DNA of 64,000 bases from Minisyncoccota bacterium (lineage in GTDB: Bacteria > Patescibacteriota > Minisyncoccia > Phycocordibacterales > XYD1-FULL-46-19), in the NCBI GenBank assembly GCA_041664425.1, contig JBAYKU010000001.1, forward strand, positions 29,272 through 93,271. Direction: 5' to 3'. This document shows positions 1-64,000 of the stretch, piece after piece. Positions within the stretch are counted from its first letter, which is position 1. Each line of letters opens with the position of its first letter. Both the position numbers and the translations under genes were made by a program. The notes under the pieces were generated by a model. The model saw only the letters and a list, made by a program, of their open reading frames with translations. It did no database searches and was not told the DNA's origin.

Positions 1-735
1 AAAACAATTTTTTCTTCCCTCCTCGTCGGCTTCCTCGTCATCGCCGGCTCTACCTATGCCGCCGCGCCAGCTTGTCCTGCTACTACTCCTGGCTGTAACC
101 CACCAATTAATGTTAGCAGTAATAATCAAACAAAAAATGGCGGCTTCGGCTTGGGAGGTAATTTTGGCCTCATTCTTAATAAGGTAGTTGATTTTAACTC
201 TGTCGGCACTGGCCGCTCTACTCCTGAATCTCAAATTGGAGCCGTGGCTTCCAACCTAAATATCTATGGTGGAGGATCAGCTGCGGCCAAGACTCGTAAA
301 GTGACCATCTTTGATTCTATTTGTGATAGTGCTGGTGTTTGTAAAACTGTGACTGAAATTGTGACAGGTGGCGGTGGAACTTCTGGGGTCTCTCAAATCA
401 CCGCTGGTACTAATGTGACGATCAGTCCGACAACTGGCACGGGGAATGTGACGGTGAATGCTAGTTTGCAAACAGAAACAAAAACCGGAAGTATTTCTTG
501 TCAAACCACCACCATTTCTGCTGGGTTTGCCAGTTGTAGCGGCAGTGCTACTTGTAGCACCGGTTATAAAATCATTTCTGGTGGCTGTGCTCTTGGTGGG
601 CCTAATGCGGCTGGACAGTTTGGGGCTTTTGCTATTTATTCATCTTACCCTTCTGGTTCAAGTTGGAGGTGCGCTGGTGCTTCACCTGCTTCTAATTTGA
701 GCGGTGGCACGGCTTATGCTATTTGTGCTAGATAA
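1..735 (+). CDS. Secreted Gly/Thr/Ser-rich protein with Cys pairs. It is 5'-partial and continues upstream of the window.
   Basis: Frame 1 is open from base 1. Translation begins KTIFSSLLVGFLVIAGSTYAAAPA, a signal-peptide-like hydrophobic segment, so the true start lies upstream. Stop at 733-735. Confidence 0.5.
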   Translation, partial: KTIFSSLLVGFLVIAGSTYAAAPACPATTPGCNPPINVSSNNQTKNGGFGLGGNFGLILNKVVDFNSVGTGRSTPESQIGAVASNLNIYGGGSAAAKTRKVTIFDSICDSAGVCKTVTEIVTGGGGTSGVSQITAGTNVTISPTTGTGNVTVNASLQTETKTGSISCQTTTISAGFASCSGSATCSTGYKIISGGCALGGPNAAGQFGAFAIYSSYPSGSSWRCAGASPASNLSGGTAYAICAR

Positions 736-752
736 TAATTAAAATTTTCTAA

Positions 753-787
753 CCCCGCGCGTCGTCAGACGCGCGGGGTTTTGTTTT
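753..787 (+). terminator. Rho-independent terminator
   Basis: Perfect 11-bp stem ccccgcgcgtc/gacgcgcgggg, loop gtca, then ttttgtttt. Confidence 0.65.
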
Positions 788-831
788 ACCCAAAATTTTT
801 GGTACTTAATCAGCTAACGGTGTATAATTTA

Positions 832-880
832 CCCAGTGGAATAAATTTGCTTTGCAAATTAGCTTTGCTATTCCACCGGG
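832..880. repeat. Hairpin repeat of the CCCNGTGGAATA...TATTCCACNGGG family
   Basis: cccagtggaata / tattccaccggg arms enclose an inner palindrome aatttgc-ttt-gcaaatt. Related copies at 33466-33535 and 54484-54599. Confidence 0.4.
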
Positions 881-882
881 GT

Positions 883-943
883 TCACCCTATGTGAATAAA
901 AATTTGTTTACAAATTTTAATTTTAAATTAGGACGAGGTGTCT
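883..943 (+). promoter_or_regulatory. Conserved promoter/operator block upstream of pilB (TTTACA-N16-TAGGAC), overlapped by a 9-2-9 palindrome AAAATTTGT-TT-ACAAATTTT.
   Basis: About 55 nt nearly identical to 12842-12891 upstream of the comEC locus. -35 at 907-912, -10-like at 929-934, palindrome at 899-918. Confidence 0.45.
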
Positions 944-1004
944 TAGTTATCGGGTGAAATTTTTATTACCACAATGTTTTTACATTATGAAATTATTAGG
1001 TTGG

Positions 1005-1030
1005 TTTAAAATTTATTCAATAGGGTAAAT
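1005..1030 (+). promoter_or_regulatory. Conserved 26-nt leader block TTTAAAATTTATTCAATAGGGTAAAT ending at the pilB start codon
   Basis: Identical sequence at 12958-12983, just upstream of the ORF at 12990. Confidence 0.4.
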
Positions 1031-2765
1031 GGATGGTTCCGATGCACAACTTAAAAGTTTTTTACTTGATTCACGTTTAATTTCCAAGGCGGATTTAGAG
1101 GTGGCTGAAAGTGAGGCTATTGATAGGGGTAGTAAACTCCAGGATATTATTGTCGGTAAAGGTTTGGTGACTGAGGATGACCTCCGACGAGTCAAAGCCC
1201 ACATGCTCGGTATTCCTTTTGTTGATTTGAAAAAAGAAAAAGTCGCCAAAGAAATTTTATCGTTGATTCCCGAACCGATTGCTCGCAAACATAATATTAT
1301 TGCTTATCGTCGCAGTGATATTGGTTTGGAAGTGGCCATGCTCGATCCGCTCGATCTCGAGGCTATTGATTTTCTTAAAAAAAGTTTGAGCTTGAAAGTT
1401 TTACCTCGTCTGACTGATGGTGAATCTATGAGCAATCTCCTGGTTCAGTATCAAAAAAGTCTCAAAGCGGAATTTGGCGATATTATTAGTCGGGAAGCAA
1501 AAATGATTGGTCGGGAAGGGGAAGTTGAAGATGCTGAGGGTTTAAAAAAACTCGCCGAAGATTTGCCAGTAGTTAAAATTGTTGATTCACTTCTCTCCCA
1601 CGCCATTTTGCAAAAAGCTTCTGATATTCATATTGAACCCTACGAAAAAGAATTGATTATTCGTTATCGTATTGATGGCCTTTTGCACGATGCCATGATT
1701 TTACCAAAAGGAGCTTCAGCAGGAGTAATCGCTAGAATCAAAGTTCTGTCCAATCTCCGTTTAGATGAGAAGCGCTTACCCCAAGATGGACGTTTTAAGA
1801 TTGAAAATGATAATCAGCGTGTAGCTTTTCGTGTTTCTATTTTACCGACTTATTTTGGCGAAAAGATTGTCATGCGCCTTTTACCTGACTCGGTTAGTGG
1901 TTTTACCCTCGAAGGTTTGGGTTTCCATGGTCAGTGGCTAGAGCGAATCCAGAGGGCTACCAAGTCTTCGGTGGGTATGATCCTGGTGACTGGCCCAACT
2001 GGTAGTGGTAAAACCACCACTCTATATACAGTGCTTGATATTTTAAACCAACCAGACGTTAATATTTCAACAGTTGAAGATCCTATCGAGTATCAATTAC
2101 CTCGCGTCAATCAAACTCAAGTCAAGCCGGAGATCGGCTTAACTTTTGGGTCTGGCCTGCGAGCCCTCGTTCGTCAGGATCCAGATATTATTATGGTGGG
2201 GGAAATCCGCGATAAAGAAACTGCCAACTTGGCGATTAACGCCGCTTTGACTGGTCACTTGGTCCTCTCTACTCTCCATACTAACTCAGCCTCCGGGTCA
2301 ATTCCTCGTTTCCTAGATATGGGAGCCGAGCCATTCCTATTGGTTTCTACTCTCAACATCGTCATTGCCCAACGCCTGGTGCGGAAATTAATAGTAGAGA
2401 AAACAGAAAAATATTTCTTGTCTGAGGCTGAAATAAAAGAATTAGATGAAAAAATTGATATGGATCGCGTGCTTGAAGCTTTGGTGGATGAAAAGATTGT
2501 GCCTGAAAAGACTACTTGGAAAAAGGTGCCATTTTATCGACCTTTGGCGGGAGAAGACGAGATTTATAGTGGCCGGATAGGTATCCATGAAGTGCTAGAA
2601 GTCTCTCGGGCGATCAAAGATATGATTATGAAAAATGCTACCGCTGATGAGATAGAAGATCAGGCTAAAAAAGAGGGGATGATTACCATGATGGAGGACG
2701 GCATTTTTAAAGCCGCGATGGGCGTCACCACTATCGAAGAGGTTTATAGGGCTACGGCCGAATAA
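1029..2765 (+). CDS. pilB: Type IV pilus assembly ATPase PilB (GspE family)
   Basis: 578 aa with a GspE N-terminal domain, Walker A motif GPTGSGKTTT, and typical secretion-ATPase motifs. Confidence 0.9.
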   Translation: MDGSDAQLKSFLLDSRLISKADLEVAESEAIDRGSKLQDIIVGKGLVTEDDLRRVKAHMLGIPFVDLKKEKVAKEILSLIPEPIARKHNIIAYRRSDIGLEVAMLDPLDLEAIDFLKKSLSLKVLPRLTDGESMSNLLVQYQKSLKAEFGDIISREAKMIGREGEVEDAEGLKKLAEDLPVVKIVDSLLSHAILQKASDIHIEPYEKELIIRYRIDGLLHDAMILPKGASAGVIARIKVLSNLRLDEKRLPQDGRFKIENDNQRVAFRVSILPTYFGEKIVMRLLPDSVSGFTLEGLGFHGQWLERIQRATKSSVGMILVTGPTGSGKTTTLYTVLDILNQPDVNISTVEDPIEYQLPRVNQTQVKPEIGLTFGSGLRALVRQDPDIIMVGEIRDKETANLAINAALTGHLVLSTLHTNSASGSIPRFLDMGAEPFLLVSTLNIVIAQRLVRKLIVEKTEKYFLSEAEIKELDEKIDMDRVLEALVDEKIVPEKTTWKKVPFYRPLAGEDEIYSGRIGIHEVLEVSRAIKDMIMKNATADEIEDQAKKEGMITMMEDGIFKAAMGVTTIEEVYRATAE

Positions 2766-2766
2766 A

Positions 2767-3993
2767 ATGAAATTTTCTTTTAAAGCTAAAAACATGGGGG
2801 GCGAAGAATTGTCTGCTGAGCGAGAAGCGGCGGATCGTTTTACTTTGGCTCGTGAATTACGAAATGAAGGTTGGGTGTTATTGGTGGCTGAAGATATTAG
2901 TAAGGTCAAAAAAACTTGGAAAGATAAAATTTCTTTTGGCTCGGTTTTTGTTGGAAGAATTAATCTAAAAGATAAAATTCAATTTGTAAACAATCTCGGA
3001 GCGATGGTGGGGGCTGGTCTACCTCTCTCACGAGCTTTGGCTGCTATTTCTCGACAGACCAAGAAAAAAAGCCTCAAAACCATGCTCGAATCGGTTGGAG
3101 CTCGAATCGGTCAGGGTGACAGCCTAAGTAAAGCTTTGGGCCAGTTCCCAGAAACTTTTCCAGAAATTTTTACCGCCATGATTAGTATGGCCGAAGAATC
3201 TGGCAAATTACCCGAGACCTTGAAAACTCTCGGCGATCAATTATCAAAAACTTATGATTTGAAACGCAAAATTAAAGGGGCCATGATTTATCCGGCAGTA
3301 ATAGTGACCGCTATTATTATTGTCGGAGTGTTGATGTTGATTTTTTTGATTCCAACCTTGGCTGCCACTTTTACTGAAATGAATGTGGAATTACCGATTT
3401 CTACCAGAATTGTTATTGGGGTAAGTAATTTGTTAGCCAATCATTATTTGGTTTTTATTATTTCCCTGCTGTTTTTGGTCGCCGGTGGTTTGAGTTTTGC
3501 TAGAACAAAAATCGGTTCACGGATGATTGATAAAGTAACGATGAAATTGCCGATGGTGGGTGAATTGGATAAAAAATATAATTCAGCGACGATTATGAGG
3601 ACTATTTCTTCTTTGGTTAGTGCGGGGGTTAGTTTAGTTGAATCTCTGGCTATCACTAAAAAAGTGGCGGGTAATGTTTTTTATCAAGAATTTTTGGCTT
3701 TAGCGACAGAAAAAATTCAAAAAGGTGTTAGCTTGTCATCAATTTTTAATGAACGAGAAGATTTGTTTCCGGTTTTTGTTGGAGAAATGACAATGGTGGG
3801 GGAGGAAACCGGTAAATTACCAGAAATGCTTTTGCGAGGAGCAGTTTTCTATGAGGAAGATGTTGATCAAGCCACTAAAAACTTATCAACGATTATTGAA
3901 CCAGTTTTAATGATTTTGATTGGTATTGCGGTGGGATTCTTTGCTGTTTCAATGTTGGGGCCAATGTATTCTCTTTCTAGTGCCATCAAGTAG
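2767..3993 (+). CDS. pilC: Type IV pilus inner-membrane platform protein PilC (GspF family)
   Basis: 408 aa with GspF-like repeats and three TM segments. Starts 2 nt after pilB. Confidence 0.9.
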   Translation: MKFSFKAKNMGGEELSAEREAADRFTLARELRNEGWVLLVAEDISKVKKTWKDKISFGSVFVGRINLKDKIQFVNNLGAMVGAGLPLSRALAAISRQTKKKSLKTMLESVGARIGQGDSLSKALGQFPETFPEIFTAMISMAEESGKLPETLKTLGDQLSKTYDLKRKIKGAMIYPAVIVTAIIIVGVLMLIFLIPTLAATFTEMNVELPISTRIVIGVSNLLANHYLVFIISLLFLVAGGLSFARTKIGSRMIDKVTMKLPMVGELDKKYNSATIMRTISSLVSAGVSLVESLAITKKVAGNVFYQEFLALATEKIQKGVSLSSIFNEREDLFPVFVGEMTMVGEETGKLPEMLLRGAVFYEEDVDQATKNLSTIIEPVLMILIGIAVGFFAVSMLGPMYSLSSAIK

Positions 3994-4000
3994 TTTAAAA

Positions 4001-5806
4001 ATGTTTATAAAAAATAAAAAAAATACTGCTGGGTATACCCTCGTAGAGGTTATCGTTTCCGTTGCGGTTTTTTTGGTGATAGCCACGGCGGTCTACGATG
4101 GTTATGTCAGTTTGCTTAGAATGATAACCAGTACTCGTTTAAAAACGGCGGCCATTGCTTTAGCTAACGAACAGCTCGAAATTGCCCATAATTTGCCATA
4201 TGATTCTATTGGGTTGGTTGATGGTATGCCAGCGGGTATTTTACCTCGTTTTGCCACCTCGACTCGCGACGGAGTACCTTTTTCTGTTCGTCTATCAATC
4301 CAAGATATTGATGATCTTTTTGATGGTCAGATTGGTGGCACCCCTAATGATTTAGCCCCTAATGACTACAAACGAGTTGAGGTGGAAATCTCCTGCTTAA
4401 CTTGTAAAAATTTTCAACCCTTTATCGCTTCTACTTTTATCGCCCCTAAAAATTTAGAGAACAATACTGGCAATGGAGCCCTCTTTGTTAAAGTGATTGA
4501 TGCTGACGGTTTGCCAATACCAGAAACTAACGTCCATATTGTTTTAGCTAGCACCACTAAAACAGTTGATATTTCAGAAACAACAAACAGTGTTGGAGTT
4601 TTTCAATTGGTAAATACTTATCCCGCTGATTTAGCATACAAAATATCGGTTTCTAAAACTGGTTATTCTAGTGCCAGGACCTACGCCATTGGTGAGGCTG
4701 GTATTGTTAACCCGGTTCAACCTAATGCTACGGTGGTGGCTGGGCAGGTAACCCAAGTAACTTTGGCTATAGATCGTTTGGCTAAAGTTAACATTAAAAC
4801 AATGAACCCTGTCTGTCAGGCTATTGGTAGTGTGCCAATAGTTTGGCGAGGAACAAAAATTTTAGGAACTGATCCTGATGTTTTTAAAATAGATAGCACT
4901 ATTTACACAGACAGTTCTGGTCTGAAAAATATTGTTGACGCTGAATGGGATACCTATACTCTTATTCCCAACATGTCTGGTTATGCCTTGGCTGGTTCAT
5001 TGCCTCTACAATCTTTAGCAGTGGCTCCTGGATCGAGCAATGACGTTTCAATGATTTTAGTGCCAGCTATTCCTCGGGGTCTCTTGGTCTCAGTCAAAGA
5101 TGCTGCGACTGGTCTACCTCTGGCTAATAGTGATGTTCATTTGTCTGGCGGAAGTTTTGATGACACTATGACGACTAATCGTGGTTTTTGGTCTCAGACA
5201 GATTGGTCAGGAGGAGAGGGTCAGATTTTATGGTCAGATATTAGTCAGTATGCCTCTAGTAGTGATATTGACATCATTAATCCGGTTGGCGATTTGAAGT
5301 TGGTTAAAACTGGTTCAGATTATGCTCCCTCAGGCTGGTTAGAGTCATCCGTTTTTAATACGGGCTCAGAAAATACCTCTTACTATCAAATTGGTTGGTT
5401 GCCGTTGAATCAGCCAGCATCAGCCGGCTATGGTGATGTTAGATTGCAGTTGGCGGTCAACAATGATCCAGCTACTACTACGTGGAATTTTACTGGCCCT
5501 GATGGTACGGCTGATACTTTTTATACTGCCACTACCACTGCTATCAGTTCAACCCTCAATAATTACCAGTATATTCGTTATAAAATTTTTCTACAGACTT
5601 TAGATCTGGCTGTTACTCCGGTGATTTCTGATATGCGTTTAACTTATAGTTCAGAGTGTTTACCTTTTGGTCAGGTTTATTTTGATGGTTTGCCGTCTGG
5701 AACTTATAATTTATCTGTTGGACGCACCGGCTACCAAACGGACACCCAAACTTTTGATTTAAATAGTAATTGGCAAAGCAAGGAAATTCAACTTTCACCA
5801 CAATGA
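4001..5806 (+). CDS. Large pseudopilin-like protein with an N-terminal prepilin (class III) signal
   Basis: Starts MFIKNKKNTAGYTLVEVIVSVAVFLV, i.e. the G|YTLVE prepilin cleavage/methylation motif, then a roughly 570-aa beta-rich C-terminal region. Start chosen at ATG 4001, just after the pilC stop. Confidence 0.6.
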   Translation: MFIKNKKNTAGYTLVEVIVSVAVFLVIATAVYDGYVSLLRMITSTRLKTAAIALANEQLEIAHNLPYDSIGLVDGMPAGILPRFATSTRDGVPFSVRLSIQDIDDLFDGQIGGTPNDLAPNDYKRVEVEISCLTCKNFQPFIASTFIAPKNLENNTGNGALFVKVIDADGLPIPETNVHIVLASTTKTVDISETTNSVGVFQLVNTYPADLAYKISVSKTGYSSARTYAIGEAGIVNPVQPNATVVAGQVTQVTLAIDRLAKVNIKTMNPVCQAIGSVPIVWRGTKILGTDPDVFKIDSTIYTDSSGLKNIVDAEWDTYTLIPNMSGYALAGSLPLQSLAVAPGSSNDVSMILVPAIPRGLLVSVKDAATGLPLANSDVHLSGGSFDDTMTTNRGFWSQTDWSGGEGQILWSDISQYASSSDIDIINPVGDLKLVKTGSDYAPSGWLESSVFNTGSENTSYYQIGWLPLNQPASAGYGDVRLQLAVNNDPATTTWNFTGPDGTADTFYTATTTAISSTLNNYQYIRYKIFLQTLDLAVTPVISDMRLTYSSECLPFGQVYFDGLPSGTYNLSVGRTGYQTDTQTFDLNSNWQSKEIQLSPQ

Positions 5807-6420
5807 TAAAAAACATTAACAACAAAAAACTAGGCTTTTCTCTTATAGAGATTTTAGTCGTGATGGGAATCGTTGTTTTGATTGGTGGTTCTGTCGCTAC
5901 TTTTCAGCGTGATGTTATTGTCCATAACAGCATGATTCAATCTGGAGCGATAGCAGAAGATGGCGTTAGAAATACTTTGCGTCAAGTTATTGGTGAGTTG
6001 CGCAGCGCTTCTCCCGCTCAAACTGGGGCTTATCTTCTATCGGCCGTCGCTACTAATACCATTACTTTTTATAGTGATATTGATAGTGATGGTCTGCGCG
6101 AACGGGTTAGATATTTTCTCTCTGGCACTGATTTTAAAAAAGGTATCGTTAAACCAACTGGTCAGCCATATATCTACAATATTGCCAATGAGCAAATTAG
6201 AACCGTTTCGCCCAATGTCATTAATGCCACTACTTCCATTTTTTCTTATTACGATACCAACTATAATGGTTCTAGTTCTGCCCTCAGTCTGCCAATTGAT
6301 ATCGCCAAAGTGCGTTTGATTAAAATAAATGTCGGGATTGATCCTAATCCTGGTCGCCCCTTGCAAGCGATGTGGGTATCTTCGCAAGTAATGATTAGGA
6401 ATCTAAAAGATAATTTTTAA
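5803..6420 (+). CDS. Pseudopilin (minor pilin) with a prepilin N-terminus
   Basis: MIKNINNKKLGFSLIEILVVMGIVVL carries the G|FSLIE motif. Its ATGA overlaps the upstream stop, suggesting translational coupling. Confidence 0.6.
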   Translation: MIKNINNKKLGFSLIEILVVMGIVVLIGGSVATFQRDVIVHNSMIQSGAIAEDGVRNTLRQVIGELRSASPAQTGAYLLSAVATNTITFYSDIDSDGLRERVRYFLSGTDFKKGIVKPTGQPYIYNIANEQIRTVSPNVINATTSIFSYYDTNYNGSSSALSLPIDIAKVRLIKINVGIDPNPGRPLQAMWVSSQVMIRNLKDNF

Positions 6421-6422
6421 AA

Positions 6423-7841
6423 ATGGAAAGATTGTTATTTAAAAAGAAAAGTGGCTACCTCCTGATTTCTGTCTTGGTTTTTGGGTCTATCGGCGCCATG
6501 ATTATTGGAGTCTTAACTACTTGGCTGGGCACTAATTGGCGAGCAACGATTCAAGTTTCTGAAAGAGAGAGGTCTTTCCAGATTGCTGAAGCTGGAATTG
6601 AATATTATCGTTGGCACTTAGCGCACAGTCCGTTGGATTTTAAGGATGGTACGACGGTTGCTGGTCCCTATGTTCATGAGTTTAGAGACCGGGACAACAA
6701 TTTAATTGGTAGTTTTGAGTTGATTATTACTCCACCTTTGACTGGCTCAACAATTGTCACTATTTTATCTCGTGGCCGAGTAGTCGGTAGCACGGCGACA
6801 AGAGCGATTGAGGTTAAAATGGCGGTACCTTCTCTGGCAAAATACGCAGTGGTGGCCAATAACGTGATGCGCTTTGGTGAGGGAACCGTGACTGTGGGCC
6901 CAATTCACTCCAATGGCGGTATCCGCTTTGATGGGGTAGCTCAAAATTTAGTGACTAGCGCCAAAGATAAATATACCGACCCTGACAGTCCATACGAGCT
7001 AGCTTTTGGTGTTCATACCCACTCCGGTTCCGATGATCCTTCTCCACCTGCCAGTATGCCTAGCCGAGTAGATGTTTTTCAATCCGGTCGGCTATTTCCT
7101 CTGCCTGCGGTTGACTTCTCTGGCTTCACGGCCGATCTGGCTCAAATCAAGACGGATGCTCAGTTTACTGGTAAATATTTTGGTTCGTCTGGTAGCCTTG
7201 GTTACAATATTATTTTAAAAACTGATAATACTTTTGATGTCAAAAAAGTAACGTCACTAGTTTCACCAGACAGTAATTGCTCTACTGATGGTACGACGGG
7301 GTGGGGGACTTGGTCTATTGGAAATACTAGTGCGGTTGGCAATTACCCAATCCCGGCCAATGGACTGATTTTTGCTGAGGATAATGTTTGGGTGGAAGGG
7401 CAAATTAACAATTCTCGAGTAACAATTGTCGCTGCGACTTTTCCTGAAACAACCAATACCTCTAAGAGTATTACTATTAATAAAGACGTTCTCTATACCA
7501 ACTATGATGGTCGAGATGTTATTTCCCTGATCGCTCAGAAAGATATAAATGTGGGACAAGTCAGTGATAATGATTTGCGTATAGATGCTGCCTTGGTGGC
7601 AAAAAATGGTCGCGCGGGTAGATACTACTATAGTACTAGCTGTGATTATAATTCACGTAATTCTTTGACCTTGTATGGCATGATTGCGACCAATAACCGC
7701 TACGGTTTTGCCTATACCAATGGCACTGGTTACGACACACGCAATTTGATCTATGATGGTAATTTGTTGTATGGCCCTCCGCCGTCATTTCCTCTGACAG
7801 CAGAAAACTACGTTGTGATTTCATGGCGAGAGGTTAGGTAA
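6423..7841 (+). CDS. Type IV pilus minor pilin/assembly protein with a PilX-N-like hydrophobic N-terminus
   Basis: N-terminus KKSGYLLISVLVFGSIGAMIIGV resembles the PilX N-terminal domain. It is the last gene of the pilB-pilC operon. Confidence 0.5.
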   Translation: MERLLFKKKSGYLLISVLVFGSIGAMIIGVLTTWLGTNWRATIQVSERERSFQIAEAGIEYYRWHLAHSPLDFKDGTTVAGPYVHEFRDRDNNLIGSFELIITPPLTGSTIVTILSRGRVVGSTATRAIEVKMAVPSLAKYAVVANNVMRFGEGTVTVGPIHSNGGIRFDGVAQNLVTSAKDKYTDPDSPYELAFGVHTHSGSDDPSPPASMPSRVDVFQSGRLFPLPAVDFSGFTADLAQIKTDAQFTGKYFGSSGSLGYNIILKTDNTFDVKKVTSLVSPDSNCSTDGTTGWGTWSIGNTSAVGNYPIPANGLIFAEDNVWVEGQINNSRVTIVAATFPETTNTSKSITINKDVLYTNYDGRDVISLIAQKDINVGQVSDNDLRIDAALVAKNGRAGRYYYSTSCDYNSRNSLTLYGMIATNNRYGFAYTNGTGYDTRNLIYDGNLLYGPPPSFPLTAENYVVISWREVR

Positions 7842-7858
7842 CCATTAGTTTTTAAGAT

Positions 7859-7893
7859 AATCACCAGCACGCTTCGCGTGCTGGTGATTTTTT
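7859..7893 (+). terminator. Rho-independent terminator after the pilus operon
   Basis: aatcaccagcacgc-ttcg-gcgtgctggtgatt followed by tttttg. Confidence 0.65.
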
Positions 7894-7907
7894 GTTAGAA
7901 TAGGCCC

Positions 7908-8675
7908 ATGAAAAAACTAATTATCGGCAATTGGAAGATGAACCCCACCAGCCTCGCCGAGGCCAAGAAGATTTATACCGGGGTCAAAACAAAAGTTAGT
8001 GGTTTGCGCAATGTCAGTGTGGCTATTTGCCCACCCACCGTCTATCTCGGTGTCTTTTCTGCTACTTCTAAAGGTAAAACTAGCTTGATGTTGGGCGCCC
8101 AAGACACTCACTGGCAAGAATCCGGGGCTAGTACGGGTAATATTTCACCTTTAATGCTTAAAGACCTAAAAACTAGCTATGTTTTAGTGGGTCATTCTGA
8201 GCGACGGGCGACCGGGGAGACTGATGAACAGGTCAAACTAAAAATTAAAGCTATCCAAGAATATAAAATGACCTCTGTCCTCTGTGTGGGCGAAAAAGAA
8301 CGAGATGAAAGTGGTCATTATTTGGCGGTAATTAAGCGTCAGATTGAAGATGGCCTGGAGGGATTACCTAAAAAAGCGGCTGAAAAATTAGTGATTGCTT
8401 ATGAACCGGTTTGGGCTATTGGTAAGGAGGCTAAGGGGGTAGAGACACCAGAAGGTTTCAATCATAATATGATTTTTATTCGTAAAACTCTCAGCTATAT
8501 TTTTGGTCAGAAAGAAGCTCTCAAAATCCCTATTCTTTATGGTGGTTCTGTCTCTTCTAAAAATGCCGATAGTTTCCTGCGTGAAGGTCGGGCTGATGGT
8601 CTATTGGTTGGCCGGGATTCTTTGACCGCCAGCAGTTTCGTTGAAATCATTAAAATTGCCAATCAAATAAAGTAG
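7908..8675 (+). CDS. tpiA: Triosephosphate isomerase
   Basis: MKKLIIGNWKMNPT with conserved TIM motifs. 255 aa. Confidence 0.9.
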   Translation: MKKLIIGNWKMNPTSLAEAKKIYTGVKTKVSGLRNVSVAICPPTVYLGVFSATSKGKTSLMLGAQDTHWQESGASTGNISPLMLKDLKTSYVLVGHSERRATGETDEQVKLKIKAIQEYKMTSVLCVGEKERDESGHYLAVIKRQIEDGLEGLPKKAAEKLVIAYEPVWAIGKEAKGVETPEGFNHNMIFIRKTLSYIFGQKEALKIPILYGGSVSSKNADSFLREGRADGLLVGRDSLTASSFVEIIKIANQIK

Positions 8676-8683
8676 TTAAAAAA

Positions 8684-9790
8684 ATGAAATTATTAAAAAA
8701 TTTACAAAAGGCTGGTTTAAAAGGAAAGCGGGTTTTGGTGCGGGCTGATTTTAATGTGCCTGTGCGCAATGGTAAAGTGACTGAAGCTATGCGCATTGAT
8801 GAAACCTTGCTCACAATTAAATTTTTACTAAAAAATGGTGCCCAAGTTATTTTAATTAGTCATATTGGTGATGATGGTTCAACGAGTTTGCGACCAGTAG
8901 CCAAATACCTGTTGACTAAAAAGTTATCTGTAAAATTCGTTTCTGATTTTGCTTCGGTTGCTAAAGCTAAGGAGTCTATAATCTTAATGGAAAATATCCG
9001 TCGGTTTGAGGGCGAAAAGAAAAATGATCCTGTTTTAGCTAAACAATTGGCGATGTTGGCCGATCTTTATGTTAATGAGGCTTTTTCGGTTAGTCACCGC
9101 GAGCATGCTTCGGTGGTAGGGGTGCCAAAATTGTTGCCGAGTTATGCTGGTCTGCATTTAGTGGAGGAATTGGATTATTTGAAAAAAGTTTTTAAACCAG
9201 ACTTGCCTCTGGTGATGGTTGTGGGTGGTGCCAAATTTAAAACCAAATTTCCTTTATTAAAAAAGTTTTGTCCCAAAGCTCAAATAGTTTGTGTGGGAGG
9301 TGCTTTGGGCAACACTTTAATTAAGGCTCGAGGTTATGAAGTGGGGGTGTCTTTGGTGGATGACATAACGCCAGAAATAAAAAAAATGGCTAAGAGTAAA
9401 AAAATTATTCTACCCGTTGATTTTGTGGTGACCGGAAAGAAAAAAGGGGATTTCTTTGTAAAAAAGGTGGGAGAATTAACAACGACGGATAAAATTGTTG
9501 ATCCTGGTCCTTCCACCTCAAAACTGTTCGCTGAGAAAATTGCTGGTGCTAAAACTTTGCTTTGGAATGGTCCACTCGGTCTAATCGAAGATGGCTTTGT
9601 TCATGCGACAATTTTTCTCGCTCGCAATATCCCCAAGGGTTGTTTTTCTGTTTTGGGTGGAGGGGATTCAGTTGAAGCTTTACGTCAAGCTAGATTGCTC
9701 AAAAAATTATCTTTTGTTTCCACTGGTGGCGGAGCGATGCTTCAATATTTGGCTACTGGCAAGTTGCCCGGAATTTCTGCTCTGAAATAA
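8684..9790 (+). CDS. pgk: Phosphoglycerate kinase
   Basis: VLVRADFNVP motif. 368 aa. Confidence 0.9.
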   Translation: MKLLKNLQKAGLKGKRVLVRADFNVPVRNGKVTEAMRIDETLLTIKFLLKNGAQVILISHIGDDGSTSLRPVAKYLLTKKLSVKFVSDFASVAKAKESIILMENIRRFEGEKKNDPVLAKQLAMLADLYVNEAFSVSHREHASVVGVPKLLPSYAGLHLVEELDYLKKVFKPDLPLVMVVGGAKFKTKFPLLKKFCPKAQIVCVGGALGNTLIKARGYEVGVSLVDDITPEIKKMAKSKKIILPVDFVVTGKKKGDFFVKKVGELTTTDKIVDPGPSTSKLFAEKIAGAKTLLWNGPLGLIEDGFVHATIFLARNIPKGCFSVLGGGDSVEALRQARLLKKLSFVSTGGGAMLQYLATGKLPGISALK

Positions 9791-9804
9791 TTGGCTAAAA
9801 AGAA

Positions 9805-9840
9805 AATAGCCCTGTTCGCTAGTGGCGAGCAGGGCTATTG
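9805..9840 (+). terminator. Putative terminator hairpin after pgk
   Basis: atagccctgttcgc-tagtg-gcgagcagggctat with a weak U-tract. Confidence 0.4.
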
Positions 9841-10084
9841 TGGTGAGGAAGAAAGGAGATTTTCTATCATTTCCTGAGAGAATTGTCCGGGTGCGCACGA
9901 GTTTCTGTGATGATAATAGGCAACATGGCGCCGATTACACAGTTTGTTGTTGGGACAGGACGAACAATGCTCTTTTCCCCATTCGTAATGGTCGGTAGAA
10001 CTAAAATACTTTTGCTGTCTAGGGCAGAAGATGAGCATCATAGCTACTTCTCCAGTTGGGGTTGACCTGATTTTCTATCTTCAA

Positions 10085-10522
10085 TTATATACCCCTATCC
10101 TCGCCTGGGTAGTTGATAACTTTAGCTTGCATCTGAATAAATTCTTCTTTGTTAGGGATACTCTCGGCTCGCCAATGTTTGAAGCCGTCGCCTTCAAAGC
10201 GGGGGATAATATGAATGTGGGTATGAAAAATCAGTTGGCCAGCTGCTCGGCCATTGTTCATTCCAAGATTGATGCCATCGGCTTGGGTGCCTATTTTAAC
10301 CATATGGGCTACTTTTTGGACGGTTTCACCCAGTTCTCGAAGAATTGTGGGAGACAAATCAAATAAATCATTGGCATGATCTTTAGGTATGATTAGGGTG
10401 TGGCCGGGATTGATGGGGTTGGCATCAAGAAAAGCTAAAAAATGGTCATTTTCCCAGATTTTATAACAGGGAACTTCTCCAGTAATAATTTTGCAAAAAA
10501 TACAGCTTATTTGGTTAGTCAT
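10085..10522 (-). CDS. HIT family (histidine triad) hydrolase
   Basis: HTHIHIIPR histidine-triad motif. 145 aa. Confidence 0.8.
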   Translation of the reverse strand: MTNQISCIFCKIITGEVPCYKIWENDHFLAFLDANPINPGHTLIIPKDHANDLFDLSPTILRELGETVQKVAHMVKIGTQADGINLGMNNGRAAGQLIFHTHIHIIPRFEGDGFKHWRAESIPNKEEFIQMQAKVINYPGEDRGI

Positions 10523-10586
10523 AATTTAAGAGTTAGGATAATTGATGTAATCTATAGTATATTGGACTGACCAAAAAAACAAAAAT

Positions 10587-12344
10587 ATGGCAAAAGAATG
10601 GCAATTAGCTAAAAAACCAGCCCCCTCGGCAGTTAAAAGTTTGTCTGGATACTCGGACCTGGTTTCTCGATTACTTTTTTATCGTGGTGTTAAAAATAAA
10701 ACAGTCGCTGAAAAGTTCCTCAATCCTAATTATGAGACCGATCTCCATGATCCATTTTTAATGAAAGACATGGACCGGGCCGCTAAGAGGGTGCTGACAG
10801 CGATTGAATATGACGAGAGAATCATTATTTTTGGCGATTATGATGCTGATGGAGTGCCGGGGACAGCCATCATGGCCACTTTTTTTAATCAAATTGGCTT
10901 TACCAATTACGAAGCCTATATTCCTGATCGTCACAATGAAGCCTACGGTTTAAATTCCAAAGCTATCGAAAAATTTGCCAACAGTGGTGCCAAGCTGATT
11001 ATTACGGTTGATTGTGGTATTACCAATTTTGAAGAAGTGGTCTTTGCAGATAAGTTGGGTATCGAGGTGATTATTACTGACCACCATCTCGCTCCAGAGA
11101 AAATTCCACCCGCTTATGCTGTCGTAGACGCCAAACAAAACGATGACCAGTATCCATTCAAGATGCTTTCTGGGGCCGCGGTGGCTTTTAAACTAGTATT
11201 AGCCATTTCTAAACTAAAGGATTTCAATTTAGTTCCTGGCTGGGAGAAGTGGTTGTTGGACCTGGTGGCTATTTCCACTATTACTGATATGGTGACTTTG
11301 GAGGATGAGAATCGGACCCTAGCTTTTTTTGGTTTGAAGGTTCTGCGTCAGACCAAGCGCTTGGGTTTGGTCAATTTGCTAGCGGTAGCTAAAATTGACG
11401 GCGTTCATATTACTGAGGACGATGTTGGTTTTATGATCGGACCCAGACTTAATTCAGCCAGTCGTATGTCTCATGCCGATGATGCCTTTTCTTTGATTAT
11501 GACCAAAGACCAGGCTGAAGCCCGAGCCATAGCCGATCAGCTCGAAAAACAAAATAAGGGTCGCCGTGAAATCGTGGAAAAAATAATTCAAGATGTTGCC
11601 CGTTTGTATGATAGCGATAATGATTCTTCAAAAATAATTGTTATGGGATCGCCAGAGTGGGGTCTGGGTGTTTTGGGTCTGGCTTCATCACGTTTGGTAG
11701 AAAAATATGCCAAGCCAGTTTTTTTGTGGAGTAAAAATGGCAATGGTGAGATCAAGGGTTCTTGTCGTTCTGATGGTTCTATTAACGTGGTGGAACTCAT
11801 GCGGGCAGTAGGGCCTGATTTCTTTATTGATTTAGGTGGACATGCTATGGCTGGGGGCTTTTCTCTATTACCGGAGCGAGAAGCTGAATTGGCTGTCCGT
11901 CTAAACGGTGCTTTGGAAAAAATTCCCCAGACGGAAGTTGAAGCTATAATCATTGCTGAAGCCGAGCTGACTATTGATGATATAAATCGTCAGACGGCCG
12001 ACGAAGTCTTGTCCCTAGCTCCTTTTGGGGTAGGAAATCCTAAGCCGATTTTTCTCTTGAGAGATTTATCGTTAACTGAAGTAAAAAGTTTTGGCAATGG
12101 GGGGCTGCATTTGGAATTAAAATTTACCAAAAACGATGGTTCTTTAGTCACGGCCATAGGCTTCTTTATGTGTAAGCCAACCTTTTTTGCTGAAAAGTTT
12201 GATAGTAAAAATGGCCATAAGTTTTCCGAAGTTGATTTGGCCGTCGGCCGGCGAGTTGACCTACTAGCCTCGATCGAAAAAAGCTATTTTAGGGGACGGG
12301 AAGAGATTAGATTGAGGATTGTTGATGTTCGTCATCCTAAATAG
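10587..12344 (+). CDS. recJ: Single-stranded-DNA-specific exonuclease RecJ (DHH family)
   Basis: DHH motifs (ITDHH) and a DHHA1 region. 585 aa. Confidence 0.85.
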   Translation: MAKEWQLAKKPAPSAVKSLSGYSDLVSRLLFYRGVKNKTVAEKFLNPNYETDLHDPFLMKDMDRAAKRVLTAIEYDERIIIFGDYDADGVPGTAIMATFFNQIGFTNYEAYIPDRHNEAYGLNSKAIEKFANSGAKLIITVDCGITNFEEVVFADKLGIEVIITDHHLAPEKIPPAYAVVDAKQNDDQYPFKMLSGAAVAFKLVLAISKLKDFNLVPGWEKWLLDLVAISTITDMVTLEDENRTLAFFGLKVLRQTKRLGLVNLLAVAKIDGVHITEDDVGFMIGPRLNSASRMSHADDAFSLIMTKDQAEARAIADQLEKQNKGRREIVEKIIQDVARLYDSDNDSSKIIVMGSPEWGLGVLGLASSRLVEKYAKPVFLWSKNGNGEIKGSCRSDGSINVVELMRAVGPDFFIDLGGHAMAGGFSLLPEREAELAVRLNGALEKIPQTEVEAIIIAEAELTIDDINRQTADEVLSLAPFGVGNPKPIFLLRDLSLTEVKSFGNGGLHLELKFTKNDGSLVTAIGFFMCKPTFFAEKFDSKNGHKFSEVDLAVGRRVDLLASIEKSYFRGREEIRLRIVDVRHPK

Positions 12345-12359
12345 TATTATTCAAGAGTT

Positions 12360-12812
12360 ATGGCTAAATTTATAATCTATACTGACGGTGGTTCGAGGGG
12401 TAACCCTGGTGTAGCGGGCTGTGGAGCCGTGGTGGCGGATGCTTCAAACCAGGTGCTTAAGAAGGCTTCTAAGGCTCTAGGAACAGCTACAAATAACGAA
12501 GCCGAATACCAGGCCGTTATTCTCGGATTAGAAACTCTTAAAAAAATAATTAGCGGTGAAAAGCTGAGACAAGCGGAGGTGGAGGTTAAAATGGATAGTC
12601 AATTAGTGGCTAGTCAACTGGCTGGCACCTACCAATTGCGAGAGGAAAGGCTTTTTCCGTTTTTTATTAAGATTTGGAATTATCAAGTAAAAGATTTTCC
12701 CAAAATAAAATTTACCTATATTCCACGCGCACAAAATAGTCTGGCTGATGGTTTGGCTAACGAGGCAATGGATGGTGTCGGTGACAACCAAAACAAATTA
12801 TTAGATTTTTAG
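12360..12812 (+). CDS. rnhA: Ribonuclease HI
   Basis: FIIYTDGGSRGNPGVAGCGAVV RNase H fold motif. 150 aa. Confidence 0.8.
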   Translation: MAKFIIYTDGGSRGNPGVAGCGAVVADASNQVLKKASKALGTATNNEAEYQAVILGLETLKKIISGEKLRQAEVEVKMDSQLVASQLAGTYQLREERLFPFFIKIWNYQVKDFPKIKFTYIPRAQNSLADGLANEAMDGVGDNQNKLLDF

Positions 12813-12841
12813 TGACCGGCCTCAAAAACCGGTTTTAATTT

Positions 12842-12891
12842 TCACCCTATAGAATAAAAATTGTTTACAATTTTAATTTTAAATTAAGACA
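12842..12891 (+). promoter_or_regulatory. Second copy of the conserved promoter/operator block (TTTACA-N16-TAAGAC)
   Basis: Near-identical to 883-943. -35 at 12864-12869, -10-like at 12886-12891. Confidence 0.45.
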
Positions 12892-12957
12892 GTAATTTTA
12901 TTCTTACATCATCACAAAGCCAATTAGTAATTAATGTATAGGGTCGTTAAAAAATAA

Positions 12958-12983
12958 TTTAAAATTTATTCAATAGGGTAAAT
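12958..12983 (+). promoter_or_regulatory. Second copy of the 26-nt leader block TTTAAAATTTATTCAATAGGGTAAAT
   Basis: Identical to 1005-1030. Lies 6 nt upstream of the ATG at 12990. Confidence 0.4.
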
Positions 12984-12989
12984 AAATAT

Positions 12990-13343
12990 ATGGCAACTGA
13001 AGGTTTTAATTTTGATACTTTGGGCAGAGAAGGAGAAATTCCTGAGAATGCTCGTCAAGCAGAACGCGAATTTACTGAGACTTATTCTGATAGTCGAGAA
13101 AAAAATCGTCAGCACGATTTACTGTGGAGAGTTATTGCTAATAAGAAAGTGGATAATATTTTAGATATTCCTACCGAACAACTGCCAGAGCTTTATGCGG
13201 CGGCTAGATTATTTTCTCAGCCAGCAAATTTTAAAGAATTAACAGGTGGGGCAGAGAGCTGGCAAGTGACGAGGGCAGAGAGATTGATTAGTCAACTATT
13301 AAGAGATGCTGAATTGGCCGAGAAAAGAGGGGCTGCCGCTTAG
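12990..13343 (+). CDS. Hypothetical acidic protein, first gene of the comEC locus
   Basis: 117-aa ORF with no recognisable motif. Shares its upstream regulatory module with pilB. Confidence 0.5.
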   Translation: MATEGFNFDTLGREGEIPENARQAEREFTETYSDSREKNRQHDLLWRVIANKKVDNILDIPTEQLPELYAAARLFSQPANFKELTGGAESWQVTRAERLISQLLRDAELAEKRGAAA

Positions 13344-14805
13344 TTTTTTACGTCAACTTCTCTTTTTTCTCATCCTGGGATTTTTTGTTGGAGTAGTTGT
13401 TTCGATAAATCAATTTGTTTTTGGCTGGTTGATTTACCTCTTTGCTGGTTGGGGAGTGGTCGGATTATTTTTAGCTTGGCGCTACCAAGTTTCTCGTTTT
13501 TGGTTGCTAATATTTAGTGTTTTTTGTTTGGGTCTGGTCTTGGGACAATGGCGAGCTATGCCTAGAGAAAATTGGGGCGCCAATATTTGTTCTGATCTGG
13601 GGCATAATTTCTCTGGTCTAGTGGTGGCTGAGCCGGTAGCTGGAGAATTTAATCAACGTCTGGTTGTTCGACCGGCTGGAAAAAATTTTAATGTTTTACT
13701 TTTTGCTAAACGTGATGGCGATTGGCGTTATGGTGATGAAATCAATTTTCAAGGTAGTCTCCAAGAGCCAAAAAATTTTCAAACTGACACCGGCCAAGAG
13801 TTTGCCTACAAAAATTATTTATTGAAAGATAATATTTTATGTCTAGGACGAGGTGGGCAAGTGACCTGGCTGTCTGGCGGTCACGGTTCAAATACGAAAC
13901 GAGTTTTGTTTACTGTTAAAAAAGAATTTTTAAATACTATCAATCGTTACTTGCCCGCTCCGCAGTCCTCATTATTGTCAGGAATTTTATTGGGGGTGCA
14001 GTCGTCTTTACCACAAACAGTGTCCGATGATTATCGTCGAGCGGGCCTGACTCACATTTTAGTTTTGTCGGGACAAAATATTTCTATTATTGCCAGTGCC
14101 TTGATGATTATCTTTGGCTGGGCTGGGCCATTGATTTCTTTTGTGATTGTTGTGACTGGCTTGGTTCTCTTTACTCTCATGGCCGGGGCTGGAGCGTCAG
14201 TGGTCCGGGCGGCTGTCATGGGTCTCCTAGTGGTGTTGGCTCGAGCCGTCGGTCGACCTTATGCTGGCGGTCTGGCTTTGGTAACGGCCGGCGCTCTAAT
14301 GGTTTGGTTTAATCCTCGACTGCTAGTTTTTGATCTCGGTTTTCAGTTATCTTTTCTCGCCACGCTCGGACTTTTTTATGGTACACCCATGATGGCTCGA
14401 TTATTAAAATTTTTACCCGCCACTTGGGGTTTGCGAGAAATCACCAGCATTTCGGCTGGAGCAATTTTATTTACTTCGCCCTGGTTGGCTTATTCTTTTG
14501 GCCAACTATCTCTGGTGGCCTTGCCGGCTAATATTTTAGTGGTGCCAACTGTAGAAATGACAATGTTGTTTGGTTTTTTGACTGTGGTCTTTGGTTGGTT
14601 ACAAATACCCTTCGCTTGGCCCTTGGCCTTTATCTCCAGTCTGTTATTAAAATGGAATCTTTTTATTACTAGTTTCTTTGCTCATTTGCCGGGAGCTTCG
14701 ATTGTTATTAAAAATGTTTCTTTGGTGTTTGTGATATTTTTTTATTTAATTATTTTGGGAGCTGTTCTCCATGACAAAAAACTCAGTCAAAAAAAATCGA
14801 CTTGA
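13306..14805 (+). CDS. comEC: ComEC/Rec2 DNA-internalisation channel, N-terminal OB/DUF4131 plus competence membrane domain
   Basis: 499 aa, polytopic. Contains the ComEC competence-domain motif LTHILVLSGQNIS. Confidence 0.75.
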   Translation: MLNWPRKEGLPLSFLRQLLFFLILGFFVGVVVSINQFVFGWLIYLFAGWGVVGLFLAWRYQVSRFWLLIFSVFCLGLVLGQWRAMPRENWGANICSDLGHNFSGLVVAEPVAGEFNQRLVVRPAGKNFNVLLFAKRDGDWRYGDEINFQGSLQEPKNFQTDTGQEFAYKNYLLKDNILCLGRGGQVTWLSGGHGSNTKRVLFTVKKEFLNTINRYLPAPQSSLLSGILLGVQSSLPQTVSDDYRRAGLTHILVLSGQNISIIASALMIIFGWAGPLISFVIVVTGLVLFTLMAGAGASVVRAAVMGLLVVLARAVGRPYAGGLALVTAGALMVWFNPRLLVFDLGFQLSFLATLGLFYGTPMMARLLKFLPATWGLREITSISAGAILFTSPWLAYSFGQLSLVALPANILVVPTVEMTMLFGFLTVVFGWLQIPFAWPLAFISSLLLKWNLFITSFFAHLPGASIVIKNVSLVFVIFFYLIILGAVLHDKKLSQKKST

Positions 14806-14820
14806 GATATAATTGACCTA

Positions 14821-15648
14821 ATGAATTTGAATTGGCAAAAAATCAAATGGCTCGGTCTCGGTTTATTAACCTTGATTACTATTTTTGTTTGGGTGGCTAT
14901 TTGGCAATTGGCGCCATCTCCGAAAATGTCTGTAGCTTTTCTCGATGTTGGCCAGGGTGACGCAATCTTGATTGATACTCCGCACCATCGGCAGGTTTTA
15001 TTGGATACTGGCCCAGGGTCAGCCGTCCTGCCATCTCTAGGTCAGGCGATGCCATTTTTTGATCACTCTCTGGATTTGATTTTACTTAGCCATGGCGATA
15101 GTGATCACTCTGGCGGCCTGTCTGATGTCTTGTCTCACTATTCTTTGGATTATTTTCTGGCTGGTAATTGGGCGATTGGTAATAAAAAAGTTATTGGTAA
15201 AAATGATTTTCTATCAGCTGAAGCGGGGACAAGGATAGAATTGGAGCCAAATATTTTTCTCGATGTTATCGAAGGGGGAACCACTAATAAAAAAGATAAT
15301 GTTGATTCGCTGGTGGCTAGATTGAGCTACGGTTCAACGACTTTTTTATTGACCGGTGATTCTGTCTCTAAAGAAGAAACTGATGAAATAAATAAATTGG
15401 GGGATTATTTGCAAGCCGATGTTCTGAAAGTGTCTCACCATGGTTCACGGACTTCGACTAGTGGTAATTTTTTAGTGCGAGTACGACCACCGTATGCCGT
15501 GATTTCGGTCGGGGCGGATAATCGTTATGGACATCCTACTGCCGAAACATTAGAGCGTTTGAAAAAAATTGGGGCAGAAATTTTACGGACCGATGAACAG
15601 GGGACGATTGTGTTTGAGAGCGATGGCCAAAAAATTATCAAAAAATAA
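14821..15648 (+). CDS. ComEC C-terminal metallo-beta-lactamase domain as a separate ORF
   Basis: VAFLDVGQGDAILID ... LLSHGDSDHSGGL ... LKVSHHGS. Separated from the upstream ORF by 15 nt, with stops in all three frames. Confidence 0.75.
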   Translation: MNLNWQKIKWLGLGLLTLITIFVWVAIWQLAPSPKMSVAFLDVGQGDAILIDTPHHRQVLLDTGPGSAVLPSLGQAMPFFDHSLDLILLSHGDSDHSGGLSDVLSHYSLDYFLAGNWAIGNKKVIGKNDFLSAEAGTRIELEPNIFLDVIEGGTTNKKDNVDSLVARLSYGSTTFLLTGDSVSKEETDEINKLGDYLQADVLKVSHHGSRTSTSGNFLVRVRPPYAVISVGADNRYGHPTAETLERLKKIGAEILRTDEQGTIVFESDGQKIIKK

Positions 15649-15675
15649 GGGGGTCAACCGTAGTTGTCCCCCTTT
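15649..15675 (+). terminator. Putative terminator hairpin
   Basis: ggggg ... ccccc stem followed by ttt. Confidence 0.4.
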
Positions 15676-15925
15676 AGATTTCACCGGCTGCCCTTGGATC
15701 TGGTGATACGGGGGCAGTTTTATTTTAACCATGTGGAGTGCTCAGTCCCTTTCTATATCTTCTCGGACTGCGGAGTCACTTGCCGAGGAGACACTTAGTG
15801 AAATCTAATTTCAAGTTAGCATAAAATTTATTTTTGGCAATAATTAAGGGCCCCACTGTTAGGTAGGGCCCAAAGGTTGGGCGGTTGGCTTCCAGAGCGT
15901 ACATCGCTCCTAAAGTGCAACTTCC

Positions 15926-16303
15926 TTATTCGACTATGTTGGCCAACAGGACTTTCGTCCCGTTTTTCTTCAGACCAAGTTTGTCGGCCGCTTTAGACGA
16001 GATGTCTAAGTCGCGGCCACTAATGTATGGACCTCGATCTTTGATTTCGACTACTAACTGGTAGCCGGTCTCGAGGTCAGTGAGTTTTAGCTTCGTGCCA
16101 ATGGGCAGCTCTTTGTGGGCTGCCGTTGTCGGGTCTTCGGCCCGAAAACTTTCCCCATTGGCCATCCGGCGCCCTTGAAGTTCGCGTCCATACCAGCTGG
16201 TGTTAACCATGGCTGGCGGGAACACTTGATCCATAGGACGGATTTGACCACTATTGATTGAATTAGACGAAATCAATATGGCCAACGTTACCATCACTCC
16301 CAT
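15926..16303 (-). CDS. RlpA-like double-psi beta-barrel (DPBB) lytic-transglycosylase-like protein
   Basis: WYG...TA.GE...TAAH..LP.G..L.....NG..V.I.DRGPY... pattern with an N-terminal signal peptide. Perfect SD AAAGGAGGT upstream. Confidence 0.7.
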   Translation of the reverse strand: MGVMVTLAILISSNSINSGQIRPMDQVFPPAMVNTSWYGRELQGRRMANGESFRAEDPTTAAHKELPIGTKLKLTDLETGYQLVVEIKDRGPYISGRDLDISSKAADKLGLKKNGTKVLLANIVE

Positions 16304-16376
16304 TGCATACCTCCTTTGTGTTGACGAACTTCAGTCCCGAGGGACATCTATTCGCCACCGCCCAAAGTCTGACCTC

Positions 16377-16405
16377 ATCTTAATACTTTTAGGTTTATAT
16401 GTCAA
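16377..16405 (-). promoter_or_regulatory. Putative sigma70 promoter TTGACA-N17-TAAGAT for the RlpA-like gene
   Basis: Read on the minus strand. Confidence 0.35.
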
Positions 16406-16464
16406 ACTTTACCCTAAAAATATGGCTGAATAAGGCCATTTTGTGTAGTACGTATTAGGACAAC

Positions 16465-16502
16465 AAAAAATTGCCGCTTGGGCTCCCAAGCGGCAATTTT
16501 TG
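16465..16502. terminator. Bidirectional terminator hairpin
   Basis: aaaaattgccgctt ... aagcggcaattttt. Confidence 0.6.
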
Positions 16503-16504
16503 TC

Positions 16505-16708
16505 TTAGACGATCTTGATTTCGAGGTTTTTGCCCTTTTTGAGGCATTTGGTACAGATTTTTACCCGGGAACCGTCAGCGAGCTTGGCCCACTGTAAATT
16601 CGGCTGTTTTCTCTGAACAGGAATCGGATTGTATTTGGTAGCACGAACACGGTTGGAGTAACCTCCGACCAATAAACTACCTTTTTCGCAAATAGGACAA
16701 TTTTTCAT
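16505..16708 (-). CDS. rpmB: 50S ribosomal protein L28
   Basis: MKNCPICEKG...RATK...PNLQ pattern. 67 aa. Confidence 0.65.
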   Translation of the reverse strand: MKNCPICEKGSLLVGGYSNRVRATKYNPIPVQRKQPNLQWAKLADGSRVKICTKCLKKGKNLEIKIV

Positions 16709-16761
16709 AAGATAGTTCGTATGCTAACATAGGATATTAATCATTGCAACCCTATTAACTC

Positions 16762-17373
16762 ATGGAAACCACCGTTATATTTTCAATTGTTATCTTAGTG
16801 ATGTCTGTCGTTCTCCACGAAGTCTCTCATGGTTTCGCGGCCTATTTATTGGGTGATCCGACTGCCAAGATTGCTGGTCGTTTGACTTTGAATCCTCTTA
16901 AACATCTCGATTGGATGGGTTCAGTTATTGTGCCCCTGATTCTATCTCTTTTTCCAGGTGGGTTTATTATTGGCTGGGCTAAACCAGTACCCTATAACCC
17001 ACATATGCTCCGAGGAGGGAAGTACGGACCAGCGATGGTGGCAGGGGCTGGGCCGGCTATGAATTTGGCCATTGCTGTCTTTTTTGCCTTCCTGATTCGT
17101 TCGTCTTTGGCCATGAGTTTGGGTGGTTCGACTATGGTCGTTCTAAGTGGAACCATTGTTTTGACTAATGTCGCCTTGGCTATCTTTAACCTGACCCCAG
17201 TGTCTCCTTTCGATGGTTCAAAAATTCTTTTTGCCTTTTTACCCCGAGCTTGGAGAGGGGTGGAAACTTTTTTGGAAAGTAATCAGCTAATAGTTATTTT
17301 GGTGGTGATTTTAGGGATGGGCTATATTTTGAGTCCTGTGACTAGCGCCATCGTTCATCTACTTTTGTGGTAA
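16762..17373 (+). CDS. Site-2 protease family (peptidase M50) membrane metalloprotease
   Basis: HEVSHG (HExxH) motif in TM1. Polytopic, 203 aa. Confidence 0.65.
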   Translation: METTVIFSIVILVMSVVLHEVSHGFAAYLLGDPTAKIAGRLTLNPLKHLDWMGSVIVPLILSLFPGGFIIGWAKPVPYNPHMLRGGKYGPAMVAGAGPAMNLAIAVFFAFLIRSSLAMSLGGSTMVVLSGTIVLTNVALAIFNLTPVSPFDGSKILFAFLPRAWRGVETFLESNQLIVILVVILGMGYILSPVTSAIVHLLLW

Positions 17374-17465
17374 AAAGCCGAGACCGACTGCTCGGCGCTA
17401 GATATTAGCCCTCTGGCTATCATTTTTTCTTGCATTTTCGGTCGAGATGTATTAGAGTGTCTCCG

Positions 17466-17891
17466 ATGCCTACAATCAATCAATTGGTTCGCAAGCCTCG
17501 TAAACCGCTCATCAATAAATCGAAAGCGGTTGCTTTAGCTCGCGGTTTTAACTCTCTTAAAAACAAACCAGTTTTCTACCCATCACCTTTCAAGCGCGGT
17601 GTCTGTTTGTCGGTTAAAACGACTACTCCAAAGAAGCCAAACTCTGCTCTCCGTAAAATTGCTCGTGTCCGTTTGACCAATGGTATGGAAGTGACCGCCT
17701 ATATTCCAGGTGAAGGTCACAATTTACAGGAACACTCAGTGGTCGTGATTCGTGGTGGTCGGGTTAAAGACTTGCCAGGTGTTCGTTATCATATTGTTCG
17801 TGGTGTCCTCGATGCCTCTGGTGTTGATAAGCGCCGTCAGGGTCGTTCCCGTTACGGTTCCAAGCGTCCAAAGAAGGATGGTAAAAAATAA
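17466..17891 (+). CDS. rpsL: 30S ribosomal protein S12
   Basis: [14 protein letters not shown]-terminus. The ATG at 17466 is preferred over the upstream track start. Confidence 0.9.
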
Positions 17892-17914
17892 TCACAATTT
17901 TAAATAAATAATCT

Positions 17915-18397
17915 ATGCGTCGTCCCGTCAAAAAACCTACTCGAATCAAGCCTGATCAAAAATATAACTCGATCAAGGTCTCTAAGTTGACCAACTATAT
18001 TATGGAACGCGGTAAGAAAAATGCTGCTCGCGATGTCGTTTATGGCGCTTTTGATATTATTGCCGAAAAGACCAAGAAAGATCCGATGGAAGTCTATGAG
18101 GAAGCTCTGAACATTATCGGTCCATCAGTGGAAATTCGTTCTAAGCGTGTCGGTGGTGCTAACTATCAAGTGCCTCACGAAGTTCGTCCAGAACGCCGCT
18201 TGGCTCTAGCTTTGCGTTGGATTATTGACGCGGCTCGTTCACGCAAGGGGATGCCAATGCGACAACGTTTGGCCGAAGAATTACTTTTGGCTAGCAAAAA
18301 CGAAGGTGAAGCGGCCAAGAAAAAAGACAACGTTCACAAGATGGCCGAAGCCAACCGCGCTTTTGCTCACTTTGCTTGGTCTGGGGGTAGAAAATAA
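17915..18397 (+). CDS. rpsG: 30S ribosomal protein S7
   Basis: Conserved S7 sequence. Confidence 0.9.
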   Translation: MRRPVKKPTRIKPDQKYNSIKVSKLTNYIMERGKKNAARDVVYGAFDIIAEKTKKDPMEVYEEALNIIGPSVEIRSKRVGGANYQVPHEVRPERRLALALRWIIDAARSRKGMPMRQRLAEELLLASKNEGEAAKKKDNVHKMAEANRAFAHFAWSGGRK

Positions 18398-18513
18398 TCT
18401 TAATCTGTTTCTAAACAGATTAAGACCAGTTTAATTTTTTTCGTTTTTTAACGAAAAAAGTGTTTGTCATAATTTTATTATTAAGCTTTTGATTTAACTT
18501 TTAATTTAATCAT

Positions 18514-20658
18514 ATGTCTCGGGATTATCCTTTAGAGAAAGTTCGTAATATTGGTATTATCGCCCACATTGACGCTGGTAAAACTACTACTAGCGAGCGG
18601 GTGCTTTTTTATACTGGTGTGTCACATAAAATCGGTGAAGTCCACGAAGGTGAAGCGGTTATGGACTGGATGGAGCAGGAGCAAGAGCGTGGTATCACGA
18701 TTACTTCGGCGGCCACGACTGCTTTCTGGATTCCGACCTATGCTAAAGGTGATTTAGCTCAGAAACATCGCGTTAACATTATTGATACTCCCGGACACGT
18801 CGACTTTACTGCCGAGGTGGAACGTAGTTTGAAAGTGCTCGACGGTGGCGTGACTGTTTTCGATGGTGTGGCTGGTGTGGAACCGCAGTCTGAGACTGTT
18901 TGGCGCCAAGCTGATAAATATCACGTGCCACGTATTTGTTTCATTAATAAACTTGATCGCATGGGTGCTTCTTTTAGTCACTCTTTCAAAACGATCCAGG
19001 AACGCTTGTCTAAAAAAGCCGTTCGAGTCCAGATTCCTATGGGCGAAGACGATAAGCACGAAGGTGTTATCGACCTTTTGAACATGAAGGCCTATTTGTT
19101 TGAAGGGGATAAAGGAAAAGAAATTAAAGAAATTGATATTCCGGCTGAATTTTTAGATGAAGCGACTAAATGCCGAGCCGAGTTGGTAGAAAAAGTGGCT
19201 GAAAATGATGAACAAATGATGAACGATTATTTGGAGGGCAAGGAAATTGCTATTCCCGATTTAAAGCGTGTCATTCGTAAGGCGACTATTGCCAATGAGC
19301 TTTTCCCAGTTTTTTGTGGTTCGGCTTTGAAAAATAAAGGCGTGCAACTAATGCTTGACGGTGTGGTGGACTATTTACCATCACCACTCGATATCCCATC
19401 AATTAAAGGTGAAGATATTAATACGGGTGAAGAAATCGAACGACGGGCTTCCGACTCCGAACCATTTGCGGCTTTGGCTTTCAAACTTCAATCCGATCCA
19501 TTTATTGGTCAGCTGACTTTCTTCCGGGTTTATTCCGGTACTTTGGCGGCTGGTTCCTATGTCTACAACTCAACCAAGGGAGTCAAAGAGCGCGTCGGCC
19601 GTATTGTTCGTCTCCACGCTAACCATCGTGAAGAAGTGAAGGAAGTCTATGCTGGTGAAATCGCGGCCATCGTCGGTCTCAAAGATACCAAAACTTCTGA
19701 TACTCTCTGTGATGAAAATCACCCAATTATTTTGCACAAAATTATCTTCCCTGAACCAGTGGTGGAAATGCGGATTGAACCGAAAACTAAGGCGGACCAA
19801 GAAAAAATGGGCTTGGCTATGCGTCGCTTGGCTGATGAGGATCCAACCTTCAAAGTTAAAACCGATACCGAAACCATGGAGACAATTATCGCTGGTATGG
19901 GCGAATTGCACTTGGAAATTTTGGTGGAAAGAATGAAGCGCGAATTTAATGTTGAAGCTAATGTTGGTAAACCACAGGTGGCCTATCGCGAAACTATTAC
20001 CATGTCGGCCGAAGCCGAAGGTAAGTATGTCAAACAGTCTGGTGGTCGTGGTCAGTATGGTCATTGCCGTTTGCGAATCAAACCACTCGAAAAAAATATT
20101 GATCCGGACCAAAAAATCGCTAAAAATGTCAAACGCGAAACTGGTTTTGAGTTCATCAACTCTATCAAAGGTGGCGCCGTACCAAACGAATATATTCCAG
20201 CGATTGAAAAAGGCGTCAGAGAGGCGATGGATCGCGGTATTCAAGCCGGCTTCCAGGTCGTCGATGTGTCAGTTGAGCTTTATGATGGTTCTTATCACGA
20301 AGTTGACTCATCTGAAATGGCTTTCAAAATGGCAGGCTCTATGGCTTTCCAGGAGGGCGCCAAACGCGCGAAACCAGTCTTGTTGGAACCTATTATGAAA
20401 GTCGAGGTTATCGTGCCTGAGAAGTTCATGGGTGACATCACCGGTCAATTGTCTAGTAAGCGTGGTCAGATCGAATCAATGGAAGATCGCTTTGGTCTCA
20501 AGGCTATCCGAGCCAAGGTGCCTCTAGCGGAAATGTTCGGCTATGTTACCAACCTCCGCTCAATGACCGAAGGTCGCGGTACCTTCACCATGGAATTTGG
20601 GGAGTACGCGATTATCCCGAACAATGTGGCGTTGGGGATTATTGAGACGAGAAAGTAA
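18514..20658 (+). CDS. fusA: Elongation factor G
   Basis: [11 protein letters not shown]-domain motif. 714 aa. Confidence 0.95.
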
Positions 20659-20659
20659 A

Positions 20660-20835
20660 ACTACAGCTTAAACATTTTAAAACCACGAAAAAGCCCCCAG
20701 CGGGGCTTTTTCTCTGCTTCGTGTAGGCTCTTCGCCCTCGTTCCTCGCCCAGCTCGGAACAAAAATACTTAAGGGCGAAGACCGGCAGCCTACCACTACG
20801 CAAGGGTTTAAAAATGTTTAAGCTTCCGTTCGCTC
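20660..20835. repeat. Composite repeat element after fusA, bounded by inverted repeats and enclosing the fusA terminator
   Basis: Inverted copies of AGCTTAAACATTTTAAAACC (20665-20684 versus 20799-20820). Terminator at 20686-20713 and a GC-rich hairpin at 20723-20792. The right end is shared with 32798-32858. Confidence 0.5.
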
Positions 20836-20996
20836 AGGATAAGGTCTAAAAATTTTGCCAAATTTTTAAGTAGTTTACCCTTATTTTTAGGCGTTTTTGG
20901 CTGTTTGCTATTGACTTTTATACCTATTTATGCTAATATTGAAGATAGAGTTTTGTCAATTGGAGCCTCTTAGGAGGCAAGCGGAAGGATAGAAAA

Positions 20997-21554
20997 ATGA
21001 GTACAGCAATTAGTGTTTCAATCGCGGTCGTGTTGGCAGTTTTGTCGGTTGTCGTTTTTTTCTGGTTTAAGCTCCTTCCAGGGCTAGCTGTTGGTTTCCG
21101 GCAGTTTTTGATCAAAACGATAATTGCAGTAGCTGCCATGTTGGTGGTCCTTGCCATGAAACAAGGGGGAACTCCCGATTGGTATTGGCCGTTTATACAA
21201 CAAAGCCAGGTTTTCTATGTTATGACTGCCTGGCCAGAGACTTCTTCGGGTGACCATAATGCTACCGTAGTTTTTCAAAAGATGGCTGGTGGTCATCTAA
21301 AACCCAAGCAGATGATGGATGTCAGGCTTGAGGGAGATCTGCCCAAGCCTGGCCAACTGGTCATGTTTGGGAAGGGTAGTAAGCTGGTGATCGTGGGTAC
21401 TGTGGCCGAGTCTGTGACTCAGCCCGTGGCTCCGGTTGAACCAGTGGTAGCGCCAGCTTCGGATGCTGTTGTAGATCCGATTTCTACCCCCGCTGTAAAA
21501 CAGGAAAAATTCGCTCCCATCATCCCGTCGCGCAAGACGACGGCGAAGAAGTAG
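20997..21554 (+). CDS. Hypothetical membrane protein (two N-terminal TMs plus a Pro/Val-rich tail)
   Basis: 185-aa ORF. Promoter-like TTGACT-N17-TAATAT at 20904-20940. Confidence 0.5.
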   Translation: MSTAISVSIAVVLAVLSVVVFFWFKLLPGLAVGFRQFLIKTIIAVAAMLVVLAMKQGGTPDWYWPFIQQSQVFYVMTAWPETSSGDHNATVVFQKMAGGHLKPKQMMDVRLEGDLPKPGQLVMFGKGSKLVIVGTVAESVTQPVAPVEPVVAPASDAVVDPISTPAVKQEKFAPIIPSRKTTAKK

Positions 21555-21657
21555 CAAGTTTCCTCGCAGTTATCGTGCCTCGTGTCGCTCTAAGCGGTCA
21601 CGAGGCATTTGTTTTTGAAAAAAATTTCCTTGCTAGTCTTTTGGAGCGTGATAGAAT

Positions 21658-22989
21658 TTGGATAACTATATAAGTTTTAATTTTTTTAATATGAAAAAAG
21701 GTGATGCTTTTGATATGGCGAGAAAAATGAATACTGGCGATAGCCTCGATGTGACGGCTGAAGCGCCAGTGGCCGAAAAAAATAACGAGCAGGCTCTAGA
21801 TGAGTTGATGGATACTCCCGGCTTTGCTGAATTTTTAGCCAAACATCCTGAGGCTGGAGAATTGTCTGAGGCTGAAAACTTAGATCGAGTAGGCAATCTT
21901 CATGAAGCTTTTGGTAAGGTCAAGGAGACCAATAAGGAGTTGAATAGTTTTTTTAAGGACCAAGCCAAGGATTTAGGTTTAGAACTGTCAGAAGACGAGC
22001 TAAAGTTTGTTGGCGAACATATTGAAAATCTGGCAATAAACAATCCGGAAGAAATGGCGGGTTTAACAGAGACAATTAAAACCTACCGCGAAACCCCAGC
22101 CAAGATCAAAGCGCAAACGGCTGAATTGTCTAAGCACATGGAAACTTTTAATAATTATGGAGACCTGGTAGTAGAGAAGGCTAAACTAGAAGGATACGCC
22201 AATCTAACAAAGTTTGAAAAGGGTAAGGTCATGGGTTGGATTGGGGCCGTGGAACTTTTCTTTGCTGACAATAATACGGTTAGAGGCACTGTTCCCAATA
22301 AAGATGACAAGATGGCCGCTTTTGTTCATCGGGCGGCTCTCAATAAAGAGACTATTAATGAAATTCGCGACAAATACGGTTTGAAGCCAGAACAAATCAA
22401 AGAAAGGATTGAAAAGATAGAAGCTGATATTGAGCAAGCTCGGGGAGCAATGGGAAAGATGGATCAGTTACAGGAAGGGCTGACATCAGCCAAAGGAAAA
22501 ATGATGGCCGAGAACGTTTTACCCCTAGGACAAGTCAGAGAATTGCTCCAACAGAAATTATCAGAAAAAATGGCGGGGGCGGCTTTGAAAGAAGGTTCGC
22601 CTGATGACCGTTTGAAGGAATTGTCCAAGGTCCAAGAATATTTTGATCAAATGGCCAACTCAGATCTCGATCTATCTGCCGGTTTTGATAGTGGTGATTT
22701 TCAAAAAAGAGTAGATGATCTTATGGAACTTCAAGTGACCGATGGCATCTCTAAAGCTTTGGAATCAGCCAAGACTGATACTCTAACCAATTTTGAAAAA
22801 GGTTTTAAAAAATATCTTGATGGTTTGGAAAAATTAGGTACCAAGGACAAGGAGGAGGCCCAAAGATTTGTGGTTGAACAGATGTTTGAAAAAATCGGCG
22901 AATTGAATAAGTCTACTGAAAAATCAGACAAAGCTAAAGCGATCTTGCTTCGTCGGGTGGTCGCAAAGATACAAGCTAATAAAATTTAA
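21658..22989 (+). CDS. Hypothetical acidic alpha-helical protein (about 440 aa)
   Basis: Long ORF with no motif recognised. Possible alternative start at 21691. Promoter-like TTGCTA-N16-TAGAAT upstream. Confidence 0.5.
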   Translation: MDNYISFNFFNMKKGDAFDMARKMNTGDSLDVTAEAPVAEKNNEQALDELMDTPGFAEFLAKHPEAGELSEAENLDRVGNLHEAFGKVKETNKELNSFFKDQAKDLGLELSEDELKFVGEHIENLAINNPEEMAGLTETIKTYRETPAKIKAQTAELSKHMETFNNYGDLVVEKAKLEGYANLTKFEKGKVMGWIGAVELFFADNNTVRGTVPNKDDKMAAFVHRAALNKETINEIRDKYGLKPEQIKERIEKIEADIEQARGAMGKMDQLQEGLTSAKGKMMAENVLPLGQVRELLQQKLSEKMAGAALKEGSPDDRLKELSKVQEYFDQMANSDLDLSAGFDSGDFQKRVDDLMELQVTDGISKALESAKTDTLTNFEKGFKKYLDGLEKLGTKDKEEAQRFVVEQMFEKIGELNKSTEKSDKAKAILLRRVVAKIQANKI

Positions 22990-22994
22990 ATTTT

Positions 22995-23297
22995 ATGGAT
23001 ATCCAAACAGATTTAAGCCAGTTGGGAGATTTATTAGCGGCTGGTAAAAAAGATGAAGCCACCGCGCTGATCGATGCCTATATCAATCAAGATTTAAGTG
23101 ATGAGGAAAAAGGGACCGCTTATGTCGCTTGGGCCAAGGCTTATATGGATGCTTCTAATACTATTGACCAAAGTTACAGTGAGGCTTTGAAAGGCTGGCT
23201 GGAAACCCTGCGAGAGATTGATAAAGAGAGTGACGAGACAGTCAAAGAAGCTAAAGTAGCTTCACTTAAAAACGAAATTAAAAATTTTGGGGCCTAG
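22995..23297 (+). CDS. Hypothetical small acidic helical protein
   Basis: 100-aa ORF 5 nt downstream of the previous gene. Confidence 0.4.
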   Translation: MDIQTDLSQLGDLLAAGKKDEATALIDAYINQDLSDEEKGTAYVAWAKAYMDASNTIDQSYSEALKGWLETLREIDKESDETVKEAKVASLKNEIKNFGA

Positions 23298-23359
23298 AGT
23301 TTTCTAGTTGTGCACAGATTTCCTCGTTTCTGATAGTGTGTTGGTCTATAATTAAATTA

Positions 23360-23893
23360 ATGAAAAAATCTAATATCTTTGGGACTCGCCCGGTAGTGAA
23401 GTCTCGAAGAGCTTCTACTACCGGGTTTACTCTTATCGAGCTTTTAGTCGTGGTGGCGATCATCGGTCTTTTATTGGGGATTACTACTGACTATCTATCT
23501 AATGCTAGAAGTAAGGGCTCCGGAGCAGGGGTGAAGCAAAATTTAAATAGTCTGCGAACTGACTTGGCTTTGTGGCAGACCAACAATAATAATAGTAATT
23601 TACCTTGCAATATTGCCATTGCCGCCAACGGCACTAGTAGAGCTAATCAAATTTGGGCTCAAGCCAAGAGTCGGATCGGATCATCAGATTGGGGCTACTC
23701 GATCCACGGATGTGCCGCTGCTAATACCAACGTAACTGGCACCGGTTTTATTTTTGTGGCTAAATCTGGCACCGGCAAATATTGGTGTGTGGATAGTAAT
23801 AATGCCGGTAAGGAGATTACTACAATAGCTACTGCTGGTCTTACTGCTGGAGCATATACAAACGGCAGTACTCCATTCAAACTCTGCCCATAG
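23360..23893 (+). CDS. Type IV pilin (PilA-like) with a class III signal peptide
   Basis: ...STTG|FTLIELLVVVAIIGLL prepilin motif. C-terminal Cys pair (C...C) consistent with a D-region disulfide. Leader length uncertain. Confidence 0.75.
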   Translation: MKKSNIFGTRPVVKSRRASTTGFTLIELLVVVAIIGLLLGITTDYLSNARSKGSGAGVKQNLNSLRTDLALWQTNNNNSNLPCNIAIAANGTSRANQIWAQAKSRIGSSDWGYSIHGCAAANTNVTGTGFIFVAKSGTGKYWCVDSNNAGKEITTIATAGLTAGAYTNGSTPFKLCP

Positions 23894-24071
23894 CTAAAAT
23901 AAACACAAGGTCCAAGCAGCCCCCTAGGTTGACTTAATGTCTTTATTTGCTATTATTATCCCACGCAACGGCGTAGCTTTTTTGATGTTGACCGCAAGGT
24001 CTAGTCAACAAACAGGGGTTAAAAACCACTTTTTATTAAGTTAGTAGTTAATAATTAATAAGTAAAAACAT

Positions 24072-25265
<1,194 letters not shown>

Positions 25266-25276
25266 TTATTACATCT

Positions 25277-25642
25277 ATGACCGCAACGACCACTAAAAAA
25301 ACCAAAGCAAAGGTCAAAGCGACCGGAAGCGAGGAGACTTCCAAGCTTCGCATTCGGGTTTCGGCCTATGAAAACAAGATTCTTGACGCTAGTGTTAAGC
25401 AGATTGTTGATACGGCGTTGCGGTATGATGCAACGATCCTAGGTCCGATTCCATTGCCGACCGAGATCAAAAAATACACCGTCAATCGCTCAAGCTTTAT
25501 TGATAAAAATTCCCGTGAACAGTTCGAAATGCGTGTTCACAAGCGACTCGTGGATATCATGAGTCCGTCTCCGAAAATTATCGAGAGCCTGACCAATCTC
25601 AACTTGCCATCTGGCGTCAATATTGATGTCAAAATGATGTAA
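25277..25642 (+). CDS. rpsJ: 30S ribosomal protein S10 with an N-terminal extension of about 18 aa
   Basis: [13 protein letters not shown]... core. Confidence 0.85.
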
Positions 25643-25650
25643 GAAAACCC

Positions 25651-25690
25651 AAAACCCCGCCGGCCGAAAGGCTGGCGGGGTTTTGGTTTT
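25651..25690 (+). terminator. Rho-independent terminator immediately after rpsJ
   Basis: ccccgccggcc-gaaa-ggctggcgggg followed by ttttggtttt. Confidence 0.65.
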
Positions 25691-25774
25691 GTGCATAACT
25701 CTAGTTGTGATTATTTTTCTTTCTGTTATTACTTTAATTAGAAAATTGGTCTAACTGATAGTGGAGGAGGCAGA

Positions 25775-26029
25775 ATGACTATCTCAAGGCTATTGAGTTC
25801 CGATTTTGTTAGATGTCATTGCAAAGATGGAACAAGGCAATGTCTGTATTTGTCTCGATCTGCCGTCGTCGTAGATGGTGAACAAAATGAAGGCTGGTTT
25901 TGCAAAAACGGTAAGAATAAGGATGGTATTACTAGAGAAGGGGACATAACCGTTTGTGAGCTATTAGCCAGAGGCTTCAGTGGCGATTGTTACCAATTGA
26001 CAGTTACTGTCGGAAAAAAGAAGCTCTAA
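25775..26029 (+). CDS. Small Cys-rich (6 Cys) hypothetical protein inserted between rpsJ and rplC
   Basis: 84-aa ORF with strong SD GGAGGAGG 5 nt upstream. No signal peptide. Confidence 0.5.
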   Translation: MTISRLLSSDFVRCHCKDGTRQCLYLSRSAVVVDGEQNEGWFCKNGKNKDGITREGDITVCELLARGFSGDCYQLTVTVGKKKL

Positions 26030-26094
26030 GGACCCCTCACTTACATAGTCGAGGGGTCTGCGTGTTTATCTAGAGCCTTAGGAGTGGCTCAGAT

Positions 26095-26122
26095 TTGACT
26101 TTCTGCCCTTATCTGATAATAT
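26095..26122 (+). promoter_or_regulatory. Putative promoter TTGACT-N16-TAATAT for rplC and the downstream genes
   Basis: Hexamers with sigma70-like spacing. Confidence 0.4.
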
Positions 26123-26136
26123 GTTTCGAAGCTCGT

Positions 26137-26187
26137 AGGGGCTTTTTCAGCCCAAGGCTGATCGGCCTGGGGCCGAGTTTTTTTCTT
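26137..26187 (+). promoter_or_regulatory. Attenuator-like leader with alternative hairpins and a terminator-like stem plus U7 just upstream of rplC
   Basis: Three overlapping hairpins: gggct/agccc, cagcc/ggctg, and cggcc-tgg-ggccg followed by ttttttt. Confidence 0.35.
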
Positions 26188-26207
26188 AATATTGAAGCTA
26201 TATCTGT

Positions 26208-26843
26208 ATGAAGTTTATTTTAGGCACAAAACAACGAATGACTCAGGTTTTTGATGATAACGGCCGATCTCAGATTGGGACGGTAATTTCTGTTGCCCCA
26301 TCGATCGTCACTCAAATCAAAACTGCTGGTCAGGACAATACTAACTCGGTCCAGATCGGTTATGGCGAAAAACGAGCTAAAAATGCTGGTAAAGCCATGA
26401 TTGGCCATATTGCTCCTGCTCTCAAAGCTGCCGAAAAGGAAAATATTAGCTTCCAATTTTTGCGCGAATTCGCGACTGACAATACCGCTGACTACAAAGT
26501 CGGAGACGTTGTTGATTCCTCTATTTTCAATGAAGGTGAAGAAGTAACCGTGATCGGTACCAGCAAGGGTAAGGGTTTCCAGGGTGTCGTCAAACGCCAT
26601 GGTTTCCATGGAGGTCCACGTAGTCATGGTCAGAAGCACTCAGAGCGTGAGCCAGGTTCTATTGGTGTGGGTGGCGTTCAGCGCGTTTTCAAAGGTATGC
26701 GCATGGCTGGTCGCATGGGTAGTGATCGTGTCTCCACTAAATATGTCAAAATCATCAAAATCAACAAAGAGGCCAATGAAATTTTAATCCAAGGTGCTGT
26801 GCCTGGCCGTCCTGGTTCTTTGATCCAAATTATTGCTAAATAG
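26208..26843 (+). CDS. rplC: 50S ribosomal protein L3
   Basis: Conserved L3. Confidence 0.9.
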   Translation: MKFILGTKQRMTQVFDDNGRSQIGTVISVAPSIVTQIKTAGQDNTNSVQIGYGEKRAKNAGKAMIGHIAPALKAAEKENISFQFLREFATDNTADYKVGDVVDSSIFNEGEEVTVIGTSKGKGFQGVVKRHGFHGGPRSHGQKHSEREPGSIGVGGVQRVFKGMRMAGRMGSDRVSTKYVKIIKINKEANEILIQGAVPGRPGSLIQIIAK

Positions 26844-26848
26844 AAAAT

Positions 26849-27508
26849 ATGGAAACGACTCTCTACAACCAAAAAGCGGAAAAGGCCGGCGATCTGAAGC
26901 TCGAAGCTTCTCTCTTTGGCCAAAAATGGAATGCTGACTTGGTTCATCAGGTAGTCTTCTCCATGCTTTCGAATGCTCGTCCCGTAATCGCTCATGCCAA
27001 GGATCGCAGTGAAGTCTCTGGCGGTGGCAAAAAGCCATGGCGCCAAAAGGGAACTGGCCGGGCCCGTCACGGTTCTAGTCGTTCTCCAATCTGGATTGGT
27101 GGTGGTTCTACTCATGGCCCAAACAAAGAAGCCAACTTTGCCAAAAAAATCAACAAGAAAATGAAGTCCAAGGCTTTGGCAGTCCTGCTTTCTCGCAAGT
27201 TCAATGATGGCGAAATGCTCTTTATTGATAAATTTGATGTTGCTGGCAAGACTAAAGTCGCTACTGATGCCATGAAGAAGTTTTCTACCCTCAAAGGTTT
27301 TGAAAAAATTAATTATCTCAAAGGCAAGCGTTCTTTGATCGTCACTCCCGCCAAGGATGCTGAATTAGAAAAAGCTTTTGCTAACGTCAAGAGTGCACAA
27401 GTGACCGAAGCTCGCAATGTTAATCCGACCGATTTGGTGACTTATAAGTACATTGTTTTGGCTGGAGCTGAACCAATCGTGGCTTCTTTTAACGCTCGAA
27501 TGAAATAA
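26849..27508 (+). CDS. rplD: 50S ribosomal protein L4
   Basis: Conserved L4. Confidence 0.9.
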   Translation: METTLYNQKAEKAGDLKLEASLFGQKWNADLVHQVVFSMLSNARPVIAHAKDRSEVSGGGKKPWRQKGTGRARHGSSRSPIWIGGGSTHGPNKEANFAKKINKKMKSKALAVLLSRKFNDGEMLFIDKFDVAGKTKVATDAMKKFSTLKGFEKINYLKGKRSLIVTPAKDAELEKAFANVKSAQVTEARNVNPTDLVTYKYIVLAGAEPIVASFNARMK

Positions 27509-27513
27509 ATATC

Positions 27514-27819
27514 ATGTCTAAAATCGGCAAAAAAAATAACGGTCAAGTTCTCCTCGCTCGCCCTCACATTACAGAAAAGGCGACTTTGCTAAACGAGACT
27601 AATAAATTTCCTGTCTATACTTTTGTAGTTGACCCAGCAGCCAACAAGACTGAAATCAAAAAAGCTATCACTGCTCTCTATAAAGTCGTGCCAGTTAAGA
27701 TCAACATCATTAATTTGCCAGCCAAAAAAGTTATGCGCCGAGGCAAAGTGGGGGTGACCACTGCCACTAAGAAAGCTCTGGTTTTCTTAAAGGTGGGCGA
27801 TAAGATTGAGATGGCCTAA
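27514..27819 (+). CDS. rplW: 50S ribosomal protein L23
   Basis: Conserved L23. Confidence 0.9.
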   Translation: MSKIGKKNNGQVLLARPHITEKATLLNETNKFPVYTFVVDPAANKTEIKKAITALYKVVPVKINIINLPAKKVMRRGKVGVTTATKKALVFLKVGDKIEMA

Positions 27820-27842
27820 AATTTTAAATAAATCGAATTATC

Positions 27843-28682
27843 ATGAAAAAGTATCAACCAACAACTCCATCACGTCGCGGCATGAGCGTAGTATCCTATC
27901 GCGGGGTTTTGACGACTGACACCCCTCACAAGTCTCTGACTAAGGGTGGCAAGCGTTCTGTTGGCCGTAATAATGCTGGCCGTATCACTGTTCGCCACAA
28001 AGGAGGTGGCCACAAGCGAGCTTATCGCGAGATTGATTTTACTTTCAATAAAATAAATATTCCGGCCAAGATTGAATCTCTCGAATACGATCCAAACCGC
28101 TCCGGTTTTATCGCCCTGGTTTGTTATGCTGATGGTGAGCGTCGCTATATTCTCGCTCCAGCTACTGTCAAAGTGGGGGATCAGATTGTTGCTTCTGAAA
28201 CCGCCGACATCAAGGCTGGCAATCGTTTACCTCTAGCTAAAATCCCTGTTGGTACTTTTGTTTACAATGTGGAAGTCAAACCAAAGGGTGGTGCTAAATT
28301 GGCTCGTTCAGCTGGTGCCTATGCCGAAGTTCTCGCTTCTGATGCCGGTTATACCAACCTAAAAATGCCTTCTTCTGAAGTCCGTAAGATCAGCGAAAAA
28401 GCTTGGGCTTCAATCGGTGCTGTCTCTAACGAGGAATATCGCTTGGCTAATTATGGTAAGGCTGGCCGTAGTCGTTGGATGGGTATTCGCCCGACTGTTC
28501 GCGGTAGCGCTATGAACCCTGTTGATCACCCATATGGTGGTGGTGAAGGCGCTCAGGGTCGTGGTACTCGTCGTCCAAAGACGGCTTGGGGTAAGGTCAC
28601 TGGTGGCCGCAAGACTCGCCGACCAAAGAAGTATTCAAATGTCTTGGTCGTTTCCCGTCGTAAAGTAGGCAAAAAACGCTAA
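27843..28682 (+). CDS. rplB: 50S ribosomal protein L2
   Basis: Conserved L2. Confidence 0.95.
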   Translation: MKKYQPTTPSRRGMSVVSYRGVLTTDTPHKSLTKGGKRSVGRNNAGRITVRHKGGGHKRAYREIDFTFNKINIPAKIESLEYDPNRSGFIALVCYADGERRYILAPATVKVGDQIVASETADIKAGNRLPLAKIPVGTFVYNVEVKPKGGAKLARSAGAYAEVLASDAGYTNLKMPSSEVRKISEKAWASIGAVSNEEYRLANYGKAGRSRWMGIRPTVRGSAMNPVDHPYGGGEGAQGRGTRRPKTAWGKVTGGRKTRRPKKYSNVLVVSRRKVGKKR

Positions 28683-28690
28683 AAAACACA

Positions 28691-28718
28691 AAAACCCCTA
28701 AAAAGGGGTTTTTGTTTT
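28691..28718 (+). terminator. Terminator after rplB, inside the S10 cluster
   Basis: aacccc-taaaaa-ggggtt followed by tttgtttt. Confidence 0.6.
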
Positions 28719-28791
28719 AAACGAACTGGTCGAGGGCCAACCTTTAAAAGGTGTGCCGAGTAAAAAGTTTGGTAAGCAAGAGGCTTAAAAG

Positions 28792-28819
28792 TTGACAATG
28801 AGCCCTAATTTGCTAGGAT
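28792..28819 (+). promoter_or_regulatory. Putative promoter TTGACA-N16-TAGGAT upstream of rpsS
   Basis: Same hexamer pair as 33404-33432. Followed by a roughly 100-nt structured leader. Confidence 0.4.
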
Positions 28820-28919
28820 ATTAACCAGGCTCATATTGGGCTAAACCCTGACGGAATACGACACTAAAGTGTCGAAAAATCCCAGAGATTTTTATTCCAC
28901 TGGGTAAATTTTTGATTTT

Positions 28920-29264
28920 ATGTCCCGCTCACTCAAAAAAGGTCCTTATTTGGACGAAAAACTGATGAAAAAGATCGCCGGTAAAAAACCCGGTGATGCT
29001 GGCGTGATTAAAACTTGGGCCCGCCGTAGTCAGATTAGCCCAGAAATGGTTGGCTTTACTTTTGGTGTTCATAACGGTAAAAGCCATCTCGAAGTCTTTG
29101 TGACCGAAGAAATGGTTGGTCATCGTTTGGGTGAATTCTCTCCAACCAAAAAATTCGTTCGCCATGGCGGTAAAATGCAGAAGGAACTCGAGATGAAGAA
29201 GAAGGAGGCCGAAATTTCAGCTGCCAAATCTGCTAAAGCTACCACCGATACCAAAAAGAAATAA
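28920..29264 (+). CDS. rpsS: 30S ribosomal protein S19 with a Lys/Glu-rich C-terminal extension
   Basis: Conserved S19 core. Confidence 0.9.
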
Positions 29265-29267
29265 ACT

Positions 29268-29654
29268 ATGAAAGCTGCTCTAACCAATTATCGCCAAGCT
29301 CCTCGCAAAGTCCGCCTCGCGGCTGATTTATTGCGCGGTAAAATGGTAACGGCTGCGGAAATGGAATTGAACGCTTTGTCTAAAAAAGCTTCCCCGATTC
29401 TGATGAAGCTTTTAGCTTCAGCGGTCGCCAATGCTGTCAACAACGATAAAGCTGACAAGTCCAAACTTTTTATTAAAGAAATTACCGTTGACAAGGGGAT
29501 GGTTTTAAAACGTTTCTTCCCTGGCGCTCATGGCAAAGCTTATCCGATCAATCGCAAGAACAGCCATGTTAAAATTGTTTTAGGAATTAAAGAGCCCGCT
29601 CCAGCTAAAGCTAAAAAAGTAGCTAAGAAAGTGGCTAAAAAAGTAAAGAACTAA
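29268..29654 (+). CDS. rplV: 50S ribosomal protein L22
   Basis: Conserved L22. Confidence 0.9.
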   Translation: MKAALTNYRQAPRKVRLAADLLRGKMVTAAEMELNALSKKASPILMKLLASAVANAVNNDKADKSKLFIKEITVDKGMVLKRFFPGAHGKAYPINRKNSHVKIVLGIKEPAPAKAKKVAKKVAKKVKN

Positions 29655-29655
29655 T

Positions 29656-30339
29656 ATGACACATCGAGTTCATCCATATGCTCATCGTTTAGGAATCATT
29701 CGTGATTGGAAGTCGCGCTGGTTTGGTGCGCTCAATGGTCAGTACCAGGATTTTCTCAAGGCTGATGTTCTCTTGCGTGAATTTCTCGAAAAGCGTTTGC
29801 GTGGTATGTATGTTGATTCTATTGAAATGGAACGCAATCAAAATGTCTATCGTTTGATTATTAAAACTGCTCGTCCGGGTTTTGTTATTGGTCGCAACGG
29901 TGAGGGCTCTACCAAACTCAAGAGTGAAATCTTGGCCAAACTTAACAAAGCCAAATTACCTTTGCCTCGTGAATTTAGAATTGATGTTGAGGAGGTCAAA
30001 GATCCAGAAAGTCATGCCGCTATTGTGGCTTATATGTTGGCTGAAGGTTTGGAAAAGCGTTTGCCTTTCCGCCGTGTTATGAAGCAGATGATGGAGAAGG
30101 TAATGCAGTCTCGTGGTGTTCTCGGTATCAAGGTAACTTTGTCTGGTCGCCTTGGTGGAGCCGAAATGGGTCGGGTAGAAAGTTTGCGCTTAGGCCAAGT
30201 GCCTCTACAGACTTTGCGCGCCGATATTGATTTTGCTCGTGAGAAAGCCTATATGACCTACGGTGTTATTGGTATTAAAGTTTGGATCTACCGTGGTGAA
30301 ATTTTTAATGATAAGACTCCCAAGACCACTAAAGAATAA
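29656..30339 (+). CDS. rpsC: 30S ribosomal protein S3
   Basis: Conserved S3. Confidence 0.9.
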   Translation: MTHRVHPYAHRLGIIRDWKSRWFGALNGQYQDFLKADVLLREFLEKRLRGMYVDSIEMERNQNVYRLIIKTARPGFVIGRNGEGSTKLKSEILAKLNKAKLPLPREFRIDVEEVKDPESHAAIVAYMLAEGLEKRLPFRRVMKQMMEKVMQSRGVLGIKVTLSGRLGGAEMGRVESLRLGQVPLQTLRADIDFAREKAYMTYGVIGIKVWIYRGEIFNDKTPKTTKE

Positions 30340-30344
30340 ATATC

Positions 30345-30761
30345 ATGTTGTTGCCTAAAAAAGTAAAATTCAGAAAATGGCAGACCGGCCGATCCAATCC
30401 GAACAAAGCTCGGGTGGCTACTCGTGGTGCAACTTTGTCCTTTGGTAACTTTGGTCTCAAGGCTGAAACCTCTGGCCGTATTCGTTCCAATCAGATTGAA
30501 GCCGCTCGTAAAACCATCTCTCGTCAAATGGCCAAGACTGGTAAGTTGTGGATTCGAATTTTTCCAGACCGTCCTTTTACTGCTAAGGGTGCCGAAGTGG
30601 GTATGGGTAAGGGTAAAGGTGATCCTCAGGGTTACGAGGCTCAAGTTCGACCAGGTAGCTTGATTTTTGAAGTCGATGGTCTAACTGACGTTATTGCTCG
30701 CGAAGCTTTGCGTAAAGCCGGCGCCAAATTGCCAATTAAAACTAGAATTGTTAGCCGCTAA
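30345..30761 (+). CDS. rplP: 50S ribosomal protein L16
   Basis: Conserved L16. Confidence 0.9.
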   Translation: MLLPKKVKFRKWQTGRSNPNKARVATRGATLSFGNFGLKAETSGRIRSNQIEAARKTISRQMAKTGKLWIRIFPDRPFTAKGAEVGMGKGKGDPQGYEAQVRPGSLIFEVDGLTDVIAREALRKAGAKLPIKTRIVSR

Positions 30762-30770
30762 AATACTGCT

Positions 30771-30959
30771 ATGAAAAAGATTGATTTCAAAAACAAAAAT
30801 ACTGGTGAATTACAGAAACTCTTGGCGGAAAAACGCGAAGCGGTTAGAACTTTTCGCTTTGGTATCTCTGGCAGTCGCACCAAGAACGTCAAAGCTGGTC
30901 ATGATTTGCGCAAAGAAATTGCTCGTATTTTGACAGTTTTAAATACTACAAAGAAATAA
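30771..30959 (+). CDS. rpmC: 50S ribosomal protein L29
   Basis: 62-aa ORF in the conserved position. Confidence 0.8.
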   Translation: MKKIDFKNKNTGELQKLLAEKREAVRTFRFGISGSRTKNVKAGHDLRKEIARILTVLNTTKK

Positions 30960-30999
30960 TATTACTTGTCCCGTTGGAAACCCTAAATAATATAAAAAT

Positions 31000-31320
31000 A
31001 TGAAAAAGACTGATACCAACAAAATAATTAAAGACAACCACGCCAATAGCGATGGTGGCTTTGCAACTGGGATGACGACTTCAGCTAATAATCCAAAAAC
31101 CTTCAAAGGAGTAGTAGTCTCCGACAAGATGGACAAGACCGTCGTGGTGTCTGTGGCTAGCTACATCAAGCACCCTAAGTATGGTAAGTATTTGAAGCGT
31201 GACAAAAAATTCAAAGCTCACGATGAGAAAAATCAAGTCAAGGTGGGTGAGACTGTCACTATTCGTGAATGCCGTCCTATGTCGAAGGATAAATCTTTTG
31301 AGGTAGTTATCGAGAAATAA
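31000..31320 (+). CDS. rpsQ: 30S ribosomal protein S17 with an N-terminal extension
   Basis: [14 protein letters not shown] core. Confidence 0.85.
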
Positions 31321-31324
31321 AATC

Positions 31325-31696
31325 ATGATCCAAGACCGCTCAATCGTAAAAATTGCTGATAACACCGGTGCCAAGATCGGACGTATTTTCAAAGTACTCG
31401 GTGGTTCTAAGAAACGCTATGCTCGCATCGGCGAATTGGTAGTGCTTTCAGTCCAGACCGCTGAGCCTCGCAAGGCCACTAAAAAGAAAGATGTTGTCCA
31501 AGCGGTTGTTGTCCGTCAACGCGCTCCTTTCCGTCGCAAGGATGGTTCCTATATCCGCTTCGACGAGAACGCTGTCGTTATTATCGAAAAGGGTAAGAAG
31601 GATCCAAAGGGTGGTCGCATCTTTGGGCCGATTCCTCGAGAAATCGCGGAAAAGGGCTATCAGAAGATTGCCTCTTTAGCACCAGAAATTGTCTAA
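31325..31696 (+). CDS. rplN: 50S ribosomal protein L14
   Basis: MIQDRSIVKIADNTGAK. Confidence 0.9.
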   Translation: MIQDRSIVKIADNTGAKIGRIFKVLGGSKKRYARIGELVVLSVQTAEPRKATKKKDVVQAVVVRQRAPFRRKDGSYIRFDENAVVIIEKGKKDPKGGRIFGPIPREIAEKGYQKIASLAPEIV

Positions 31697-32006
31697 TACT
31701 ATGAATATCAAAAAAGGTGACAATGTAATAATGTTGACTGGCTCCGATAAAGGTAAAAAGGGGAAGGTTTTACGTGCTATCCCTAGTGAAGAGAAAATCT
31801 TGGTGGAAGGTATTAATGTCAAAAACAAACGCCAAAAGCCTCGCAAGCAGGGCGAGAAAGGTCAGACGATCGCTATGCCTCATCCAGTCCATGTTTCCAA
31901 TGCCGCTCTCTTTTGTAGCGCTTGTGGTAAGGGTGTTCGCTCTAAAGTTAAAATAACCAAAGACAAAAAGACCCGCGTTTGCGCCAAGTGTAGCAAAGAA
32001 CTCTAA
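31689..32006 (+). CDS. rplX: 50S ribosomal protein L24
   Basis: KKGDNVIMLTGSDKGKKGKV KOW motif. Confidence 0.85.
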   Translation: MSNTMNIKKGDNVIMLTGSDKGKKGKVLRAIPSEEKILVEGINVKNKRQKPRKQGEKGQTIAMPHPVHVSNAALFCSACGKGVRSKVKITKDKKTRVCAKCSKEL

Positions 32007-32021
32007 AATTAAATTAAAAAC

Positions 32022-32579
32022 ATGTCCTTCGTTTCAATTCAAAAGAAAATAGAAAAAGCCCAAAAGACTCTGAAAGAGGAGTTGGGTGTTAAGAATGTCA
32101 TGGCTTTGCCCAAGATTACTAAAGTGGTAATCAATTCTGGTACTGGTAAGGCTCGTGATAAAAAACGCAACGAACTAGTGTCTGATCGCTTGGCCAAGAT
32201 TGTTGGTCAAAAGCCCTCCGCTCGCGGTTCCAAAAAATCCATCGCTAGTTTTAAACTGCGCGAGGGTGAAGTGATTGGTTATGCCGCCACTTTGCGTGGA
32301 AAGCGAATGAATGATTTTCTCGATCGCTTGCTTAATGTTGTTTTTCCTCGTATCCGCGACTTCAAAGGTTTTGACTCTAAATGCATTGATGAACTCGGCA
32401 ACCTAACCGTCGGCATCAAGGAACACTCAGTCTTCCCAGAAACCGCCGATGAAGATATCAAAGATGTTTTTGGTATGGCTATCACTATTGTGACTACTGC
32501 CAAAGATAAGAAATCAGCCAAGCTCTTCTTTGAAGCTATTGGTTTTCCGTTTAAGAAGGCGGTTGTGGGTAAAAAGTAA
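32022..32579 (+). CDS. rplE: 50S ribosomal protein L5
   Basis: Conserved L5. Confidence 0.9.
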   Translation: MSFVSIQKKIEKAQKTLKEELGVKNVMALPKITKVVINSGTGKARDKKRNELVSDRLAKIVGQKPSARGSKKSIASFKLREGEVIGYAATLRGKRMNDFLDRLLNVVFPRIRDFKGFDSKCIDELGNLTVGIKEHSVFPETADEDIKDVFGMAITIVTTAKDKKSAKLFFEAIGFPFKKAVVGKK

Positions 32580-32580
32580 G

Positions 32581-32777
32581 TCGCTCGGATTAAAGAAATT
32601 TTCAGCTGACGCTTCATCCGACCAAAATTATAGTCGTCTCACGACGAAAAATGAAAAACTCCTCACAAACGCCTGCCAATCAGCAGGCGTTTGCTCGTCA
32701 AACAGTTTCATTTTTCTGCTCGACTCCTTAATTTTGGTCGGCTTCTCGCGATGCTGAAAATTTCTTTAATCCTCGCT
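32581..32777. repeat. 197-bp symmetric palindromic element made of conserved inverted blocks
   Basis: Centre at about 32680 (perfect hairpin aaacgcctgc-caatca-gcaggcgttt). Matching arm blocks: ggattaaagaaattttcagc, ccgaccaaaatta and aaaaatgaaa mirrored around the centre, separated by non-matching spacers. Confidence 0.6.
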
Positions 32778-32797
32778 TTGGTTGAAATGCTAGGCGA

Positions 32798-32858
32798 TAC
32801 CACTACGCCTGCCTGCGCAGGCAGGCAAGGGTTTTAAAATGTTTAAGCTTTCGTTCTC
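32798..32858. repeat. Second copy of the TACCACTACGC...AAGGGTTTTAAAATGTTTAAGCTTTCGTTC repeat, carrying the inserted palindrome CCTGCCTGCGCAGGCAGG
   Basis: Matches 20790-20835. Palindrome at 32809-32826. Confidence 0.5.
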
Positions 32859-32948
32859 TCAAATTTTCTCCAAACAAAAACCCAGTAGGACAGCTTGTGC
32901 TGACTACTGGGTGAACTCTTCGCGACAGATTTCTGTCGGAGGAGGTGG

Positions 32949-33278
32949 CTACTCTTGTTTGATAAATTCGATTCCATACTTCTTTTCCGTGGGTGATCCT
33001 TGGAAAATAGTAATGGAGTCAGTTACTATTGATTCCCGTTTTGTCGGTGGGACCCTTTCAAGCTTCTTTGCGTTAAAATCATCAATTGCCGCTGCAATCG
33101 ATAACATAAACGCAACTATAATCACTATGACAGAGATCGCCAGCGCTATCTCTAGATGACCAGTTTTTTTTCGAAGCTCCTCTGTTTTTTCCCAGAGCTC
33201 CTTTTTCTTCTGTCGCTCCTCTGCTGTTTCTTTCCAGGGGTCTTCTTTTTCTGTTTTCGACATTCTTCTCCCTTTCAA
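32949..33278 (-). CDS. Small membrane protein (charged N-terminus, one TM) encoded antisense within the spc operon gap
   Basis: 109-aa ORF with SD AAGGGAGAAG upstream and a consensus promoter on the minus strand. Confidence 0.55.
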   Translation of the reverse strand: MKGRRMSKTEKEDPWKETAEERQKKKELWEKTEELRKKTGHLEIALAISVIVIIVAFMLSIAAAIDDFNAKKLERVPPTKRESIVTDSITIFQGSPTEKKYGIEFIKQE

Positions 33279-33301
33279 AAGCAGAACCTTAGCTCTGCCG
33301 G

Positions 33302-33353
33302 TTGACTATCCATTTCTACCTAATATTATACACCTAATCGTATAAAAAGTCAA
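33302..33353. promoter_or_regulatory. Back-to-back overlapping promoters: plus strand TTGACT-N16-TATTAT (33302-33329) and minus strand TTGACT-N17-TATAAT (33325-33353) sharing the -10 region
   Basis: Hexamers read directly on both strands. The minus promoter drives the ORF at 33278. Confidence 0.4.
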
Positions 33354-33403
33354 TAGATAACAATCTTCATGTAACACTTTTGTGTCTTTAGAGGCCTAAA
33401 TCG

Positions 33404-33432
33404 TTGACATTAAGGCCTCTTCTTGATAGGAT
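33404..33432 (+). promoter_or_regulatory. Putative promoter TTGACA-N17-TAGGAT for rpsZ and the downstream spc genes
   Basis: Same hexamers as the rpsS promoter. Followed by a structured leader (33456-33540) with hairpins cccggtggaata/tattccacgggg and atggcgc/gcgccat. Confidence 0.4.
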
Positions 33433-33641
33433 AGCACCAGCTCGTTTGAGCCCCGCCCGGTGGAATATGGCGCTTCTAGGCGCCATAAAATCGCTAGGTC
33501 AAACGATTTTATTCCACGGGGTAAAATATTTACTTGCCCGCCTAAATTTCCCTCGTGTAAATGAGGTAAACAGAGGGAGGACAAAATCATTTTATTAGTC
33601 AGGTATATCAATTCTACCGAGGGAAACTTTGGTGGGTAAAC

Positions 33642-33827
33642 ATGGCAAAAAAATCAGTCATCGCTCGTGCTCAAAAGACCCCGAAGTTTGCTTCGCGGGT
33701 TGTTCGTCGCTGTTTCCGCTGCGGACGTAAGCATGGCTATATGAGAGATTTTAATCTTTGCCGTATCTGTTTCCGTGAATTGGCCAATGATGGCAAAGTT
33801 CCGGGTATTCGAAAATCTTCATGGTAA
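33642..33827 (+). CDS. rpsZ: 30S ribosomal protein S14, type Z (zinc-binding)
   Basis: [23 protein letters not shown]. 61 aa. Confidence 0.85.
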
Positions 33828-34219
33828 GCGATCCTATTTCCAACATGCTGATCACCATTAAAAATGGTGCCAAAGTCGGTAAAGAAACCGTCGTTTTTCC
33901 TTGTTCTAAAATTAAATACGAAATTGCTACCTTGCTCGAACGTGAAGGTTATATCAAAAACGTCAACAAGCGTGGCAAGAAGGTTAAGAAGTTTATTGCT
34001 TGCGATATCGTTTACGGTACTGATGGCAAGACTGCCAAATTGACCGATTTGAAGCGCATCTCCAAACCTTCCCGCCGAGTCTACCGCAAGGCTGATGAAA
34101 TTGCCCCTGTCCGTAACGGTTTCGGTATCGCCGTCATTTCTACTCCTAAAGGTTTAATGACTGGCAAGGATGCTTACAAACAAAAAGTCGGAGGCGAATT
34201 AATGTTCCAAATCTGGTAA
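33821..34219 (+). CDS. rpsH: 30S ribosomal protein S8
   Basis: [16 protein letters not shown]. Confidence 0.9.
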
Positions 34220-34224
34220 AAAAT

Positions 34225-34767
34225 ATGTCACGTATCGGCAAACAAATCATCACTATTCCTGAAAAAGTTGAAGTCAAACTCAACGATGGCTTTTTGACTG
34301 TCAAAGGTCCTCTCGGTGAAATCACTCGGGCTTTTAAACCACAGATTGTGATCACTATTGATCAAGAAGCTAAAACTATTAGCTTGGCTCCGGCTGAAGT
34401 GACTGTTGCTAACCGAGCTTTGTGGGGGACTTACGGTTCTCATCTCGCTAACATGATTGAGGGTGTGACCAAGGGTTATATCAAAGACTTAACAGTGGAA
34501 GGTGTTGGTTATCGTTATGCGGTGGCTGGCAACAAAGTGGTGCTTAATATTGGCTTCTCTCATCCAGTGGAAGTTGAAATTCCGGTTGGTTTGAAGGTTG
34601 AGATAACTAAGGCTGATATGAAGATTTCTGGTTTTGATAAAGAAGTGGTTGGTAGTTTTGCTTCCAAGATTCGCTCTCTCAAACCGGTTGAACCTTATAA
34701 GGGTAAAGGTATCCGTTACGTCGGGGAACATGTCCGTCGCAAGCAGGGTAAGAAAACTGCCGCTTAA
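34225..34767 (+). CDS. rplF: 50S ribosomal protein L6
   Basis: Conserved L6. Confidence 0.9.
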
Positions 34768-34772
34768 AATCT

Positions 34773-35129
34773 ATGAATAACAAACTGATCCAAAAAGAAC
34801 GTCGCCATCGCCGAGTCCGGAGTAAAGTTTCTGGGACTGTTGAGCGTCCACGCTTGGTGGTCTATCGTTCTAATCGTTTTATTTATGCTCAGTTGATTGA
34901 CGATCGCGCCGGCAAGACTTTGGCGGCGGTTAGTGATCTCAAGGTGGCTAACAAAAAAAGCGATAAATTTGTCAAAGTTACCAAGGCGACAGAAGTCGGC
35001 AAGCAGATCGCTGTGGCGGCCAAAGGTTTGGGTATCTCCAAAGTAGTTTTTGATCGTGGTGGTTATCGTTTCACTGGTCGGGTCAAAGCTGTCGCTGAAG
35101 GGGCTCGTGAAGGTGGTCTAATCTTTTAA
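34773..35129 (+). CDS. rplR: 50S ribosomal protein L18
   Basis: Conserved L18. Confidence 0.9.
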
Positions 35130-35135
35130 TATTAT

Positions 35136-35723
35136 ATGGAAACTCCTACCAACAAAACTAATTCAACTACTCCTCGTGGCAACCGTACTACTGGTCCTGG
35201 TGCTAATCGCAGTGGCCGTCCTGGTCAGGGTGGTCCTCGTCGTGATGGCCGTGGCGGTCGTGGTGGTCGCCCTACTGAGAGAGTCAAGCCTGAGTATGAT
35301 CACAAAGTGATTGATATTCGCCGTGTGGCCCGTGTGGTTTCTGGTGGACGCCGTTTTAGTTTCTCAGTAGTTTTGGTGGCTGGTAATAAAAAGGGGAAGG
35401 TGGGTGTCGGCATCGGTAAGGCCGGAGATACCTCTTTGGCTATTAGCAAGGCGATGAACAATGCCATCAAAAACATGATTGTCGTCTCAACCACTAAAAC
35501 CAATTCTATTGCTCATGAAGTAGAAGCCAAGTTTGGTTCATCTCGCGTGATGATTAAACCAGCTCCGGCTCACGGTCTCGTGGCTGGCTCGGCTACTCGT
35601 ATTGTTTTGGAATTGGCTGGTATCCACGATGTTAATGCCAAAGTTTTGTCCAAGAGCAAGAATAAATTGAACTTGGCTCGTACTACTATCCTGGCCTTGT
35701 CTAAATTGCCTAAGTCTAAATAA
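35136..35723 (+). CDS. rpsE: 30S ribosomal protein S5 with a Gly/Arg-rich N-terminal extension
   Basis: Conserved S5 core after the GRGGRGG region. Confidence 0.9.
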   Translation: METPTNKTNSTTPRGNRTTGPGANRSGRPGQGGPRRDGRGGRGGRPTERVKPEYDHKVIDIRRVARVVSGGRRFSFSVVLVAGNKKGKVGVGIGKAGDTSLAISKAMNNAIKNMIVVSTTKTNSIAHEVEAKFGSSRVMIKPAPAHGLVAGSATRIVLELAGIHDVNAKVLSKSKNKLNLARTTILALSKLPKSK

Positions 35724-35728
35724 AAAAT

Positions 35729-36160
35729 ATGCAGATTCACGAATTAAAACCAAAGACTAAACTTAAGAAGCGCCGACAAATCGGTCGCGGTGGTAAACGT
35801 GGTACAACTGCTGGTCGCGGTACCAAGGGTCAAAAGGCTCGCGCCGGTCGCAAGCTCCGCCCAGAATTGCGCGATATCATCAAGAAGCTGCCAAAATTGC
35901 GCGGTTACCGTTTTGCTTCTTTTGCTGAGACAGCTTTGCCAGTCAACTTAGCTATCATTGATAAAAAGTATGTGGCTGGTGAAGAAGTGACCGCCATGAC
36001 TCTTTTGGAAAAGGGTTTGATTGGTTCGCGCAAAGGTAAGATGCCACGAGTCAAAATTTTGGCGACTGGTACTTTGACCAAGGGTTTGACTTTCAACGGC
36101 TTGTTGATGTCTGAAGCCGCCAAGGCCAAGATTGAACAAGTGGGTGGTAAAGTGATTTAA
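35729..36160 (+). CDS. rplO: 50S ribosomal protein L15. It directly follows S5, with no L30 gene between them.
   Basis: Conserved L15. Only 5 nt separate it from the rpsE stop. Confidence 0.9.
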   Translation: MQIHELKPKTKLKKRRQIGRGGKRGTTAGRGTKGQKARAGRKLRPELRDIIKKLPKLRGYRFASFAETALPVNLAIIDKKYVAGEEVTAMTLLEKGLIGSRKGKMPRVKILATGTLTKGLTFNGLLMSEAAKAKIEQVGGKVI

Positions 36161-36214
36161 AGACTGTTGATTAACAATTAGATATTTTTAGGTCTCTCGT
36201 TGATAATTTATCTT

Positions 36215-37486
36215 ATGAACGCTTTCTTAACTAAAGTAAAACTAACTCTAGAAGACGCCAATCTTCGACGTCGGATTTTGTTTGTGGTGGGTATTTTGGC
36301 CATCACTCGTCTGGGAGCCGCTATCCCAATGCCAGGTGTTGATAAATTGCAATTAGAGCGAGCTTTTGCGGGTGATCAATTTTTAGGCTTTTTGAATATT
36401 TTTTCTGGTGGCGGTCTGTCTAACCTATCTATTTTTATGTTGGGTGTCGGTCCGTTTATTACGGCTTCGATTATTATGCAGTTGATGACTTTGATCTTTC
36501 CTTCTCTCAAACAAATGTATCATGAGGATGGGGAAGCCGGTCGTCGTAAGGTGGCTCAGTATTCCCGTCTAATGGCCGTACCACTAGCAGCTTTTCAGGC
36601 TATTGGTTTGATGGTTTTGCTTAATGGCAAGGGGGTGCTTTTACCGATGAGCGGCATGGATAAATTGATCAGTTTGATTGTGGTCATTGCCGGCTCCTTA
36701 CTTTTGATGTGGTTGGGCGAATTAATCTCAGAGTACGGTATTGGTAACGGTGTTTCTTTGATTATCTTTGCTGGTATCGTCTCACGAGTTCCAGCGGTGA
36801 CTTCACAACTTTATACCACTTTTGAAAGTACTCAGATTCCACTTTATCTCGGTGTTGGGGCGGTGGCCTTGATTGCTTTGGCGGCGGTAGTTTTTATTAC
36901 CGAATCAGAGAGACCTATTCCAGTTACTTATGCCAAGCGGGTGCGGGGCATGAAGGTCTATGGTGGAGCTTCAACTTATCTACCAATTAGAGTCAACAAT
37001 GCCGGTGTTATGCCAATCATCTTCGCCATGTCGATTTTGCTGTTTCCACAGATGATCGCCAACTTTTTGGCCGGCACTACTCAGCCTATTCTCAAAACGA
37101 TTGCTGGTTTTATGACCGCCTTTCTGAATCAAACTTGGCTATATGGCTCCTTCTACTTTATTTTAGTGGTGGCTTTTACCTATTTTTATTCAGCTGTCAC
37201 TTTTGATCCGGAAGCCATCTCGACCAACTTACAGAAAAACGGTGCTTTTATCCCTGGGGTGCGTCCTGGTCATTCGACCGCTGTCTATATTTCCAGAATT
37301 TTGACTCGTTTGACTCTGGTGGGAGCGACATTCTTGGGGGTGGTGGCCTTGATGCCAATCATCTTGCAGTCGGCTACCAATATGAGTTCGTTGGCTGTCG
37401 GCGGTACTAGTCTTTTGATTGTCGTGTCGGTCGCTCTCGATTTCATCAAACAGATTGATGCTCAGATCTCAATGAGAGAATACTAG
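36215..37486 (+). CDS. secY: Preprotein translocase SecY
   Basis: Ten-TM SecY. ATG at 36215 preferred over the TTG at 36200. Confidence 0.9.
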   Translation: MNAFLTKVKLTLEDANLRRRILFVVGILAITRLGAAIPMPGVDKLQLERAFAGDQFLGFLNIFSGGGLSNLSIFMLGVGPFITASIIMQLMTLIFPSLKQMYHEDGEAGRRKVAQYSRLMAVPLAAFQAIGLMVLLNGKGVLLPMSGMDKLISLIVVIAGSLLLMWLGELISEYGIGNGVSLIIFAGIVSRVPAVTSQLYTTFESTQIPLYLGVGAVALIALAAVVFITESERPIPVTYAKRVRGMKVYGGASTYLPIRVNNAGVMPIIFAMSILLFPQMIANFLAGTTQPILKTIAGFMTAFLNQTWLYGSFYFILVVAFTYFYSAVTFDPEAISTNLQKNGAFIPGVRPGHSTAVYISRILTRLTLVGATFLGVVALMPIILQSATNMSSLAVGGTSLLIVVSVALDFIKQIDAQISMREY

Positions 37487-37510
37487 AATTTTTTTCTAAA
37501 TAACCTAAAA

Positions 37511-37548
37511 AATAATGGCCTATTCCTGAGAATAGGCCATTATTTTGA
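37511..37548 (+). terminator. Terminator after secY
   Basis: aataatggcctattc-ctga-gaataggccattatt followed by ttg. Confidence 0.55.
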
Positions 37549-37690
37549 AATTTAAGTTATACTAATACGTACTAGGTTTTAGCGATTAAAATATAAAACA
37601 GGTTTTGTGCTCACATCCTCGCAGCAGAGCTGTCGAGGTATTCAGACAAAGCACTCTAATAAAATTAATTAGTTTATTTAATCAAAGCTT

Positions 37691-39340
37691 ATGAAAATCT
37701 ACCGTCAGTTTAAAAGTTATTTTATTGCTCATAAAATAATTGGCACCATTATTTTGTTGGTGGTCGCTATTGGGGTTTATTACAGTTACAACTATTTTTT
37801 TGGAGCTTCTAATCAGACAACTTACTTAGTAGCTCAAGTTGAAAAGGGGACGATTGTCACAGCGGTTTCTGGTAGTGGCCAAGTCTCCGCCAAAAGTCAG
37901 ATTGATATTAAACCCAAAGCTTCTGGTGAGGTTATTTATATTGGGGCTAAAGCGGGTGATCACGTTTCGGCCGGTCAACTTATTGTCCAGCTGGATGCTC
38001 GTGACGCCCAGATTTCTCTCCAAAGCGCTCAGTTGAGTTTAGAAAAAATGAAGGCTGGTGCCGTTAGTGATAGTAGTGGTTCCTCTAAAAACTACGAAGA
38101 AGCCCTAAATAACATCAACAAGACCTTTATTGATATTCCAATAGTTTTTAGTGATTTAAATCTTATTCTTAACAATTATTCTGTTTCTACTTATAAAAAT
38201 AATTTACCAGATAATACTGCTAGAAATTATTTGGCGATAGCATCGGCTGGTTATTATCAGGCTAATCAGGCTTATGAAAAAACCCTGGCTGATTATCGAA
38301 ATATCAATAACGATTTTTCTGATGCCAATGTGGCTAGTCTTTTGTCCAAGACCTATATCATGCTCAAACAATTATCTCTAGCTACTAAACAGGCCAACAC
38401 TTTTGTTTCCTATGTTTATGATAATACCAAATCAGTCGATCGCTCTACTAGTTTAATTAGTGATCGTTCCGATCTCGAAAGCTGGACCCAGACGGTTGAC
38501 TCCGATTTATCTACCTTGGGTAGTAGCCGTAATACGATCAAGAGTGCCACTATAGATATTGAGGCTCAAAAATTGACAGTTATTCAGAGGGAAAATGATT
38601 ATGCTGATTATTTTGTTCGGGCTCCTTTTGATGGGGTTATCGGCAAATTAGATGTGATGATGGCCGACACTCTTAGCTCTGGTGGTAGTATTGGGACTTT
38701 TGTTTCTAACCAAAAGATGGCCGAAATTACTCTCAATGAAGTAGATATTTCTCAGGTTAAAGTTGGACAAAAAGCGACTTTGACTTTTGATGCGATTGAA
38801 GATTTTAGTCTAACTGGCACAGTAGCCGAAGTTGACACTGTGGGCACGGTTTCTTCCGGAGTTGTTTCTTATGGCGTAAAAATTAGTTTTGATACTCAGG
38901 ATAACCGTGTCCTGCCAGGAATGAGTGTTAGTGCTAGTATTGCTACTAATATCAAACAAGATGTTTTGGTGGTACCCAATAGTGCCATTAAAACAGCTAA
39001 TGGCGCCGACACTGTCTCCTTGGCTCCAAGCGACACTGCGGTGACTGATGAAAATAGTAATGTTGGTGTCGCTATCGTCGGGACTACAACCACTCAAAAT
39101 ATTACCATTGGCTCTTCTGATGATACCAATACCGAAGTCCTGACTGGTTTGAAGGAGGGGGACAAGGTAATTATTAAGACGATTGTTTCTTCCGCGACTA
39201 AAACTTCAGCGCCAAGTATCTTTAGTGCGGCTGGGGTTAATAATAAGGGTGGTAGTACTACTAATAGGACTAGTAGCTCCAATGCTGGTGCGGCTAGAAC
39301 CAATACATCGGGTGCTAGTGGGCGAGTTCCAGGAATATAA
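37691..39340 (+). CDS. HlyD/MacA-family periplasmic adaptor (membrane fusion protein) with a Ser/Thr-rich C-terminal tail
   Basis: N-terminal TM, then biotinyl-lipoyl-like and beta-barrel MFP segments. Confidence 0.7.
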   Translation: MKIYRQFKSYFIAHKIIGTIILLVVAIGVYYSYNYFFGASNQTTYLVAQVEKGTIVTAVSGSGQVSAKSQIDIKPKASGEVIYIGAKAGDHVSAGQLIVQLDARDAQISLQSAQLSLEKMKAGAVSDSSGSSKNYEEALNNINKTFIDIPIVFSDLNLILNNYSVSTYKNNLPDNTARNYLAIASAGYYQANQAYEKTLADYRNINNDFSDANVASLLSKTYIMLKQLSLATKQANTFVSYVYDNTKSVDRSTSLISDRSDLESWTQTVDSDLSTLGSSRNTIKSATIDIEAQKLTVIQRENDYADYFVRAPFDGVIGKLDVMMADTLSSGGSIGTFVSNQKMAEITLNEVDISQVKVGQKATLTFDAIEDFSLTGTVAEVDTVGTVSSGVVSYGVKISFDTQDNRVLPGMSVSASIATNIKQDVLVVPNSAIKTANGADTVSLAPSDTAVTDENSNVGVAIVGTTTTQNITIGSSDDTNTEVLTGLKEGDKVIIKTIVSSATKTSAPSIFSAAGVNNKGGSTTNRTSSSNAGAARTNTSGASGRVPGI

Positions 39341-39344
39341 AAAA

Positions 39345-40058
39345 ATGATTGAAGTAAAAAACCTATCAAAAACTTACCAGACTGGTGATATCAGTTTTGA
39401 CGCTCTCAAAGATGTCAGTTTTAAAATCGAGGATGGTGAATTCGTGGCGATTATGGGTCCATCTGGCTCTGGTAAATCAACCCTGATGCATATTTTGGGT
39501 GCGCTTGATACTCCGACTGGTGGTAGTTACTTTTTGGATGGTAAGGATGTATCAAAAATGTCAGAGGATTCTTTGGCGGATATTAGACGTGATAAGATCG
39601 GTTTCGTTTTTCAGTCTTTCAATCTTTTACCCAGAACTACTGTAATGCGCAATGTTATGTTGCCTTTGATTTATGCCAATGTTGACCCTCAAGAAAGGGA
39701 GAAACGGGCTCGCGAGGCCTTGTTATCGGCAGGTATGGATGAAGATCATTTTGTCCATCGTTCTAACCAGCTTTCAGGTGGTCAAATTCAACGAGTGGCA
39801 ATCGCTCGAGCCTTGGTCAATAACCCCTCTCTTATTTTGGCTGATGAACCGACAGGCAACCTCGATACCAAGACTGGAGAAATTGTTCTCGGTACTTTTC
39901 AAAGACTCAATGAAGAACAAGGGAAAACTATTATTTTAATTACTCATGAACGGGAAGTGGCTGAACACGCCGATCGAATTATTTTTATCCGTGATGGTAA
40001 ACTGATCGAAGATCATCGTCAGCATCAGAAAAGAATCATCCATAAAAAAGAAAAATAA
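39345..40058 (+). CDS. ABC transporter ATP-binding protein (MacB/LolD family)
   Basis: GPSGSGKST Walker A, LSGGQIQR signature, ILADEPTGNLD Walker B. Start taken at ATG 39345, just after the upstream stop. Confidence 0.85.
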   Translation: MIEVKNLSKTYQTGDISFDALKDVSFKIEDGEFVAIMGPSGSGKSTLMHILGALDTPTGGSYFLDGKDVSKMSEDSLADIRRDKIGFVFQSFNLLPRTTVMRNVMLPLIYANVDPQEREKRAREALLSAGMDEDHFVHRSNQLSGGQIQRVAIARALVNNPSLILADEPTGNLDTKTGEIVLGTFQRLNEEQGKTIILITHEREVAEHADRIIFIRDGKLIEDHRQHQKRIIHKKEK

Positions 40059-40061
40059 TTT

Positions 40062-41285
40062 ATGAACATCCTAGATATATTAGAAGAAACATATTCCGCC
40101 TTGTCTGCTAATAAGGTCCGCTCCGGTTTGACCGTTTTAGGCATTGTAATTGGTATTAGTTCGGTTATTGCCATGTTGGCTATCGGCCAAGGGGCCCAGA
40201 GCTCTATCCAGTCTAGTATTCAGTCTATTGGCTCAAACCTGATTTTGGTTATGCCAGGTACTCAGCGTGGTCCGGGTATGATGGTTAGCTCTGGTCGTGG
40301 TTCAGCAAAATCTTTGAAATTATCTGACGCTGAAGCTATTAGCAAGAGTGTTTCCTCGATTAAGGCTGTCGCCCCAGAAGTCACTAGTCGCTATCAATTA
40401 TCAGCTAAGGGTAACAACACTAATACTTCGGTGACAGGGACAGTCCCTGCTTATCAGGAGGTACGCAATGTAACAGTCGAAGAAGGCGTCTTTGTCTCAG
40501 ATCAAAATGTCAAAGCTGGTAGTAAAGTGGCGGTTCTCGGCCCAACCACTAGAGACGACTTGTTTGGTGAGGGAGCCAATGTCATCGGTCAGACTGTTAG
40601 AATCAAGGGAATTGATTTTAAGGTTATTGGCATTACTAAATCAAAAGGAAGTTCTGGTATGGGCAATCAAGACGATGTCGTCTTTATCCCCATTAGTGTG
40701 GCTCAGCGTTATTTTTCTGGTGACGAATACGTTAGCACTATCAGCGTCTCGGCTATTAGCCAGGATGTTTCTACTACTGTTCAGGAAGATATCACCACGC
40801 TTTTAACTACTCTACATAAAATAAGGAGTAATCAATCTCTGGATTTCAGTATCATGAACCAGGCCGATATTGCCTCAGCGGCTTCTAGTGTGACCCAAAT
40901 CTTTACTATTCTTCTCGGCTCAGTGGCAGGAATTTCTTTGATTGTTGGTGGTATCGGTATTATGAATATGATGTTAACGACAGTGACAGAGCGTACTCGC
41001 GAAATTGGTTTACGTAAGGCGATCGGGGCCAAGAGGCGGGATATTAGTCTGCAATTTTTGATTGAAGCCGTAGTTCTAACTTTTCTGGGAGGGTTTATTG
41101 GAATTGTTTTGGGCTGGTCAGCGGCTTTTTTAGTGACCTATTTTGGTTTATTAGAAACCGTAGTCTCCACCTCTTCGATTGTTTTGGCTTTCGGTGTTTC
41201 GGCTGCGATTGGTATCGTGTTTGGTTATTATCCAGCGCGACGAGCCGCCGGGCTTAATCCTATTGATGCTCTTAGATATGAGTAA
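40062..41285 (+). CDS. ABC transporter permease (MacB/FtsX family)
   Basis: N-terminal TM, large periplasmic MacB_PCD domain, C-terminal FtsX four-TM region. Confidence 0.8.
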   Translation: MNILDILEETYSALSANKVRSGLTVLGIVIGISSVIAMLAIGQGAQSSIQSSIQSIGSNLILVMPGTQRGPGMMVSSGRGSAKSLKLSDAEAISKSVSSIKAVAPEVTSRYQLSAKGNNTNTSVTGTVPAYQEVRNVTVEEGVFVSDQNVKAGSKVAVLGPTTRDDLFGEGANVIGQTVRIKGIDFKVIGITKSKGSSGMGNQDDVVFIPISVAQRYFSGDEYVSTISVSAISQDVSTTVQEDITTLLTTLHKIRSNQSLDFSIMNQADIASAASSVTQIFTILLGSVAGISLIVGGIGIMNMMLTTVTERTREIGLRKAIGAKRRDISLQFLIEAVVLTFLGGFIGIVLGWSAAFLVTYFGLLETVVSTSSIVLAFGVSAAIGIVFGYYPARRAAGLNPIDALRYE

Positions 41286-41324
41286 GAATTAATTATAATA
41301 TTATAAATTTTTTAAAAAAATTCT

Positions 41325-41759
41325 ATGAATAAATATTTAAGTAAAAGAAATCAAATCATAATAGGGGCCGTCATTATCTTTTTAGTGGCTGGCTATGGTG
41401 GATATAAAATTGGCCAAAGTAAAAGAGTTACAGGCGGCCAATTTGGCTCTAATAGTAGGATGGGGCAGGGGATGACAGGTCGCAAGCCAGCCGGTTTTGC
41501 CACTGGTGATATTTTGTCTAGGGATACTAATGGGGTAACTATTAAGCTTCGCAATGGTGGCTCTCAAATTATTCTAGTTTCTCCTTCAACCGAAGTGTCA
41601 AAAATGTCACCGACTGATCAGTCTGAGTTAGCCATTGGCAAATCTATTATTGCCAATGGTAAAACTAACGCCGATGGTAGCGTGACGGCTACAACGATTC
41701 AGATCCGTCCCAATACCCCCGTTCCAATGGGTGGCCAGGGTGGGCCGATTGGTAACTAG
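41325..41759 (+). CDS. Hypothetical exported protein
   Basis: 144-aa ORF with N-terminal TM or signal, Gly-rich. Confidence 0.45.
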   Translation: MNKYLSKRNQIIIGAVIIFLVAGYGGYKIGQSKRVTGGQFGSNSRMGQGMTGRKPAGFATGDILSRDTNGVTIKLRNGGSQIILVSPSTEVSKMSPTDQSELAIGKSIIANGKTNADGSVTATTIQIRPNTPVPMGGQGGPIGN

Positions 41760-41775
41760 TCTATTCTTTAAAATA

Positions 41776-41845
41776 ACCACCCCGCCCTCTCTATATGGTA
41801 ATAAAATAAAGTTTAGTTTAGTAGAAGAAGAGAGGGCGGGGTGGT
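41776..41845. terminator. Strong 16-bp stem hairpin (accaccccgccctctc / gagagggcggggtggt) with a 38-nt loop, followed by T-rich sequence
   Basis: Perfect complementarity of the two arms. Confidence 0.45.
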
Positions 41846-41883
41846 TTTGCTTTTATGGCAGTCTTATGCCATCATAGGAATAT

Positions 41884-42483
41884 ATGGATTTAAATACCTA
41901 TATTTTTATTGGTCGCTCTGGTTGTGGTAAGGGGACTCAGGTGGAGAAACTGGCTGAGCATTTAACCGAACAGGGGATAATAACCGTTGAACATCCTTGG
42001 CTTCGGATTGAAACTGGGGCCCATTTTCGTAAAATTGTCGAAACTGGTGGCTATACTGCCAAAATGTTGAAGGCTGGTATGGAGGCCGGTGAGCGTCTGC
42101 CAGATAATTTTGCTATTTGGACCTGGACCGGTTTTTTGTTTGATAAATTTACCGGCAATGAACATATTTTTTGCGACGGCTGTCCTCGATCTCTGGTTGA
42201 AGCCAAGGCTCTAGATTTACTATTAAAATTTTACCGACGTTCAAAACCGATTGTTTTTTATATCGATGTTTCTCGCGAAGAAACTAAAAAAAGGCTTTTG
42301 GCGCGTGGCCGAGCTGATGACCAATCAGAAGATATTGATCGACGTTTAGATTGGTTTGATAAAGATGTTCTGCCGGCGGTTGAGTATTATGAACAAAATC
42401 CCGACTATCATTTTATTCGTATCAATGGTGAACAGCCTATCGAGGATGTCAGTAAAGATTTATTGGCTAGCCTGAAAGTATGA
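41884..42483 (+). CDS. adk: Adenylate kinase (divergent)
   Basis: GRSGCGKGTQ P-loop and RGRADD LID-like motif. Precedes map, as in spc-alpha clusters. Confidence 0.7.
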   Translation: MDLNTYIFIGRSGCGKGTQVEKLAEHLTEQGIITVEHPWLRIETGAHFRKIVETGGYTAKMLKAGMEAGERLPDNFAIWTWTGFLFDKFTGNEHIFCDGCPRSLVEAKALDLLLKFYRRSKPIVFYIDVSREETKKRLLARGRADDQSEDIDRRLDWFDKDVLPAVEYYEQNPDYHFIRINGEQPIEDVSKDLLASLKV

Positions 42484-43241
42484 TCACGATTAAAACGCCA
42501 CAAGAGATCTCTGCTCTAAAAGAGGGGGGAAAGATTCTAGCTGAAGTCCTGACAGTGGTGGCTGAAAAAGCGGTGGCTGGTGTTAAAACTTTTGAACTCG
42601 ATACTCTGGCTTATGAGATGATTACCAAAGCGGGCGGTAAGCCGGCTTTTTTGCATTATCAACCTGAAGGTTCTCCGTCTGATTACCCCGCCTCTCTTTG
42701 TGTTTCGATTAATGATGAGATTGTCCACGGCATACCTAGTGATCGCCGATTAAAAAATGGTGATATCGTTGGGCTCGACTTGGGTTTGGAATATAAAGGT
42801 CTGTTTACTGATATGGCGGTGACGGTAGCAGTGGGTAAAATTAGTACTGAAGATAAAAAATTGATCAATGTCGCTAAACAAGCTTTGGCTATTGGTATCA
42901 ACGCCATAAAACCCGGCGCTAAGATCGGCGATGTTAGTTATTCCATTGAATCTTATGTCAAAAAAGAAGGTCTGAACGTCGTGCGCGGTCTGGCTGGGCA
43001 TGGTGTCGGCTATTCTCCTCATGAAGATCCCTTTATTCCTAATTATGGCAAGGCGGGAGCAGGCGAAACTATCGAGGAGGGAATGGTGCTAGCCATTGAA
43101 CCGATGGTGACGGCTGGTAGTGGTGCTATTAAACTTCTCTCTGATGACTGGACTTTTGTCACTAAGACTGGCCTACGGAGTAGTCATTTTGAGCATACGG
43201 TAGTGGTGACGGCTAAGGGGGCAGAAATTTTAACTAAATAA
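42480..43241 (+). CDS. map: Methionine aminopeptidase type I
   Basis: Conserved pita-bread fold motifs. 253 aa. Confidence 0.9.
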   Translation: MITIKTPQEISALKEGGKILAEVLTVVAEKAVAGVKTFELDTLAYEMITKAGGKPAFLHYQPEGSPSDYPASLCVSINDEIVHGIPSDRRLKNGDIVGLDLGLEYKGLFTDMAVTVAVGKISTEDKKLINVAKQALAIGINAIKPGAKIGDVSYSIESYVKKEGLNVVRGLAGHGVGYSPHEDPFIPNYGKAGAGETIEEGMVLAIEPMVTAGSGAIKLLSDDWTFVTKTGLRSSHFEHTVVVTAKGAEILTK

Positions 43242-43265
43242 AATTAAAAGTTAAAAAATAATCGT

Positions 43266-43850
43266 ATGAATCCTAAAGAAGAACGCACATATCTAATGAT
43301 TAAACCAGATGGTGTTCGCAAGGGTTTAATCGGGGAAATTATTAAAAGAATCGAACAGCGAGATCTCAAAGTGGTGGCTTTAGAAATGTTTCAGCCGACT
43401 GTTGATCAAATTGATAACCATTATCCTAAAGATGAAGCTTGGATCAAACGCTTAGGTAGCAAGACGATGAACACCTACAATAAGTATGGTTTTGATCCGA
43501 TTGAAGAAATTGGCACGGCCGATGAAATGGAAATTGGAAAAAAGGTTCGTGGTTGGCTGATTGATTATATGACCTCGGCCCCGCTGGTGAAGATGGTTAT
43601 TCAGGGGATTCATGCTGTTGATGTGGTACGCAAAATTGCTGGCCCGACCATTCCCGCCACGGCTGATATGGGCACAATTAGAGGAGATTTCTCTATTGAT
43701 TCGCCTGTTTTGGCCAACAAAGAAAAGCGAGCTGTTATGAACTTGATTCATGCCTCAGAAACGCCCGAAGAAGCTGAACACGAAATTAAACACTGGTTTA
43801 GTGATAATTCGGCTATTTGTAATTACAAGCGTTTTGGGGTTGATGAATAG
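43266..43850 (+). CDS. ndk: Nucleoside diphosphate kinase (long form)
   Basis: ERTYLMIKPDGV, TIRGDF and NLIHASE (His active site). Confidence 0.8.
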   Translation: MNPKEERTYLMIKPDGVRKGLIGEIIKRIEQRDLKVVALEMFQPTVDQIDNHYPKDEAWIKRLGSKTMNTYNKYGFDPIEEIGTADEMEIGKKVRGWLIDYMTSAPLVKMVIQGIHAVDVVRKIAGPTIPATADMGTIRGDFSIDSPVLANKEKRAVMNLIHASETPEEAEHEIKHWFSDNSAICNYKRFGVDE

Positions 43851-44165
43851 TGATTGGTCAGTTTTAGACAAAATTCCTTGGTAAAATCTTGTTTTGATCA
43901 CTAAAATTCAGTCTAATTGGCTAAAAAATTTGCTCCATAATTTTTCCGTGTATAATAACCTCGGCGACCGGTATATTATTTAGATCAAAACATATTTTTA
44001 GGGAGCCTTATATCGTCTTATTCTTAGGGGTAATGACTGCGGGCACCCACCTGGATTTATTCTAGGGTAATATTTCCGGTTGCCATCAAAAAATCACTCT
44101 ATGGGGAGTGATTTTTTGCTTTTTGTCCACTTTCACTATCTGTCCAATCGGTTATACTAGCTATA

Positions 44166-44602
44166 TGCGTTTTACTGTTTGGTATTGGTTGGCCGATCTG
44201 GCTTTGTTGGCCTTAATTTTCGGACTCAACTATCTCGCTTGGCAAAATTTTTGGTACTGGCGCTTTAGCCATTATGGTTTTGACAAGCTAATGCACGTCT
44301 TAGCCGGTCTGTTTATTGGCATAACTGTGACGGGTGTTTGGGTCTGGTGGCGAGAAAAACAACAACGACCCATGAAAGTGGGAGAATTGTTGGCCTGGAT
44401 CGGCTTGGCCGTTCTCGCCGTTGGTGGGGTGTGGGAAATCATCGAACGAGGCTATCGTCATCATGAATTCTTTTATTGGATTAAGCCTTTTACGAGAATG
44501 ACTGACGGCTGGATTGATTCTACCTTGGATTTTATTAGCGATTTATTAGGAGCTGGTCTAGGTGCTTTATCTTTTAAATTATGGAACAAAACAAAAAATT
44601 AA
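44166..44602 (+). CDS. Hypothetical polytopic membrane protein (VanZ-like?)
   Basis: ORF track start 44108 lies inside an upstream hairpin. The Met at 44166 (MRFTVWYW) is more plausible. Confidence 0.4.
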
Positions 44603-45960
44603 ATATTCATTTCTATGGCGGAGTGGGTAAAGTCACTGGTGCCAATTTTTTACTGGAACAACCTGGCGATGGGGGAAAGCAATTTTTGATTGATTGTGGT
44701 TTGATTCAGGGAACCAAATCTGATGAAAGGGAAAATTATGATCCTTTTGCTTATGATGTAAAAAAGATCGATGCTCTCTTTATTACTCATGCCCACCTTG
44801 ACCATATCGGCCGAATTCCTAAATTAGTAAAAATGGGCTACGAGGGACCAATCTATTCGACTGCTCCGACGATGGAAATTGCTGAAGTGTCACTGGCGGA
44901 CAGTATAAAACTTTTACAAAATGAGGCCAAGGAGGTTGAGCTACCTCCACTTTATGATGAAAACGATGCCAAAAAAGCCTTGTCACAATGGAAGACTTTG
45001 GAATATCATCAGCCGGTTCAGATTGGCGATTTTACGATTGTTTTGCGCGACTCGGGCCATATTTTAGGCTCCGCCATGATTGAGTTTATGTACCAGGGCA
45101 AAAAGATCGTCTTCACTGGCGACCTTGGTAATTCTCCGGCGCCATTGCTAAAAGACACCGAAGCAATTACTGATGCTGAGTATATGGTCATGGAGAGCGT
45201 TTACGGGGATCGCAATCATGAAAATCGCGAAGATCGTCGTCTTAAACTAGAAGATGTGATTGAAGAGACCATGCGTCGGGGTGGCACCTTGATGATCCCA
45301 GCTTTCTCCGTTGAGAGAACTCAGGAGTTGTTATTTGAGATTGAAAATATGATGGAAAGTTCTCGTATTCCCTTGGTCCCAGTGTATCTCGATTCACCTC
45401 TCGCTATTGCCGTGACGAGTATTTATAAAAAATATAGTAGTTATTTTAATAAGGAGGCCAATAGTATCCGTTTGGCTGGTGACGGCATCTTTACTTTTCC
45501 TCAGTTGCACATGACTCCGACTACCGAACAGTCCAAGGCAATTATGCGTGAGCCTGGTCGCAAGATTATTATTGCTGGCTCCGGTATGTCTTCTGGCGGA
45601 CGGATTATGCATCATGAAAGAAACTATTTGCCTGATCCTAAAAGTAATTTGCTTTTGGCCGGCTATCAGCAGGTGGGTAGTCTCGGTCGCCAATTGCAAG
45701 ATGGTGCCAAAATGGTCAGAATTCATGGTGAGGATGTGTCGGTAAATGCTCATGTTGAAAGTATCCATGGTTATTCTGCTCATAAAGATATGGATCATCT
45801 AATTGAATTTGTAGATGGAACAGATGCTACTTTAAAGAAAGTTTTTGTTTGTATGGGGGAGCCAAAATCCTCCCTTTTCCTGGCTCAAAGGATCAAAGAT
45901 TATCTCGGTATTAATGCGGTTGTGCCTGAGGAAGGACAGACTATTGAGATAGAAATTTAA
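44581..45960 (+). CDS. MBL-fold beta-CASP ribonuclease (RNase J-like / CPSF family)
   Basis: HAHLDHIG motif and beta-CASP region. 459 aa. Confidence 0.7.
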   Translation: MEQNKKLNIHFYGGVGKVTGANFLLEQPGDGGKQFLIDCGLIQGTKSDERENYDPFAYDVKKIDALFITHAHLDHIGRIPKLVKMGYEGPIYSTAPTMEIAEVSLADSIKLLQNEAKEVELPPLYDENDAKKALSQWKTLEYHQPVQIGDFTIVLRDSGHILGSAMIEFMYQGKKIVFTGDLGNSPAPLLKDTEAITDAEYMVMESVYGDRNHENREDRRLKLEDVIEETMRRGGTLMIPAFSVERTQELLFEIENMMESSRIPLVPVYLDSPLAIAVTSIYKKYSSYFNKEANSIRLAGDGIFTFPQLHMTPTTEQSKAIMREPGRKIIIAGSGMSSGGRIMHHERNYLPDPKSNLLLAGYQQVGSLGRQLQDGAKMVRIHGEDVSVNAHVESIHGYSAHKDMDHLIEFVDGTDATLKKVFVCMGEPKSSLFLAQRIKDYLGINAVVPEEGQTIEIEI

Positions 45961-45974
45961 TTTAAAATAAAAAA

Positions 45975-46556
45975 ATGACCGAAATAAAAAATGAATTACG
46001 TGATCAGCATTTGCGAGTAAAAATCTGCGTTTCTGGCGCGGCGGAAACTGCTTATTGTGGAGAGGGGGCACTGGAATTGGCCTTGGAATTGGGGCGAGAA
46101 ATTGCTCGCCAGGGAGCAGAGATTACTACTGGCGCTACCACCGGTTTTCCCCTCTGGGCGGCACGTGGGGCCAAAGAAGCCGGTGGTAGATCGATTGGCT
46201 TATCGCCAGCCGAGACCGAAAAAGAGCATGTCGAGGGATATAAACTACCATTAGAATATATGGATGATATTATTTATACTGGCCAAGGTTACCCCGGGCG
46301 CGATATTTTACTGACCAGAGCCTCAGATGCCGTGATTCTGGGCTGTGGCCGAATCGGAACTATTCACGAATTTGCCGTGGCCTTTGAAGACGGTAAGCCA
46401 CTCGGTATTCTCCAGGGACCTTGGGATATGGATGAAACCTTACAATTGATTTTAGAACGAGCTCATCGTCCGAACGACAGTATCGTTTTTGATCCAGACC
46501 CAAAAAGTCTAGTAGAAAAAATCCTCAAAATGGTAGAAGAGAGGAAGATGAAGTAA
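45975..46556 (+). CDS. LOG family / TIGR00725 Rossmann-fold protein
   Basis: GGYGTLEE-like region GCGRIGTIHE and an N-terminal Rossmann GxGxxG-like motif. Confidence 0.55.
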   Translation: MTEIKNELRDQHLRVKICVSGAAETAYCGEGALELALELGREIARQGAEITTGATTGFPLWAARGAKEAGGRSIGLSPAETEKEHVEGYKLPLEYMDDIIYTGQGYPGRDILLTRASDAVILGCGRIGTIHEFAVAFEDGKPLGILQGPWDMDETLQLILERAHRPNDSIVFDPDPKSLVEKILKMVEERKMK

Positions 46557-46567
46557 CAAAAAACCCC

Positions 46568-46603
46568 GGCATCTCGCGATGTCGGGGTTTTTTAAGTTTT
46601 ATT
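46568..46603. terminator. Bidirectional terminator between the LOG gene and rplT
   Basis: aaaaaaccccggcatc-tcgcga-gatgtcggggtttttt. Confidence 0.65.
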
Positions 46604-46943
46604 GAGCGTTGGCGATAAGTTTAGCGAAGGTATCTGGAGCAGACTGGGCGATTTCGGACAGAACCTTGCGGTTGAGCTTGATGCCTTTTTTCTTTAGGCC
46701 ACCCATCAATTTGCTATAGGAAGTCCCGGCTGAGACGGCGCTAGCGCCAATGCGGGTCTGCCACAAGCCTCGGAAGTCAGCTTTTTTGTCGCGACGAGCG
46801 ACAAAGGCGTGAACACCAGCCTTGACGATAGCCACCTTGGCTTCGCGCTCCTTGGTGCTACGGCCGAAGCGGTAGCCTTTAACCTTGGACAGGGTGTTAC
46901 GACGGGTTTTATTGGAAATTGTTCCTCGTTTAACTCGGGTCAT
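46599..46943 (-). CDS. rplT: 50S ribosomal protein L20
   Basis: MTRVKRGTISNKTRRNTL. Confidence 0.9.
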   Translation of the reverse strand: MTRVKRGTISNKTRRNTLSKVKGYRFGRSTKEREAKVAIVKAGVHAFVARRDKKADFRGLWQTRIGASAVSAGTSYSKLMGGLKKKGIKLNRKVLSEIAQSAPDTFAKLIANAQ

Positions 46944-46948
46944 GGTAT

Positions 46949-47134
46949 TTAGTTAGTTTGCAGAAACTTGCTTTTATCTTTGTTTTTAATAGCGAAAGAA
47001 ACCATCTTTTTGCCGGCCAACTGGCTACTGCGGGAGGCCTTGGCGTTGAAGTGGTTTTTACCTGGTTTACGAGCTAAAACCTTACCATTTTTGGTCAGTC
47101 TTAGGCGTTTACTGTATGACTTATTAGTTTTCAT
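46949..47134 (-). CDS. rpmI: 50S ribosomal protein L35
   Basis: 61 aa, basic. Conserved position between infC and rplT. Confidence 0.85.
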   Translation of the reverse strand: MKTNKSYSKRLRLTKNGKVLARKPGKNHFNAKASRSSQLAGKKMVSFAIKNKDKSKFLQTN

Positions 47135-47183
47135 AAGACCTATATAATATACAGGAAAAATTAGCTTTGTCCAGCCTGCACAC

Positions 47184-47300
47184 CAATAATGGCATAGTGC
47201 TTATTTTTATTAGGAGAACGCTCGGGCCTCTTTTTAACTAGATTGTTAAACTTAGAAATAAATCCAATTAGGCACAAAAATGATGCCACTATTGGTGTGC
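47184..47300 (-). promoter_or_regulatory. Possible L20-leader-like long-range pairing between the infC 3' end and the infC-rpmI spacer
   Basis: cctgcacaccaataatggc (47184-47202) is the reverse complement, with 1 mismatch, of gccactattggtgtgcagg (47281-47299). Confidence 0.3.
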
Positions 47301-47822
47301 AGGTTTGGCGTTGCGGTCTCTTTCAATGACTACAGTGATACCCTTGGGGCTCTTTTGGGCTGGATCGGAGATCTTGAAGTCCTCGCTGATCAGCTTGAGC
47401 ATACGCTCTAGACGCTCGTGGAGGAACTTAGGATCGAGGTATTTGGCTCGGCCAGGGAGGAAAAGGTTGATTTTGACCCGGTGGCCGTCGTGGAGGAACT
47501 CCGAGGCCTTTTTAGCCTTCATTTCGAGGTCGTGCTCGCCGGTACCGATTTTGACCTGGAGAGATTTGGTTTCGGTAGTATGGACTTTGGCTCGGGATTC
47601 TCGAGCTTTGCGATCCTGAATATATTGGTATTTGCCGAAATCCATGATTTTGGCCACAGGTGGGACCGCGTCAGGGGAGATTTCAATCAAGTCAGCTTCA
47701 CGCTCCTCGGCCAAAGCCAAGGCGTCAGCCAAAGACAAAACACCCAAGTTGCCTTCCTGGTCGTCAATGACCCGGAGCTCCTGGGCGCGAATTTCTTTAT
47801 TGATGCGGACGCGATTACTCAA
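47289..47822 (-). CDS. infC: Translation initiation factor IF-3; non-ATG (TTG) start in the ORF track
   Basis: NKEIRAQELRVIDDQGNLGV... The in-frame upstream sequence has a stop and no ATG. Confidence 0.85.
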   Translation of the reverse strand: MSNRVRINKEIRAQELRVIDDQEGNLGVLSLADALALAEEREADLIEISPDAVPPVAKIMDFGKYQYIQDRKARESRAKVHTTETKSLQVKIGTGEHDLEMKAKKASEFLHDGHRVKINLFLPGRAKYLDPKFLHERLERMLKLISEDFKISDPAQKSPKGITVVIERDRNAKPAHQ

Positions 47823-47893
47823 GTTGCTACTATCTTAACAAAAATAGGCAAAAAGACAAGACAAAAGACAATATATGTTATTATATTGATGTT

Positions 47894-48334
47894 ATGAATT
47901 TAGCCGAAAACAAGAAATTCTATCTCCAATACGAGGCTCTAGAAGAATACGAAACGGGTATTGAGCTTTTAGGCTTGGAAGTAAAATCCATCAAGGCCGG
48001 TCATATGGTCCTCGAGGGGGCCAGGGTTTTAGTCCGGGGAGGAGAGGCTTTTTTGGTGGGGGCGACTGTACCGCCCTATCAGGTCAACAACACTCCCGCT
48101 GACTATGACCCGACTCGGGTTCGGCGCCTACTTTTAACTAGAAAGCAGATAGTTGAGCTCTATGATCAAGGTGAACAGCGAGGATTGACAATAGTGCCTA
48201 TTTCGGTGTATAATAAACATAACCTAATCAAGCTCAAAATCGCGGTGGCGCGCGGTAAGAAAAAATACGACAAACGCCAAGATATCAAGAAGCGCGATGT
48301 CGAGCGCGAAATAGGCCGCACTTTGAAAAGATAG
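47894..48334 (+). CDS. smpB: SsrA-binding protein SmpB
   Basis: Conserved SmpB. 146 aa. Confidence 0.9.
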   Translation: MNLAENKKFYLQYEALEEYETGIELLGLEVKSIKAGHMVLEGARVLVRGGEAFLVGATVPPYQVNNTPADYDPTRVRRLLLTRKQIVELYDQGEQRGLTIVPISVYNKHNLIKLKIAVARGKKKYDKRQDIKKRDVEREIGRTLKR

Positions 48335-48354
48335 TGTTTTTAATACGGGGATGA

Positions 48355-48741
48355 TCGGCTTTGATAGGAAGTCTCATTCTTCTAGTGTATGCCGAGGATT
48401 CTAACTGTCTCGTAAAATCTGTTAGAAAAATGCAAATGCCAACAATACTGGCAAAAGCGTAGTAAGTCCTTACTTCGCTCCGGCTTTCGCTCTAGCTTAG
48501 CTAGACCCATTGTCGGTGTTTACTCCAACGTTTCTTCCGGCTGGTTGGCAGTAAACATTTTCGCAAGTCGGAATCGTGCGCCAGAGGTGCTCCGCTCTGG
48601 TGACCTAAAATAATTGGAGATCGATTAAAAAGTTTTCTGTTCGTCTTATAGCTTTTTGATTTAAACAAATTAGACGATCTACGCATATAGAGTCTATTAG
48701 AGTGCCTTTTTACACGGCGGTTCGATTCCGCCCATCTCCAC
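48355..48741 (+). ncRNA. ssrA: tmRNA (ssrA)
   Basis: 5' end GGGGATGATCGGCTTTGATAGGAAGTC and 3' end GGCGGTTCGATTCCGCCCATCTCCAC (tRNA-like T-arm and acceptor with a G3-U wobble). An internal tag ORF ends ...APAFALA-stop. CCA is not encoded. Confidence 0.8.
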
Positions 48742-48756
48742 AAAGACAAAAACTCA

Positions 48757-48785
48757 GCCCGCAACAGCGGGCGATTTTTGTTTGT
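48757..48785 (+). terminator. Terminator after tmRNA
   Basis: gcccgc-aaca-gcgggc followed by gatttttgtttg. Confidence 0.5.
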
Positions 48786-48848
48786 GGAGATGGTGCGAGC
48801 AAACTGCTTTGCTTGTTTATGTTTTAAATTATCTGTTATGATTAGCCG

Positions 48849-49589
48849 ATGATTGATCAACAAAAAGCTAAAGAAGCTTATGATTCTTTTATTGAGAAAG
48901 CCGAGAACGATGGCCGAATTATCGGGATTATTTTATCTGGCGGGAGGGGAAAGGATGCCCAATCAGAGAACTCAGATTATGACGTTATTCTAATCACGAC
49001 AGACGAGGGGTTTGATTCTGTTAAGCAAGATTATCCCAAGAGTGATTTTATAGACTCACTACCCCACGCCATTTCTGAGTTTAGAGACTATGCCAAATCT
49101 GGTACCCGTAGCCAGTACGATAAATATACTTTTACTCACAACAAAGCTGTCCTCGATAAAACTGGCGAAATCCAAAAATTAGTTGACGACAAGGGTGCTC
49201 TAGAACCTGATTTTATAAAAAAAGCCGTCCACGACGCTCTCGGTGGTTATCAAAATTCTCTACATCGAGCTTTAAAAAATACTAGAGACGGTAACGTGTT
49301 GGCCGGTCTTTTAGATGCCAGTGAAACCATTCCTAGGATTTTAAATTTTATCTTTGCTCTGGAGGGGAGAGTCAGACCTTTTAATAAATTCTTAGCCTGG
49401 GAATTGGATAATTATCCTTTGGAAAAATTACCGATGGAATCGAAAGATCTTTTGTTAAAAATAGAAACCATTGCCAAGACAGGTGATGTCGAGATCCAAA
49501 AAGAAATTTTGGCCATGATTCGCCAAATGGCGATTGCCAATGGCTTTAGCGAAGAAATCGCTGATTGGGATGGATATTATTTTGGATAA
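48849..49589 (+). CDS. Nucleotidyltransferase, ANT(6)/AadK-like (aminoglycoside 6-adenylyltransferase family)
   Basis: DGRIIGIILSGGRGKD...DYDVILIT resembles the ANT(6) N-terminal NTase motif. Family assignment rests on pattern memory only. Confidence 0.4.
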   Translation: MIDQQKAKEAYDSFIEKAENDGRIIGIILSGGRGKDAQSENSDYDVILITTDEGFDSVKQDYPKSDFIDSLPHAISEFRDYAKSGTRSQYDKYTFTHNKAVLDKTGEIQKLVDDKGALEPDFIKKAVHDALGGYQNSLHRALKNTRDGNVLAGLLDASETIPRILNFIFALEGRVRPFNKFLAWELDNYPLEKLPMESKDLLLKIETIAKTGDVEIQKEILAMIRQMAIANGFSEEIADWDGYYFG

Positions 49590-49649
49590 TTATATCGTTT
49601 CCATCTTTTTTATTTTGTGTTATAAATACCGATAGGAATTGAATATCCG

Positions 49650-50080
49650 ATGGGCGGAGAAAGGAAATACGTATGTTTGTACCAAAGAATGTAACTCTGC
49701 GAGAGGTCATCCGGGCCGTGGTGTCAGGATGTCTTCATCAAGAAGGAGGCTCCTTTCATAGGAGGGAGAAGATGTTCCATTTTCTTATCATGATCATACG
49801 GAAGGAGCTCCACTTGCCTCCCGGAGATCACCTTCATGATGTTGATTTGGAACAACGCCTTGGCTCCAAATCAACGTGTGTTTACGTCTGTATCACTTTG
49901 GCGTAAGATCTAGGTCGTCGGTTGCGAGCGAGGTCCTCTACGGGGGAACTCGCTCATTTGTTTTTATTGGAGTGCTCTGTTTAAAAACCCCGCCGGCTCC
50001 TGCCTGCGCAGGCAGGTTGCCGTGGAGACAACCCGCGTCAGCGGAGCGGTACCCTTCATGGGTATAGGACGCACAACCTG
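49650..50080. other. GC-rich non-coding island with hairpins and repeat-family motifs (CCTGCCTGCGCAGGCAGG at 49999-50016; ACCTGTTTTAGG at 50076-50087)
   Basis: Only short ORFs of low plausibility. Several stable hairpins, e.g. gttgatttgga...tccaaatcaac. Confidence 0.35.
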
Positions 50081-50082
50081 TT

Positions 50083-50592
50083 TTAGGAAAATAGGCGAAT
50101 AGTTTCGGTCACTTCTTCGGCGATACCATCAATACAAGGATAGTTTTTAACTTCACTTTCATCAACCCAGGCAAAATCAGTAAAAGCTCCTGGTTCAGGC
50201 ACAACTTCACCACTGCGATACCTCGCTGCAAATTTGACTAAGACGACGGGGATACCATCGGGCCGAATAAAAGCGTTGCTGTTTATATATTGCAACTTGC
50301 CTTCGATTTCAATGCCAGCTTCTTCATGCGCTTCACGTTTTAATAAATCTTCGACGGCATGTTCAAAATCCAAGACCTCGCCATTGATTCTGGTCGGTTT
50401 AGAGATATTGAGATCCTGCCATTCTAATTTTCCGCCCGGCACTGCCCAACGGCCAGGATGAACTTTTTCTCGTTCGTCGCGCTTGAGGATGAGACATTTC
50501 TGATCGCTATCACGATAGACGACAACATTGGCGACAAAGTAGAAAAGTTTGTCGGTTTTGGCTTGGTCTAAACTGATTTTAGAAGCGGTCAT
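50083..50592 (-). CDS. NUDIX hydrolase
   Basis: Nudix box LLKREAHEEAGIE. Confidence 0.75.
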   Translation of the reverse strand: MTASKISLDQAKTDKLFYFVANVVVYRDSDQKCLILKRDEREKVHPGRWAVPGGKLEWQDLNISKPTRINGEVLDFEHAVEDLLKREAHEEAGIEIEGKLQYINSNAFIRPDGIPVVLVKFAARYRSGEVVPEPGAFTDFAWVDESEVKNYPCIDGIAEEVTETIRLFS

Positions 50593-50595
50593 ATT

Positions 50596-52269
50596 TTACC
50601 ACTGACAGCTAGCTTTGATTTTAATAAGCGAGCCGATTTTTTGGCATAGATCAGTGAGATTTTTTGACTGAGCAAAAACATGATCCTCACCCTCGTAAGT
50701 CACATAGTCAAAAGGTTTGTGGCGAGTGGTTAAAATGCCAGCTAGCCACTTGGCCTGAATCGGAGGAATAGTTTTGTCGGCAGAATTTTGAACCAATAAA
50801 ATTTTCTGGGTGGTGACACGATCGAGCTTGGTCACAATGTTCGCTTGGAGAAAAAGGGGATCGTTGTCATCAGCCCGCAAACCCTCGAAGTAGGTGTTAA
50901 AAATAGAGTTTTGATAATATTCGAGTAGCTTGGTCCAATCAGTCACGCCGTTGATTGAAGCAATGCCGGCGTAGTTACTGGGTTTTTCGGCCAGAGTTCG
51001 TAGAGCGAGATAGCCACCGTAGCTGTTGCCGACCAGATAGATAGCGCTAGGTTTATAGAGAGTTTTTAATTCGGCAGTGACCGCTAAAATATCAGTGACA
51101 TCTTTTTTGCCGACTTGGCCGACGATACTATCGGCGAATTTACGACCATAGCCATAACTACCGACATAGTCGACTTTGGCCACGATCGCGCCACCTTCGG
51201 CCATTTGATCTAGCAGCCAATCATAGACGGCGTAGCTTTGATATGAGTGGTAGGTGCTAGCTGGAGCGATTTGGCGATAGGGTCCACCGTGGAGCCAGAT
51301 GATGAGTGGTTTACCAGGATTTTTATTGGTTCGGACAATAGTCGCTTCTCGACCGGCTAGAGTCGTTTCTTTGCGAACGAGATTGGGGAAGGGGCTAGCA
51401 ATAGATAGGGTTTTAAAAGTTTGGATTGTCCCGTCGGTCGGATCGTAACGATTGACAGTCTTTCTATTTTTAGTGAGTTGAGTAAAAAGTAAATAATCGC
51501 CAGAACGATAAATTTTTTCACCGTAGGAAATATTGTCGGCAATTTTTTTCAGTTCACCGTTATCGAGACGGTATCGGTATAGGGTCCAAGTAGTGGCACT
51601 CTCACGGTTGGCATAAAAGTAGAGAGTATTTTTATCCCAGATTAAAAAGTCACCTACGGAATAATTGCGAGCAAAAAGTTTTTTACTAACCAGAGTCTTT
51701 CCGGCCTGAGGTAGGTCAGCTTTATAGAGAGTAGGATAGCCGCCGCGGTCATCAGCATAAATAAAAAACGATTCATCTGGGGAGAAAGAGAAAAGCCGAT
51801 TTTCTTCGGTTAAGAGGTCCCAATTTTTAGCTTGACCTTTGATTTCAGTCCGTTTGGGTGAAGTCGGATTTTTTAGATCAACAATTACATGGTGACGGTA
51901 TTGATCGTTGTTGACCTTGGTGGAAATATAGTAGACAAAATAACGATTAGTGGGTGAAAATTGCTGGCGGGAAGAATTCCGAATCTCTTTATAGGTATTT
52001 TTTAGATCAATGAGAAGAGAATTTTGTTCAGTTGATTCGGCTGGTATGAGATCTAGACTTTTAAGATCGGGGGTTTGGCTACCTAAGTTCTGACAGACCA
52101 AGTTAGAAGTTTGGCAGAGATAGTAATTTTTATTTTCTAAGGCCCCGCTTTGGATGACGAGCTTATCGCCAGTTAATTTATAAATCGAAGCATAATCTAA
52201 GCCGGCCGCCGAGGTAGTGACGGGTAGGGCAAAAAATAACAGCAAAAATACTTTAAAAGATGTTTTCAT
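50596..52269 (-). CDS. S9 family (prolyl oligopeptidase / dipeptidyl peptidase-like) serine peptidase, secreted
   Basis: Signal peptide, N-terminal beta-propeller-like region, GNSYGG nucleophile elbow. Confidence 0.7.
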   Translation of the reverse strand: MKTSFKVFLLLFFALPVTTSAAGLDYASIYKLTGDKLVIQSGALENKNYYLCQTSNLVCQNLGSQTPDLKSLDLIPAESTEQNSLLIDLKNTYKEIRNSSRQQFSPTNRYFVYYISTKVNNDQYRHHVIVDLKNPTSPKRTEIKGQAKNWDLLTEENRLFSFSPDESFFIYADDRGGYPTLYKADLPQAGKTLVSKKLFARNYSVGDFLIWDKNTLYFYANRESATTWTLYRYRLDNGELKKIADNISYGEKIYRSGDYLLFTQLTKNRKTVNRYDPTDGTIQTFKTLSIASPFPNLVRKETTLAGREATIVRTNKNPGKPLIIWLHGGPYRQIAPASTYHSYQSYAVYDWLLDQMAEGGAIVAKVDYVGSYGYGRKFADSIVGQVGKKDVTDILAVTAELKTLYKPSAIYLVGNSYGGYLALRTLAEKPSNYAGIASINGVTDWTKLLEYYQNSIFNTYFEGLRADDNDPLFLQANIVTKLDRVTTQKILLVQNSADKTIPPIQAKWLAGILTTRHKPFDYVTYEGEDHVFAQSKNLTDLCQKIGSLIKIKASCQW

Positions 52270-52543
52270 TATGTTAACCCTATTAAGTAAGATTTGACGG
52301 TTATTAATTTTTTTACACTGAATCTTTATTATAGATACATTTTCTACCTATTGCGAAGTTAGTCAAATCTAGACTTTAAATCTTATAAAAATAAAGATTA
52401 AAAGTCTTACTTAGATAGGGTAAATTCTAACATATTTTTTGCCGTTGTTATTTCAATCTGATAGTGGTTAAATAGAGACAGAAGCTCGATCGGGTGTCGA
52501 GTAAGATCTTCAAGGTCAGGCGGAGGTAACCGCAGGAGGTGCC

Positions 52544-53002
52544 ATGAGTACCGAATTGGCCGGATTTGAAGTTGTCGAGGTCGTTGAAAAACCGGACAAA
52601 GCCAAAGAGAGGAGGTATAAGCGTGATACCCAAGAGCTATTTTGGCTCTTGGAAAATTGGGAGAAGGTGGTAGTAACAGCTAAGCCAGGTGGCAAGGTTT
52701 GGTATCGAGAAATCCATCGGATTATCGATTTCAAGCAGTGCTTCCAAGAGCAGTGGGGGTTTGATGCTTTGATTTATGAGATCAGAGTGATCGAGAACCG
52801 TATCGCGATCAGAAAATTGGCGGAGCCACTGGAATTTAGGCCTAAACGGACAGAAGTAGAGGTCCTGTCTTCTGAGACAAAAAAAAGGCTGAGCCTAGAA
52901 GAAAAGCGTAAACGTTATCGCGCCAAGCGCCGAGTAGTCAAAGATCGGCTTAGGCAATTCTGTCATTACCGAGTTTGTGGACTAGCAGCTTGCCATTTCT
53001 GA
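52544..53002 (+). CDS. Hypothetical protein with a Lys/Arg-rich, Cys-containing C-terminus
   Basis: 152-aa ORF with a tandem SD GGAGGTAACCGCAGGAGGTGCC just before the ATG. Confidence 0.5.
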   Translation: MSTELAGFEVVEVVEKPDKAKERRYKRDTQELFWLLENWEKVVVTAKPGGKVWYREIHRIIDFKQCFQEQWGFDALIYEIRVIENRIAIRKLAEPLEFRPKRTEVEVLSSETKKRLSLEEKRKRYRAKRRVVKDRLRQFCHYRVCGLAACHF

Positions 53003-53105
53003 GGAAGGCAGAACTGGTTCAAGTTTGAAGTTATATATCGGGGCCGAACGCATCAAGCGCATTCGGCCTCTTCTTTTTCTTTAATTTTTATGCTATTTTC
53101 TATTT

Positions 53106-54422
53106 ATGGAAAAAAACCAAGAAGCGATGGAAAAATTGGTCTCGTTGTGTAAAAGACGGGGTTTTATTTATCCCTCCTCGGAGATTTATGGCGGTCTGGC
53201 TGGAGTATGGGATTTTGGTCCCCTCGGTGTGGAGCTGAAAAACAATTTAAAAAATATTTGGTGGCAGATGTTCGTCCGCGACCGCGAGGATATGTTTGGA
53301 CTCGATGCGGATATTTTAATGAATGCTAAAGTCTGGGAAGCTTCTGGTCACGTGGCTGGTTTTGCTGATCCACTGACCGAATGTCAAAAATGTCACAAGC
53401 GTTTTCGAGCTGATCAATTAGAGGAAAATAAATGTCCAGATTGTGGTGGGGAATTGGGAGCGATTCGCCAGTTTAATATGATGTTTCGCACTCAGATCGG
53501 AGCGATGGAAGATTCTTCGGCAACGGTTTATCTACGTCCAGAAACTGCTCAGGGGATTTTTGCTAATTTTAAAAACGTCATCGATTCTTTTCATCCGAAA
53601 CTGCCGTTTGGTATTGGCCAGATTGGTAAAGCTTTTCGCAATGAGATCACGCCTCGCGATTTTATTTTCCGCGTCCGCGAATTCGAACAAATGGAAATTG
53701 AATATTTTATTCGAGCCGACGAATGGGAAAAACATTTTGCTGATTGGCAACAATCAGTTCACTCATATATAGAAGCGGTGGGGATTGCCAAAGGCAAGGT
53801 GAGCGAGCTCGAAGTCTCTGGTGATGATCTCGCTCATTATTCCAAGCGGACGATTGATTTTGAATTTGATTATCCTTTTGGCCGAAAGGAACTTTGCGGT
53901 TTGGCTTATCGGACCAACTTTGATTTAACTAAGCATGCCGAACATTCCGGCACTGAGCTTTTCTATTATGATGAAGAAACAAAAGAAAAAACCGTTCCTC
54001 ATGTTATCGAGCCATCTTTCGGAGTAGAAAGAATTGTTTTGGCGACTCTCTTATCCGCCTATCGGGAAGACGAGCTGGGTGGCGAGACTAGGGTCTATCT
54101 GGATTTCAATTTCGCTGTGGCGCCAGTCAAGGTGGCTGTCTTTCCGCTTTTGAAAAATAAACCAGAACTGGTAGCCAGGGCGCGCGAAATTTATGCCGAA
54201 CTGAAGAAAAAAATCTCGGGCAATGTGATGTTTGATGATAATGGTAATATTGGCAAACGCTATCGCCGACAGGATGAAATCGGGACGCCGTACTGTGTGA
54301 CGATTGATTTCCAAACCCTCGAAGATGAGATGGTGACGGTTCGCGATCGCAATAGTGGGGAACAGGAGCGAGTGAAAATTGCTGATTTGGCGGAGCGGAT
54401 TCTGACTGGGGATTTGGGGTAA
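53106..54422 (+). CDS. glyQS: Glycyl-tRNA synthetase (alpha2 dimeric class II)
   Basis: YGGLAGVWDFGPLG motif. 438 aa. Confidence 0.9.
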   Translation: MEKNQEAMEKLVSLCKRRGFIYPSSEIYGGLAGVWDFGPLGVELKNNLKNIWWQMFVRDREDMFGLDADILMNAKVWEASGHVAGFADPLTECQKCHKRFRADQLEENKCPDCGGELGAIRQFNMMFRTQIGAMEDSSATVYLRPETAQGIFANFKNVIDSFHPKLPFGIGQIGKAFRNEITPRDFIFRVREFEQMEIEYFIRADEWEKHFADWQQSVHSYIEAVGIAKGKVSELEVSGDDLAHYSKRTIDFEFDYPFGRKELCGLAYRTNFDLTKHAEHSGTELFYYDEETKEKTVPHVIEPSFGVERIVLATLLSAYREDELGGETRVYLDFNFAVAPVKVAVFPLLKNKPELVARAREIYAELKKKISGNVMFDDNGNIGKRYRRQDEIGTPYCVTIDFQTLEDEMVTVRDRNSGEQERVKIADLAERILTGDLG

Positions 54423-54432
54423 TTTATCTAAA

Positions 54433-54707
54433 CTGCAAAACTTTTTACTCGGCGCACCTGTTTTAGGGTACGGATTTCCCTGGCCCTATGGAATAAATTT
54501 GTTCAAAAACTTTCTTAATTTCAAAACCCAGACCCAAGCCCAACCATTTTGAAATTAAGAAAGTTTTTTTGACAAATTTCGCTTCGCTATTCCATAGGGT
54601 GAACTTAGAAAATCCTGTCCGCCAGCTGGCGGATCGGCCATGCCTGTACAGGCAGGTCGACAGCCTCACGACCCCCTAAAACAGGTGCGCCTTCGACAAG
54701 TTTGCAG
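54433..54707. mobile_element. MITE-like non-autonomous element with imperfect terminal inverted repeats of about 34 bp and an internal long hairpin
   Basis: TIRs ctgcaaaactttttactcggcgcacctgttttaggg / ccctaaaacaggtgcgccttcgacaagtttgcag. Inner hairpin 54484-54599. Shares CCTGTACAGGCAGG and ACCTGTTTTAGG motifs with other copies. Confidence 0.5.
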
Positions 54708-54828
54708 TTTATAAAGTTAATCACATTTTCTCTTGCGTGTTTTTATACTTTTGCTAGACTAAAAAATAGAGATGCTCTTTGTGACGTGGGAATTGTCCCC
54801 GTACTGAGCATTAGGGAGGAACGGCAAC

Positions 54829-55290
54829 ATGAGGAAGACATTGATTGCAGTAGTTTTTACCGCTGTAATGTTGATCGCTTTTGCGTTTGGCCTGCAGGCA
54901 CCACCGGGCATGATGGACAACCAGTTGGCAGTCGCGTCCCCGATGTCTCTCGCGAATGAGGGTATCGTTGGGACGGCAGTGGTATCCGAGGCGATTGGCA
55001 CCTCAGGTAGCAGTCAATTCCTCGATCATGTGGCCTTCGCGAAGGAAGCTATGACGAGCTCGGCTCCAAGCGGCGAAGCAATACTTGAAGGTCGGGAGGT
55101 CCTTCTTCCCACCGAAATTGTCGTTGCTGGTGGTAGCGTCGAAAATGGGGCCAAGGCGAGCACGCTGGCGGAGACTTCCAGAGAAGGTAGTTACCCGCTG
55201 AAGTGTATCCTCGCGATCTCGTCGTCCTCGAACCGCGCGGCATACCCGGCCGACGTAGCGGAGGTTAGCCATCCTCTGAGATATGTTTAA
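54829..55290 (+). CDS. GC-rich (about 55-58% GC) secreted hypothetical protein
   Basis: 153-aa ORF with strong SD GGGAGGAAC, signal peptide MRKTLIAVVFTAVMLIAFAFG, and composition unlike its neighbours. Confidence 0.45.
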   Translation: MRKTLIAVVFTAVMLIAFAFGLQAPPGMMDNQLAVASPMSLANEGIVGTAVVSEAIGTSGSSQFLDHVAFAKEAMTSSAPSGEAILEGREVLLPTEIVVAGGSVENGAKASTLAETSREGSYPLKCILAISSSSNRAAYPADVAEVSHPLRYV

Positions 55291-55350
55291 CGGCTTGGCG
55301 CGCTGACAGTCGCGCGCCGTGAAATTTCCCCGCCCTTTTGGGCTCACACC

Positions 55351-55390
55351 GGCACCGTCTCCGCTTTAGGAGAGGGTGCCTGTTTTTTTT
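55351..55390 (+). terminator. Rho-independent terminator
   Basis: ggcaccgtctcc-gcttta-ggagagggtgcc followed by T10. An additional hairpin ggcgcgc/gcgcgcc at 55297-55318. Confidence 0.65.
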
Positions 55391-55417
55391 GCCTTTATGA
55401 GCCAAGTGTTATATAAT
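55389..55417 (+). promoter_or_regulatory. Promoter TTGCCT-N17-TATAAT located 6 nt upstream of the ftsH ATG
   Basis: -10 TATAAT at 55412-55417 and ATG at 55424. No SD possible. Confidence 0.4.
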
Positions 55418-55423
55418 CGCGGC

Positions 55424-57340
55424 ATGTCTAAAGAAAAAAAGCCAAAAAATAAGGGAAATTTGCAGATTTTGGGGCAGTTTGGCAGCCAAATCTTGTGGGG
55501 CTTACTGATCCTACTTTTTGTAGTGAGTGTCTTTTCGGCGGTCAATGATCAGGTTAAAAAAATCCCTACCATCTCTATTTCTGAATTGGCCCAAAAAATC
55601 TCTGCTGATCAGGTGAGCCTGATTGAGGTCAAAGGTGGGACCCTGACTGTTACGGGGGTGGATAAAAAAGTTTGGACCGCTAAGAAGGAAACTGAATCAT
55701 CTCTGTCCCAAACCTTGATCAATTATGGTGTTAAACCAGAAAATCTCAACAAAGTAAAAATTGATATCCAGAGTGATGCCAGCTCTAGTTTCTGGTTAAC
55801 AACCTTTTTGCCATTACTGATTCCGGTTATTTTTATTATCTTGATTTTTTGGTATTTGTCTCGGCAGGTCAAAGGTGCTTCAATGCAAGCTTTCTCTTTT
55901 GGTCAATCGCGAGCGCGGATTGTTTTTCCTGATGACGGCGGCGAGAAAGTTACTTTCAAAGATGTGGCTGGTGTCCGTGAGGCTAAAGAAGAGTTATTGG
56001 AGATCGTTGATTTTCTGCGTAATCCAAAAAAGTTTTTAGATATTGGCGCCCGCATTCCCAAGGGTGTACTGCTCATGGGTGCGCCAGGTACAGGTAAGAC
56101 TTTGTTGGCCCGAGCCGTGGCGGGGGAGGCCAAGGTGCCATTTCTCTATCTCTCGGGTTCAGAATTTGTGGAAATGTTTGTGGGAGTGGGTGCCTCACGC
56201 GTGCGTGATTTATTTAAACTAGCAAAAGATTCGGCTCCCGCTATTATTTTTATTGACGAGATTGATGCCATCGGTCGCCATCGTGGTTCTGGTATGGGTG
56301 GTGGCAATGATGAGCGCGAACAAACCTTGAACCAAATTTTGGTGGAAATGGATGGTTTTGAACCTAATGAAAAATTGATTGTCATGGCGGCTACTAACCG
56401 ACCAGATGTCCTCGACCCCGCCCTGTTACGTCCTGGTCGTTTTGATCGCCGAGTGATGCTGGATTCGCCGGATAAGAGAGATCGTGAAGAAATTTTATTG
56501 ATCCATTCTCGCCATAAGCCGATGGGTCCGGATGTTAATATGAAAGTGATTGCCGAACGTACCCCGGGTTTTTCTGGTGCTGATTTGGCTAATGCGGTCA
56601 ACGAAGCGGCAATACTAACCGCTCGTGAGGCGCGAACTGAAGTTAGTCAATACGATCTCTTGCGTTCGATTGAAAAAGTTATGCTCGGACCGGAACGTCG
56701 CAGTCATATTCTCTCAGCTAAAGAAAAGCGAATTACTGCTTATCATGAAATTGGCCACGCTCTGCCCGCCTCCGTGCTTGAATATTCCGATCCAGTTCAC
56801 AAAGTCTCGATTATTTCTCGTGGACGAGCCGCTGGCTATACACTCAAACTGCCACTCGAAGATCGCAAACTTCAGTCGCGTAAAGAGTTTCTCGACGACC
56901 TAGCAGTTTCGCTCGGCGGTTATGTAGCGGAACAAATGGTCTTTGGTGATATAACGACTGGCGCTAGCAACGACATCTCTGTCTCGACTGATCTGGCTCG
57001 AGCGATGGTGACCAAGTATGGTATGAGTGACAAACTCGGACCAGTAGCGATTGAAACCTCATCCCATTTGAGTTTCTCTGGTGGTTTAAATGAATCCGCG
57101 GTGTCGGAGAAAACTTCAGCGATTGTTGATGAGGAGGTTTCGCGTTTGATGAATGAAGCGATGGAGCGAGCCAAAGAAATTTTAACCACTCATCGGGCCG
57201 TAATGGACAACATGGCCGAAGAATTGATTCGTACCGAAACTCTGGAACGCGAAGAATTTGAACGACTCTTGATTCTCAATGGTATCAAGCCTAAGAGAGT
57301 AGAAGAATCGGAAGGTTTGACTCTTGCACCGATAGCTTAA
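55424..57340 (+). CDS. ftsH: ATP-dependent zinc metalloprotease FtsH
   Basis: [18 protein letters not shown] Walker A, HEIGHAL zinc motif. Start taken at MSKEKKPK. Confidence 0.9.
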
Positions 57341-57447
57341 TAATTGTAAGTTAAAAGTGCTATGCGCCTGTAGCCCCGACGTACGAAGTGGTCGGGATCC
57401 CGACTGAAGCGTCGGGACTCAGATGTTTAGATTTTGAAAATTAAATT

Positions 57448-57521
57448 GCGCCTGTAGCTCAGCTGGTTAGAGCACGGAGCTTATACCTCCGCGGTCCCTG
57501 GTTCGAATCCAGGCGGGCGCA
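57448..57521 (+). tRNA. tRNA-Ile with anticodon UAU
   Basis: Cloverleaf: acceptor gcgcctg/cgggcgc, D-arm gctc...gagc, anticodon stem cggag/ctccg with loop cTTATAc (anticodon TAT), T-arm cctgg-ttcgaat-ccagg. No encoded CCA. Confidence 0.75.
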
Positions 57522-57527
57522 CTAATT

Positions 57528-59678
57528 TTACTCAAAATGTGTATCTTTCTTTTTTCCGGCGAGACGCTGGCGGAGGAGAGGGTAGTTTTTTAGTTCGGGA
57601 TCGGTGGCGACGATTTTCTGAGCTTCGGTCCGCGCTAGTTCGACCATCTTGATATTTTTCAGGGCTTCCATCCCGAGGTCAGACAGTCCCCATTGTTTTT
57701 CGCCGGATAGAGAACCAGCGCCACGTAGCGATAAGTCGAGCTCGGCTAGTTCGAAACCGTTTTTGGCTTTGACTAGAGCTTTCAGTCGGTCCAGCGACAC
57801 GGCGCTTTTGGCTTCACTAAAAACAAAACAATAAGCTTGGTGGTTGCTCCGGATAACACGACCGCGGAGCTGATGGAGCTGGGCTAGGCCAAAACGCTCG
57901 GCGCCTTCGATGACGATGATAGTGGCGTTGGGCACATTGACGCCGACTTCGATGACCGAGGTGGCGACCAGAATATCGATTTTGTGGTCGGTAAAATCAG
58001 TCATCACTTCTTCTTTGTCTTTTGGTTTTAATTTGCTGTGGACTAAACCGACGGTAAATTCTGGAAAAATTTTTTCTTGCAGGCGTATAGCTTCGGCTTT
58101 AGCCGACTTGGCCATGATCGCCATTTCTTTGGTGGGATCTGGTTCATCGATACGAGGGCAAATGACGTAGGCTTGCCGGCCGGCCTGTAATTGCTCTCGG
58201 ATTTGTTCGTAGGCAAGGTCGCGTTTATCGGGGGCAATAATTTCGGTGATGATTGGTTTGCGGCCGGCCGGCATTTCGTCGAGGAGAGAGAGGTCGAGGT
58301 CACCATAAATAGTCAGGGCGAGGGTGCGAGGAATAGGAGTGGCTGTCATGGAGAGTAGATGGGGAACTTTATTATCTTTATGATCTTTGCGAGTGAGATT
58401 GGCGCGTTGCATCACTCCGAAGCGATGTTGTTCGTCGATGATGACCAACGCCAAGTTTTTGAACTTCACTGATTTTTGAATCAACGAGTGAGTGCCGACG
58501 ACAATGGGGATCTGACCAGAGGCCACCCACTTTAAGAGAGTGGGGCGAGAGATGTGAGTATGTTCTTTGGGAGAAATTTTGGACGGGAATTTTCGACATT
58601 CTGAACCGGTCATCAGGCCGACCTGGATGCCGAGATATTCGAAATATTTGATAAATGATTCGAAGTGTTGGCGAGCGAGAATTTCGGTCGGGGCCATATA
58701 GGCGACTTCGTAGCCGGCCGAGACAGCAGCAAAAGCGGCCGCCGCAGCCACGGCGGTTTTACCAGAACCAACATCACCCTCGATTAAGCGAGTCATTGGT
58801 TTGTTTTTAGTAAAGTCAGCGAAGATTTCCTCAATGGTTCTAGTTTGCGCAGAAGTCATGGCAAAAGGAAAGCGAGCAAAAAACTTTTTTAAGCCAGTCT
58901 TATTTACTTCTAAACTAAAACTAGGATTACCTTGATATTCTCGTCGGCCGATCAGGCGTTCTAGTTGGAGAAAGAAAACTTCTTCAAAGGCAAAACGCTT
59001 GCGGGCCGCGAGGGCGTCACTTTCTCGGTGGGGAGTATGGACCCAAACGAGAGCGGTTTTAAGAGTGGGCAGATTGAATTGTTTTAAAATAAAATCAGGC
59101 AGAGGATCGACTAATTCGTCGAGCAAACTGTCGGTTAATAGTTTCGAGATTTGATGATAGAACCAGCCGGAAGTTAAACCTTTAGTTTCGGGATAGACGG
59201 GGATGAGGGAGCCGTCGATAAAACCACTACCATTGTCGGCAAAGACCGATTGTTTTTTGTCGTACCACGAACCGCCACCGGTGCCGATGGTGGGGTTGGT
59301 CATATAGAGAGAACCGGATCGCTCCGTGACTTTGCCGGAAAATTGATAGTAGCTACCCTCATGGAGTTTTTTAGCCAGGAAGGCTTGATGGAACCAAACG
59401 ATTTTTATTTTTCCCGTCTCGTCCTCGACGGTGGCGGTGGCCATGGGGATTTTTTTGAAATGAGCTTTTTTGATTTCGGCTTTGAGGACTCGGGCCGAGA
59501 TGACAGCTTCTTCGCCAACAGCCAAATCTCCAATTTTTTTAAATTGACCGGCGAAAGCGTAGCGGTTTGGAAGATGGAAAAGCAAATCCCGAGCCGTTTT
59601 ATAACCAATGCGTTCGAGCGCTTCTTTGTGGAGAGGATTGAGGCGAGATATTTTTTCGATAGGAGTATCAGGAGACAT
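57528..59678 (-). CDS. recG: ATP-dependent DNA helicase RecG
   Basis: GDVGSGKT Walker A, DEQHRFG motif II, N-terminal wedge domain. 716 aa. Confidence 0.9.
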   Translation of the reverse strand: MSPDTPIEKISRLNPLHKEALERIGYKTARDLLFHLPNRYAFAGQFKKIGDLAVGEEAVISARVLKAEIKKAHFKKIPMATATVEDETGKIKIVWFHQAFLAKKLHEGSYYQFSGKVTERSGSLYMTNPTIGTGGGSWYDKKQSVFADNGSGFIDGSLIPVYPETKGLTSGWFYHQISKLLTDSLLDELVDPLPDFILKQFNLPTLKTALVWVHTPHRESDALAARKRFAFEEVFFLQLERLIGRREYQGNPSFSLEVNKTGLKKFFARFPFAMTSAQTRTIEEIFADFTKNKPMTRLIEGDVGSGKTAVAAAAAFAAVSAGYEVAYMAPTEILARQHFESFIKYFEYLGIQVGLMTGSECRKFPSKISPKEHTHISRPTLLKWVASGQIPIVVGTHSLIQKSVKFKNLALVIIDEQHRFGVMQRANLTRKDHKDNKVPHLLSMTATPIPRTLALTIYGDLDLSLLDEMPAGRKPIITEIIAPDKRDLAYEQIREQLQAGRQAYVICPRIDEPDPTKEMAIMAKSAKAEAIRLQEKIFPEFTVGLVHSKLKPKDKEEVMTDFTDHKIDILVATSVIEVGVNVPNATIIVIEGAERFGLAQLHQLRGRVIRSNHQAYCFVFSEAKSAVSLDRLKALVKAKNGFELAELDLSLRGAGSLSGEKQWGLSDLGMEALKNIKMVELARTEAQKIVATDPELKNYPLLRQRLAGKKKDTHFE

Positions 59679-59943
59679 ACTTTTTGTTTCGGTAGTAAAG
59701 AAAGATATCGATTAAAACCATCAAACCATTCAAAACATATAAATAGATGACAAAATCAAAATTATAGAAAATTTTATGTAGGGTACCAGCAATATAGCCG
59801 GCAAAAATTAGCCACAAGAAAATTACGCTTTTTCCAGCATCAGATCTCGAGGTGTATGATTTATAAATAGAGAACGGCCAAGAGACGCCAAAACAAAGTA
59901 GGAAAATAATCTCAAAAGGGGACATATAGACTAATCCTAGCAA
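59668..59943 (-). CDS. Small three-TM membrane protein, possibly SemiSWEET/PQ-loop-like
   Basis: 91 aa with three hydrophobic helices. Overlaps the recG start by 11 nt. Family assignment is tentative. Confidence 0.35.
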   Translation of the reverse strand: MLGLVYMSPFEIIFLLCFGVSWPFSIYKSYTSRSDAGKSVIFLWLIFAGYIAGTLHKIFYNFDFVIYLYVLNGLMVLIDIFLYYRNKKYVS

Positions 59944-60021
59944 ATATAATTTTTATTCAAAAGAAAACGACCGATTCCGCGCAAGCGCAGAATCGGTCGT
60001 GTGATCCAGGGGAGAGGGAGA

Positions 60022-61080
60022 TCAGCCTTTGCTGCTGGAACCGAGGTTGCCGTAGAAACGGAACCCACTTGATCCCTTTAGGTAATCGCCGGTGATGGTG
60101 ATCACCACTTTGTCGTACCCGGCAGGCAAAGAGACGTTGGGCCAGCAACCGTTCTGGTCGTTGACAGAATAGTCTCCCGACCATTGCCACCAGCAGATCT
60201 GCGTCAGTGAGCCGTTGGCTTCAACTGCGTTGACCTTGATGTTCGGGTTGCCGATGTCGGTAACTGCAAAGTATGCCGACTGACCCTTCAGGTCAGCCAT
60301 GTAGACTTTGGCTGCTCCTCTGTCGATTTGCCCGTCGAACTGCTGTCCGACGAGGTTTTGCCATTTGTCGTTCTCGAACAGGGGAACGACATTGCCAGCA
60401 TGGGTGACGCTGATGACCGAAGAATCCGTTCCAGAAACGTTTTGGTCCTGAGTATGCCCGACAGCGATGGCGAGGCCAGTGGTTCGGTCAACGATCTGGT
60501 ATGCCTGATTCATGCTCGGGTTGTACCAAAGCGTGAACCCGCCGTTATTCTGGTCGTACGCGCCGACGAAACCCTCACCGTCAACCCGAACTTCCAGATT
60601 GTTTGAGTTGATGCCGTCCGGGCAGGTGAAGGTAATGAACTTGCTCTTGCTGTACGGGTACATGACAACCTTGATGGATTGCCCGTCTTTGAGTAGGTCG
60701 GTATCGAACCGACCATATCCCGTTCCTTCGCCTTGTTCGTTGACACCCCTCAAGTAGAGGGAGAACTTGGAGCAAATCCCTTCCGCGTTCTGAGGTAGGC
60801 CGGGCAGGCCGTTCGGGCCAGTATCCACGCTCTGGTTGTTGATGACCAATTCGTGGATGAAACCATTCTTGTCCATTGCGAAGTCGCCGTAGACGTAGGT
60901 TTCGTAGCCGTTCACTCCGACTCGGTTAAACCAGAAACTGCCGGTGTACGACACCGCTGGGTTGGTAACCAGCGCCGCCGCCGCCAGCTCCGAATTGATT
61001 GGAGCCTCGTCGGCAAACACCACCGCCGTAAAGCCGAAGAAAAACAACATAACCACAAGAACAACAAGATGCTTTTTCAT
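60022..61080 (-). CDS. GC-rich secreted hypothetical protein (352 aa)
   Basis: Signal peptide MKKHLVVLVVMLFFFGFTAVVFA. About 52-54% GC, versus about 43% for the window. Confidence 0.5.
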   Translation of the reverse strand: MKKHLVVLVVMLFFFGFTAVVFADEAPINSELAAAALVTNPAVSYTGSFWFNRVGVNGYETYVYGDFAMDKNGFIHELVINNQSVDTGPNGLPGLPQNAEGICSKFSLYLRGVNEQGEGTGYGRFDTDLLKDGQSIKVVMYPYSKSKFITFTCPDGINSNNLEVRVDGEGFVGAYDQNNGGFTLWYNPSMNQAYQIVDRTTGLAIAVGHTQDQNVSGTDSSVISVTHAGNVVPLFENDKWQNLVGQQFDGQIDRGAAKVYMADLKGQSAYFAVTDIGNPNIKVNAVEANGSLTQICWWQWSGDYSVNDQNGCWPNVSLPAGYDKVVITITGDYLKGSSGFRFYGNLGSSSKG

Positions 61081-61135
61081 TTGAAATCCCCTTCGTTTTT
61101 TCTGCGTTTAGTCTCACCACCATTGGTGATACTTA

Positions 61136-61417
61136 CTACATGACCGAGACCTGGTGGGTCTTGGTCGAAAAACCTAGTGACTTGAGTTTATTGGTTGTTT
61201 CCGGCGATGGGCCAGGAACTACCTTGATGGTCTTTCTGTCCTTTTGGGGGACAGCGACGGCATCTTTGTGACTGCCGTCTGGGGCGATGATAGTCACCGG
61301 TTTCGACAAGGTTGTCGTTTCCGGCTTTTGACGCAGTGTCGATAGAGCCAGAAAGACCCCAATCAATACTGCTACTACCATCAAAAGCACCCACATCGGG
61401 ATCTTCTCTTTCAGCAT
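61136..61417 (-). CDS. Small membrane-anchored hypothetical protein
   Basis: 93 aa with an N-terminal TM. Elevated GC. Confidence 0.4.
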   Translation of the reverse strand: MLKEKIPMWVLLMVVAVLIGVFLALSTLRQKPETTTLSKPVTIIAPDGSHKDAVAVPQKDRKTIKVVPGPSPETTNKLKSLGFSTKTHQVSVM

Positions 61418-61626
61418 TTCTCTTCTCCTCCGTTGTCAATCCACCCTCGGGGTGGTTCCAAAACAATAAAAGGCCACATGGCCTTATCTTCCGTCATTTA
61501 TTATATACCTAAATTGACAAAAAGTCAATAGTAAATGATAAAATATGGCCAATAATAAGGGTATAATTTAAAAGAAGCCATAAAAATAGACTTTTTGCTG
61601 CAAATTGAATAGAATATGGTGAACGG

Positions 61627-61718
61627 GGAGAGGTGGCTGAGTGGCCGAAAGCGCCTCACTGCTAACGAGGTAGGGGTTTTAAAGCCCCTCGAGGGTTCGA
61701 ATCCCTCCCTCTCCGCCA
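61627..61718 (+). tRNA. tRNA-Ser (anticodon GCU) with long variable arm and encoded CCA
   Basis: Acceptor ggagagg/cctctcc, anticodon loop cTGCTAa, variable arm gtaggggttttaaagcccctc, T-arm gaggg-ttcgaat-ccctc, then gCCA. Confidence 0.85.
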
Positions 61719-61817
61719 GGACAATTTAGTATCGGTTAGACCCATATAATACTCCAAAAGATATGGTTTACAGATACATCAAAAAAACACCGACGGAATT
61801 TCGTTAGTGTTTTTTGG

Positions 61818-62756
61818 TTATTTGCCACGATTCTTTTTTCTTGCAGCAATTTCTGGCACACCTTGACCAGGAGTTATGATAGTTTGGGCTTTCACATTTT
61901 TGAGCCTTTGTACTAATTTTGCCATTGATACACCTGTACGTTTTCTTTCCTCTATCATATTCGCAATATCGTCTCCAGATATGGTTGTTCCCTTATCTGC
62001 CTTAATCATTATCCCTACGTTAAAATCAGCGTTTTCTTCGTCGTCGGTATATCTCATTCCATCAATCAATTCTTCTGGGGTCATATGGTCAAAAACCGTT
62101 TGCATTCCTGCACCGTGAATATGTTTAGCTTTTAGTCGATCAAACTTGTCATTTTTAACGGCAAAAGAAAATTTATCATAGTCATCAAACGGGATGTGAA
62201 ATCCATTGTAGTTTATAATGACATTGCCATTAACTTTCATTTGAAAATGAAAGTGCGGGACCCTACCTTCCTGGCGATCTTTATGGCCAGCCAAATCTCC
62301 TTGGGAGCACGAGAATGACCATTCAAGATGTTTATACTTTATTGTTTCTTCAATTACCTTTGACGAAGATTTTTCTTCAACCAAATCGTTGATGTTCTTA
62401 AATGGTTTCTCGCAATTTGCAACCCAGCGCAAATAAGCTTCTAATCGGTGGAAACCTTTGTTTTTGAATAACAGAGGGAAATGTTTCTTTTTAAATCCTT
62501 TCGGTTTAAGTAGCCAATGGAAACATGGTTTTCTCTCAGAGAAATGTGTAAGTGGATAACCACAATAATTGCACCTTCCTTTTAATAAGGCAGTTTTTAA
62601 TTCTTGAAAATCCCTCTCATTTATCTGGTGCTCTTTCTCGCTTTCTTTGGCCAGTTGCTCTGGAGACAAACTGTTGAGATAGTCATTAAGTTTATTAAAT
62701 CTCTCATCTTCATCCATAGACGAAACCATTAAACTCTCTTTGGGAAGATTATTCAA
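61818..62756 (-). CDS. Hypothetical protein co-transcribed with the serine recombinase (C-x2-C...C motif)
   Basis: 312-aa ORF with a 4-nt overlap with the recombinase stop. No recognised family. Confidence 0.45.
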   Translation of the reverse strand: MNNLPKESLMVSSMDEDERFNKLNDYLNSLSPEQLAKESEKEHQINERDFQELKTALLKGRCNYCGYPLTHFSERKPCFHWLLKPKGFKKKHFPLLFKNKGFHRLEAYLRWVANCEKPFKNINDLVEEKSSSKVIEETIKYKHLEWSFSCSQGDLAGHKDRQEGRVPHFHFQMKVNGNVIINYNGFHIPFDDYDKFSFAVKNDKFDRLKAKHIHGAGMQTVFDHMTPEELIDGMRYTDDEENADFNVGIMIKADKGTTISGDDIANMIEERKRTGVSMAKLVQRLKNVKAQTIITPGQGVPEIAARKKNRGK

Positions 62757-64000
62757 TTATTTGTCAGGGTCAAGTTTTTATCTTTATAGACAATCCTCGA
62801 TCTCAAGTTCGCTAGTAGCTCTCGTTTCTCGGTAGTTGTGCCTTCCTTGAGAATATACTTGGCATAATTGCGGATGTCGGTTTCTGGATTGGTTATGATT
62901 TTCCCTTTGGCCCCAAGTACCGAACGTTGGAATATATTAAACCTGGCAATTTCTTCTTCCAGTTTTTGTCTCATGCCCAGCTCGTTGATATTTACCTTAT
63001 CGAGGATTTTAAGCAATTCGGTAATTAGTTCCTCTTCTCGGATGTATTTATTTTTGCAGTTACGATCTCTGGCTCGGGAGCATGAATAGTAGATATAACG
63101 ATTGGCTCCGCCACCGACCAATTGTTTCCATTTCTCTTCAGCCGAGATGCCTGAGCCACAATAACCGCAAGTGAATAATTTGGTGAAGGAAAATTCTTTG
63201 GTTTCTCTGACAATCTGATCACGCTTTAATTGAGCCTTGGCTTTTTCAAACAAGTCTTGGTCAATAATTGGCTCGTGTTTGCCGGTATACCAATTACCAC
63301 TTTCTTTGGGATGTTCAAAAACCCCATAATAAAAAGGGTTGTCTAAAATCCTATAAATACCACTTAAGGTTAACGGCTTGTTGCCTCTAGTATAAAAATT
63401 CAATTCAAATTTTAGCCAGTTAAATATCTTTCGGCCGGAGTAATGCTCGTAGGCTACTTTCTCAAACATCTTTTTGATAATTGGGGCTCGGGCTGGATCA
63501 ATTAATATCTGACATTTTTTGTCCATCATCTTTTGATTGAGATACCCCAGTGGGGCCACCCCTGGCCACAGGCCCATCTCGACCCTCGCTCGCAATCCAC
63601 GCTTCACATTTACGCTCTTGTTGTCGTTTTCTAACTTGGCCGTGCTACCAAGGATCATTAACAAAAATTTCTCATTTGGGTTGTTGGTAAATCGCTGACC
63701 GTAAGTCCTGATTTCGTGGAGTTTGCCCGAATCCATCAAATCCACGATTTTGCCTAAGTCCCCAGCGTTTCTTGATATGCGGTCAGGGGCCCAGGTCAGA
63801 ATACCATTAAATTTACCTTGTTTTAGCTCCTCGATAATCTCATTAAAAACTGGCCTTTGCCCGGTCTCCTTAGCCGAATGCGACTCTCGCTTCATTGTCA
63901 CAATCTCTAGATTTTCCCGCTCGGCCAGCTGGAGCATCTCCTTAATTTGGCTATCGATGCTCAAAACCTGCCTTTCCTCAGATTCAGTACTTTTCCTCGC
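62753..64000 (-). CDS. Large serine recombinase (integrase/transposase type). Its N-terminus, including the predicted catalytic Ser region, lies beyond the window end.
   Basis: The frame is open to base 64000. Resolvase-domain motif ...GQRPVFNEIIEELKQGKFNGILTWAPDRISRN, a recombinase domain, and zinc ribbon CGYCGSG...YYSCSRARDRNC. Confidence 0.75.
   Translation of the reverse strand, partial: ARKSTESEERQVLSIDSQIKEMLQLAERENLEIVTMKRESHSAKETGQRPVFNEIIEELKQGKFNGILTWAPDRISRNAGDLGKIVDLMDSGKLHEIRTYGQRFTNNPNEKFLLMILGSTAKLENDNKSVNVKRGLRARVEMGLWPGVAPLGYLNQKMMDKKCQILIDPARAPIIKKMFEKVAYEHYSGRKIFNWLKFELNFYTRGNKPLTLSGIYRILDNPFYYGVFEHPKESGNWYTGKHEPIIDQDLFEKAKAQLKRDQIVRETKEFSFTKLFTCGYCGSGISAEEKWKQLVGGGANRYIYYSCSRARDRNCKNKYIREEELITELLKILDKVNINELGMRQKLEEEIARFNIFQRSVLGAKGKIITNPETDIRNYAKYILKEGTTTEKRELLANLRSRIVYKDKNLTLTNN

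Follow-up and report, generated by a model that had tools for sequence, protein, structure and literature searches.

The gap between rplE and rpsZ in the 64-kb stretch of DNA analyzed here (64,000 nucleotides; hereafter the window) measured 1,062 bp (32580-33641). It separates rplE, the last gene of an upstream transcription unit, from rpsZ, the first gene of a downstream unit. The host is a Vogelbacteria-like Paceibacterota (CPR) bacterium, and the L5 cluster to which the rplE product belongs carries Vogelbacteria/Paceibacterota names. The gap contained a 187-bp foldback palindrome (wPal), a GC-palindrome repeat, a minus-strand ORF for a single-TM protein, promoter matches that overlap, and an rpsZ leader with secondary structure (Table 1); all features listed in the original prediction exist in it. 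A chimeric join at a repeat could be suspected, as contigs from sister genomes often break or carry N-runs within the palindromic element (L089, L137-L139, L099, L093). Such an artefact is nevertheless barely credible, because an independent Logan assembly of SRR18595301 (L001) reproduced 4,100 bp spanning the entire gap at 100% identity, and the identical slot frame recurred in many independent sister assemblies.

Table 1. Features of the rplE–rpsZ gap and its flanking genes (window positions; L-numbers are contigs of sister genomes).
Feature	Position	Strand	Remarks
rplE (uL5)	32022-32579	+	Pfam Ribosomal_L5 and L5_C
Left direct repeat TCGCT(C)	32581-32585	none	Homology with L091 and L089/L094 stops exactly after TCGCTC
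Foldback palindrome wPal, 187 bp	32586-32772 (proper: 32586/7-32772)	none	Four perfect nested inverted-repeat blocks
Right TCGCT and conserved spacer TCGCTTTGGTTGAAATGCTA	32773-32792	none	95% identical to L094 4228-4248; aligns with L091
Right-end fragment of family-B element	32790-32861	none	Interrupted by 18-20-bp GC palindrome (32807-32826)
3' region of antisense gene	32871-32948	-	Hairpin CGACAGAAATCTGTCG, then intrinsic terminator
Small single-TM protein ORF	32949-33263 or 32949-33278	-	104 aa (ATG 33263) or 109 aa (TTG 33278)
Overlapping promoter matches	33302-33353	both	Minus TTGACT-N17-TATAAT (33353-33325); plus TTGACT-N16-TATTAT (33302-33329)
rpsZ promoter TTGACA-N17-(TGA)TAGGAT	33404-33432	+	82% identical to L094; also in L087 and L088
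rpsZ 5' leader	33433-33641	+	Small hairpin, Y-shaped module, long helix
rpsZ (zinc-type uS14, 61 aa)	33642-33827	+	Pfam Ribosomal_S14

The palindrome had been described as a mirror-symmetric element of 197 bp. It is real, but its symmetry is that of a reverse complement rather than a mirror, and its proper length is 187 bp; the outer 5 nt on either side (TCGCT, 32581-32585 and 32773-32777) are direct and not inverted repeats. Its four arm pairs were 100% complementary: 32587-32606/32753-32772 (20 nt), 32618-32630/32729-32741 (13 nt), 32646-32656/32706-32716 (11 nt) and the central hairpin 32666-32676/32683-32693 (11 nt, with a 6-nt loop). The intervening segments, of 11/11, 15/12 and 9/12 nt, are not complementary. 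The fold had z-scores of -10.1 for the plus and -10.9 for the minus strand. No second copy was found in the 64-kb window, in the ~140 fetched loci of relatives or in JGI metagenome contigs. Five JGI matches to the 20-nt arm were attributed to chance, because each was a lone 20-mer in an unrelated context. An integron gene cassette was also considered and rejected: the ends of wPal (GGATTAAAG and CTTTAATCC) lack the GTTRRRY core, the neighbours are ribosomal genes and there is no integrase context.

The TCGCT(C) and TCGCT(T) direct repeats directly abut the arms of wPal. Homology with L091, L089 and L094 broke after TCGCTC and resumed at TCGCTY, and in the sister genomes (L5 89-92% identical) the same repeats bracket a different palindromic element after rplE. 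This element, defined here as family B (window 20665-20824, L091 1016-1174, L094 ~4068-4228), carries a canonical A-tract/hairpin/T-tract terminator; it is located after rplE in the sisters and after fusA in the window. Family-B members aligned with each other at local alignment z-scores of 16-31 and folded with a closing 20-bp stem, the sequence of which differs between genomes. Another hairpin repeat of the sisters, family C, occurred three times, at 87-91% identity, in the junctions L14/L24, L24/L5 and S8/L6, and was absent from the window. The placement of both families speaks for mobility of such elements in this group. The TCGCT repeats may have been there ancestrally and need not be a recent target-site duplication, because an empty site was seen in none of ~10 sister contigs.

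To the right of the brackets, the fragment at 32790-32861 belonged to family B (87% identical to L091 1213-1280), and its part adjoining the GC palindrome (32825-32861) was 92% identical to window positions 20800-20836. The original prediction of a repeat-family copy with a palindrome was borne out here: the GC palindrome CCTGCCTGCGCAGGCAGG at 32808-32825 recurs exactly at 49999 and with 3 mismatches at 54639, and shuffles gave 0 copies. A scan of viral contigs with the 16-nt core of the palindrome returned 35 matches, which is about chance level for a 16-mer by rough estimate rather than by computation, and so carries no information.

Overall, the frame of this slot is conserved, and the element and cargo inside it turn over. 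In the Vogelbacteria-like subclade it runs from the rplE stop codon through TCGCTC, a palindromic element of 150-190 bp and TCGCTY-GGTTGAAATGCT to optional cargo, then to a minus-strand gene for a small membrane or secreted protein with its own promoter and terminator, and finally to the rpsZ promoter and leader.

The minus-strand gene of the window had been predicted to encode a single-TM protein of 109 aa. Both the ORF and the TM segment (a single one, residues 39-57, mean KD 3.0) are there; the likelier length, however, is 104 aa from ATG 33263 rather than 109 aa from TTG 33278, because the SD GGGAG (reverse complement of 33268-33272) lies upstream of this ATG. The promoter of the gene matched the consensus at 11 of 12 positions. 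Downstream, a 13-bp interrupted stem followed by UUUUUGUUU (32911-32871) provides the hairpin and U-run of an intrinsic terminator on the minus strand; the 3' region of the gene (32871-32948) folded at z = -4.9. The promoter and 5'UTR (33263-33334) were 72% identical to L094 4703-4773, and positions 32920-32948 were 83% identical to L094 4265-4292. TTGACA-N17-TATAAT is also present on the minus strand of L087 and L094, so that a TTGACA/T-N17-TATAAT promoter of this orientation is common to all three lineages. Conservation across the antisense slot thus comprised the promoter, the 5'UTR, the last ~14 codons and the 3' hairpin. With its promoter, SD, terminator and a slot conserved in the sisters, the gene is well formed and independently signalled, as had been proposed.

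In the same slot the sisters encode a protein of 130-131 aa (family A6: L094, L087, P0141-P0143) with a dN/dS of 0.27. Similarity between this family and the 104-aa protein was confined to the C-terminus: BLASTP matched only the last 14-17 residues (E 0.04-0.2; the C-terminal 14 aa in frame), and hhalign gave a probability of 2.4%. Homology over the whole protein was not found; the slot itself is positionally orthologous. In wider searches, a word-indexed comparison with 5.8e9 proteins recovered only the protein itself. Full HMMER against 1.84e9 representatives contributed nothing more than P0122, which is a spurious translation of a tandem repeat and matched through its hydrophobic stretch. 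Pfam returned only sub-threshold noise, and phmmer found no match among 504 ORFs from the gaps of relatives. As judged from these comparisons, the body of the 104-aa protein is unalignable to that of the sisters, and the protein is an ORFan. Its AF2 model consisted of one long helix (residues 14-69) and a disordered tail. The antisense frame had the best codon score of the six frames, yet a low one (0.03 vs. a gene mean of 0.28).

These observations are consistent with strong remodelling of the sister gene, which would have kept the signals and the last ~14 codons and acquired a new body, consisting of a charged N-terminal part, a single TM helix and a short tail. We infer from the sequence that the 104-aa protein is expressed. 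It is unlikely that the ORF is instead non-functional, left over from decay of the sister 130-aa gene with a frame that stayed open by chance. Such decay would fit the ORFan status, the codon score near the bottom of the gene range, the resemblance of just the last 14 codons to the sister protein and the model with a single helix and disordered tail. Against it, the 104-codon frame is intact and scores best of the six, the consensus promoter (with the -35 improved to TTGACT), SD and terminator are all kept, the TM segment is strong and flanked by positive charges, and no frameshifted fragments of the sister protein occur in other frames.

Upstream of the antisense gene, back-to-back overlapping promoters had been reported. 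Both matches are present, and the -10 of the plus-strand match overlaps that of the minus strand; the plus-strand partner, however, is weakly conserved, its -35 reading TTAACT in the sisters. The second plus-strand promoter, TTGACA-N17-TAGGAT, is the real rpsZ promoter, which is shared by the sisters and is of the same type as that found in 52 of 64 relatives.

The leader that follows is hairpin-rich, as expected from the original prediction (fold z = -3.7). It starts with the small hairpin GCTCgtttGAGC at 33440-33451, continues with a window-specific Y-shaped module of ~77 nt (33452-33528) and ends in a long helix with a 22-nt arm pair (33534-33555/33618-33639), which covers the GGTGGG SD region just before the rpsZ ATG. 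Positions 33529-33660 were 89% identical to L087, from which the Y-shaped module is absent. The helix (33534-33639) was shared with L087 only, showing two pair-preserving changes (G.U to A-U and G-C to G.U) and one disruptive change; the leader differs in L094 and L088.

Upstream of rpsZ, 28 relatives carry a covarying RNA of 84 nt, termed R1, located 27-46 nt before the rpsZ ATG (100 nt in one instance), with 17 of 27 pairs covarying. The R1 covariance model, run with filters off, had no match at the leader of the window, and its best match in the window was an unrelated AT hairpin at 54493. R1 resembles the r-leader families of Rfam in being a covarying motif in the 5'UTR of a ribosomal-protein operon; unlike these, it matched no Rfam 15 family in the 10 loci scanned. 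R1, which the window lacks, may represent a new ribosomal-protein leader in many relatives, a proposal open to testing.

The original prediction regarded the gap as a highly unusual 1-kb insertion in the spc operon. Comparison of the rplE–rpsZ gap in 64 Paceibacteria relatives did not support this: the median gap was 1,077 bp (range 44-3,756 bp), and the gap exceeded 500 bp in 47 of them. The gaps held varied ORFs on both strands, including TruB-like proteins, kinases, pilin-like proteins and small TM proteins. A TTGACW...TGnTAnnAT promoter lay just 5' of rpsZ in 52/64 relatives (scored as TTGACN-N16-18-TAnnnT ≤300 nt upstream of rpsZ, a pattern with a chance rate of ~0.01-0.02 per locus by rough, uncomputed estimate). 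A strong promoter was present before rpsZ even where the gap was only 44-90 bp. Because of this median gap length and the prevalence of the rpsZ promoter, the rplE/rpsZ junction marks an operon boundary throughout the clade and serves as a hypervariable slot for cargo. The ribosomal cluster of the window is also split at rpsJ/rplC and rplB/rpsS, each time by a terminator and a promoter. Given these cuts and the clade-wide boundary, the antisense gene lies between operons and not within one.

In Escherichia coli, the spc operon has the order rplN-rplX-rplE-rpsN-rpsH-... and is subject to translational feedback by S8 at rplE. The window has the same gene order and likewise places a structured RNA before a gene of the cluster, by analogy with which feedback control may be possible. 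Unlike in E. coli, the unit in the window and across Paceibacteria begins with rpsZ, which has a promoter of its own, and the leader precedes rpsZ and not rplE; the leader of the window is not conserved even in the sisters. Literature searches on MITEs in CPR bacteria, on the spc operon in Patescibacteria and on ribosomal-protein leaders in Parcubacteria returned nothing relevant.

Taking the anatomy of the gap and the clade-wide boundary together, we consider it fairly probable that the region is an inter-operon spacer and hypervariable slot that holds a MITE-like palindrome and a remodelled antisense gene. The ribosomal-protein cluster of Paceibacteria is cut at rplE/rpsZ: the upstream unit ends after rplE, and rpsZ opens the next one, driven by a conserved sigma-70-type promoter of its own and preceded by a structured leader. 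The junction could have become a hypervariable slot because nothing need be co-transcribed across it. In the window, the element position of the slot is filled by the 187-bp foldback, which differs from family B of the sisters, and the spacer also contains the broken end of a family-B element together with a short GC palindrome. wPal itself would be a non-autonomous MITE-like palindromic repeat, presumably mobile. At the RNA level, it would fold into a long hairpin where the rplE transcript ends, between the convergent units of rplE (plus strand) and the small gene (minus strand), and wPal most likely acts there as a terminator or insulator and as a 3' stabiliser.

Bacterial MITEs and foldback repeats that carry transcription signals include the Correia elements of Neisseria, the enterobacterial ERIC/IRU and the pneumococcal RUP/BOX. 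wPal resembles them in its size (within 150-190 bp), in being non-coding with terminal inverted repeats of ~20 nt (here the perfect 20-nt arms) and short direct repeats at its ends, in its intergenic location at the 3' end of a gene, and in forming a long RNA hairpin. At 187 bp it is below the limit of ~300 bp for MITEs and has no coding capacity; just two ORFs overlap it, of 75 and 48 aa, both on the plus strand, entering from outside and with negative codon scores. A further parallel is offered by the related families B and C, whose terminator-bearing copies sit at loci that vary among related genomes. Unlike for MITEs, only one copy of wPal is known, with one found in the 64-kb window and none in the ~140 loci or the JGI metagenome scan; the TCGCT "duplication" is common to all sisters and may not be a target-site duplication. 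wPal is not known to be similar in sequence to any named family of this kind.

wPal also resembles bidirectional intrinsic terminators: it lies between convergent units, its core consists of an A-tract, a GC hairpin and a T-tract, and the sisters have canonical bidirectional terminators at its position. It departs from them in that 9-12 nt separate its A/T tracts from the central stem (the U-rich runs begin 9-12 nt past the 11-bp stem), and in that two more perfect stems, with large internal loops, extend the structure; a consensus scan for intrinsic terminators called neither the central hairpin nor the whole palindrome.

In a doubtful yet serious alternative, wPal is the orthologue of the family-B terminator element of the sisters, remodelled in place by arm-symmetric (concerted) change and by nested additions around a bidirectional terminator core. 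wPal occupies the same site within the same TCGCT brackets as the element of every sister, with no empty site seen, and its centre (A-tract and GC hairpin) aligned weakly to the terminator hairpin of L094 (z = 2.7). The closing stems of family B have entirely different sequences in L091 and L094 yet stay paired, and in L087, L088 and L090 the terminators after rplE usually lie within extended perfect palindromes. Family-B members, however, are strongly alike across genomes and loci, whereas wPal had no significant overall similarity to any of them (local alignment z 0.0-2.7). The architectures also differ, wPal being a single symmetric stack and family B having a closing stem with two side-by-side internal hairpins, and wPal was unalignable while its flanks were 87-95% identical to the sisters.

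It is quite improbable that wPal functions as a structured RNA, be it part of the rplE 3'UTR or an sRNA made from a weak internal promoter match, with selection maintaining its paired blocks and internal loops. The very stable fold, the promoter-like CTGACG-N17-TATAGT at 32606-32634 inside wPal and the block-wise pattern, in which 55/55 arm positions are paired and the unpaired segments are whole stretches of 9-15 nt with no scattered mismatches, would be in line with such a role. The idea of a conserved RNA failed, however, on comparison: wPal is conserved in no sister genome at 89-92% L5 identity, and unrelated palindromic elements occur there at the same site. At the gathering threshold Rfam 15 gave nothing credible in the window and no match in 32500-33700, and at E ≤ 10 the best sub-threshold matches in the gap were implausible (Histone3, miRNAs). 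In addition, no strand is favoured, because the arms are purely Watson-Crick without G.U pairs; both strands fold equally, as expected of a DNA-level repeat.

A more far-reaching reading may be conceived, which seems rather improbable: the TCGCTC...TCGCTY site directly behind rplE could be a dedicated docking site for site-specific exchange of structured palindromic terminator cassettes, unrelated in sequence, in Vogelbacteria-like CPR bacteria, with wPal as the first of a new family. If this were true, the rplE/rpsZ boundary and the fast-turnover small-protein slot would be a programmed variability locus in genomes that are otherwise minimal.

The features specific to the window, another palindromic repeat and another ORFan, are ordinary in kind, and are outweighed by the comparative result that the S10-spc cluster, contiguous in textbooks, is regularly cut at rplE/rpsZ in a large CPR class. 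The cut is made by a conserved promoter, and the junction is a hotspot for hairpin repeats and for small, fast-evolving surface or membrane genes, with turnover happening between genomes whose L5 is ~90% identical. This is relevant to the use of ribosomal-protein synteny in the binning and phylogeny of CPR genomes, to their assembly, since contigs break inside these palindromes, and to the question of how small new genes arise and are tried out in reduced genomes.

The 1,062-bp gap between rplE and rpsZ in the window contained every item listed in the original prediction, and the two plus-strand promoter matches and the −10 overlap with the minus-strand promoter were as described there. The original interpretation holds in part: this stretch is a spacer between operons, colonised by repeats as is typical of the clade, and not an anomalous insertion into an operon. 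NCBI assigns the L5 and the small protein of the window the name 'Candidatus Paceibacterota', and the 90%-identity cluster of this L5 also includes Candidatus Vogelbacteria proteins.

Gap sizes were compared in loci fetched around L5 relatives (n = 80; 52–69% identity; species-representative genomes; loci of relatives and sister genomes bear L numbers below), 64 of which also contained rpsZ. In these 64 loci, the rplE–rpsZ gap ranged from 44 to 3,756 bp (median 1,077 bp), exceeding 500 bp in 47 and 1 kb in 33. Unrelated ORFs lay on either strand in the gaps of relatives and encoded TruB-like and pilin-like proteins, nucleotide kinases and several small TM proteins. Of the 64, 52 had a strong match to a promoter (usually TTGACW-N14-TGCTAGTAT) no more than 300 nt upstream of rpsZ, kept even with gaps of just 44–90 bp. 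The TTGACA-N17-(TGA)TAGGAT sequence of the window corresponds to this promoter, which is also kept in the close relatives L087, L088 and L094. At the rpsJ/rplC and rplB/rpsS junctions of the window, a bidirectional terminator is followed by the same promoter type, indicating that the r-protein cluster is divided among several transcription units, with rplE/rpsZ a regular operon boundary in the class Paceibacteria. This undercuts the premise that the antisense gene lies inside an operon.

Before rplC, the rpsJ/rplC spacer carries a promoter (TTGACT..TGATAATAT) and a hairpin leader; a hairpin leader also precedes rpsS. The 143-aa ORF directly after rpsE (junction 35723–35729) was taken as rplO, because the corresponding 143-aa gene of L087 has a Ribosomal_L27A domain. 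No rpmD lies between rpsE and this ORF in the window; CPR genomes usually lack rpmD at this position.

Features of the rplE–rpsZ spacer, other spacers, repeats and leader motifs (window coordinates unless a locus is named)
Feature	Position or loci	Strand	Remarks
rplE	32022–32579	+	ribosomal-protein cluster
TCGCT direct repeats	32581–32585; 32773–32777		
187-bp palindrome	32586–32772		
GC palindrome	32808–32825		
rpsZ, zinc-type, 61 aa	33642–33827	+	ribosomal-protein cluster
Family-B element, 160 bp	20665–20824		downstream of fusA; 20-nt closing arms AGCTTAAACATTTTAAAACC
Sister element, first variant	L091, L135, L140		closing arms AACCATAAACTTTTTAGACA
Sister element, second variant	L094, L098, L137–139		closing arms GACTTGTTAAAATAAAAAG
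Breaks in element after rplE	L089 end, L099, L137–L139 ends; L093 4067–4077		N-run in L093
Cargo	L135/L136	+	dockerin protein, 535 aa
Cargo	L140		PG-binding/PKD protein, 412 aa, then small minus-strand gene
Cargo	L094		nothing extra
Family C copies	L094 2900–3042, 3353–3500, 5592–5733		
rpsJ/rplC spacer, 565 bp	25643–26207		another filled operon boundary
Bidirectional terminator	25645–25690		rpsJ/rplC spacer
Cys-rich ORF, 84 aa	25775–26029	+	rpsJ/rplC spacer; SD GGAGGAGG
rplB/rpsS spacer	28683–28919		
Bidirectional terminator	about 28690–28716		rplB/rpsS spacer
Promoter	about 28791–28819		rplB/rpsS spacer; TTGACA..TGCTAGGAT
143-aa ORF	35729–36160		after rpsE
tmRNA and two tRNAs	48347–48743; 57448–57521; 61627–61715		
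Other long intergenic palindromes	54451–54691; 47175–47303; 41775–41846		
84-nt leader motif	L008, L013, L025, L028, L031–L033, L039, L044–L046, L050, L051, L053–L055, L057, L059, L063, L064, L068, L070, L074, L075, L077, L078, L080, L081		examples: L046 4605–4689; L075 1389–1472
Second leader type	L005, L007, L015, L016, L022, L024, L038, L047, L060, L065, L066, L073, L087		

The palindrome predicted after rplE is real, but its symmetry is reverse-complement rather than mirror, and the palindrome proper measures 187 bp, the outer 5 nt of the predicted 197 bp being TCGCT direct repeats. Four nested, perfectly complementary arm pairs (20, 13, 11 and 11 nt) with a 6-nt loop are set apart by three wholly non-complementary segments, and on each strand the sequence folded much more stably than shuffles (z = −10.1 and −10.9). 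The U-tracts are offset by 9–12 nt, so the hairpin is no textbook terminator.

The slot was compared among closer L5 relatives (85–92% identity). In L088 (L5 85%), the gap is only ~200 bp and consists of a canonical bidirectional terminator, a promoter and a short leader. Among genomes with a 185-aa L5 (the window, L089, L091/L092, L093–L099 and L135–L140), homology with the window stops exactly after TAAG-TCGCTC and restarts at TCGCTY-GGTT(G/TT)AAA(T/C)GCT. Between the TCGCT brackets, the sisters carry a palindromic element of 155–160 bp in two variants, both with a canonical A5-hairpin-T5 terminator and a second long hairpin, and both clearly related (local-alignment z 16–31) to the window element after fusA. 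The latter has a bidirectional terminator in its interior as well as another hairpin, and is 69% identical to L091 1016–1174, the element found after rplE in sisters. We named these elements family B; the sequence of their closing stems varies between genomes, with pairing kept.

The 187-bp palindrome lies between the same brackets as the sisters' family B, but showed no significant similarity to it (local alignment z 0–2.7). Its TIR and size are those of a MITE, and multiple copies were not found in the sequence searched. Most simply, it would have originated as a non-autonomous foldback (MITE-like) element, the main rival being that an ancestral family-B element was remodelled in place. None of the sister contigs examined had an empty site after rplE, so the TCGCT repeats are consistent with a target-site duplication and, just as well, with ancestral sequence. 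On the right side of the brackets, a broken right end of family B with the GC palindrome inside it is present in both the window and L091 (87% identity), and the cargo downstream of it varies among sister genomes. Palindromic repeats are clearly active among these genomes.

The minus-strand ORF is open from TTG 33278, and the SD GGGAG precedes ATG 33263, which makes a product of 104 aa more likely than the 109 aa first proposed; the ORF itself, its single TM segment (residues 39–57), promoter (11/12 match) and SD are present as predicted. The gene also has a good intrinsic terminator, missed by a simple scan owing to bulges. At the same place and orientation, L087 and L093–L098 encode a 130–131-aa protein with an N-terminal signal-anchor and only three homologues among 5.8 billion proteins. 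Its dN/dS of 0.27 between L094 and L087, at a dS of about 1.1, near saturation, indicates that this sister gene is real and fast-evolving. Shared between the window and L094 are the minus-strand promoter and 5′UTR (33263–33334, 72% identity), the hairpin just 3′ of the ORF stop (32920–32948, 83%) and the motif P..K...[IV]EF[IV][KR]QE-stop, in frame at the ORF end. The rest of the 104-aa coding sequence could not be aligned with the sister gene at DNA or protein level. The frame of the ORF had the best codon score of the six, yet a low one. The AF2 model comprises one long helix and a disordered tail. Searched in full with HMMER against 1.84 billion representatives, the 104-aa protein had no homologue; one match was rejected as a spurious repeat translation. 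The ORF probably is expressed and represents a heavily remodelled form of a lineage-specific slot gene, and is unlikely to be a decaying remnant.

Family C is a separate ~148-bp hairpin repeat, with three copies 87–91% identical (L093–L097 genomes; also L089, L092 and L098) between L14/L24, L24/L5 and S8/L6 inside the sisters' r-protein cluster. None was found in the window, where these junctions measure only 5–15 bp. The 41-aa ORFs called at its copies are probably spurious. Within the palindromic element that follows rplE, sister contigs repeatedly terminate or contain Ns; palindromic repeats at this place break short-read assemblies. A chimeric join in the window is dismissed, since a Logan assembly of run SRR18595301 matches 4,100 bp across the rplE–rpsZ region at 100% identity.

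The GC palindrome, CCTGCCTGCGCAGGCAGG, has a second, exact copy at 49999 and a further copy at 54639 that differs by 3 mismatches, and the adjoining stretch 32825–32861 is 92% identical to 20800–20836. The exact 18-nt palindrome also occurs twice in the distant relative L027 (L5 59% identical), just upstream of rpsS and apparently within an N-terminal coding extension of rpsE (copies at 824–841 and 7772–7789). Beside the second window copy, 50017–50075 (GTGGAGACAACCCGCG..GCGGAGC.GT.CCCTT.ATGGGTAT) is 84% identical to L090 1970–2011, which lies in the spacer that follows rplE in this sister genome, and is a conserved element or repeat. The 241-bp palindrome at 54451–54691 has perfect outer (18 nt) and inner (22 nt) arms, one arm carrying inserted extra hairpins, a GC-palindrome variant among them.

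After the rpsZ promoter, the window leader has a small hairpin (GCTCgtttGAGC, 33440–33451). A comparable hairpin with a U-run, which looks like an attenuator, is present in L087 and at least 12 other relatives. This second leader type lies within the first 40 nt after the promoter: a GC hairpin, short and commonly of the form GAGCTC...GAGCT or CCCTTnAAGGG, precedes a U-run. Directly after its hairpin, the window has instead of the U-run an inserted Y-shaped hairpin module of 77 nt (33452–33528) that is absent from L087. Part of the leader looks like another inserted palindromic module. In a long helix (33534–33555/33618–33639), common to the window and L087 (89% identity), the GGTGGG region immediately before the rpsZ ATG is paired. 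Two of the changes between them preserve pairing (G.U to A-U, G-C to G.U), and one disrupts an end pair. The leaders of L094 and L088 differ, which leaves little evidence that the window's own leader contains a conserved regulatory RNA.

A good candidate for a new ribosomal-protein leader is the 84-nt motif present in 28 of the 80 relatives, on the sense strand 27–46 nt upstream of the rpsZ ATG (100 nt in one instance). Its consensus is RATCYR..TTTCTCC-[stem-loop]-GAAAA..GATAT; RNAalifold gave 27 pairs, 17 with compensatory changes, and the internal loop CUC/AAA and the 3′ GAUAU are invariant. Its covariance model, R1, matched 28 of the 80 loci at E ≤ 1e-7 and found no instance in the window. 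No Rfam family reached the gathering threshold in the 10 loci scanned.

In the proposed working, transcription of the upstream unit would end after rplE, in sisters at the canonical bidirectional terminator within family B. In the window, the 187-nt hairpin occupies the position of that terminator and may act as terminator or insulator and 3′-end stabiliser where the rplE transcript and the minus-strand gene converge, the latter ending at its own terminator. The rpsZ and following genes would be transcribed from the conserved promoter at 33404–33432, and the SD-covering helix may modulate rpsZ translation. The closest known kinds are bacterial MITEs with transcription signals, bidirectional terminators and r-protein operon leaders. 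No part of the gap belonged to a named family in Rfam, Pfam or protein databases, and in the open-access papers searched, neither MITEs in CPR nor the spc operon in Patescibacteria nor an r-protein leader in Parcubacteria was described. A clade-wide conserved cut in the r-protein cluster, serving as a hypervariable slot, seems undescribed in the open-access literature, and the value of the finding lies mainly in this comparative pattern and in the 84-nt leader motif of the relatives.

Follow-up and report, generated by a model that had tools for sequence, protein, structure and literature searches.

The segment at 60022-61417 of the window, as we call the whole 64,000-nt stretch of DNA analysed here, is read as this genome's allele at a hypervariable slot for a secreted protein, with alleles exchanged inside CPR, its richness in GC at third codon positions (GC3) being native to the gene class. 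We give this reading a probability of roughly 0.6. It draws on the architecture of the operon, on the comparison of slot contents among relatives, and on codon usage. A second GC-rich ORF, at 54829-55290, lies in an insertion and is a separate case.

Base composition of the GC-rich segments

The window has a mean GC of 43.5%, and the first-pass annotation was right in describing GC-rich islands against a background of about 43%. In 300-bp windows the islands span 0.50-0.58, with GC at 0.55-0.58 across 54800-55400, 0.53-0.55 over 60050-61100 and 0.50-0.51 at 49700-50150; the kilobase 60001-61000 (0.550) is the highest of the 64. The ORFs themselves and their predicted Sec-type N-termini were borne out on reading the sequence, and the tRNAs and the repeat element said to flank them are present (listed below). 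The 153-aa ORF at 54829-55290 has a GC of 0.558 (GC1/GC2/GC3 = 0.58/0.49/0.60), the 352-aa gene at 60022-61080 a GC of 0.542 (0.53/0.39/0.70) and the 93-aa gene at 61136-61417 a GC of 0.507 (0.51/0.39/0.62), against a mean GC3 of 0.427 (sd 0.078) over the 69 ORFs of the window. Among these, the 352-aa gene has the maximum GC3 (z about 3.5) with ordinary GC1 and GC2. Amino-acid bias, which had been named as an explanation to be considered, therefore fails to account for the excess, which falls at synonymous sites (GC3 0.70 vs 0.43). In the 153-aa ORF, which is rich in Ala, Ser and Gly, the excess lies partly at GC2. By base-composition-normalised dinucleotide signature, 60022-61417 is within the top 1.7% of same-size segments; in the same test the two short islands 54829-55290 and 49650-50080 are indistinguishable from background.

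Operon 60022-61417 and its protein family

The segment is an autonomous minus-strand operon comprising promoter, leader hairpin, 93-aa gene, 352-aa gene and terminator. Its features and flanks are as follows:

61627-61718, plus strand: tRNA-Ser(GCT), conserved left flank of the slot, divergent from the operon; same layout in L001 and L096
61500-61528, minus strand: operon promoter of sigma-70 type, near-consensus (TTGACT, 17 nt, TATAAT; 11/12 consensus positions)
61460-61485, minus strand: leader hairpin (AAGGCC-ATGT-GGCCTT, then a U-rich run), about 14 nt past the -10 hexamer
61136-61417, minus strand: 93-aa protein gene (transmembrane helix at the N-terminus, then a variable Pro/Thr/Lys linker and a 'KLxxLGFS..H.V' motif at the C-terminus)
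60022-61080, minus strand: gene for the 352-aa secreted all-beta protein, the 'type A' allele
59967-60000, minus strand: strong intrinsic terminator closing the operon (stem of 15 bp, 9 of them G-C pairs, then TTTTCTTTTG)
59668-59943, minus strand: 91-aa AT-rich membrane protein gene (GC 0.33), overlapping the recG start
57528-59678, minus strand: recG, conserved right flank of the slot
57448-57522: tRNA-Ile

The promoter region (about 119 nt) is 75% identical to that of L001 and 71% to that of L096, and an equivalent promoter lies upstream in all nine inspected family loci. The same nine carry a hairpin of 6-9 bp with a T-run at the matching position, although the stems differ in sequence (e.g. 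ATAGGC/GCCTAT, AGCC/GGCT). Such a hairpin may serve as an mRNA stabiliser or an attenuator. In E. coli, the ompA leader provides a 5' stem-loop that stabilises the mRNA of an abundant envelope protein; the operon resembles it in having a short hairpin close to the predicted mRNA 5' end of a secreted-protein gene, but here a U-run follows, so a leader terminator or attenuator is equally possible. Ahead of the large gene, the window and 11 of 12 related loci checked have a gene of 64-105 aa with like layout, the exception being L093, where no small transmembrane-protein gene was called upstream. The ribosome-binding sites of the operon are strong, and a terminator occupies the equivalent position in L001, L096, L094 and L098. 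From the quality of promoter, ribosome-binding sites, leader and terminator, we propose that the operon may be highly expressed.

The 352-aa protein begins with a signal peptide, read from sequence as MKKHLVVLVVMLFFFGFTAVVFA/DE, and ends in ...SSSKG. The view that these proteins have no recognisable family stands for named families, as searches of Pfam, NCBIfam and PHROGs with the island ORFs gave zero matches, but it does not hold in general: by sequence similarity the 352-aa protein belongs to a family without a name, with 156 cluster representatives at E <= 1e-3 (91 at E <= 1e-10) and listed members mostly of 330-390 aa. Those members that are named come from Candidatus Vogelbacteria and Candidatus Paceibacterota, i.e. 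Paceibacteria, and all genomic contexts of family members are CPR-like. Phage, plasmid and viral collections held zero matches to the cassette protein. In predicted structure, the protein resembles, at the level of fold alone, the pre-peptidase C-terminal and collagen-binding domains of clostridial collagenase, GOLD, botulinum HA70 domain 3 and the C-terminal domain of C. perfringens enterotoxin. With 5-12% identity to such beta-sandwich binding modules, Foldseek TM-scores of about 0.2 and no whole-protein match, this resemblance would indicate binding-type all-beta modules and no more. Probably it serves as an abundant binding protein on the cell surface, with the small membrane protein holding or handling it.

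Proposed allele exchange at the slot and possible origins of its GC3

The window and L096 are collinear through tRNA-Ser, promoter, slot, recG, tRNA-Ile, ftsH and glyS, with flanks of 71-84% nucleotide identity and RecG proteins 87% identical (81% for L098). In L001 the order is tRNA-Ser(GCT), the like promoter and the cassette, which holds a 57%-identical homologue of the 352-aa protein (GC3 0.76) adjoining the tRNA as in the window; in L094 it is cassette, GGACT-family gene, recG. The GGACT-family gene replaces the 91-aa gene in both L096 and L094. The more distant relative L099 has an empty slot, consisting of tRNA-Ser, 144 bp, a 62%-identical homologue of the 91-aa protein, and recG. In L096 and L098 the slot protein has no detectable homology to the 352-aa protein (the L096 allele is termed type B) and the two are 44% identical to each other; hhalign gave the L096 protein a probability of just 4% against the 352-aa family, and the family HMM found zero matches in 80 RecG loci. 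On the other side of the tRNA-Ser from the cassette lies an AT-rich, integrase-borne island with genes for a 312-aa protein, a serine recombinase, and OLD-like and UvrD-like proteins.

Between L001 and L096, the tRNA-Ser is identical, tRNA-Ser, promoter and leader together are 85% identical, the ribosome-binding site and signal peptide 77%, and the last codons and terminator 96%, while the gene bodies do not align. More generally, relatives whose RecG is 81-87% identical share flanks, promoter and leader with the window, as well as the start of the signal peptide and the 'G-K-G-stop' with its terminator, around bodies that are 34-57% identical or have undetectable homology. This mosaic of kept ends and differing bodies indicates allele replacement within CPR, in a comparison of few, partly related loci, mostly on short contigs. 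Alleles would have been swapped within the CPR gene pool, with homologous recombination acting at the ends that are conserved. Extreme divergence of the bodies under constrained ends could in principle yield the same pattern; the 96%-identical 3' junction beside an unalignable body, a single junction, speaks against it.

Variable surface loci replaced by recombination at conserved flanks include the pneumococcal capsule locus (dexB-aliA), flagellin and pilin variable regions, and the sap S-layer cassettes of Campylobacter fetus. The slot shares with them conserved flanking genes and gene ends, unrelated or highly diverged bodies, and a product that is secreted or surface-located, as predicted here. 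It differs in that the unit is merely about 1.6 kb, that silent donor cassettes, an invertase or a recombinase were not found at the slot, and that all alleles are GC-rich at silent sites, whereas loci of this sort tend to be AT-rich compared with their genome. The operon is also like tRNA-linked integrase islands in adjoining tRNA-Ser(GCT), in its atypical composition and in its absence from L099. Unlike them, it is located 5' of the tRNA, at the promoter end, shares its promoter region with relatives and carries no integrase, and attachment-site repeats were not detected.

The GC3 of the large gene exceeds the mean of its neighbours in 11 of 11 scored loci, at several of which the neighbour set is small (2-6 genes). 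The excess is +0.27 in the window and +0.34, +0.13, +0.09, +0.13, +0.15, +0.05, +0.15, +0.13, +0.29 and +0.31 in the others, the last being the type B gene of L096, whose GC3 is 0.81. GC3 is uniformly high along the large genes. The window and L001 genes are 0.67/0.77/0.51 identical by codon position, as expected of coding sequence, and 42% identical at fourfold sites vs 28% expected by composition. Silent sites are therefore near saturation, yet both genes have a GC3 of 0.70-0.76. Since GC3 richness is common to all slot alleles and to family members elsewhere, it is a property of the gene class and not an import scar. Its cause may be GC-biased gene conversion linked to recombination, or else selection favouring a stable, GC-rich mRNA in a gene that is strongly expressed. 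Bacterial genes with raised GC3 have been tied to recombination through such conversion (Lassalle et al., 2015, PMC4450053). The cassette would resemble them in its silent-site GC excess, independent of and here even contrary to the preferred-codon pattern, at a locus with signs of allele exchange; it differs in the large size of its excess (+0.3).

Recent acquisition from a high-GC organism outside CPR, for which an actinobacterial host had been suggested, would explain why GC, GC3, codon usage and dinucleotide signature are all atypical, why the 153-aa ORF sits in a lineage-specific insertion, and why the cassette lies beside a tRNA-Ser, an integration hot spot with a serine-recombinase island 3' of it. 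It is nevertheless highly improbable, as every named relative of the 352-aa protein is from Paceibacteria in CPR-like contexts, the phage, plasmid and viral searches were empty, and the promoter and leader, which relatives conserve, are native in type. Moreover, all alleles are GC3-rich, among them those at a ClpB locus whose synteny extends across L087, L089 and L092, the near-saturated window and L001 copies have both stayed so, and the 153-aa ORF has no homologue at all, which is unexpected given how well Actinobacteria are sampled. For the main island, close homologues of similar GC in related CPR genomes were the very observation that the first-pass annotation had set against its own proposal; the foreign-donor reading of 60022-61417 therefore fails, and import from a high-GC host is not supported; the gene is of a native Paceibacteria family that is GC3-rich in every genome examined. 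What survives of the suggested horizontal acquisition is the insertion around the 153-aa ORF, lacking in relatives, and the exchange of slot content.

Ordinary translational selection on a very highly expressed operon, using the preferred codons of the genome, is also unlikely. Raised GC3 in infC, rplT, tuf, rpsJ and smpB (0.52-0.62) agrees with it, as do the near-consensus promoter, strong ribosome-binding sites and leader hairpin of the cassette, and the C-ending share of two-fold pyrimidine-ending codons, at 0.68-0.71 in infC, rplT and tuf and highest in the cassette (0.80). In these three genes, however, GC3 is raised through C-ending codons alone: highly expressed genes favour T or C at four-fold endings and shun G (0.06-0.08), with GCG at 0.07, CCG 0.14, TCG 0.06, ACG 0.05 and CTG 0.08, and encode Arg with CGT and CGC. 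The cassette shows the reverse, with G-ending four-fold codons at 0.28-0.30, GCG at 0.29, CCG 0.45, TCG 0.31, ACG 0.21 and CTG 0.31, and no CGC; its codon pattern is unlike that of the highly expressed genes of this genome. Somewhat less improbable, though still doubtful, is repeated import from GC-richer Paceibacteria or an unsampled GC-rich CPR mobile element, leaving donor composition with no locus-specific force. The evident allele replacement and the atypical dinucleotide signature are compatible with it. In the L092/L007 genome, with a GC3 of about 0.60, the family gene (0.65, an excess of merely +0.05) is close to the 0.70 of the window, and the window, L001 and L095, the three largest excesses among type A family loci, lie off the roughly linear relation of gene GC3 to genome GC3 seen in the others. 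Against this, donors would always have to exceed recipients in GC (11/11 excesses positive), two unrelated protein types at one slot are both GC3-rich, copies at the syntenic ClpB locus carry the excess too, and a donor or element was looked for and not found.

The glyS-ftsH insertion and the GC-rich spacer

The features concerned are the following:

54451-54691, no strand assigned: near-perfect palindromic MITE-like element of 241 bp with 16-nt terminal inverted repeats GCGCACCTGTTTTAGG
54829-55290, plus strand: 153-aa ORFan with Shine-Dalgarno AGGGAGG, signal-peptide-like N-terminus and a body rich in Ala, Ser, Gly, Val and Glu
55291-55388, plus strand: two GC-rich hairpins after the ORF, read as its terminators, with T8 after the second; they close the insertion on the right, ahead of the conserved ftsH promoter
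49640-50085, no strand assigned: non-coding GC-rich spacer (about 0.50)

Sequence comparison places the 153-aa ORF and the 241-bp repeat within a lineage-specific insertion of about 0.93 kb. The glyS-ftsH spacer measures about 950-970 bp in the window vs about 51-55 bp in close relatives, the ORF is missing from L096, L097 and L005, and homology to L096 restarts at 'TTTTTTGCCTTTAT...TGTTATATAATCGC', right of the insertion. As DNA, the palindrome has a folding energy of -70.9 kcal/mol (z = -12.9). L001 and L096 have related copies immediately downstream of the cassette, and a solo end is found at 28741-28770. The 153-aa ORF either arrived or arose within the insertion that it shares with this element.

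Searched against 5.8 billion proteins, the 153-aa ORF matched only itself; its G-ending fourfold codons (0.34) are the window maximum. It is a candidate coding gene. That 54700-55400 is instead inserted DNA that does not code for protein, either a remnant or an RNA, with the ORF a by-product of high GC, is a tentative alternative, in keeping with the missing homologue, the low-complexity sequence, the background-like dinucleotide signature and the further ORFs of 114 and 80 aa on the opposite strand. The coding reading is nonetheless favoured by the Shine-Dalgarno motif at 7 nt spacing (its end 8 nt upstream of the ATG), by the N-terminus (MRK, a hydrophobic core, AFAFG/LQA), by GC3 >= GC1 > GC2, an order typical for coding sequence, and by the two hairpins directly past the stop, the second with a T8 run. 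Also against the non-coding reading, Rfam gave no match and the fold z-score reached just -2.5.

The non-coding status given to 49650-50080 agrees with the absence of any ORF family match or Rfam match there. The spacer lies between a nucleotidyltransferase-like gene and a NUDIX gene, which are convergent, and holds several hairpins, including the palindrome CCTGCCTGCGCAGGCAGG.

The secreted-protein operon and its protein family

The main GC-rich island of the window is an operon native to Paceibacteria that encodes a secreted protein and is both hypervariable and GC-rich. This cassette (minus strand, 60022-61417) forms an autonomous unit of about 1.6 kb with AT-rich flanks, and its elements, in order of transcription, are the following.

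61528-61500, minus strand: promoter, TTGACT-17-TATAAT
61485-61460, minus strand: leader hairpin AAGGCC/GGCCTT, then a U-run
After the leader hairpin, minus strand: ribosome-binding site and gene for a 93-aa protein with an N-terminal transmembrane helix
After the 93-aa gene, minus strand: gene for a 352-aa protein with a Sec signal peptide (locus tag WCW56_00555)
60000-59967, minus strand: terminator with a 15-bp stem

Exact sequence matches assign the window to a metagenome-assembled genome labelled Candidatus Paceibacterota. The surroundings in the window are housekeeping in character (smpB, tmRNA, a NUDIX gene, an S9 peptidase, glyS, ftsH, tRNA-Ile(TAT), recG and tRNA-Ser(GCT)). In all nine family loci inspected, the promoter is followed by a 6-9-bp hairpin and a T-run located 13-20 nt past the -10 hexamer, the stem sequences varying from locus to locus when each sequence is folded singly. 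RNAalifold predicted no structure on the nine aligned leaders because MAFFT misaligned the loops. The hairpin may serve as a stabiliser or an attenuator. In addition, the promoter region (61499-61563) shares 33-44 nt of similarity around the -35 hexamer (…CTATTGACTTTT…) with two other intergenic sites, 20876-20919 (inverted, upstream of a 185-aa ORF at 20997, in the area 20876-20940) and 33324-33356 (direct), which suggests a candidate upstream promoter element shared within the genome.

Two further features of the neighbourhood were recorded. The gene for a 91-aa three-helix membrane protein (59668-59943, minus strand) overlaps the recG start and has the lowest GC of the region (0.33); a 62%-identical homologue is retained in related loci L099 and L109, and a GGACT (gamma-glutamyl cyclotransferase-like) gene takes its place in L096 and L094. 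Between ftsH and recG lies a tRNA-Ile with anticodon TAT (UAU; 57448-57522), conserved in position in L096-L101. Reading of AUA by tRNA-Ile(UAU) is uncommon among bacteria.

The 352-aa protein belongs to a family, here called type A, for which an exhaustive profile search returned 156 cluster representatives at E <= 1e-3 and 91 at E <= 1e-10. Most listed representatives measure 330-390 aa, and the profile alignments span almost the entire protein. The window protein is 57% identical to P0002, encoded on the 8.3-kb contig L001, and 23-34% identical to 38 further aligned members. P0002 was also the single relative found by word-index search with the protein, and a 40-sequence profile recovered just four proteins by the same route. 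Named members come from Candidatus Vogelbacteria, Candidatus Paceibacterota and one unclassified "bacterium" MAG. A scan of metagenomes with a two-sequence alignment gave no relative, the viral contigs, phage records and plasmid records searched gave no matches, and literature searches yielded no description of the family or of its locus.

As read from the alignment, type A members begin with a signal peptide or a lipoprotein signal. The large gene follows a gene for a protein of 64-105 aa in the window and in 11 of the 12 related loci that were checked (nine with DNA, two from gene tables only), none being called in L093. A membrane helix forms the N-terminus of this small protein, and its C-terminus usually carries an "L..LGF" motif, a layout present in the window and eight other aligned family loci, with the motif weak in L085 and L091. 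At the C-terminus of the large protein, G-[KR]-G occurs in 50 of 135 full-length representatives (GGKG in 32 of those 50); the window protein ends in SSSKG, with K-G present and G-K-G absent. Pfam, NCBIfam and PHROGs gave zero matches for the three island proteins, for two short ORFs of 49650-50080 and for the type B protein described below. An AlphaFold model built on the 40-sequence alignment is all-beta and confident (pLDDT 85, pTM 0.71), whereas that from a two-sequence alignment is poor (pLDDT 40). The protein is probably a surface or secreted binding protein.

Probable allele exchange at the tRNA-Ser(GCT)-recG slot

Close relatives were gathered through a RecG-based scan. The type A family HMM found no matches at 80 RecG loci, a null that led to non-homologous alleles (type B) in the slot between tRNA-Ser(GCT) and recG. 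In L096, whose RecG is 87% identical, the locus is collinear with the window (tRNA-Ser(GCT), promoter, slot, recG, tRNA-Ile, ftsH, glyS) and the flanks are 71-84% identical in nucleotides. There the slot is taken up by a small protein of 80 aa and a lipoprotein-like one of 268 aa (GC3 0.81, C-terminus GGKG), the latter with no detectable relation to the 352-aa family (hhalign probability 4%). A type B relative, 44% identical to the L096 protein, is found in L098 (RecG 81%; GC3 0.69, C-terminus SGKG), and L094 (RecG 66-79%) carries a type A allele merely 34% identical to that of the window. Cassettes fill the slot in L096, L098, L094 and L001. Only L099, a more distant relative (RecG 65%), has it empty, with tRNA-Ser, 144 bp, the 91-aa protein homologue and recG in succession.

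The clearest comparison is between L001 and L096. Their tRNA-Ser genes are identical. The stretch from tRNA-Ser through promoter and leader is 85% identical, the part with the ribosome-binding site and the start of the signal peptide 77%, and the part with the final codons and the terminator 96%. Between these conserved ends lies a type A gene in L001 and a type B gene in L096. From such sequence comparison, conserved ends around unrelated bodies would be the signature of allele replacement by recombination. Strain variation across three assemblies of the window contig amounts to 4 SNPs in 14 kb, with 0 in the islands, which is too low for dN/dS.

The slot could be pictured as a place devoted to swapping surface-protein cassettes within one Paceibacteria clade. 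Its fixed head would serve expression and export (promoter, leader hairpin, small membrane partner and signal peptide), its fixed tail would comprise the C-terminal G-K-G, stop and terminator, and unrelated bodies would be plugged in between.

Two very different tRNA-Ser(GCT) genes were also observed at this one locus (window 61627-61718, L001 6226-6313, L096 1-88, L099 4218-4309). In the window the gene is almost the same as in L099 and L101, which are more distant, while L001 and L096 share another, identical pair; one lineage seems to have had its tRNA-Ser(GCT) gene replaced. On the 3' side of the window's tRNA-Ser(GCT), from 61818 to the window end at 64000 and onward (1-6939 of L002, the contig extending past that end), stretches an AT-rich island (GC 0.35-0.39) that is absent at tRNA-Ser(GCT) in L001 and L096. 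Its genes specify a 312-aa protein outside any known family and, at 62753-63964, a large serine recombinase that is separate from the GC-rich segments. Past the window it includes a Gabija-like pair, made up of an OLD-like ATPase/TOPRIM gene and a UvrD-like helicase, as well as a Toluene_X protein of outer-membrane type, which is unusual in a CPR bacterium.

Paceibacteria are uncultivated, and their attachment to hosts or surfaces is largely obscure. A compact, apparently strongly expressed operon whose product is swapped among close relatives is a good candidate for an outside-facing molecule, directed at host, phage or substrate. A family alignment and a confident, testable structure model are available for it.

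Silent-site composition and the question of import

The first-pass annotation had described three GC-rich islands (60022-61417, 54829-55290 and 49650-50080) as compositional anomalies, and this was borne out: windowed GC departs from the window background in all three, and so do GC3 and codon usage in the two coding ones. Mean GC is 43.5%, against 0.50-0.58 for the islands in 300-bp windows, and the GC-richest of the window's 64 kilobases is 60001-61000. The 352-aa gene has GC1/2/3 of 0.53/0.39/0.70, compared with a mean ORF GC3 of 0.427 (sd 0.078; n=69 ORFs); its excess sits at third codon positions, and amino-acid bias is therefore not the cause. GC3 reaches 0.62 in the 93-aa gene and 0.60 in the 153-aa ORF of 54829-55290, GC2 (0.49) contributing partly to the latter. 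By dinucleotide signature, normalised for base composition, only 1.7% of segments of equal size are as atypical as 60022-61417 or more so; the short islands are too small for this test. In GC, codon usage and dinucleotide signature, the composition is atypical for the genome, as in a genomic island.

High GC3 is otherwise seen in the window in infC, rplT, rpsJ, tuf and smpB. In infC, rplT and tuf, GC3 is raised via C-ending codons only: the C-ending fraction of two-fold pyrimidine-ending codons (C2) is 0.68-0.71 and the G-ending fraction of four-fold codons (G4) just 0.06-0.08, with GCT, GGT, ACT, CGT and CGC favoured. The cassette combines a C2 of 0.80 with a G4 of 0.28-0.30, and GCG, CCG, TCG, ACG and CTG are three- to six-fold commoner in it than in translation genes. 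The pattern is a general silent-site GC rise, not codon adaptation. The top G4 in the window (0.34) belongs to the 153-aa ORF. Silent sites resembling those of the cassette (GC3 0.56, G4 0.31, C2 0.62) were also noted in a small DPBB gene (RlpA-like lytic transglycosylase domain; 15926-16303, minus strand), which lies on the strand opposite to its neighbours and whose protein has a 43%-identical homologue in L100.

Across 11 loci, the excess was measured as large-gene GC3 minus the mean of neighbouring genes, and was positive in every one.

GC3 excess of the large cassette gene over neighbouring genes
Window: +0.27
L001: +0.34
L085: +0.13
L087: +0.09
L089: +0.13
L091: +0.15
L092: +0.05
L093: +0.15
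L094: +0.13
L095: +0.29
L096 (type B): +0.31

The excess is a trait of the gene class. As a rough control, 1414 ORFs from about 150 Paceibacteria loci were compared with the median GC3 of their locus; only 25 surpass it by >0.15 and 2.5 robust sd, and three of these 25 are cassette genes. One syntenic locus recurs in four contexts (L087, L089, L092 and the P0018 contig) with the order ClpB ... cassette ... miaA/ParB, rpmG following the cassette in L087 and L089; there, the cassette gene looks vertically inherited in all four lineages. In L089, the cassette lies inside a wider GC-rich stretch (4684-9062) where pyrF, pyrE and a hypothetical gene have GC3 of 0.56-0.58 against 0.32-0.46 nearby, and compositional mosaicism therefore extends beyond the cassette in such genomes.

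Such an anomaly had been taken to indicate horizontal acquisition, with a high-GC host as one conceivable donor. The donor part is not supported: named relatives of the 352-aa protein are only Paceibacteria, with no matches in the phage, plasmid and viral records searched, and the excess is common to the unrelated alleles and to copies at other loci. No integrase or transposase lies inside 60022-61417 or 54829-55290, and flanking direct repeats of at least 20 nt were not found. What stands of the acquisition claim is that cassette alleles are probably exchanged and that the 153-aa ORF sits in a recent insertion. The case also offers a caution for genome scans, since a codon-atypical, GC-rich gene beside a tRNA looked imported, yet is native to the gene pool of its lineage.

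A comparison of the window and L001 genes argues against recent foreign import. Their identity by codon position is 0.67/0.77/0.51, as coding sequences diverge, and their fourfold sites are near saturation (42% identical versus 28% expected), yet GC3 is still 0.70-0.76 in both, against about 0.42 for their genomes. There are two readings: some force keeps the GC high, or the two genes are recent imports from GC-rich sources that entered the same slot behind the same promoter. The same bias is present in unrelated alleles and in copies at other loci, and a class-specific force is therefore the simpler reading. Such a force could be selection for stable mRNA, in view of the GC-rich body and the 5' hairpin. 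Alternatively, Lassalle et al. (PMC4450053) report a higher GC in bacterial genes that recombine, irrespective of codon selection, a pattern that would fit a locus of frequent exchange. A GC-rich CPR donor pool is a further possible source.

The joint reading, in which a dedicated exchange slot with fixed head and tail, a new anchoring system and a footprint of GC-biased gene conversion go together, is tentative, with a probability of roughly one in five. If it holds, the G-K-G end and the small "LGF" membrane protein would represent an undescribed CPR surface-anchoring or processing system, and intense single-locus recombination, through GC-biased gene conversion, would have left the extreme GC at silent sites (up to 0.81 in genomes of 44-46% GC) as its footprint. 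The silent-site excess, seen in eleven genomes and in alleles unrelated to one another, provides an unusually clean test case for biased gene conversion versus mRNA-level selection in reduced genomes.

The two short islands and insertions near glyS

The two short islands contain or adjoin the following elements.

54829-55290: 153-aa ORF (locus tag WCW56_00530) with a Shine-Dalgarno sequence and signal-peptide-like start
54451-54691: MITE-like near-perfect palindrome of 241 bp with perfect 16-nt terminal inverted repeats GCGCACCTGTTTTAGG
32808-32825, 49999-50016 and 54639-54656: sites of the palindrome CCTGCCTGCGCAGGCAGG, one copy with a TA centre

Two convergent genes bracket the non-coding island (49640-50085), which fills the space between their stop codons and is made of several hairpins, one of them terminator-like on the plus strand. 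It contains the 18-nt GC-rich palindrome CCTGCCTGCGCAGGCAGG, which recurs in two further intergenic regions (six matches on two strands, that is three palindromic sites, versus 0.18 expected) and may be a REP-like element. Rfam at gathering score reported tmRNA and tRNAs only over the whole window, and at E <= 10 gave chance matches only in 49650-50080 and 54400-55500 (CRISPR repeat and plant microRNA models on palindromes). Pfam had no match to the short ORFs of 49640-50085, and nhmmer found no copy of the island in the related loci compared. Single-sequence folds of the short islands have modest z-scores (-2.2 to -3.7). Both a cluster of REP-like palindromes and a lineage-specific small RNA are possible.

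The 153-aa ORF is a putative gene whose translation is predicted from sequence signals. No relative was found among 5.8 billion proteins or in any related locus compared; a weak tblastn match in L080 (E 0.02) was rejected, as it spans the junction of unrelated 291-aa and 423-aa ORFs. Besides the ORF, the insertion holds the 241-bp palindrome and a pair of hairpins, of which the second runs into a T8 tract. The glyS-ftsH spacer measures about 950-970 bp in the window, about 55 bp in L005 and 51 bp in L096 and L097, and the insertion is absent at the same site from all three relatives, homology to L096 picking up again just ahead of the ftsH promoter. It is thus a recent, lineage-specific addition.

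The 241-bp element folds into a hairpin with z = -12.9. Relatives lie just downstream of the cassette in L001 (8022-8193) and L096 (1648-1686), and a solo end is found at 28741-28770, within the window's ribosomal-protein region. The element resembles MITEs in being small, in its terminal inverted repeats and in having copies in related genomes; no obvious target-site duplication was seen around 54451-54691 when the flanks were read by eye. On the other side of glyS, the spacer to the S9 peptidase gene (52270-53105, 837 bp) contains a 152-aa ORF (52544-53002) with no family match, and in L005 the two genes are adjacent, their longest ORFs overlapping by 17 nt. This is a second lineage-specific insertion in the vicinity of glyS.

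What the first reader, a model, noticed from the sequence alone, without database searches (positions are those of the whole stretch)
61627..64000. tRNA-Ser(GCU) next to a large serine recombinase operon at the window edge: likely end of an integrated element
The recombinase at 62753 to beyond 64000 is a large serine recombinase (resolvase-domain motif ...DRISRN, recombinase domain, Cys zinc ribbon). It is translationally coupled to a 312-aa C-x2-C protein of unknown function. The tRNA 3' end faces them. Large serine recombinases commonly integrate phages and ICEs at tRNA 3' ends.
Basis: partly seen in the sequence, partly recalled or inferred. Interest (0 to 1): 0.5.

Follow-up and report, generated by a model that had tools for sequence, protein, structure and literature searches.

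The report
Serine-integrase defence island at tRNA-Ser
The window ends inside a small mobile island that sits against the 3' end of a serine tRNA gene in an ultra-small (Patescibacteria) bacterium; it carries a Gabija anti-phage system and its recombinase belongs to a very large, highly conserved family that, unusually for serine integrases, always sits at tRNA genes.

Summary
tRNA-Ser(GCU) lies at 61627-61718 (+). Converging on it, on the minus strand, are a 303-aa zinc-type protein and a complete 442-aa large serine recombinase (LSR) that runs 81 bases past the window.

The public contig shows a full Gabija system (GajA, GajB) beyond the LSR, with atypically low G+C.

The host is a Paceibacteria bacterium. 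Of 53 relatives with the same tRNA-Ser–RecG neighbourhood, 47 lack the junction motif.

In 132 loci encoding related LSRs, the first tRNA after the LSR is convergent in 55 cases and co-directional in none. It is tRNA-Ser in 45. A conserved 25-nt motif, GGACAATTTAGTATCGGnnnGACCC, abuts the tRNA end at fixed spacing (candidate attL).

Cargo in these loci is mostly restriction-modification, Shedu, TOTE, CBASS and retroelements.

A divergent host (RecG 63% identical) carries the same LSR at the same tRNA. The protein is 98% identical but the DNA only 86% (dN/dS 0.01), and the cargo differs on both sides.

The "end of an integrated element" reading is therefore supported. The premise that LSRs commonly use tRNAs is not general knowledge, no tRNA repeat is expected or found, and attR remains unidentified.

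The 303-aa protein has a confident predicted fold with no known match.

The parts
61627..61718 (+). tRNA-Ser(GCU), intact. It forms the host-side arm of the junction (B arm of the candidate attL).
   Evidence: ARAGORN. It is 100% identical to the tRNA-Ser(gct) of the divergent host in L224. It lies upstream of RecG in most of 80 Paceibacteria relatives.
61719..61743 (+). 25-nt junction motif GGACAATTTAGTATCGGTTAGACCC, directly after the CCA end of the tRNA. It is the candidate element-derived half-site (P' arm) of attL.
   Evidence: The motif occurs at fixed spacing after the tRNA in about 45 loci with related LSRs. Only 6 of 53 RecG-syntenic tRNA-Ser(gct) flanks have it and 47 lack it. Nucleotide homology between L001 and L224 stops exactly at its end. 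A tRNA-less copy preceded by CACCGCCA occurs in the phage-like contig L170.
61781..61816 (.). A-run, imperfect hairpin (ACACCGACGG..CGTTAGTGT), then T-run, immediately after the stop of the 303-aa gene. It looks like a bidirectional terminator.
   Evidence: Read directly from the sequence. The consensus scan did not flag it because the stem has mismatches, so this is an inference only.
61818..62729 (-). 303-aa protein of unknown function ('p303'), with a C2CH zinc-type motif. It occupies the variable slot between the LSR and the tRNA.
62753..64000 (-). Large serine recombinase, C-terminal 415 of 442 codons. The gene continues to window-equivalent position 64081.
   Evidence: Pfam Resolvase + Recombinase + Zn_ribbon_recom. 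PHROG 95 integrase, E 7e-66. Full gene on contig k141_548959. At least 7998 homologous 90%-clusters at E <= 1e-50. dN/dS is 0.011-0.013 against L224 and L222.

Best explanation
The window ends inside an integrative island whose integrase is the 442-aa LSR. The host is a Paceibacteria (Patescibacteria) bacterium.

**Layout (shown).** Reading outward from the tRNA:
- tRNA-Ser(GCU)
- the 25-nt motif
- the p303 gene
- the LSR gene, reading toward the tRNA
- a divergently transcribed Gabija system (GajA and GajB)
- a 57-aa ORF
- a FadL-type outer-membrane-like gene
- an IS30-like fragment at the contig end

- The crossover is the 2-bp staggered exchange typical of serine recombinases.
- The tRNA therefore stays intact, and only a few bases are shared between the two junctions.
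- This leaves attL, made of the tRNA end plus the motif, next to the LSR. An attR lies at a far end that is not on the contig.

**Cargo.** The cargo is anti-phage: Gabija is a GajA ATPase/TOPRIM nuclease with a GajB UvrD-type helicase.
- Cargo occupies two variable slots, one between the tRNA and the LSR and one beyond the LSR.
- These slots are exchanged between lineages while the LSR protein is kept almost unchanged.

**p303.** It is a recurrent but facultative passenger directly downstream of the LSR. Its role is unknown; it could be an accessory or directionality factor, or a defence gene.
For: **Anatomy**
- Layout and LSR domains.
- Gabija: GajA E 7e-221 and GajB E 1.5e-136 in PADLOC.
- The Gabija region has 1-kb G+C of 0.325-0.352. 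This is below the minimum of 0.364 for the other 61 kb of the window, whose mean is 0.436 with sd 0.03.

**Presence and absence among relatives**
- tRNA-Ser(gct) is syntenic with RecG in most of 80 relatives.
- Only 6 of 53 evaluable flanks carry the motif.
- In one clade a conserved host gene block lies from 53 bp to more than 6 kb from the tRNA. The LSR-bearing locus L011 is at about 6 kb.

**Site specificity of the LSR clade**
- The first tRNA downstream of the LSR is convergent in 55 loci and co-directional in 0. It is tRNA-Ser of five different anticodons in 45.
- More distant LSRs sit at tRNA-Gln, Asp, Glu, Asn and Trp.
- The motif keeps a fixed spacing from CCGC. The three bases between CCGC and the motif go with the motif subtype, not with the tRNA.

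**Horizontal spread**
- L224 has RecG only 63% identical, yet its LSR is 98% identical in protein and 86% in DNA, at the same tRNA. Homology is confined to the tRNA plus motif, the LSR gene and the OMP gene, and the cargo differs in both slots.

**Cargo and candidate attP elsewhere**
- Cargo in related loci is dominated by defence genes.
- Candidate attP: the phage-like contig L170 has LSR, then CBASS, then a tRNA-less CACCGCCA plus motif, then an amidase and a LysM protein.
- Several direct copies of the motif occur in L224 and L134.
Against: - attR was not found. No inverted or direct second copy of the motif, and no tRNA fragment, lies in the 6.9 kb between the tRNA and the contig end.
- The far boundary at L001 1555 is only a break in homology with relatives. 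It could be a module boundary, because the OMP gene beyond it is itself variable (absent in L222).
- No excised circle or empty site from the same species is available. The 'empty' sites come from species whose RecG is at most 66% identical.
- The exact crossover is unresolved. L089 and L224 carry roughly 21-22-nt tRNA-like 3' fragments next to internal or distal motif copies, which would fit a crossover further inside the tRNA.
- The two arms of the candidate attP do not show the inverted symmetry usual for LSR sites.
- Very strong purifying selection (dN/dS 0.01) is unusual for a purely selfish integrase.
Confidence: 0.72

Rival explanations
1. The LSR is a domesticated resident. It is no longer, or never was, the integrase of this island. 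It is a long-term chromosomal gene next to tRNA-Ser that marks or anchors a hotspot. Cargo turns over by homologous recombination or transformation, using the conserved tRNA and LSR genes as homology arms, or the LSR captures LSR-less cassettes in trans.
For: - The LSR has dN/dS 0.011-0.013 with saturated dS of 1.3-2.2, so its protein is far more conserved than RecG.
- The same LSR sits at the same locus with different cargo on both sides in L001, L222 and L224.
- Motif-positive flanks without any LSR occur in L039 and L073.
- Stacked motif copies flank LSR-less segments, such as Fic plus TOTE in L224.
Against: - 47 of 53 syntenic relatives lack the motif, so the feature is not an ancestral fixture.
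- The LSR and OMP genes are far more similar between L001 and L224 than the hosts are, which needs horizontal transfer.
- Family members occur in a phage-like contig with a tRNA-less site.
- At 86% nucleotide identity the LSR gene is a poor homology arm.
Confidence: 0.18
2. It is a decayed prophage or satellite remnant. The LSR is the integrase of a former Patescibacteria phage whose structural genes have been lost, leaving the integrase, accessory genes and defence genes.
For: - 52 related LSR loci come from IMG/VR viral contigs.
- Terminase_6N hits occur next to three of them.
- L170 has amidase, LysM and a 938-aa protein beyond the site.
- PHROG 95 'integrase' matches at E 7e-66.
Against: - No phage structural, lysis or replication gene lies in the 6.9 kb between the tRNA and the contig end.
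- Most related loci carry only defence cargo.
- The close relatives L222 and L224 also show only defence and unknown genes up to host-like histidine kinase genes.
Confidence: 0.07
3. The LSR acts as a local invertase or resolvase, for example for phase variation or dimer resolution, and its position next to the tRNA is incidental.
For: - Some public sources name family members 'DNA invertase Pin-like'.
- The tRNA-Ser orientation relative to RecG differs among relatives.
- An inverted pair of sites lies upstream of the LSR in L134.
Against: - The protein has the recombinase and zinc-ribbon domains that define integrase-type LSRs, not the small invertases.
- 55 convergent against 0 co-directional tRNAs, plus a fixed-spacing motif, cannot be incidental.
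- No inverted partner site exists in L001.
Confidence: 0.03

Closest known systems
Phage-type large serine integrases (phiC31, Bxb1, TP901-1, A118)
   Same: The domain architecture is the same: resolvase catalytic domain with a nucleophile serine, recombinase domain and zinc ribbon. The int gene lies next to the att site at one end of the element. No long direct repeats are expected at the junctions.
   Different: Known members integrate into protein-coding genes or intergenic sites. This clade sits at the 3' end of tRNA genes, which the literature treats as unreported or rare for serine integrases (PMC7192596). At 442 aa it is at the short end of the family. The usual inverted symmetry of attP arms is not evident. 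Its activity is untested.
SCC elements (SCCmec) mobilised by the CcrAB/CcrC serine recombinases
   Same: From my own knowledge: SCC elements insert at the extreme 3' end of a conserved housekeeping gene (rlmH/orfX) without inactivating it. Cassettes accrete in tandem at the same site, including cassettes without their own recombinase. Here, stacked motif copies (L224, L134) and LSR-less motif-positive flanks (L039, L073) look similar.
   Different: The target here is a tRNA gene, not rlmH. There is a single LSR rather than a ccrA/ccrB pair. The cargo is anti-phage defence rather than antibiotic resistance. The host phylum is Patescibacteria. The resemblance to SCC is by analogy only; no sequence comparison was made.
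tRNA-targeting genomic islands with tyrosine integrases (P4-like and others)
   Same: The island sits at the tRNA 3' end with the integrase gene adjacent to the tRNA. It shows presence/absence polymorphism, defence cargo and tandem accretion.
   Different: The recombinase family is unrelated (serine, not tyrosine). There is no displaced tRNA fragment of tens of bases at the far end in L001. At most about 4-6 bases (CCGC/CCA) appear to be shared between sites.
TIGER-predicted serine-integrase islands in t(m)RNA genes (Mageeney et al. 2020, PMC7192596)
   Same: These are computational predictions that a minority of serine integrases use tRNA genes (14 of 297).
   Different: Those were a few scattered cases in complete RefSeq genomes, flagged as needing proof. 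Here a whole clade with thousands of members shows the association consistently, with a conserved junction motif.
Serine-recombinase-associated defence systems (RADS; PMC13552941)
   Same: A serine recombinase gene serves as a marker of neighbouring anti-phage systems. The cargo survey here gives the same picture.
   Different: RADS concerns small serine recombinases (invertase-like) in Bacillota and Bacteroidota, without a tRNA target. Here the recombinase is a large serine recombinase in Patescibacteria.
Gabija defence system
   Same: GajA (AAA_15 ATPase plus OLD-type TOPRIM) and GajB (UvrD-like helicase) are adjacent and match PADLOC models over their full length (E 7e-221 and 1.5e-136).
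   Different: Nothing unusual was noted. GajB is short (361 aa), and a divergent Gabija occupies the equivalent place in L221 and L222.

Membership tests
Large serine recombinase (serine integrase) | N-terminal resolvase-type catalytic domain with nucleophile serine and conserved arginines | tested here: met
   PF00239 E 8e-19. YARKSTESE and DRISRN are read in the translation.
Large serine recombinase (serine integrase) | Recombinase domain followed by a zinc-ribbon domain | tested here: met
   PF07508 E 3e-15 and PF13408 E 6e-10. The Cys cluster CGYC...CSRARDRNC is present.
Large serine recombinase (serine integrase) | Catalyses unidirectional attP x attB recombination with a 2-bp crossover | not testable with these tools
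   This needs a recombination assay. Only junction comparisons are available.
Site-specific integrative genomic island | Integrase gene at one end, next to a junction with a conserved host gene | tested here: met
   The LSR gene lies about 1 kb from the tRNA-Ser 3' end, with the motif at the junction.
Site-specific integrative genomic island | Absent from the same site in related genomes | tested here: met
   47 of 53 RecG-syntenic tRNA-Ser(gct) flanks lack the motif. The host gene block lies 53-380 bp from the tRNA in the tightest sites. Caveat: these relatives are distant, with RecG at most 66% identical.
Site-specific integrative genomic island | Both junctions (attL and attR) identifiable | tested here: inconclusive
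   A candidate attL was found. No attR lies in the 6.9 kb between the tRNA and the contig end. The homology break at L001 1555 may be only a module boundary.
Site-specific integrative genomic island | Atypical base composition | tested here: met
   This holds for the Gabija part only: 0.325-0.352 against a window minimum of 0.364. The LSR (0.42) is typical of the genome and p303 (0.37) is near the 5th percentile.
Classical tRNA-integrating island (tyrosine-integrase type) | Direct repeat of a tRNA 3' segment of tens of bases at the far end | tested here: not met
   There is no second copy of the tRNA 3' 25-mer in L001, even allowing up to 6 mismatches. One related locus, L089, does have such a copy 13.2 kb away.
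Prophage or ICE | Phage structural/lysis genes or conjugation genes inside the element | tested here: not met
   The genes up to the contig end are Gabija, a 57-aa ORF, a FadL-like OMP and a transposase-like fragment. Only 6.9 kb between the tRNA and the contig end could be examined.
Gabija | Adjacent GajA (ATPase + TOPRIM) and GajB (UvrD-like helicase) | tested here: met
   PADLOC GajA 7e-221 and GajB 1.5e-136, full length. Pfam AAA_15, OLD-like_TOPRIM and UvrD-helicase.
Recombination directionality factor (as a role for p303) | Consistently encoded with its integrase and required for attL x attR | tested here: inconclusive
   p303 is adjacent to the LSR in L001, L228, L230, L231 and L232. 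It is absent from about 130 other LSR loci, and it occurs without an adjacent LSR in L002, L003 and L005. Function is not testable here.

The most novel reading that the evidence does not exclude
Patescibacteria may carry a phylum-wide platform that is unlike any characterised serine-integrase system.

- A single, almost invariant LSR would recognise the universally conserved 3' end of tRNA-Ser (other tRNAs in sister clades).
- It would serve both to integrate whole elements, including phages, and to accrete or exchange LSR-less defence cassettes in tandem at that tRNA.
- This would resemble SCC elements or integrons, but be built on a tRNA attB.
- The housekeeping-level constraint on the LSR (dN/dS 0.01) would then reflect selection by the host for continual renewal of its defence repertoire.
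- The orphan-fold zinc protein p303 would be a new accessory or directionality factor of this system.
Probability: 0.3. Interest if true: 0.8.

Novelty: new variant of a known kind. Interest (0 to 1): 0.6.

Why it matters
Serine integrases are the main tools for inserting large DNA into genomes, and they are thought to avoid tRNA genes. A clade with thousands of members that consistently sits at tRNA 3' ends would revise that view. It would also offer integrases whose natural target is among the most conserved sequences in bacteria, which is useful for engineering uncultivated or non-model organisms.

It also gives a first concrete picture of how reduced-genome Patescibacteria may acquire and swap anti-phage systems. 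The systems seen here and in related loci are Gabija, restriction-modification, CBASS, Shedu, TOTE and retroelements.

Finally, it flags a widespread, strongly conserved protein family (p303) whose confident predicted fold matches nothing known.

Tried and rejected
1. **Direct or inverted repeats of the tRNA 3' end or the motif in L001.** None were found beyond chance matches. I judged this uninformative for a serine recombinase.
2. **A loose regular expression for the motif.** It gave mostly noise and I replaced it with a weight matrix.
3. **A mirror-image P arm at the far side of related elements.** No hit was consistently above background, so attR could not be defined by motif.
4. **G+C as evidence for the whole island.** This holds only for Gabija. 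The LSR has typical genomic G+C.
5. **Treating the OMP gene as fixed host flank.** I rejected this as certain because L222 lacks it at the same place, and because it is far more similar between L001 and L224 than RecG is.
7. **p303 as an obligate partner of the LSR.** I rejected this, although it is a recurrent neighbour in one subclade.
8. **A crossover in the T-loop.** I considered this because of the tRNA-like fragments in L224 and L089. I judged it less likely, because near-identical motifs follow quite different tRNA 3' ends. It is not excluded.
9. **The consensus promoter/terminator scan.** It gave nothing above shuffled expectation.
Full report
**1. The observation**

ARAGORN places tRNA-Ser(GCU) at 61627-61718 on the + strand. 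Two ORFs on the minus strand converge on its 3' end.

- **The recombinase.** ORF 62753..>64000 matches Pfam Resolvase, Recombinase and Zn_ribbon_recom and PHROG 95 'integrase'. It contains YARKSTESE, DRISRN and a four-cysteine cluster. It is a large serine recombinase (LSR).
- **The second ORF.** ORF 61818-62756 codes for 312 aa from a TTG that overlaps the LSR stop. The public gene call and 54 aligned homologues start at the ATG at 62729, giving 303 aa and a 23-nt gap. I call this protein p303.

**2. What lies beyond the window**

p303 was found on ENA contig k141_548959 (98,045 bp). Locus L001 is the reverse complement of the window end, with L001 position x equal to window position 68757 - x. 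The contig stops 4,756 bp past the window.

- The LSR is complete at 442 aa.
- Divergent from it are a 549-aa AAA_15 plus OLD-TOPRIM protein and a 361-aa UvrD-type helicase. PADLOC calls them GajA (7e-221) and GajB (1.5e-136), so this is a full Gabija system.
- Next come a 57-aa ORF, a FadL/Toluene_X-type protein, and a 39-aa gene end at the contig edge.
- The Gabija region has 1-kb G+C of 0.325-0.352. That is lower than any 1-kb stretch of the other 61 kb of the window (minimum 0.364, mean 0.436, sd 0.03).
- The LSR (0.42) is compositionally ordinary, and p303 (0.37) is near the 5th percentile.

**3. Host and empty sites**

A RecG query retrieved 80 loci, all from Patescibacteria/Paceibacteria genomes. 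The best is 64-66% identical.

- tRNA-Ser(gct) lies upstream of RecG in most of them.
- In L063, L024, L007, L011, L071, L042 and L078, an LSR homologue lies immediately 3' of that tRNA and converges on it. The others have none.
- In one clade a conserved block of host genes follows the tRNA at distances from 53 bp (L035) to more than 6 kb. The LSR-bearing L011 is at about 6 kb.
- The flank is therefore a variable hotspot, and the LSR is not an ancestral fixture.

**4. The LSR clade and its target**

The LSR family is very large. At least 7,998 90%-identity clusters score E <= 1e-50, and hundreds of them are 82-87% identical to this protein. Where named, they come from Patescibacteria.

I fetched 80 metagenome loci with LSRs at least 65% identical and 52 IMG/VR loci.

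- In every locus where a tRNA follows the LSR within 7 kb, it is on the opposite strand: 55 convergent, 0 co-directional.
- 45 of the 55 are tRNA-Ser, with anticodons GCT, ACT, GGA, TGA and CGA. More distant LSRs sit at tRNA-Gln, Asp, Glu, Asn and Trp.
- The distance from the LSR stop to the tRNA ranges from 115 bp to about 6 kb. There is thus a variable slot, which p303 occupies in the window.

**5. The junction**

A block follows directly after the tRNA at fixed spacing: CCGC-NNN-GACAATTTAGTATCGGnnnGACCC. In the window it is 61719-61743.

- Among RecG-syntenic relatives, 6 of 53 flanks have the block and 47 do not.
- The three bases after CCGC go with the motif subtype rather than with the tRNA. 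Near-identical motifs follow quite different tRNA T-arm and acceptor sequences.
- I therefore place the exchange at the extreme 3' end of the tRNA gene, in the CCGC/CCA region. The motif would be the element-derived half-site of attL.
- This fits a serine recombinase, which needs only a 2-bp overlap. It explains why no repeat of the tRNA end is found in L001.
- A tRNA-less copy, CACCGCCA plus motif, lies 2.8 kb downstream of an LSR in the IMG/VR contig L170. It sits between a CBASS pair (Cap15 and SMODS) and an amidase, a LysM protein and a 938-aa protein. This is what an unrecombined attP in a phage-like genome would look like.

Some points remain unexplained.
- L224 and L134 hold several direct copies of the site.
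- Internal copies in L224 and a distal copy in L089 are preceded by roughly 21-22-nt tRNA-like 3' fragments.
- The two arms of the candidate attP lack obvious inverted symmetry.
- The exact crossover and the way copies stack are therefore open.

**6. Close relatives of the island**

The FadL-like protein has 92-94% identical homologues on Paceibacteria contigs. This led to L218-L227.

L224 shows the whole locus, in this order:
- histidine kinase, OMP, a 99-aa gene, DUF3276, PDDEXK_1
- three small genes, GmrSD, an EcoRI-type methylase
- the LSR
- DUF3644
- two tandem site copies
- Fic and a TOTE helicase
- the motif, tRNA-Ser(gct), two genes, RecG

Between L001 and L224:
- Nucleotide homology is confined to the OMP gene (89%), the LSR gene (86%) and the tRNA plus 25-nt motif (97%). 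The homology ends exactly at the end of the motif.
- RecG is only 63% identical in protein.
- The LSR protein is 98% identical, with dN 0.015, dS 1.3 and dN/dS 0.011. The OMP gene gives dS 0.55 and dN/dS 0.06.
- The hosts are thus distant, the island modules have moved between them, the cargo differs in both slots, and the LSR protein is under housekeeping-level constraint.

L222 has the methylase/GmrSD module, a divergent Gabija and no OMP gene. The island is therefore a mosaic of cassettes. The homology break at L001 1555 (window-equivalent 67202) is not necessarily the element's end.

**7. Cargo in the family**

Pfam scans covered 78 ORFs from the LSR-to-tRNA slot and 122 ORFs just upstream of the LSRs.

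- They gave mainly type I, IIG/MmeI, ISP and III restriction-modification, plus Shedu, TOTE, reverse transcriptases, DUF4238, Hypoth_Ymh and S24/LexA-type repressors.
- Only three ORFs were terminases. PADLOC agrees.
- DGR-like bAvd plus RT genes occur in L228, L229 and L231.

**8. p303**

- The family has at least 689 members that are 52-76% identical, almost all from Patescibacteria, with no domain annotation.
- Invariant residues suggest a C2CH zinc site (C53, C56, C69, H71) and a His/Asp cluster (H159, H161, H178, D185).
- Its closest homologues (73-74% identical) sit directly after an LSR in L228, L230, L231 and L232. They are collinear with L001 4635-6936 at 72-73% nucleotide identity. 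L229 links this module to a motif-bearing tRNA-Ser(gct) near RecG.
- Other members stand next to restriction or helicase genes without an adjacent LSR, and about 130 LSR loci lack it.
- I treat it as a facultative passenger. It could be an accessory or directionality factor, or a defence gene. Nothing here decides between these.

**9. Comparison with what is known**

- The recombinase is a member of the large serine recombinase family by all sequence criteria. Its activity is untested.
- The element works like a serine-integrase island. In its stacking and its LSR-less cassettes it resembles SCC elements (my own knowledge). Its target choice is that of tyrosine-integrase tRNA islands.
- Mageeney et al. 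[quoted passage not shown] They found 14 of 297 (4.9%) against 44.5% for tyrosine integrases, and wrote that such use 'has not been reported previously' and needs proof (PMC7192596).
- The association of small serine recombinases with defence systems has been described (PMC13552941).
- Three literature searches found no description of this Patescibacteria LSR clade or its tRNA target. That is not proof of absence.

**10. Verdict**

- The finding is real, and the 'end of an integrated element' reading is supported. Its premise needed correction, and the far end remains unidentified.
- The window's instance is one member of a large and apparently undescribed variant of serine-integrase elements.
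- Interest: 0.6.

Noticed in passing
window 57448-57522: A tRNA-Ile gene with anticodon TAT, which is uncommon in bacteria. It lies just upstream of recG. A tmRNA gene is at 48347-48741.
   Followed up: no
L025, L027, L031, L033, L035 and others; L088, L100, L175: ARAGORN calls 'tRNA-Ser(ACT)' genes next to tRNA-Ser(GCT) in many Paceibacteria relatives. They also appear as targets of the LSR islands. An ACU-anticodon serine tRNA would be unusual. I did not check whether these are real genes or miscalls.
   Followed up: no
L006, L015, L034, L049, L066 and others: 3' flank of tRNA-Ser(gct): Many LSR-free flanks contain a convergent tRNA-like 3' fragment (GCGGAG...GGGATTCGAA) interrupted by a hairpin. 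Together with the tRNA end it forms a long palindrome. It could be a degenerate or intron-bearing tRNA, a terminator, or a relic of earlier recombination.
   Followed up: partly
L001 239-1453 (window-equivalent 67304-68518): A FadL/Toluene_X outer-membrane-type protein (Pfam E 1e-36, G+C 0.51) in a Patescibacterium, a group generally considered to lack an outer membrane. It is 92-94% identical in L218, L221 and L224 and absent from the same place in L222, so it behaves as a mobile module.
   Followed up: partly
L001 1-120 (contig end): The contig ends in a 39-aa C-terminal gene fragment (..NNKPRKILGYRSALEVAEKAG..). From memory it resembles the end of IS30-family transposases. Pfam gives no hit. 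A repeated IS would explain the assembly break.
   Followed up: no
L224 12350-12530 (also L218, L225, L226): A tandem duplication of an ~80-nt unit, made of a tRNA-like 3' fragment (GTTCGAATCGTTCGTTCCCCGC) plus the junction motif. It lies between DUF3644 and Fic/TOTE inside the island.
   Followed up: partly
L134 9483-9654: An inverted pair of CACCGCCAGGACAA..TATCG sites about 130 nt apart, just upstream of an LSR gene. Three further direct copies lie downstream.
   Followed up: no
L228 12337-13449; L229 3385-4824; L231 7050-7400: Diversity-generating-retroelement-like genes (bAvd accessory protein plus reverse transcriptase) lie in the slot between the LSR-p303 module and tRNA-Ser.
   Followed up: no
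L039 and L073, 3' flank of tRNA-Ser(gct): The junction motif is present at the tRNA without any LSR homologue within 7 kb. In L073 a single 264-aa gene separates the motif from the conserved host block. These may be LSR-less cassettes or remnants.
   Followed up: partly
window 61818-62729 and family (P0001-P0120): p303 is a strongly conserved, Patescibacteria-wide protein family. Its predicted fold is confident (pLDDT 91) and has no detectable structural or sequence relative.
   Followed up: yes
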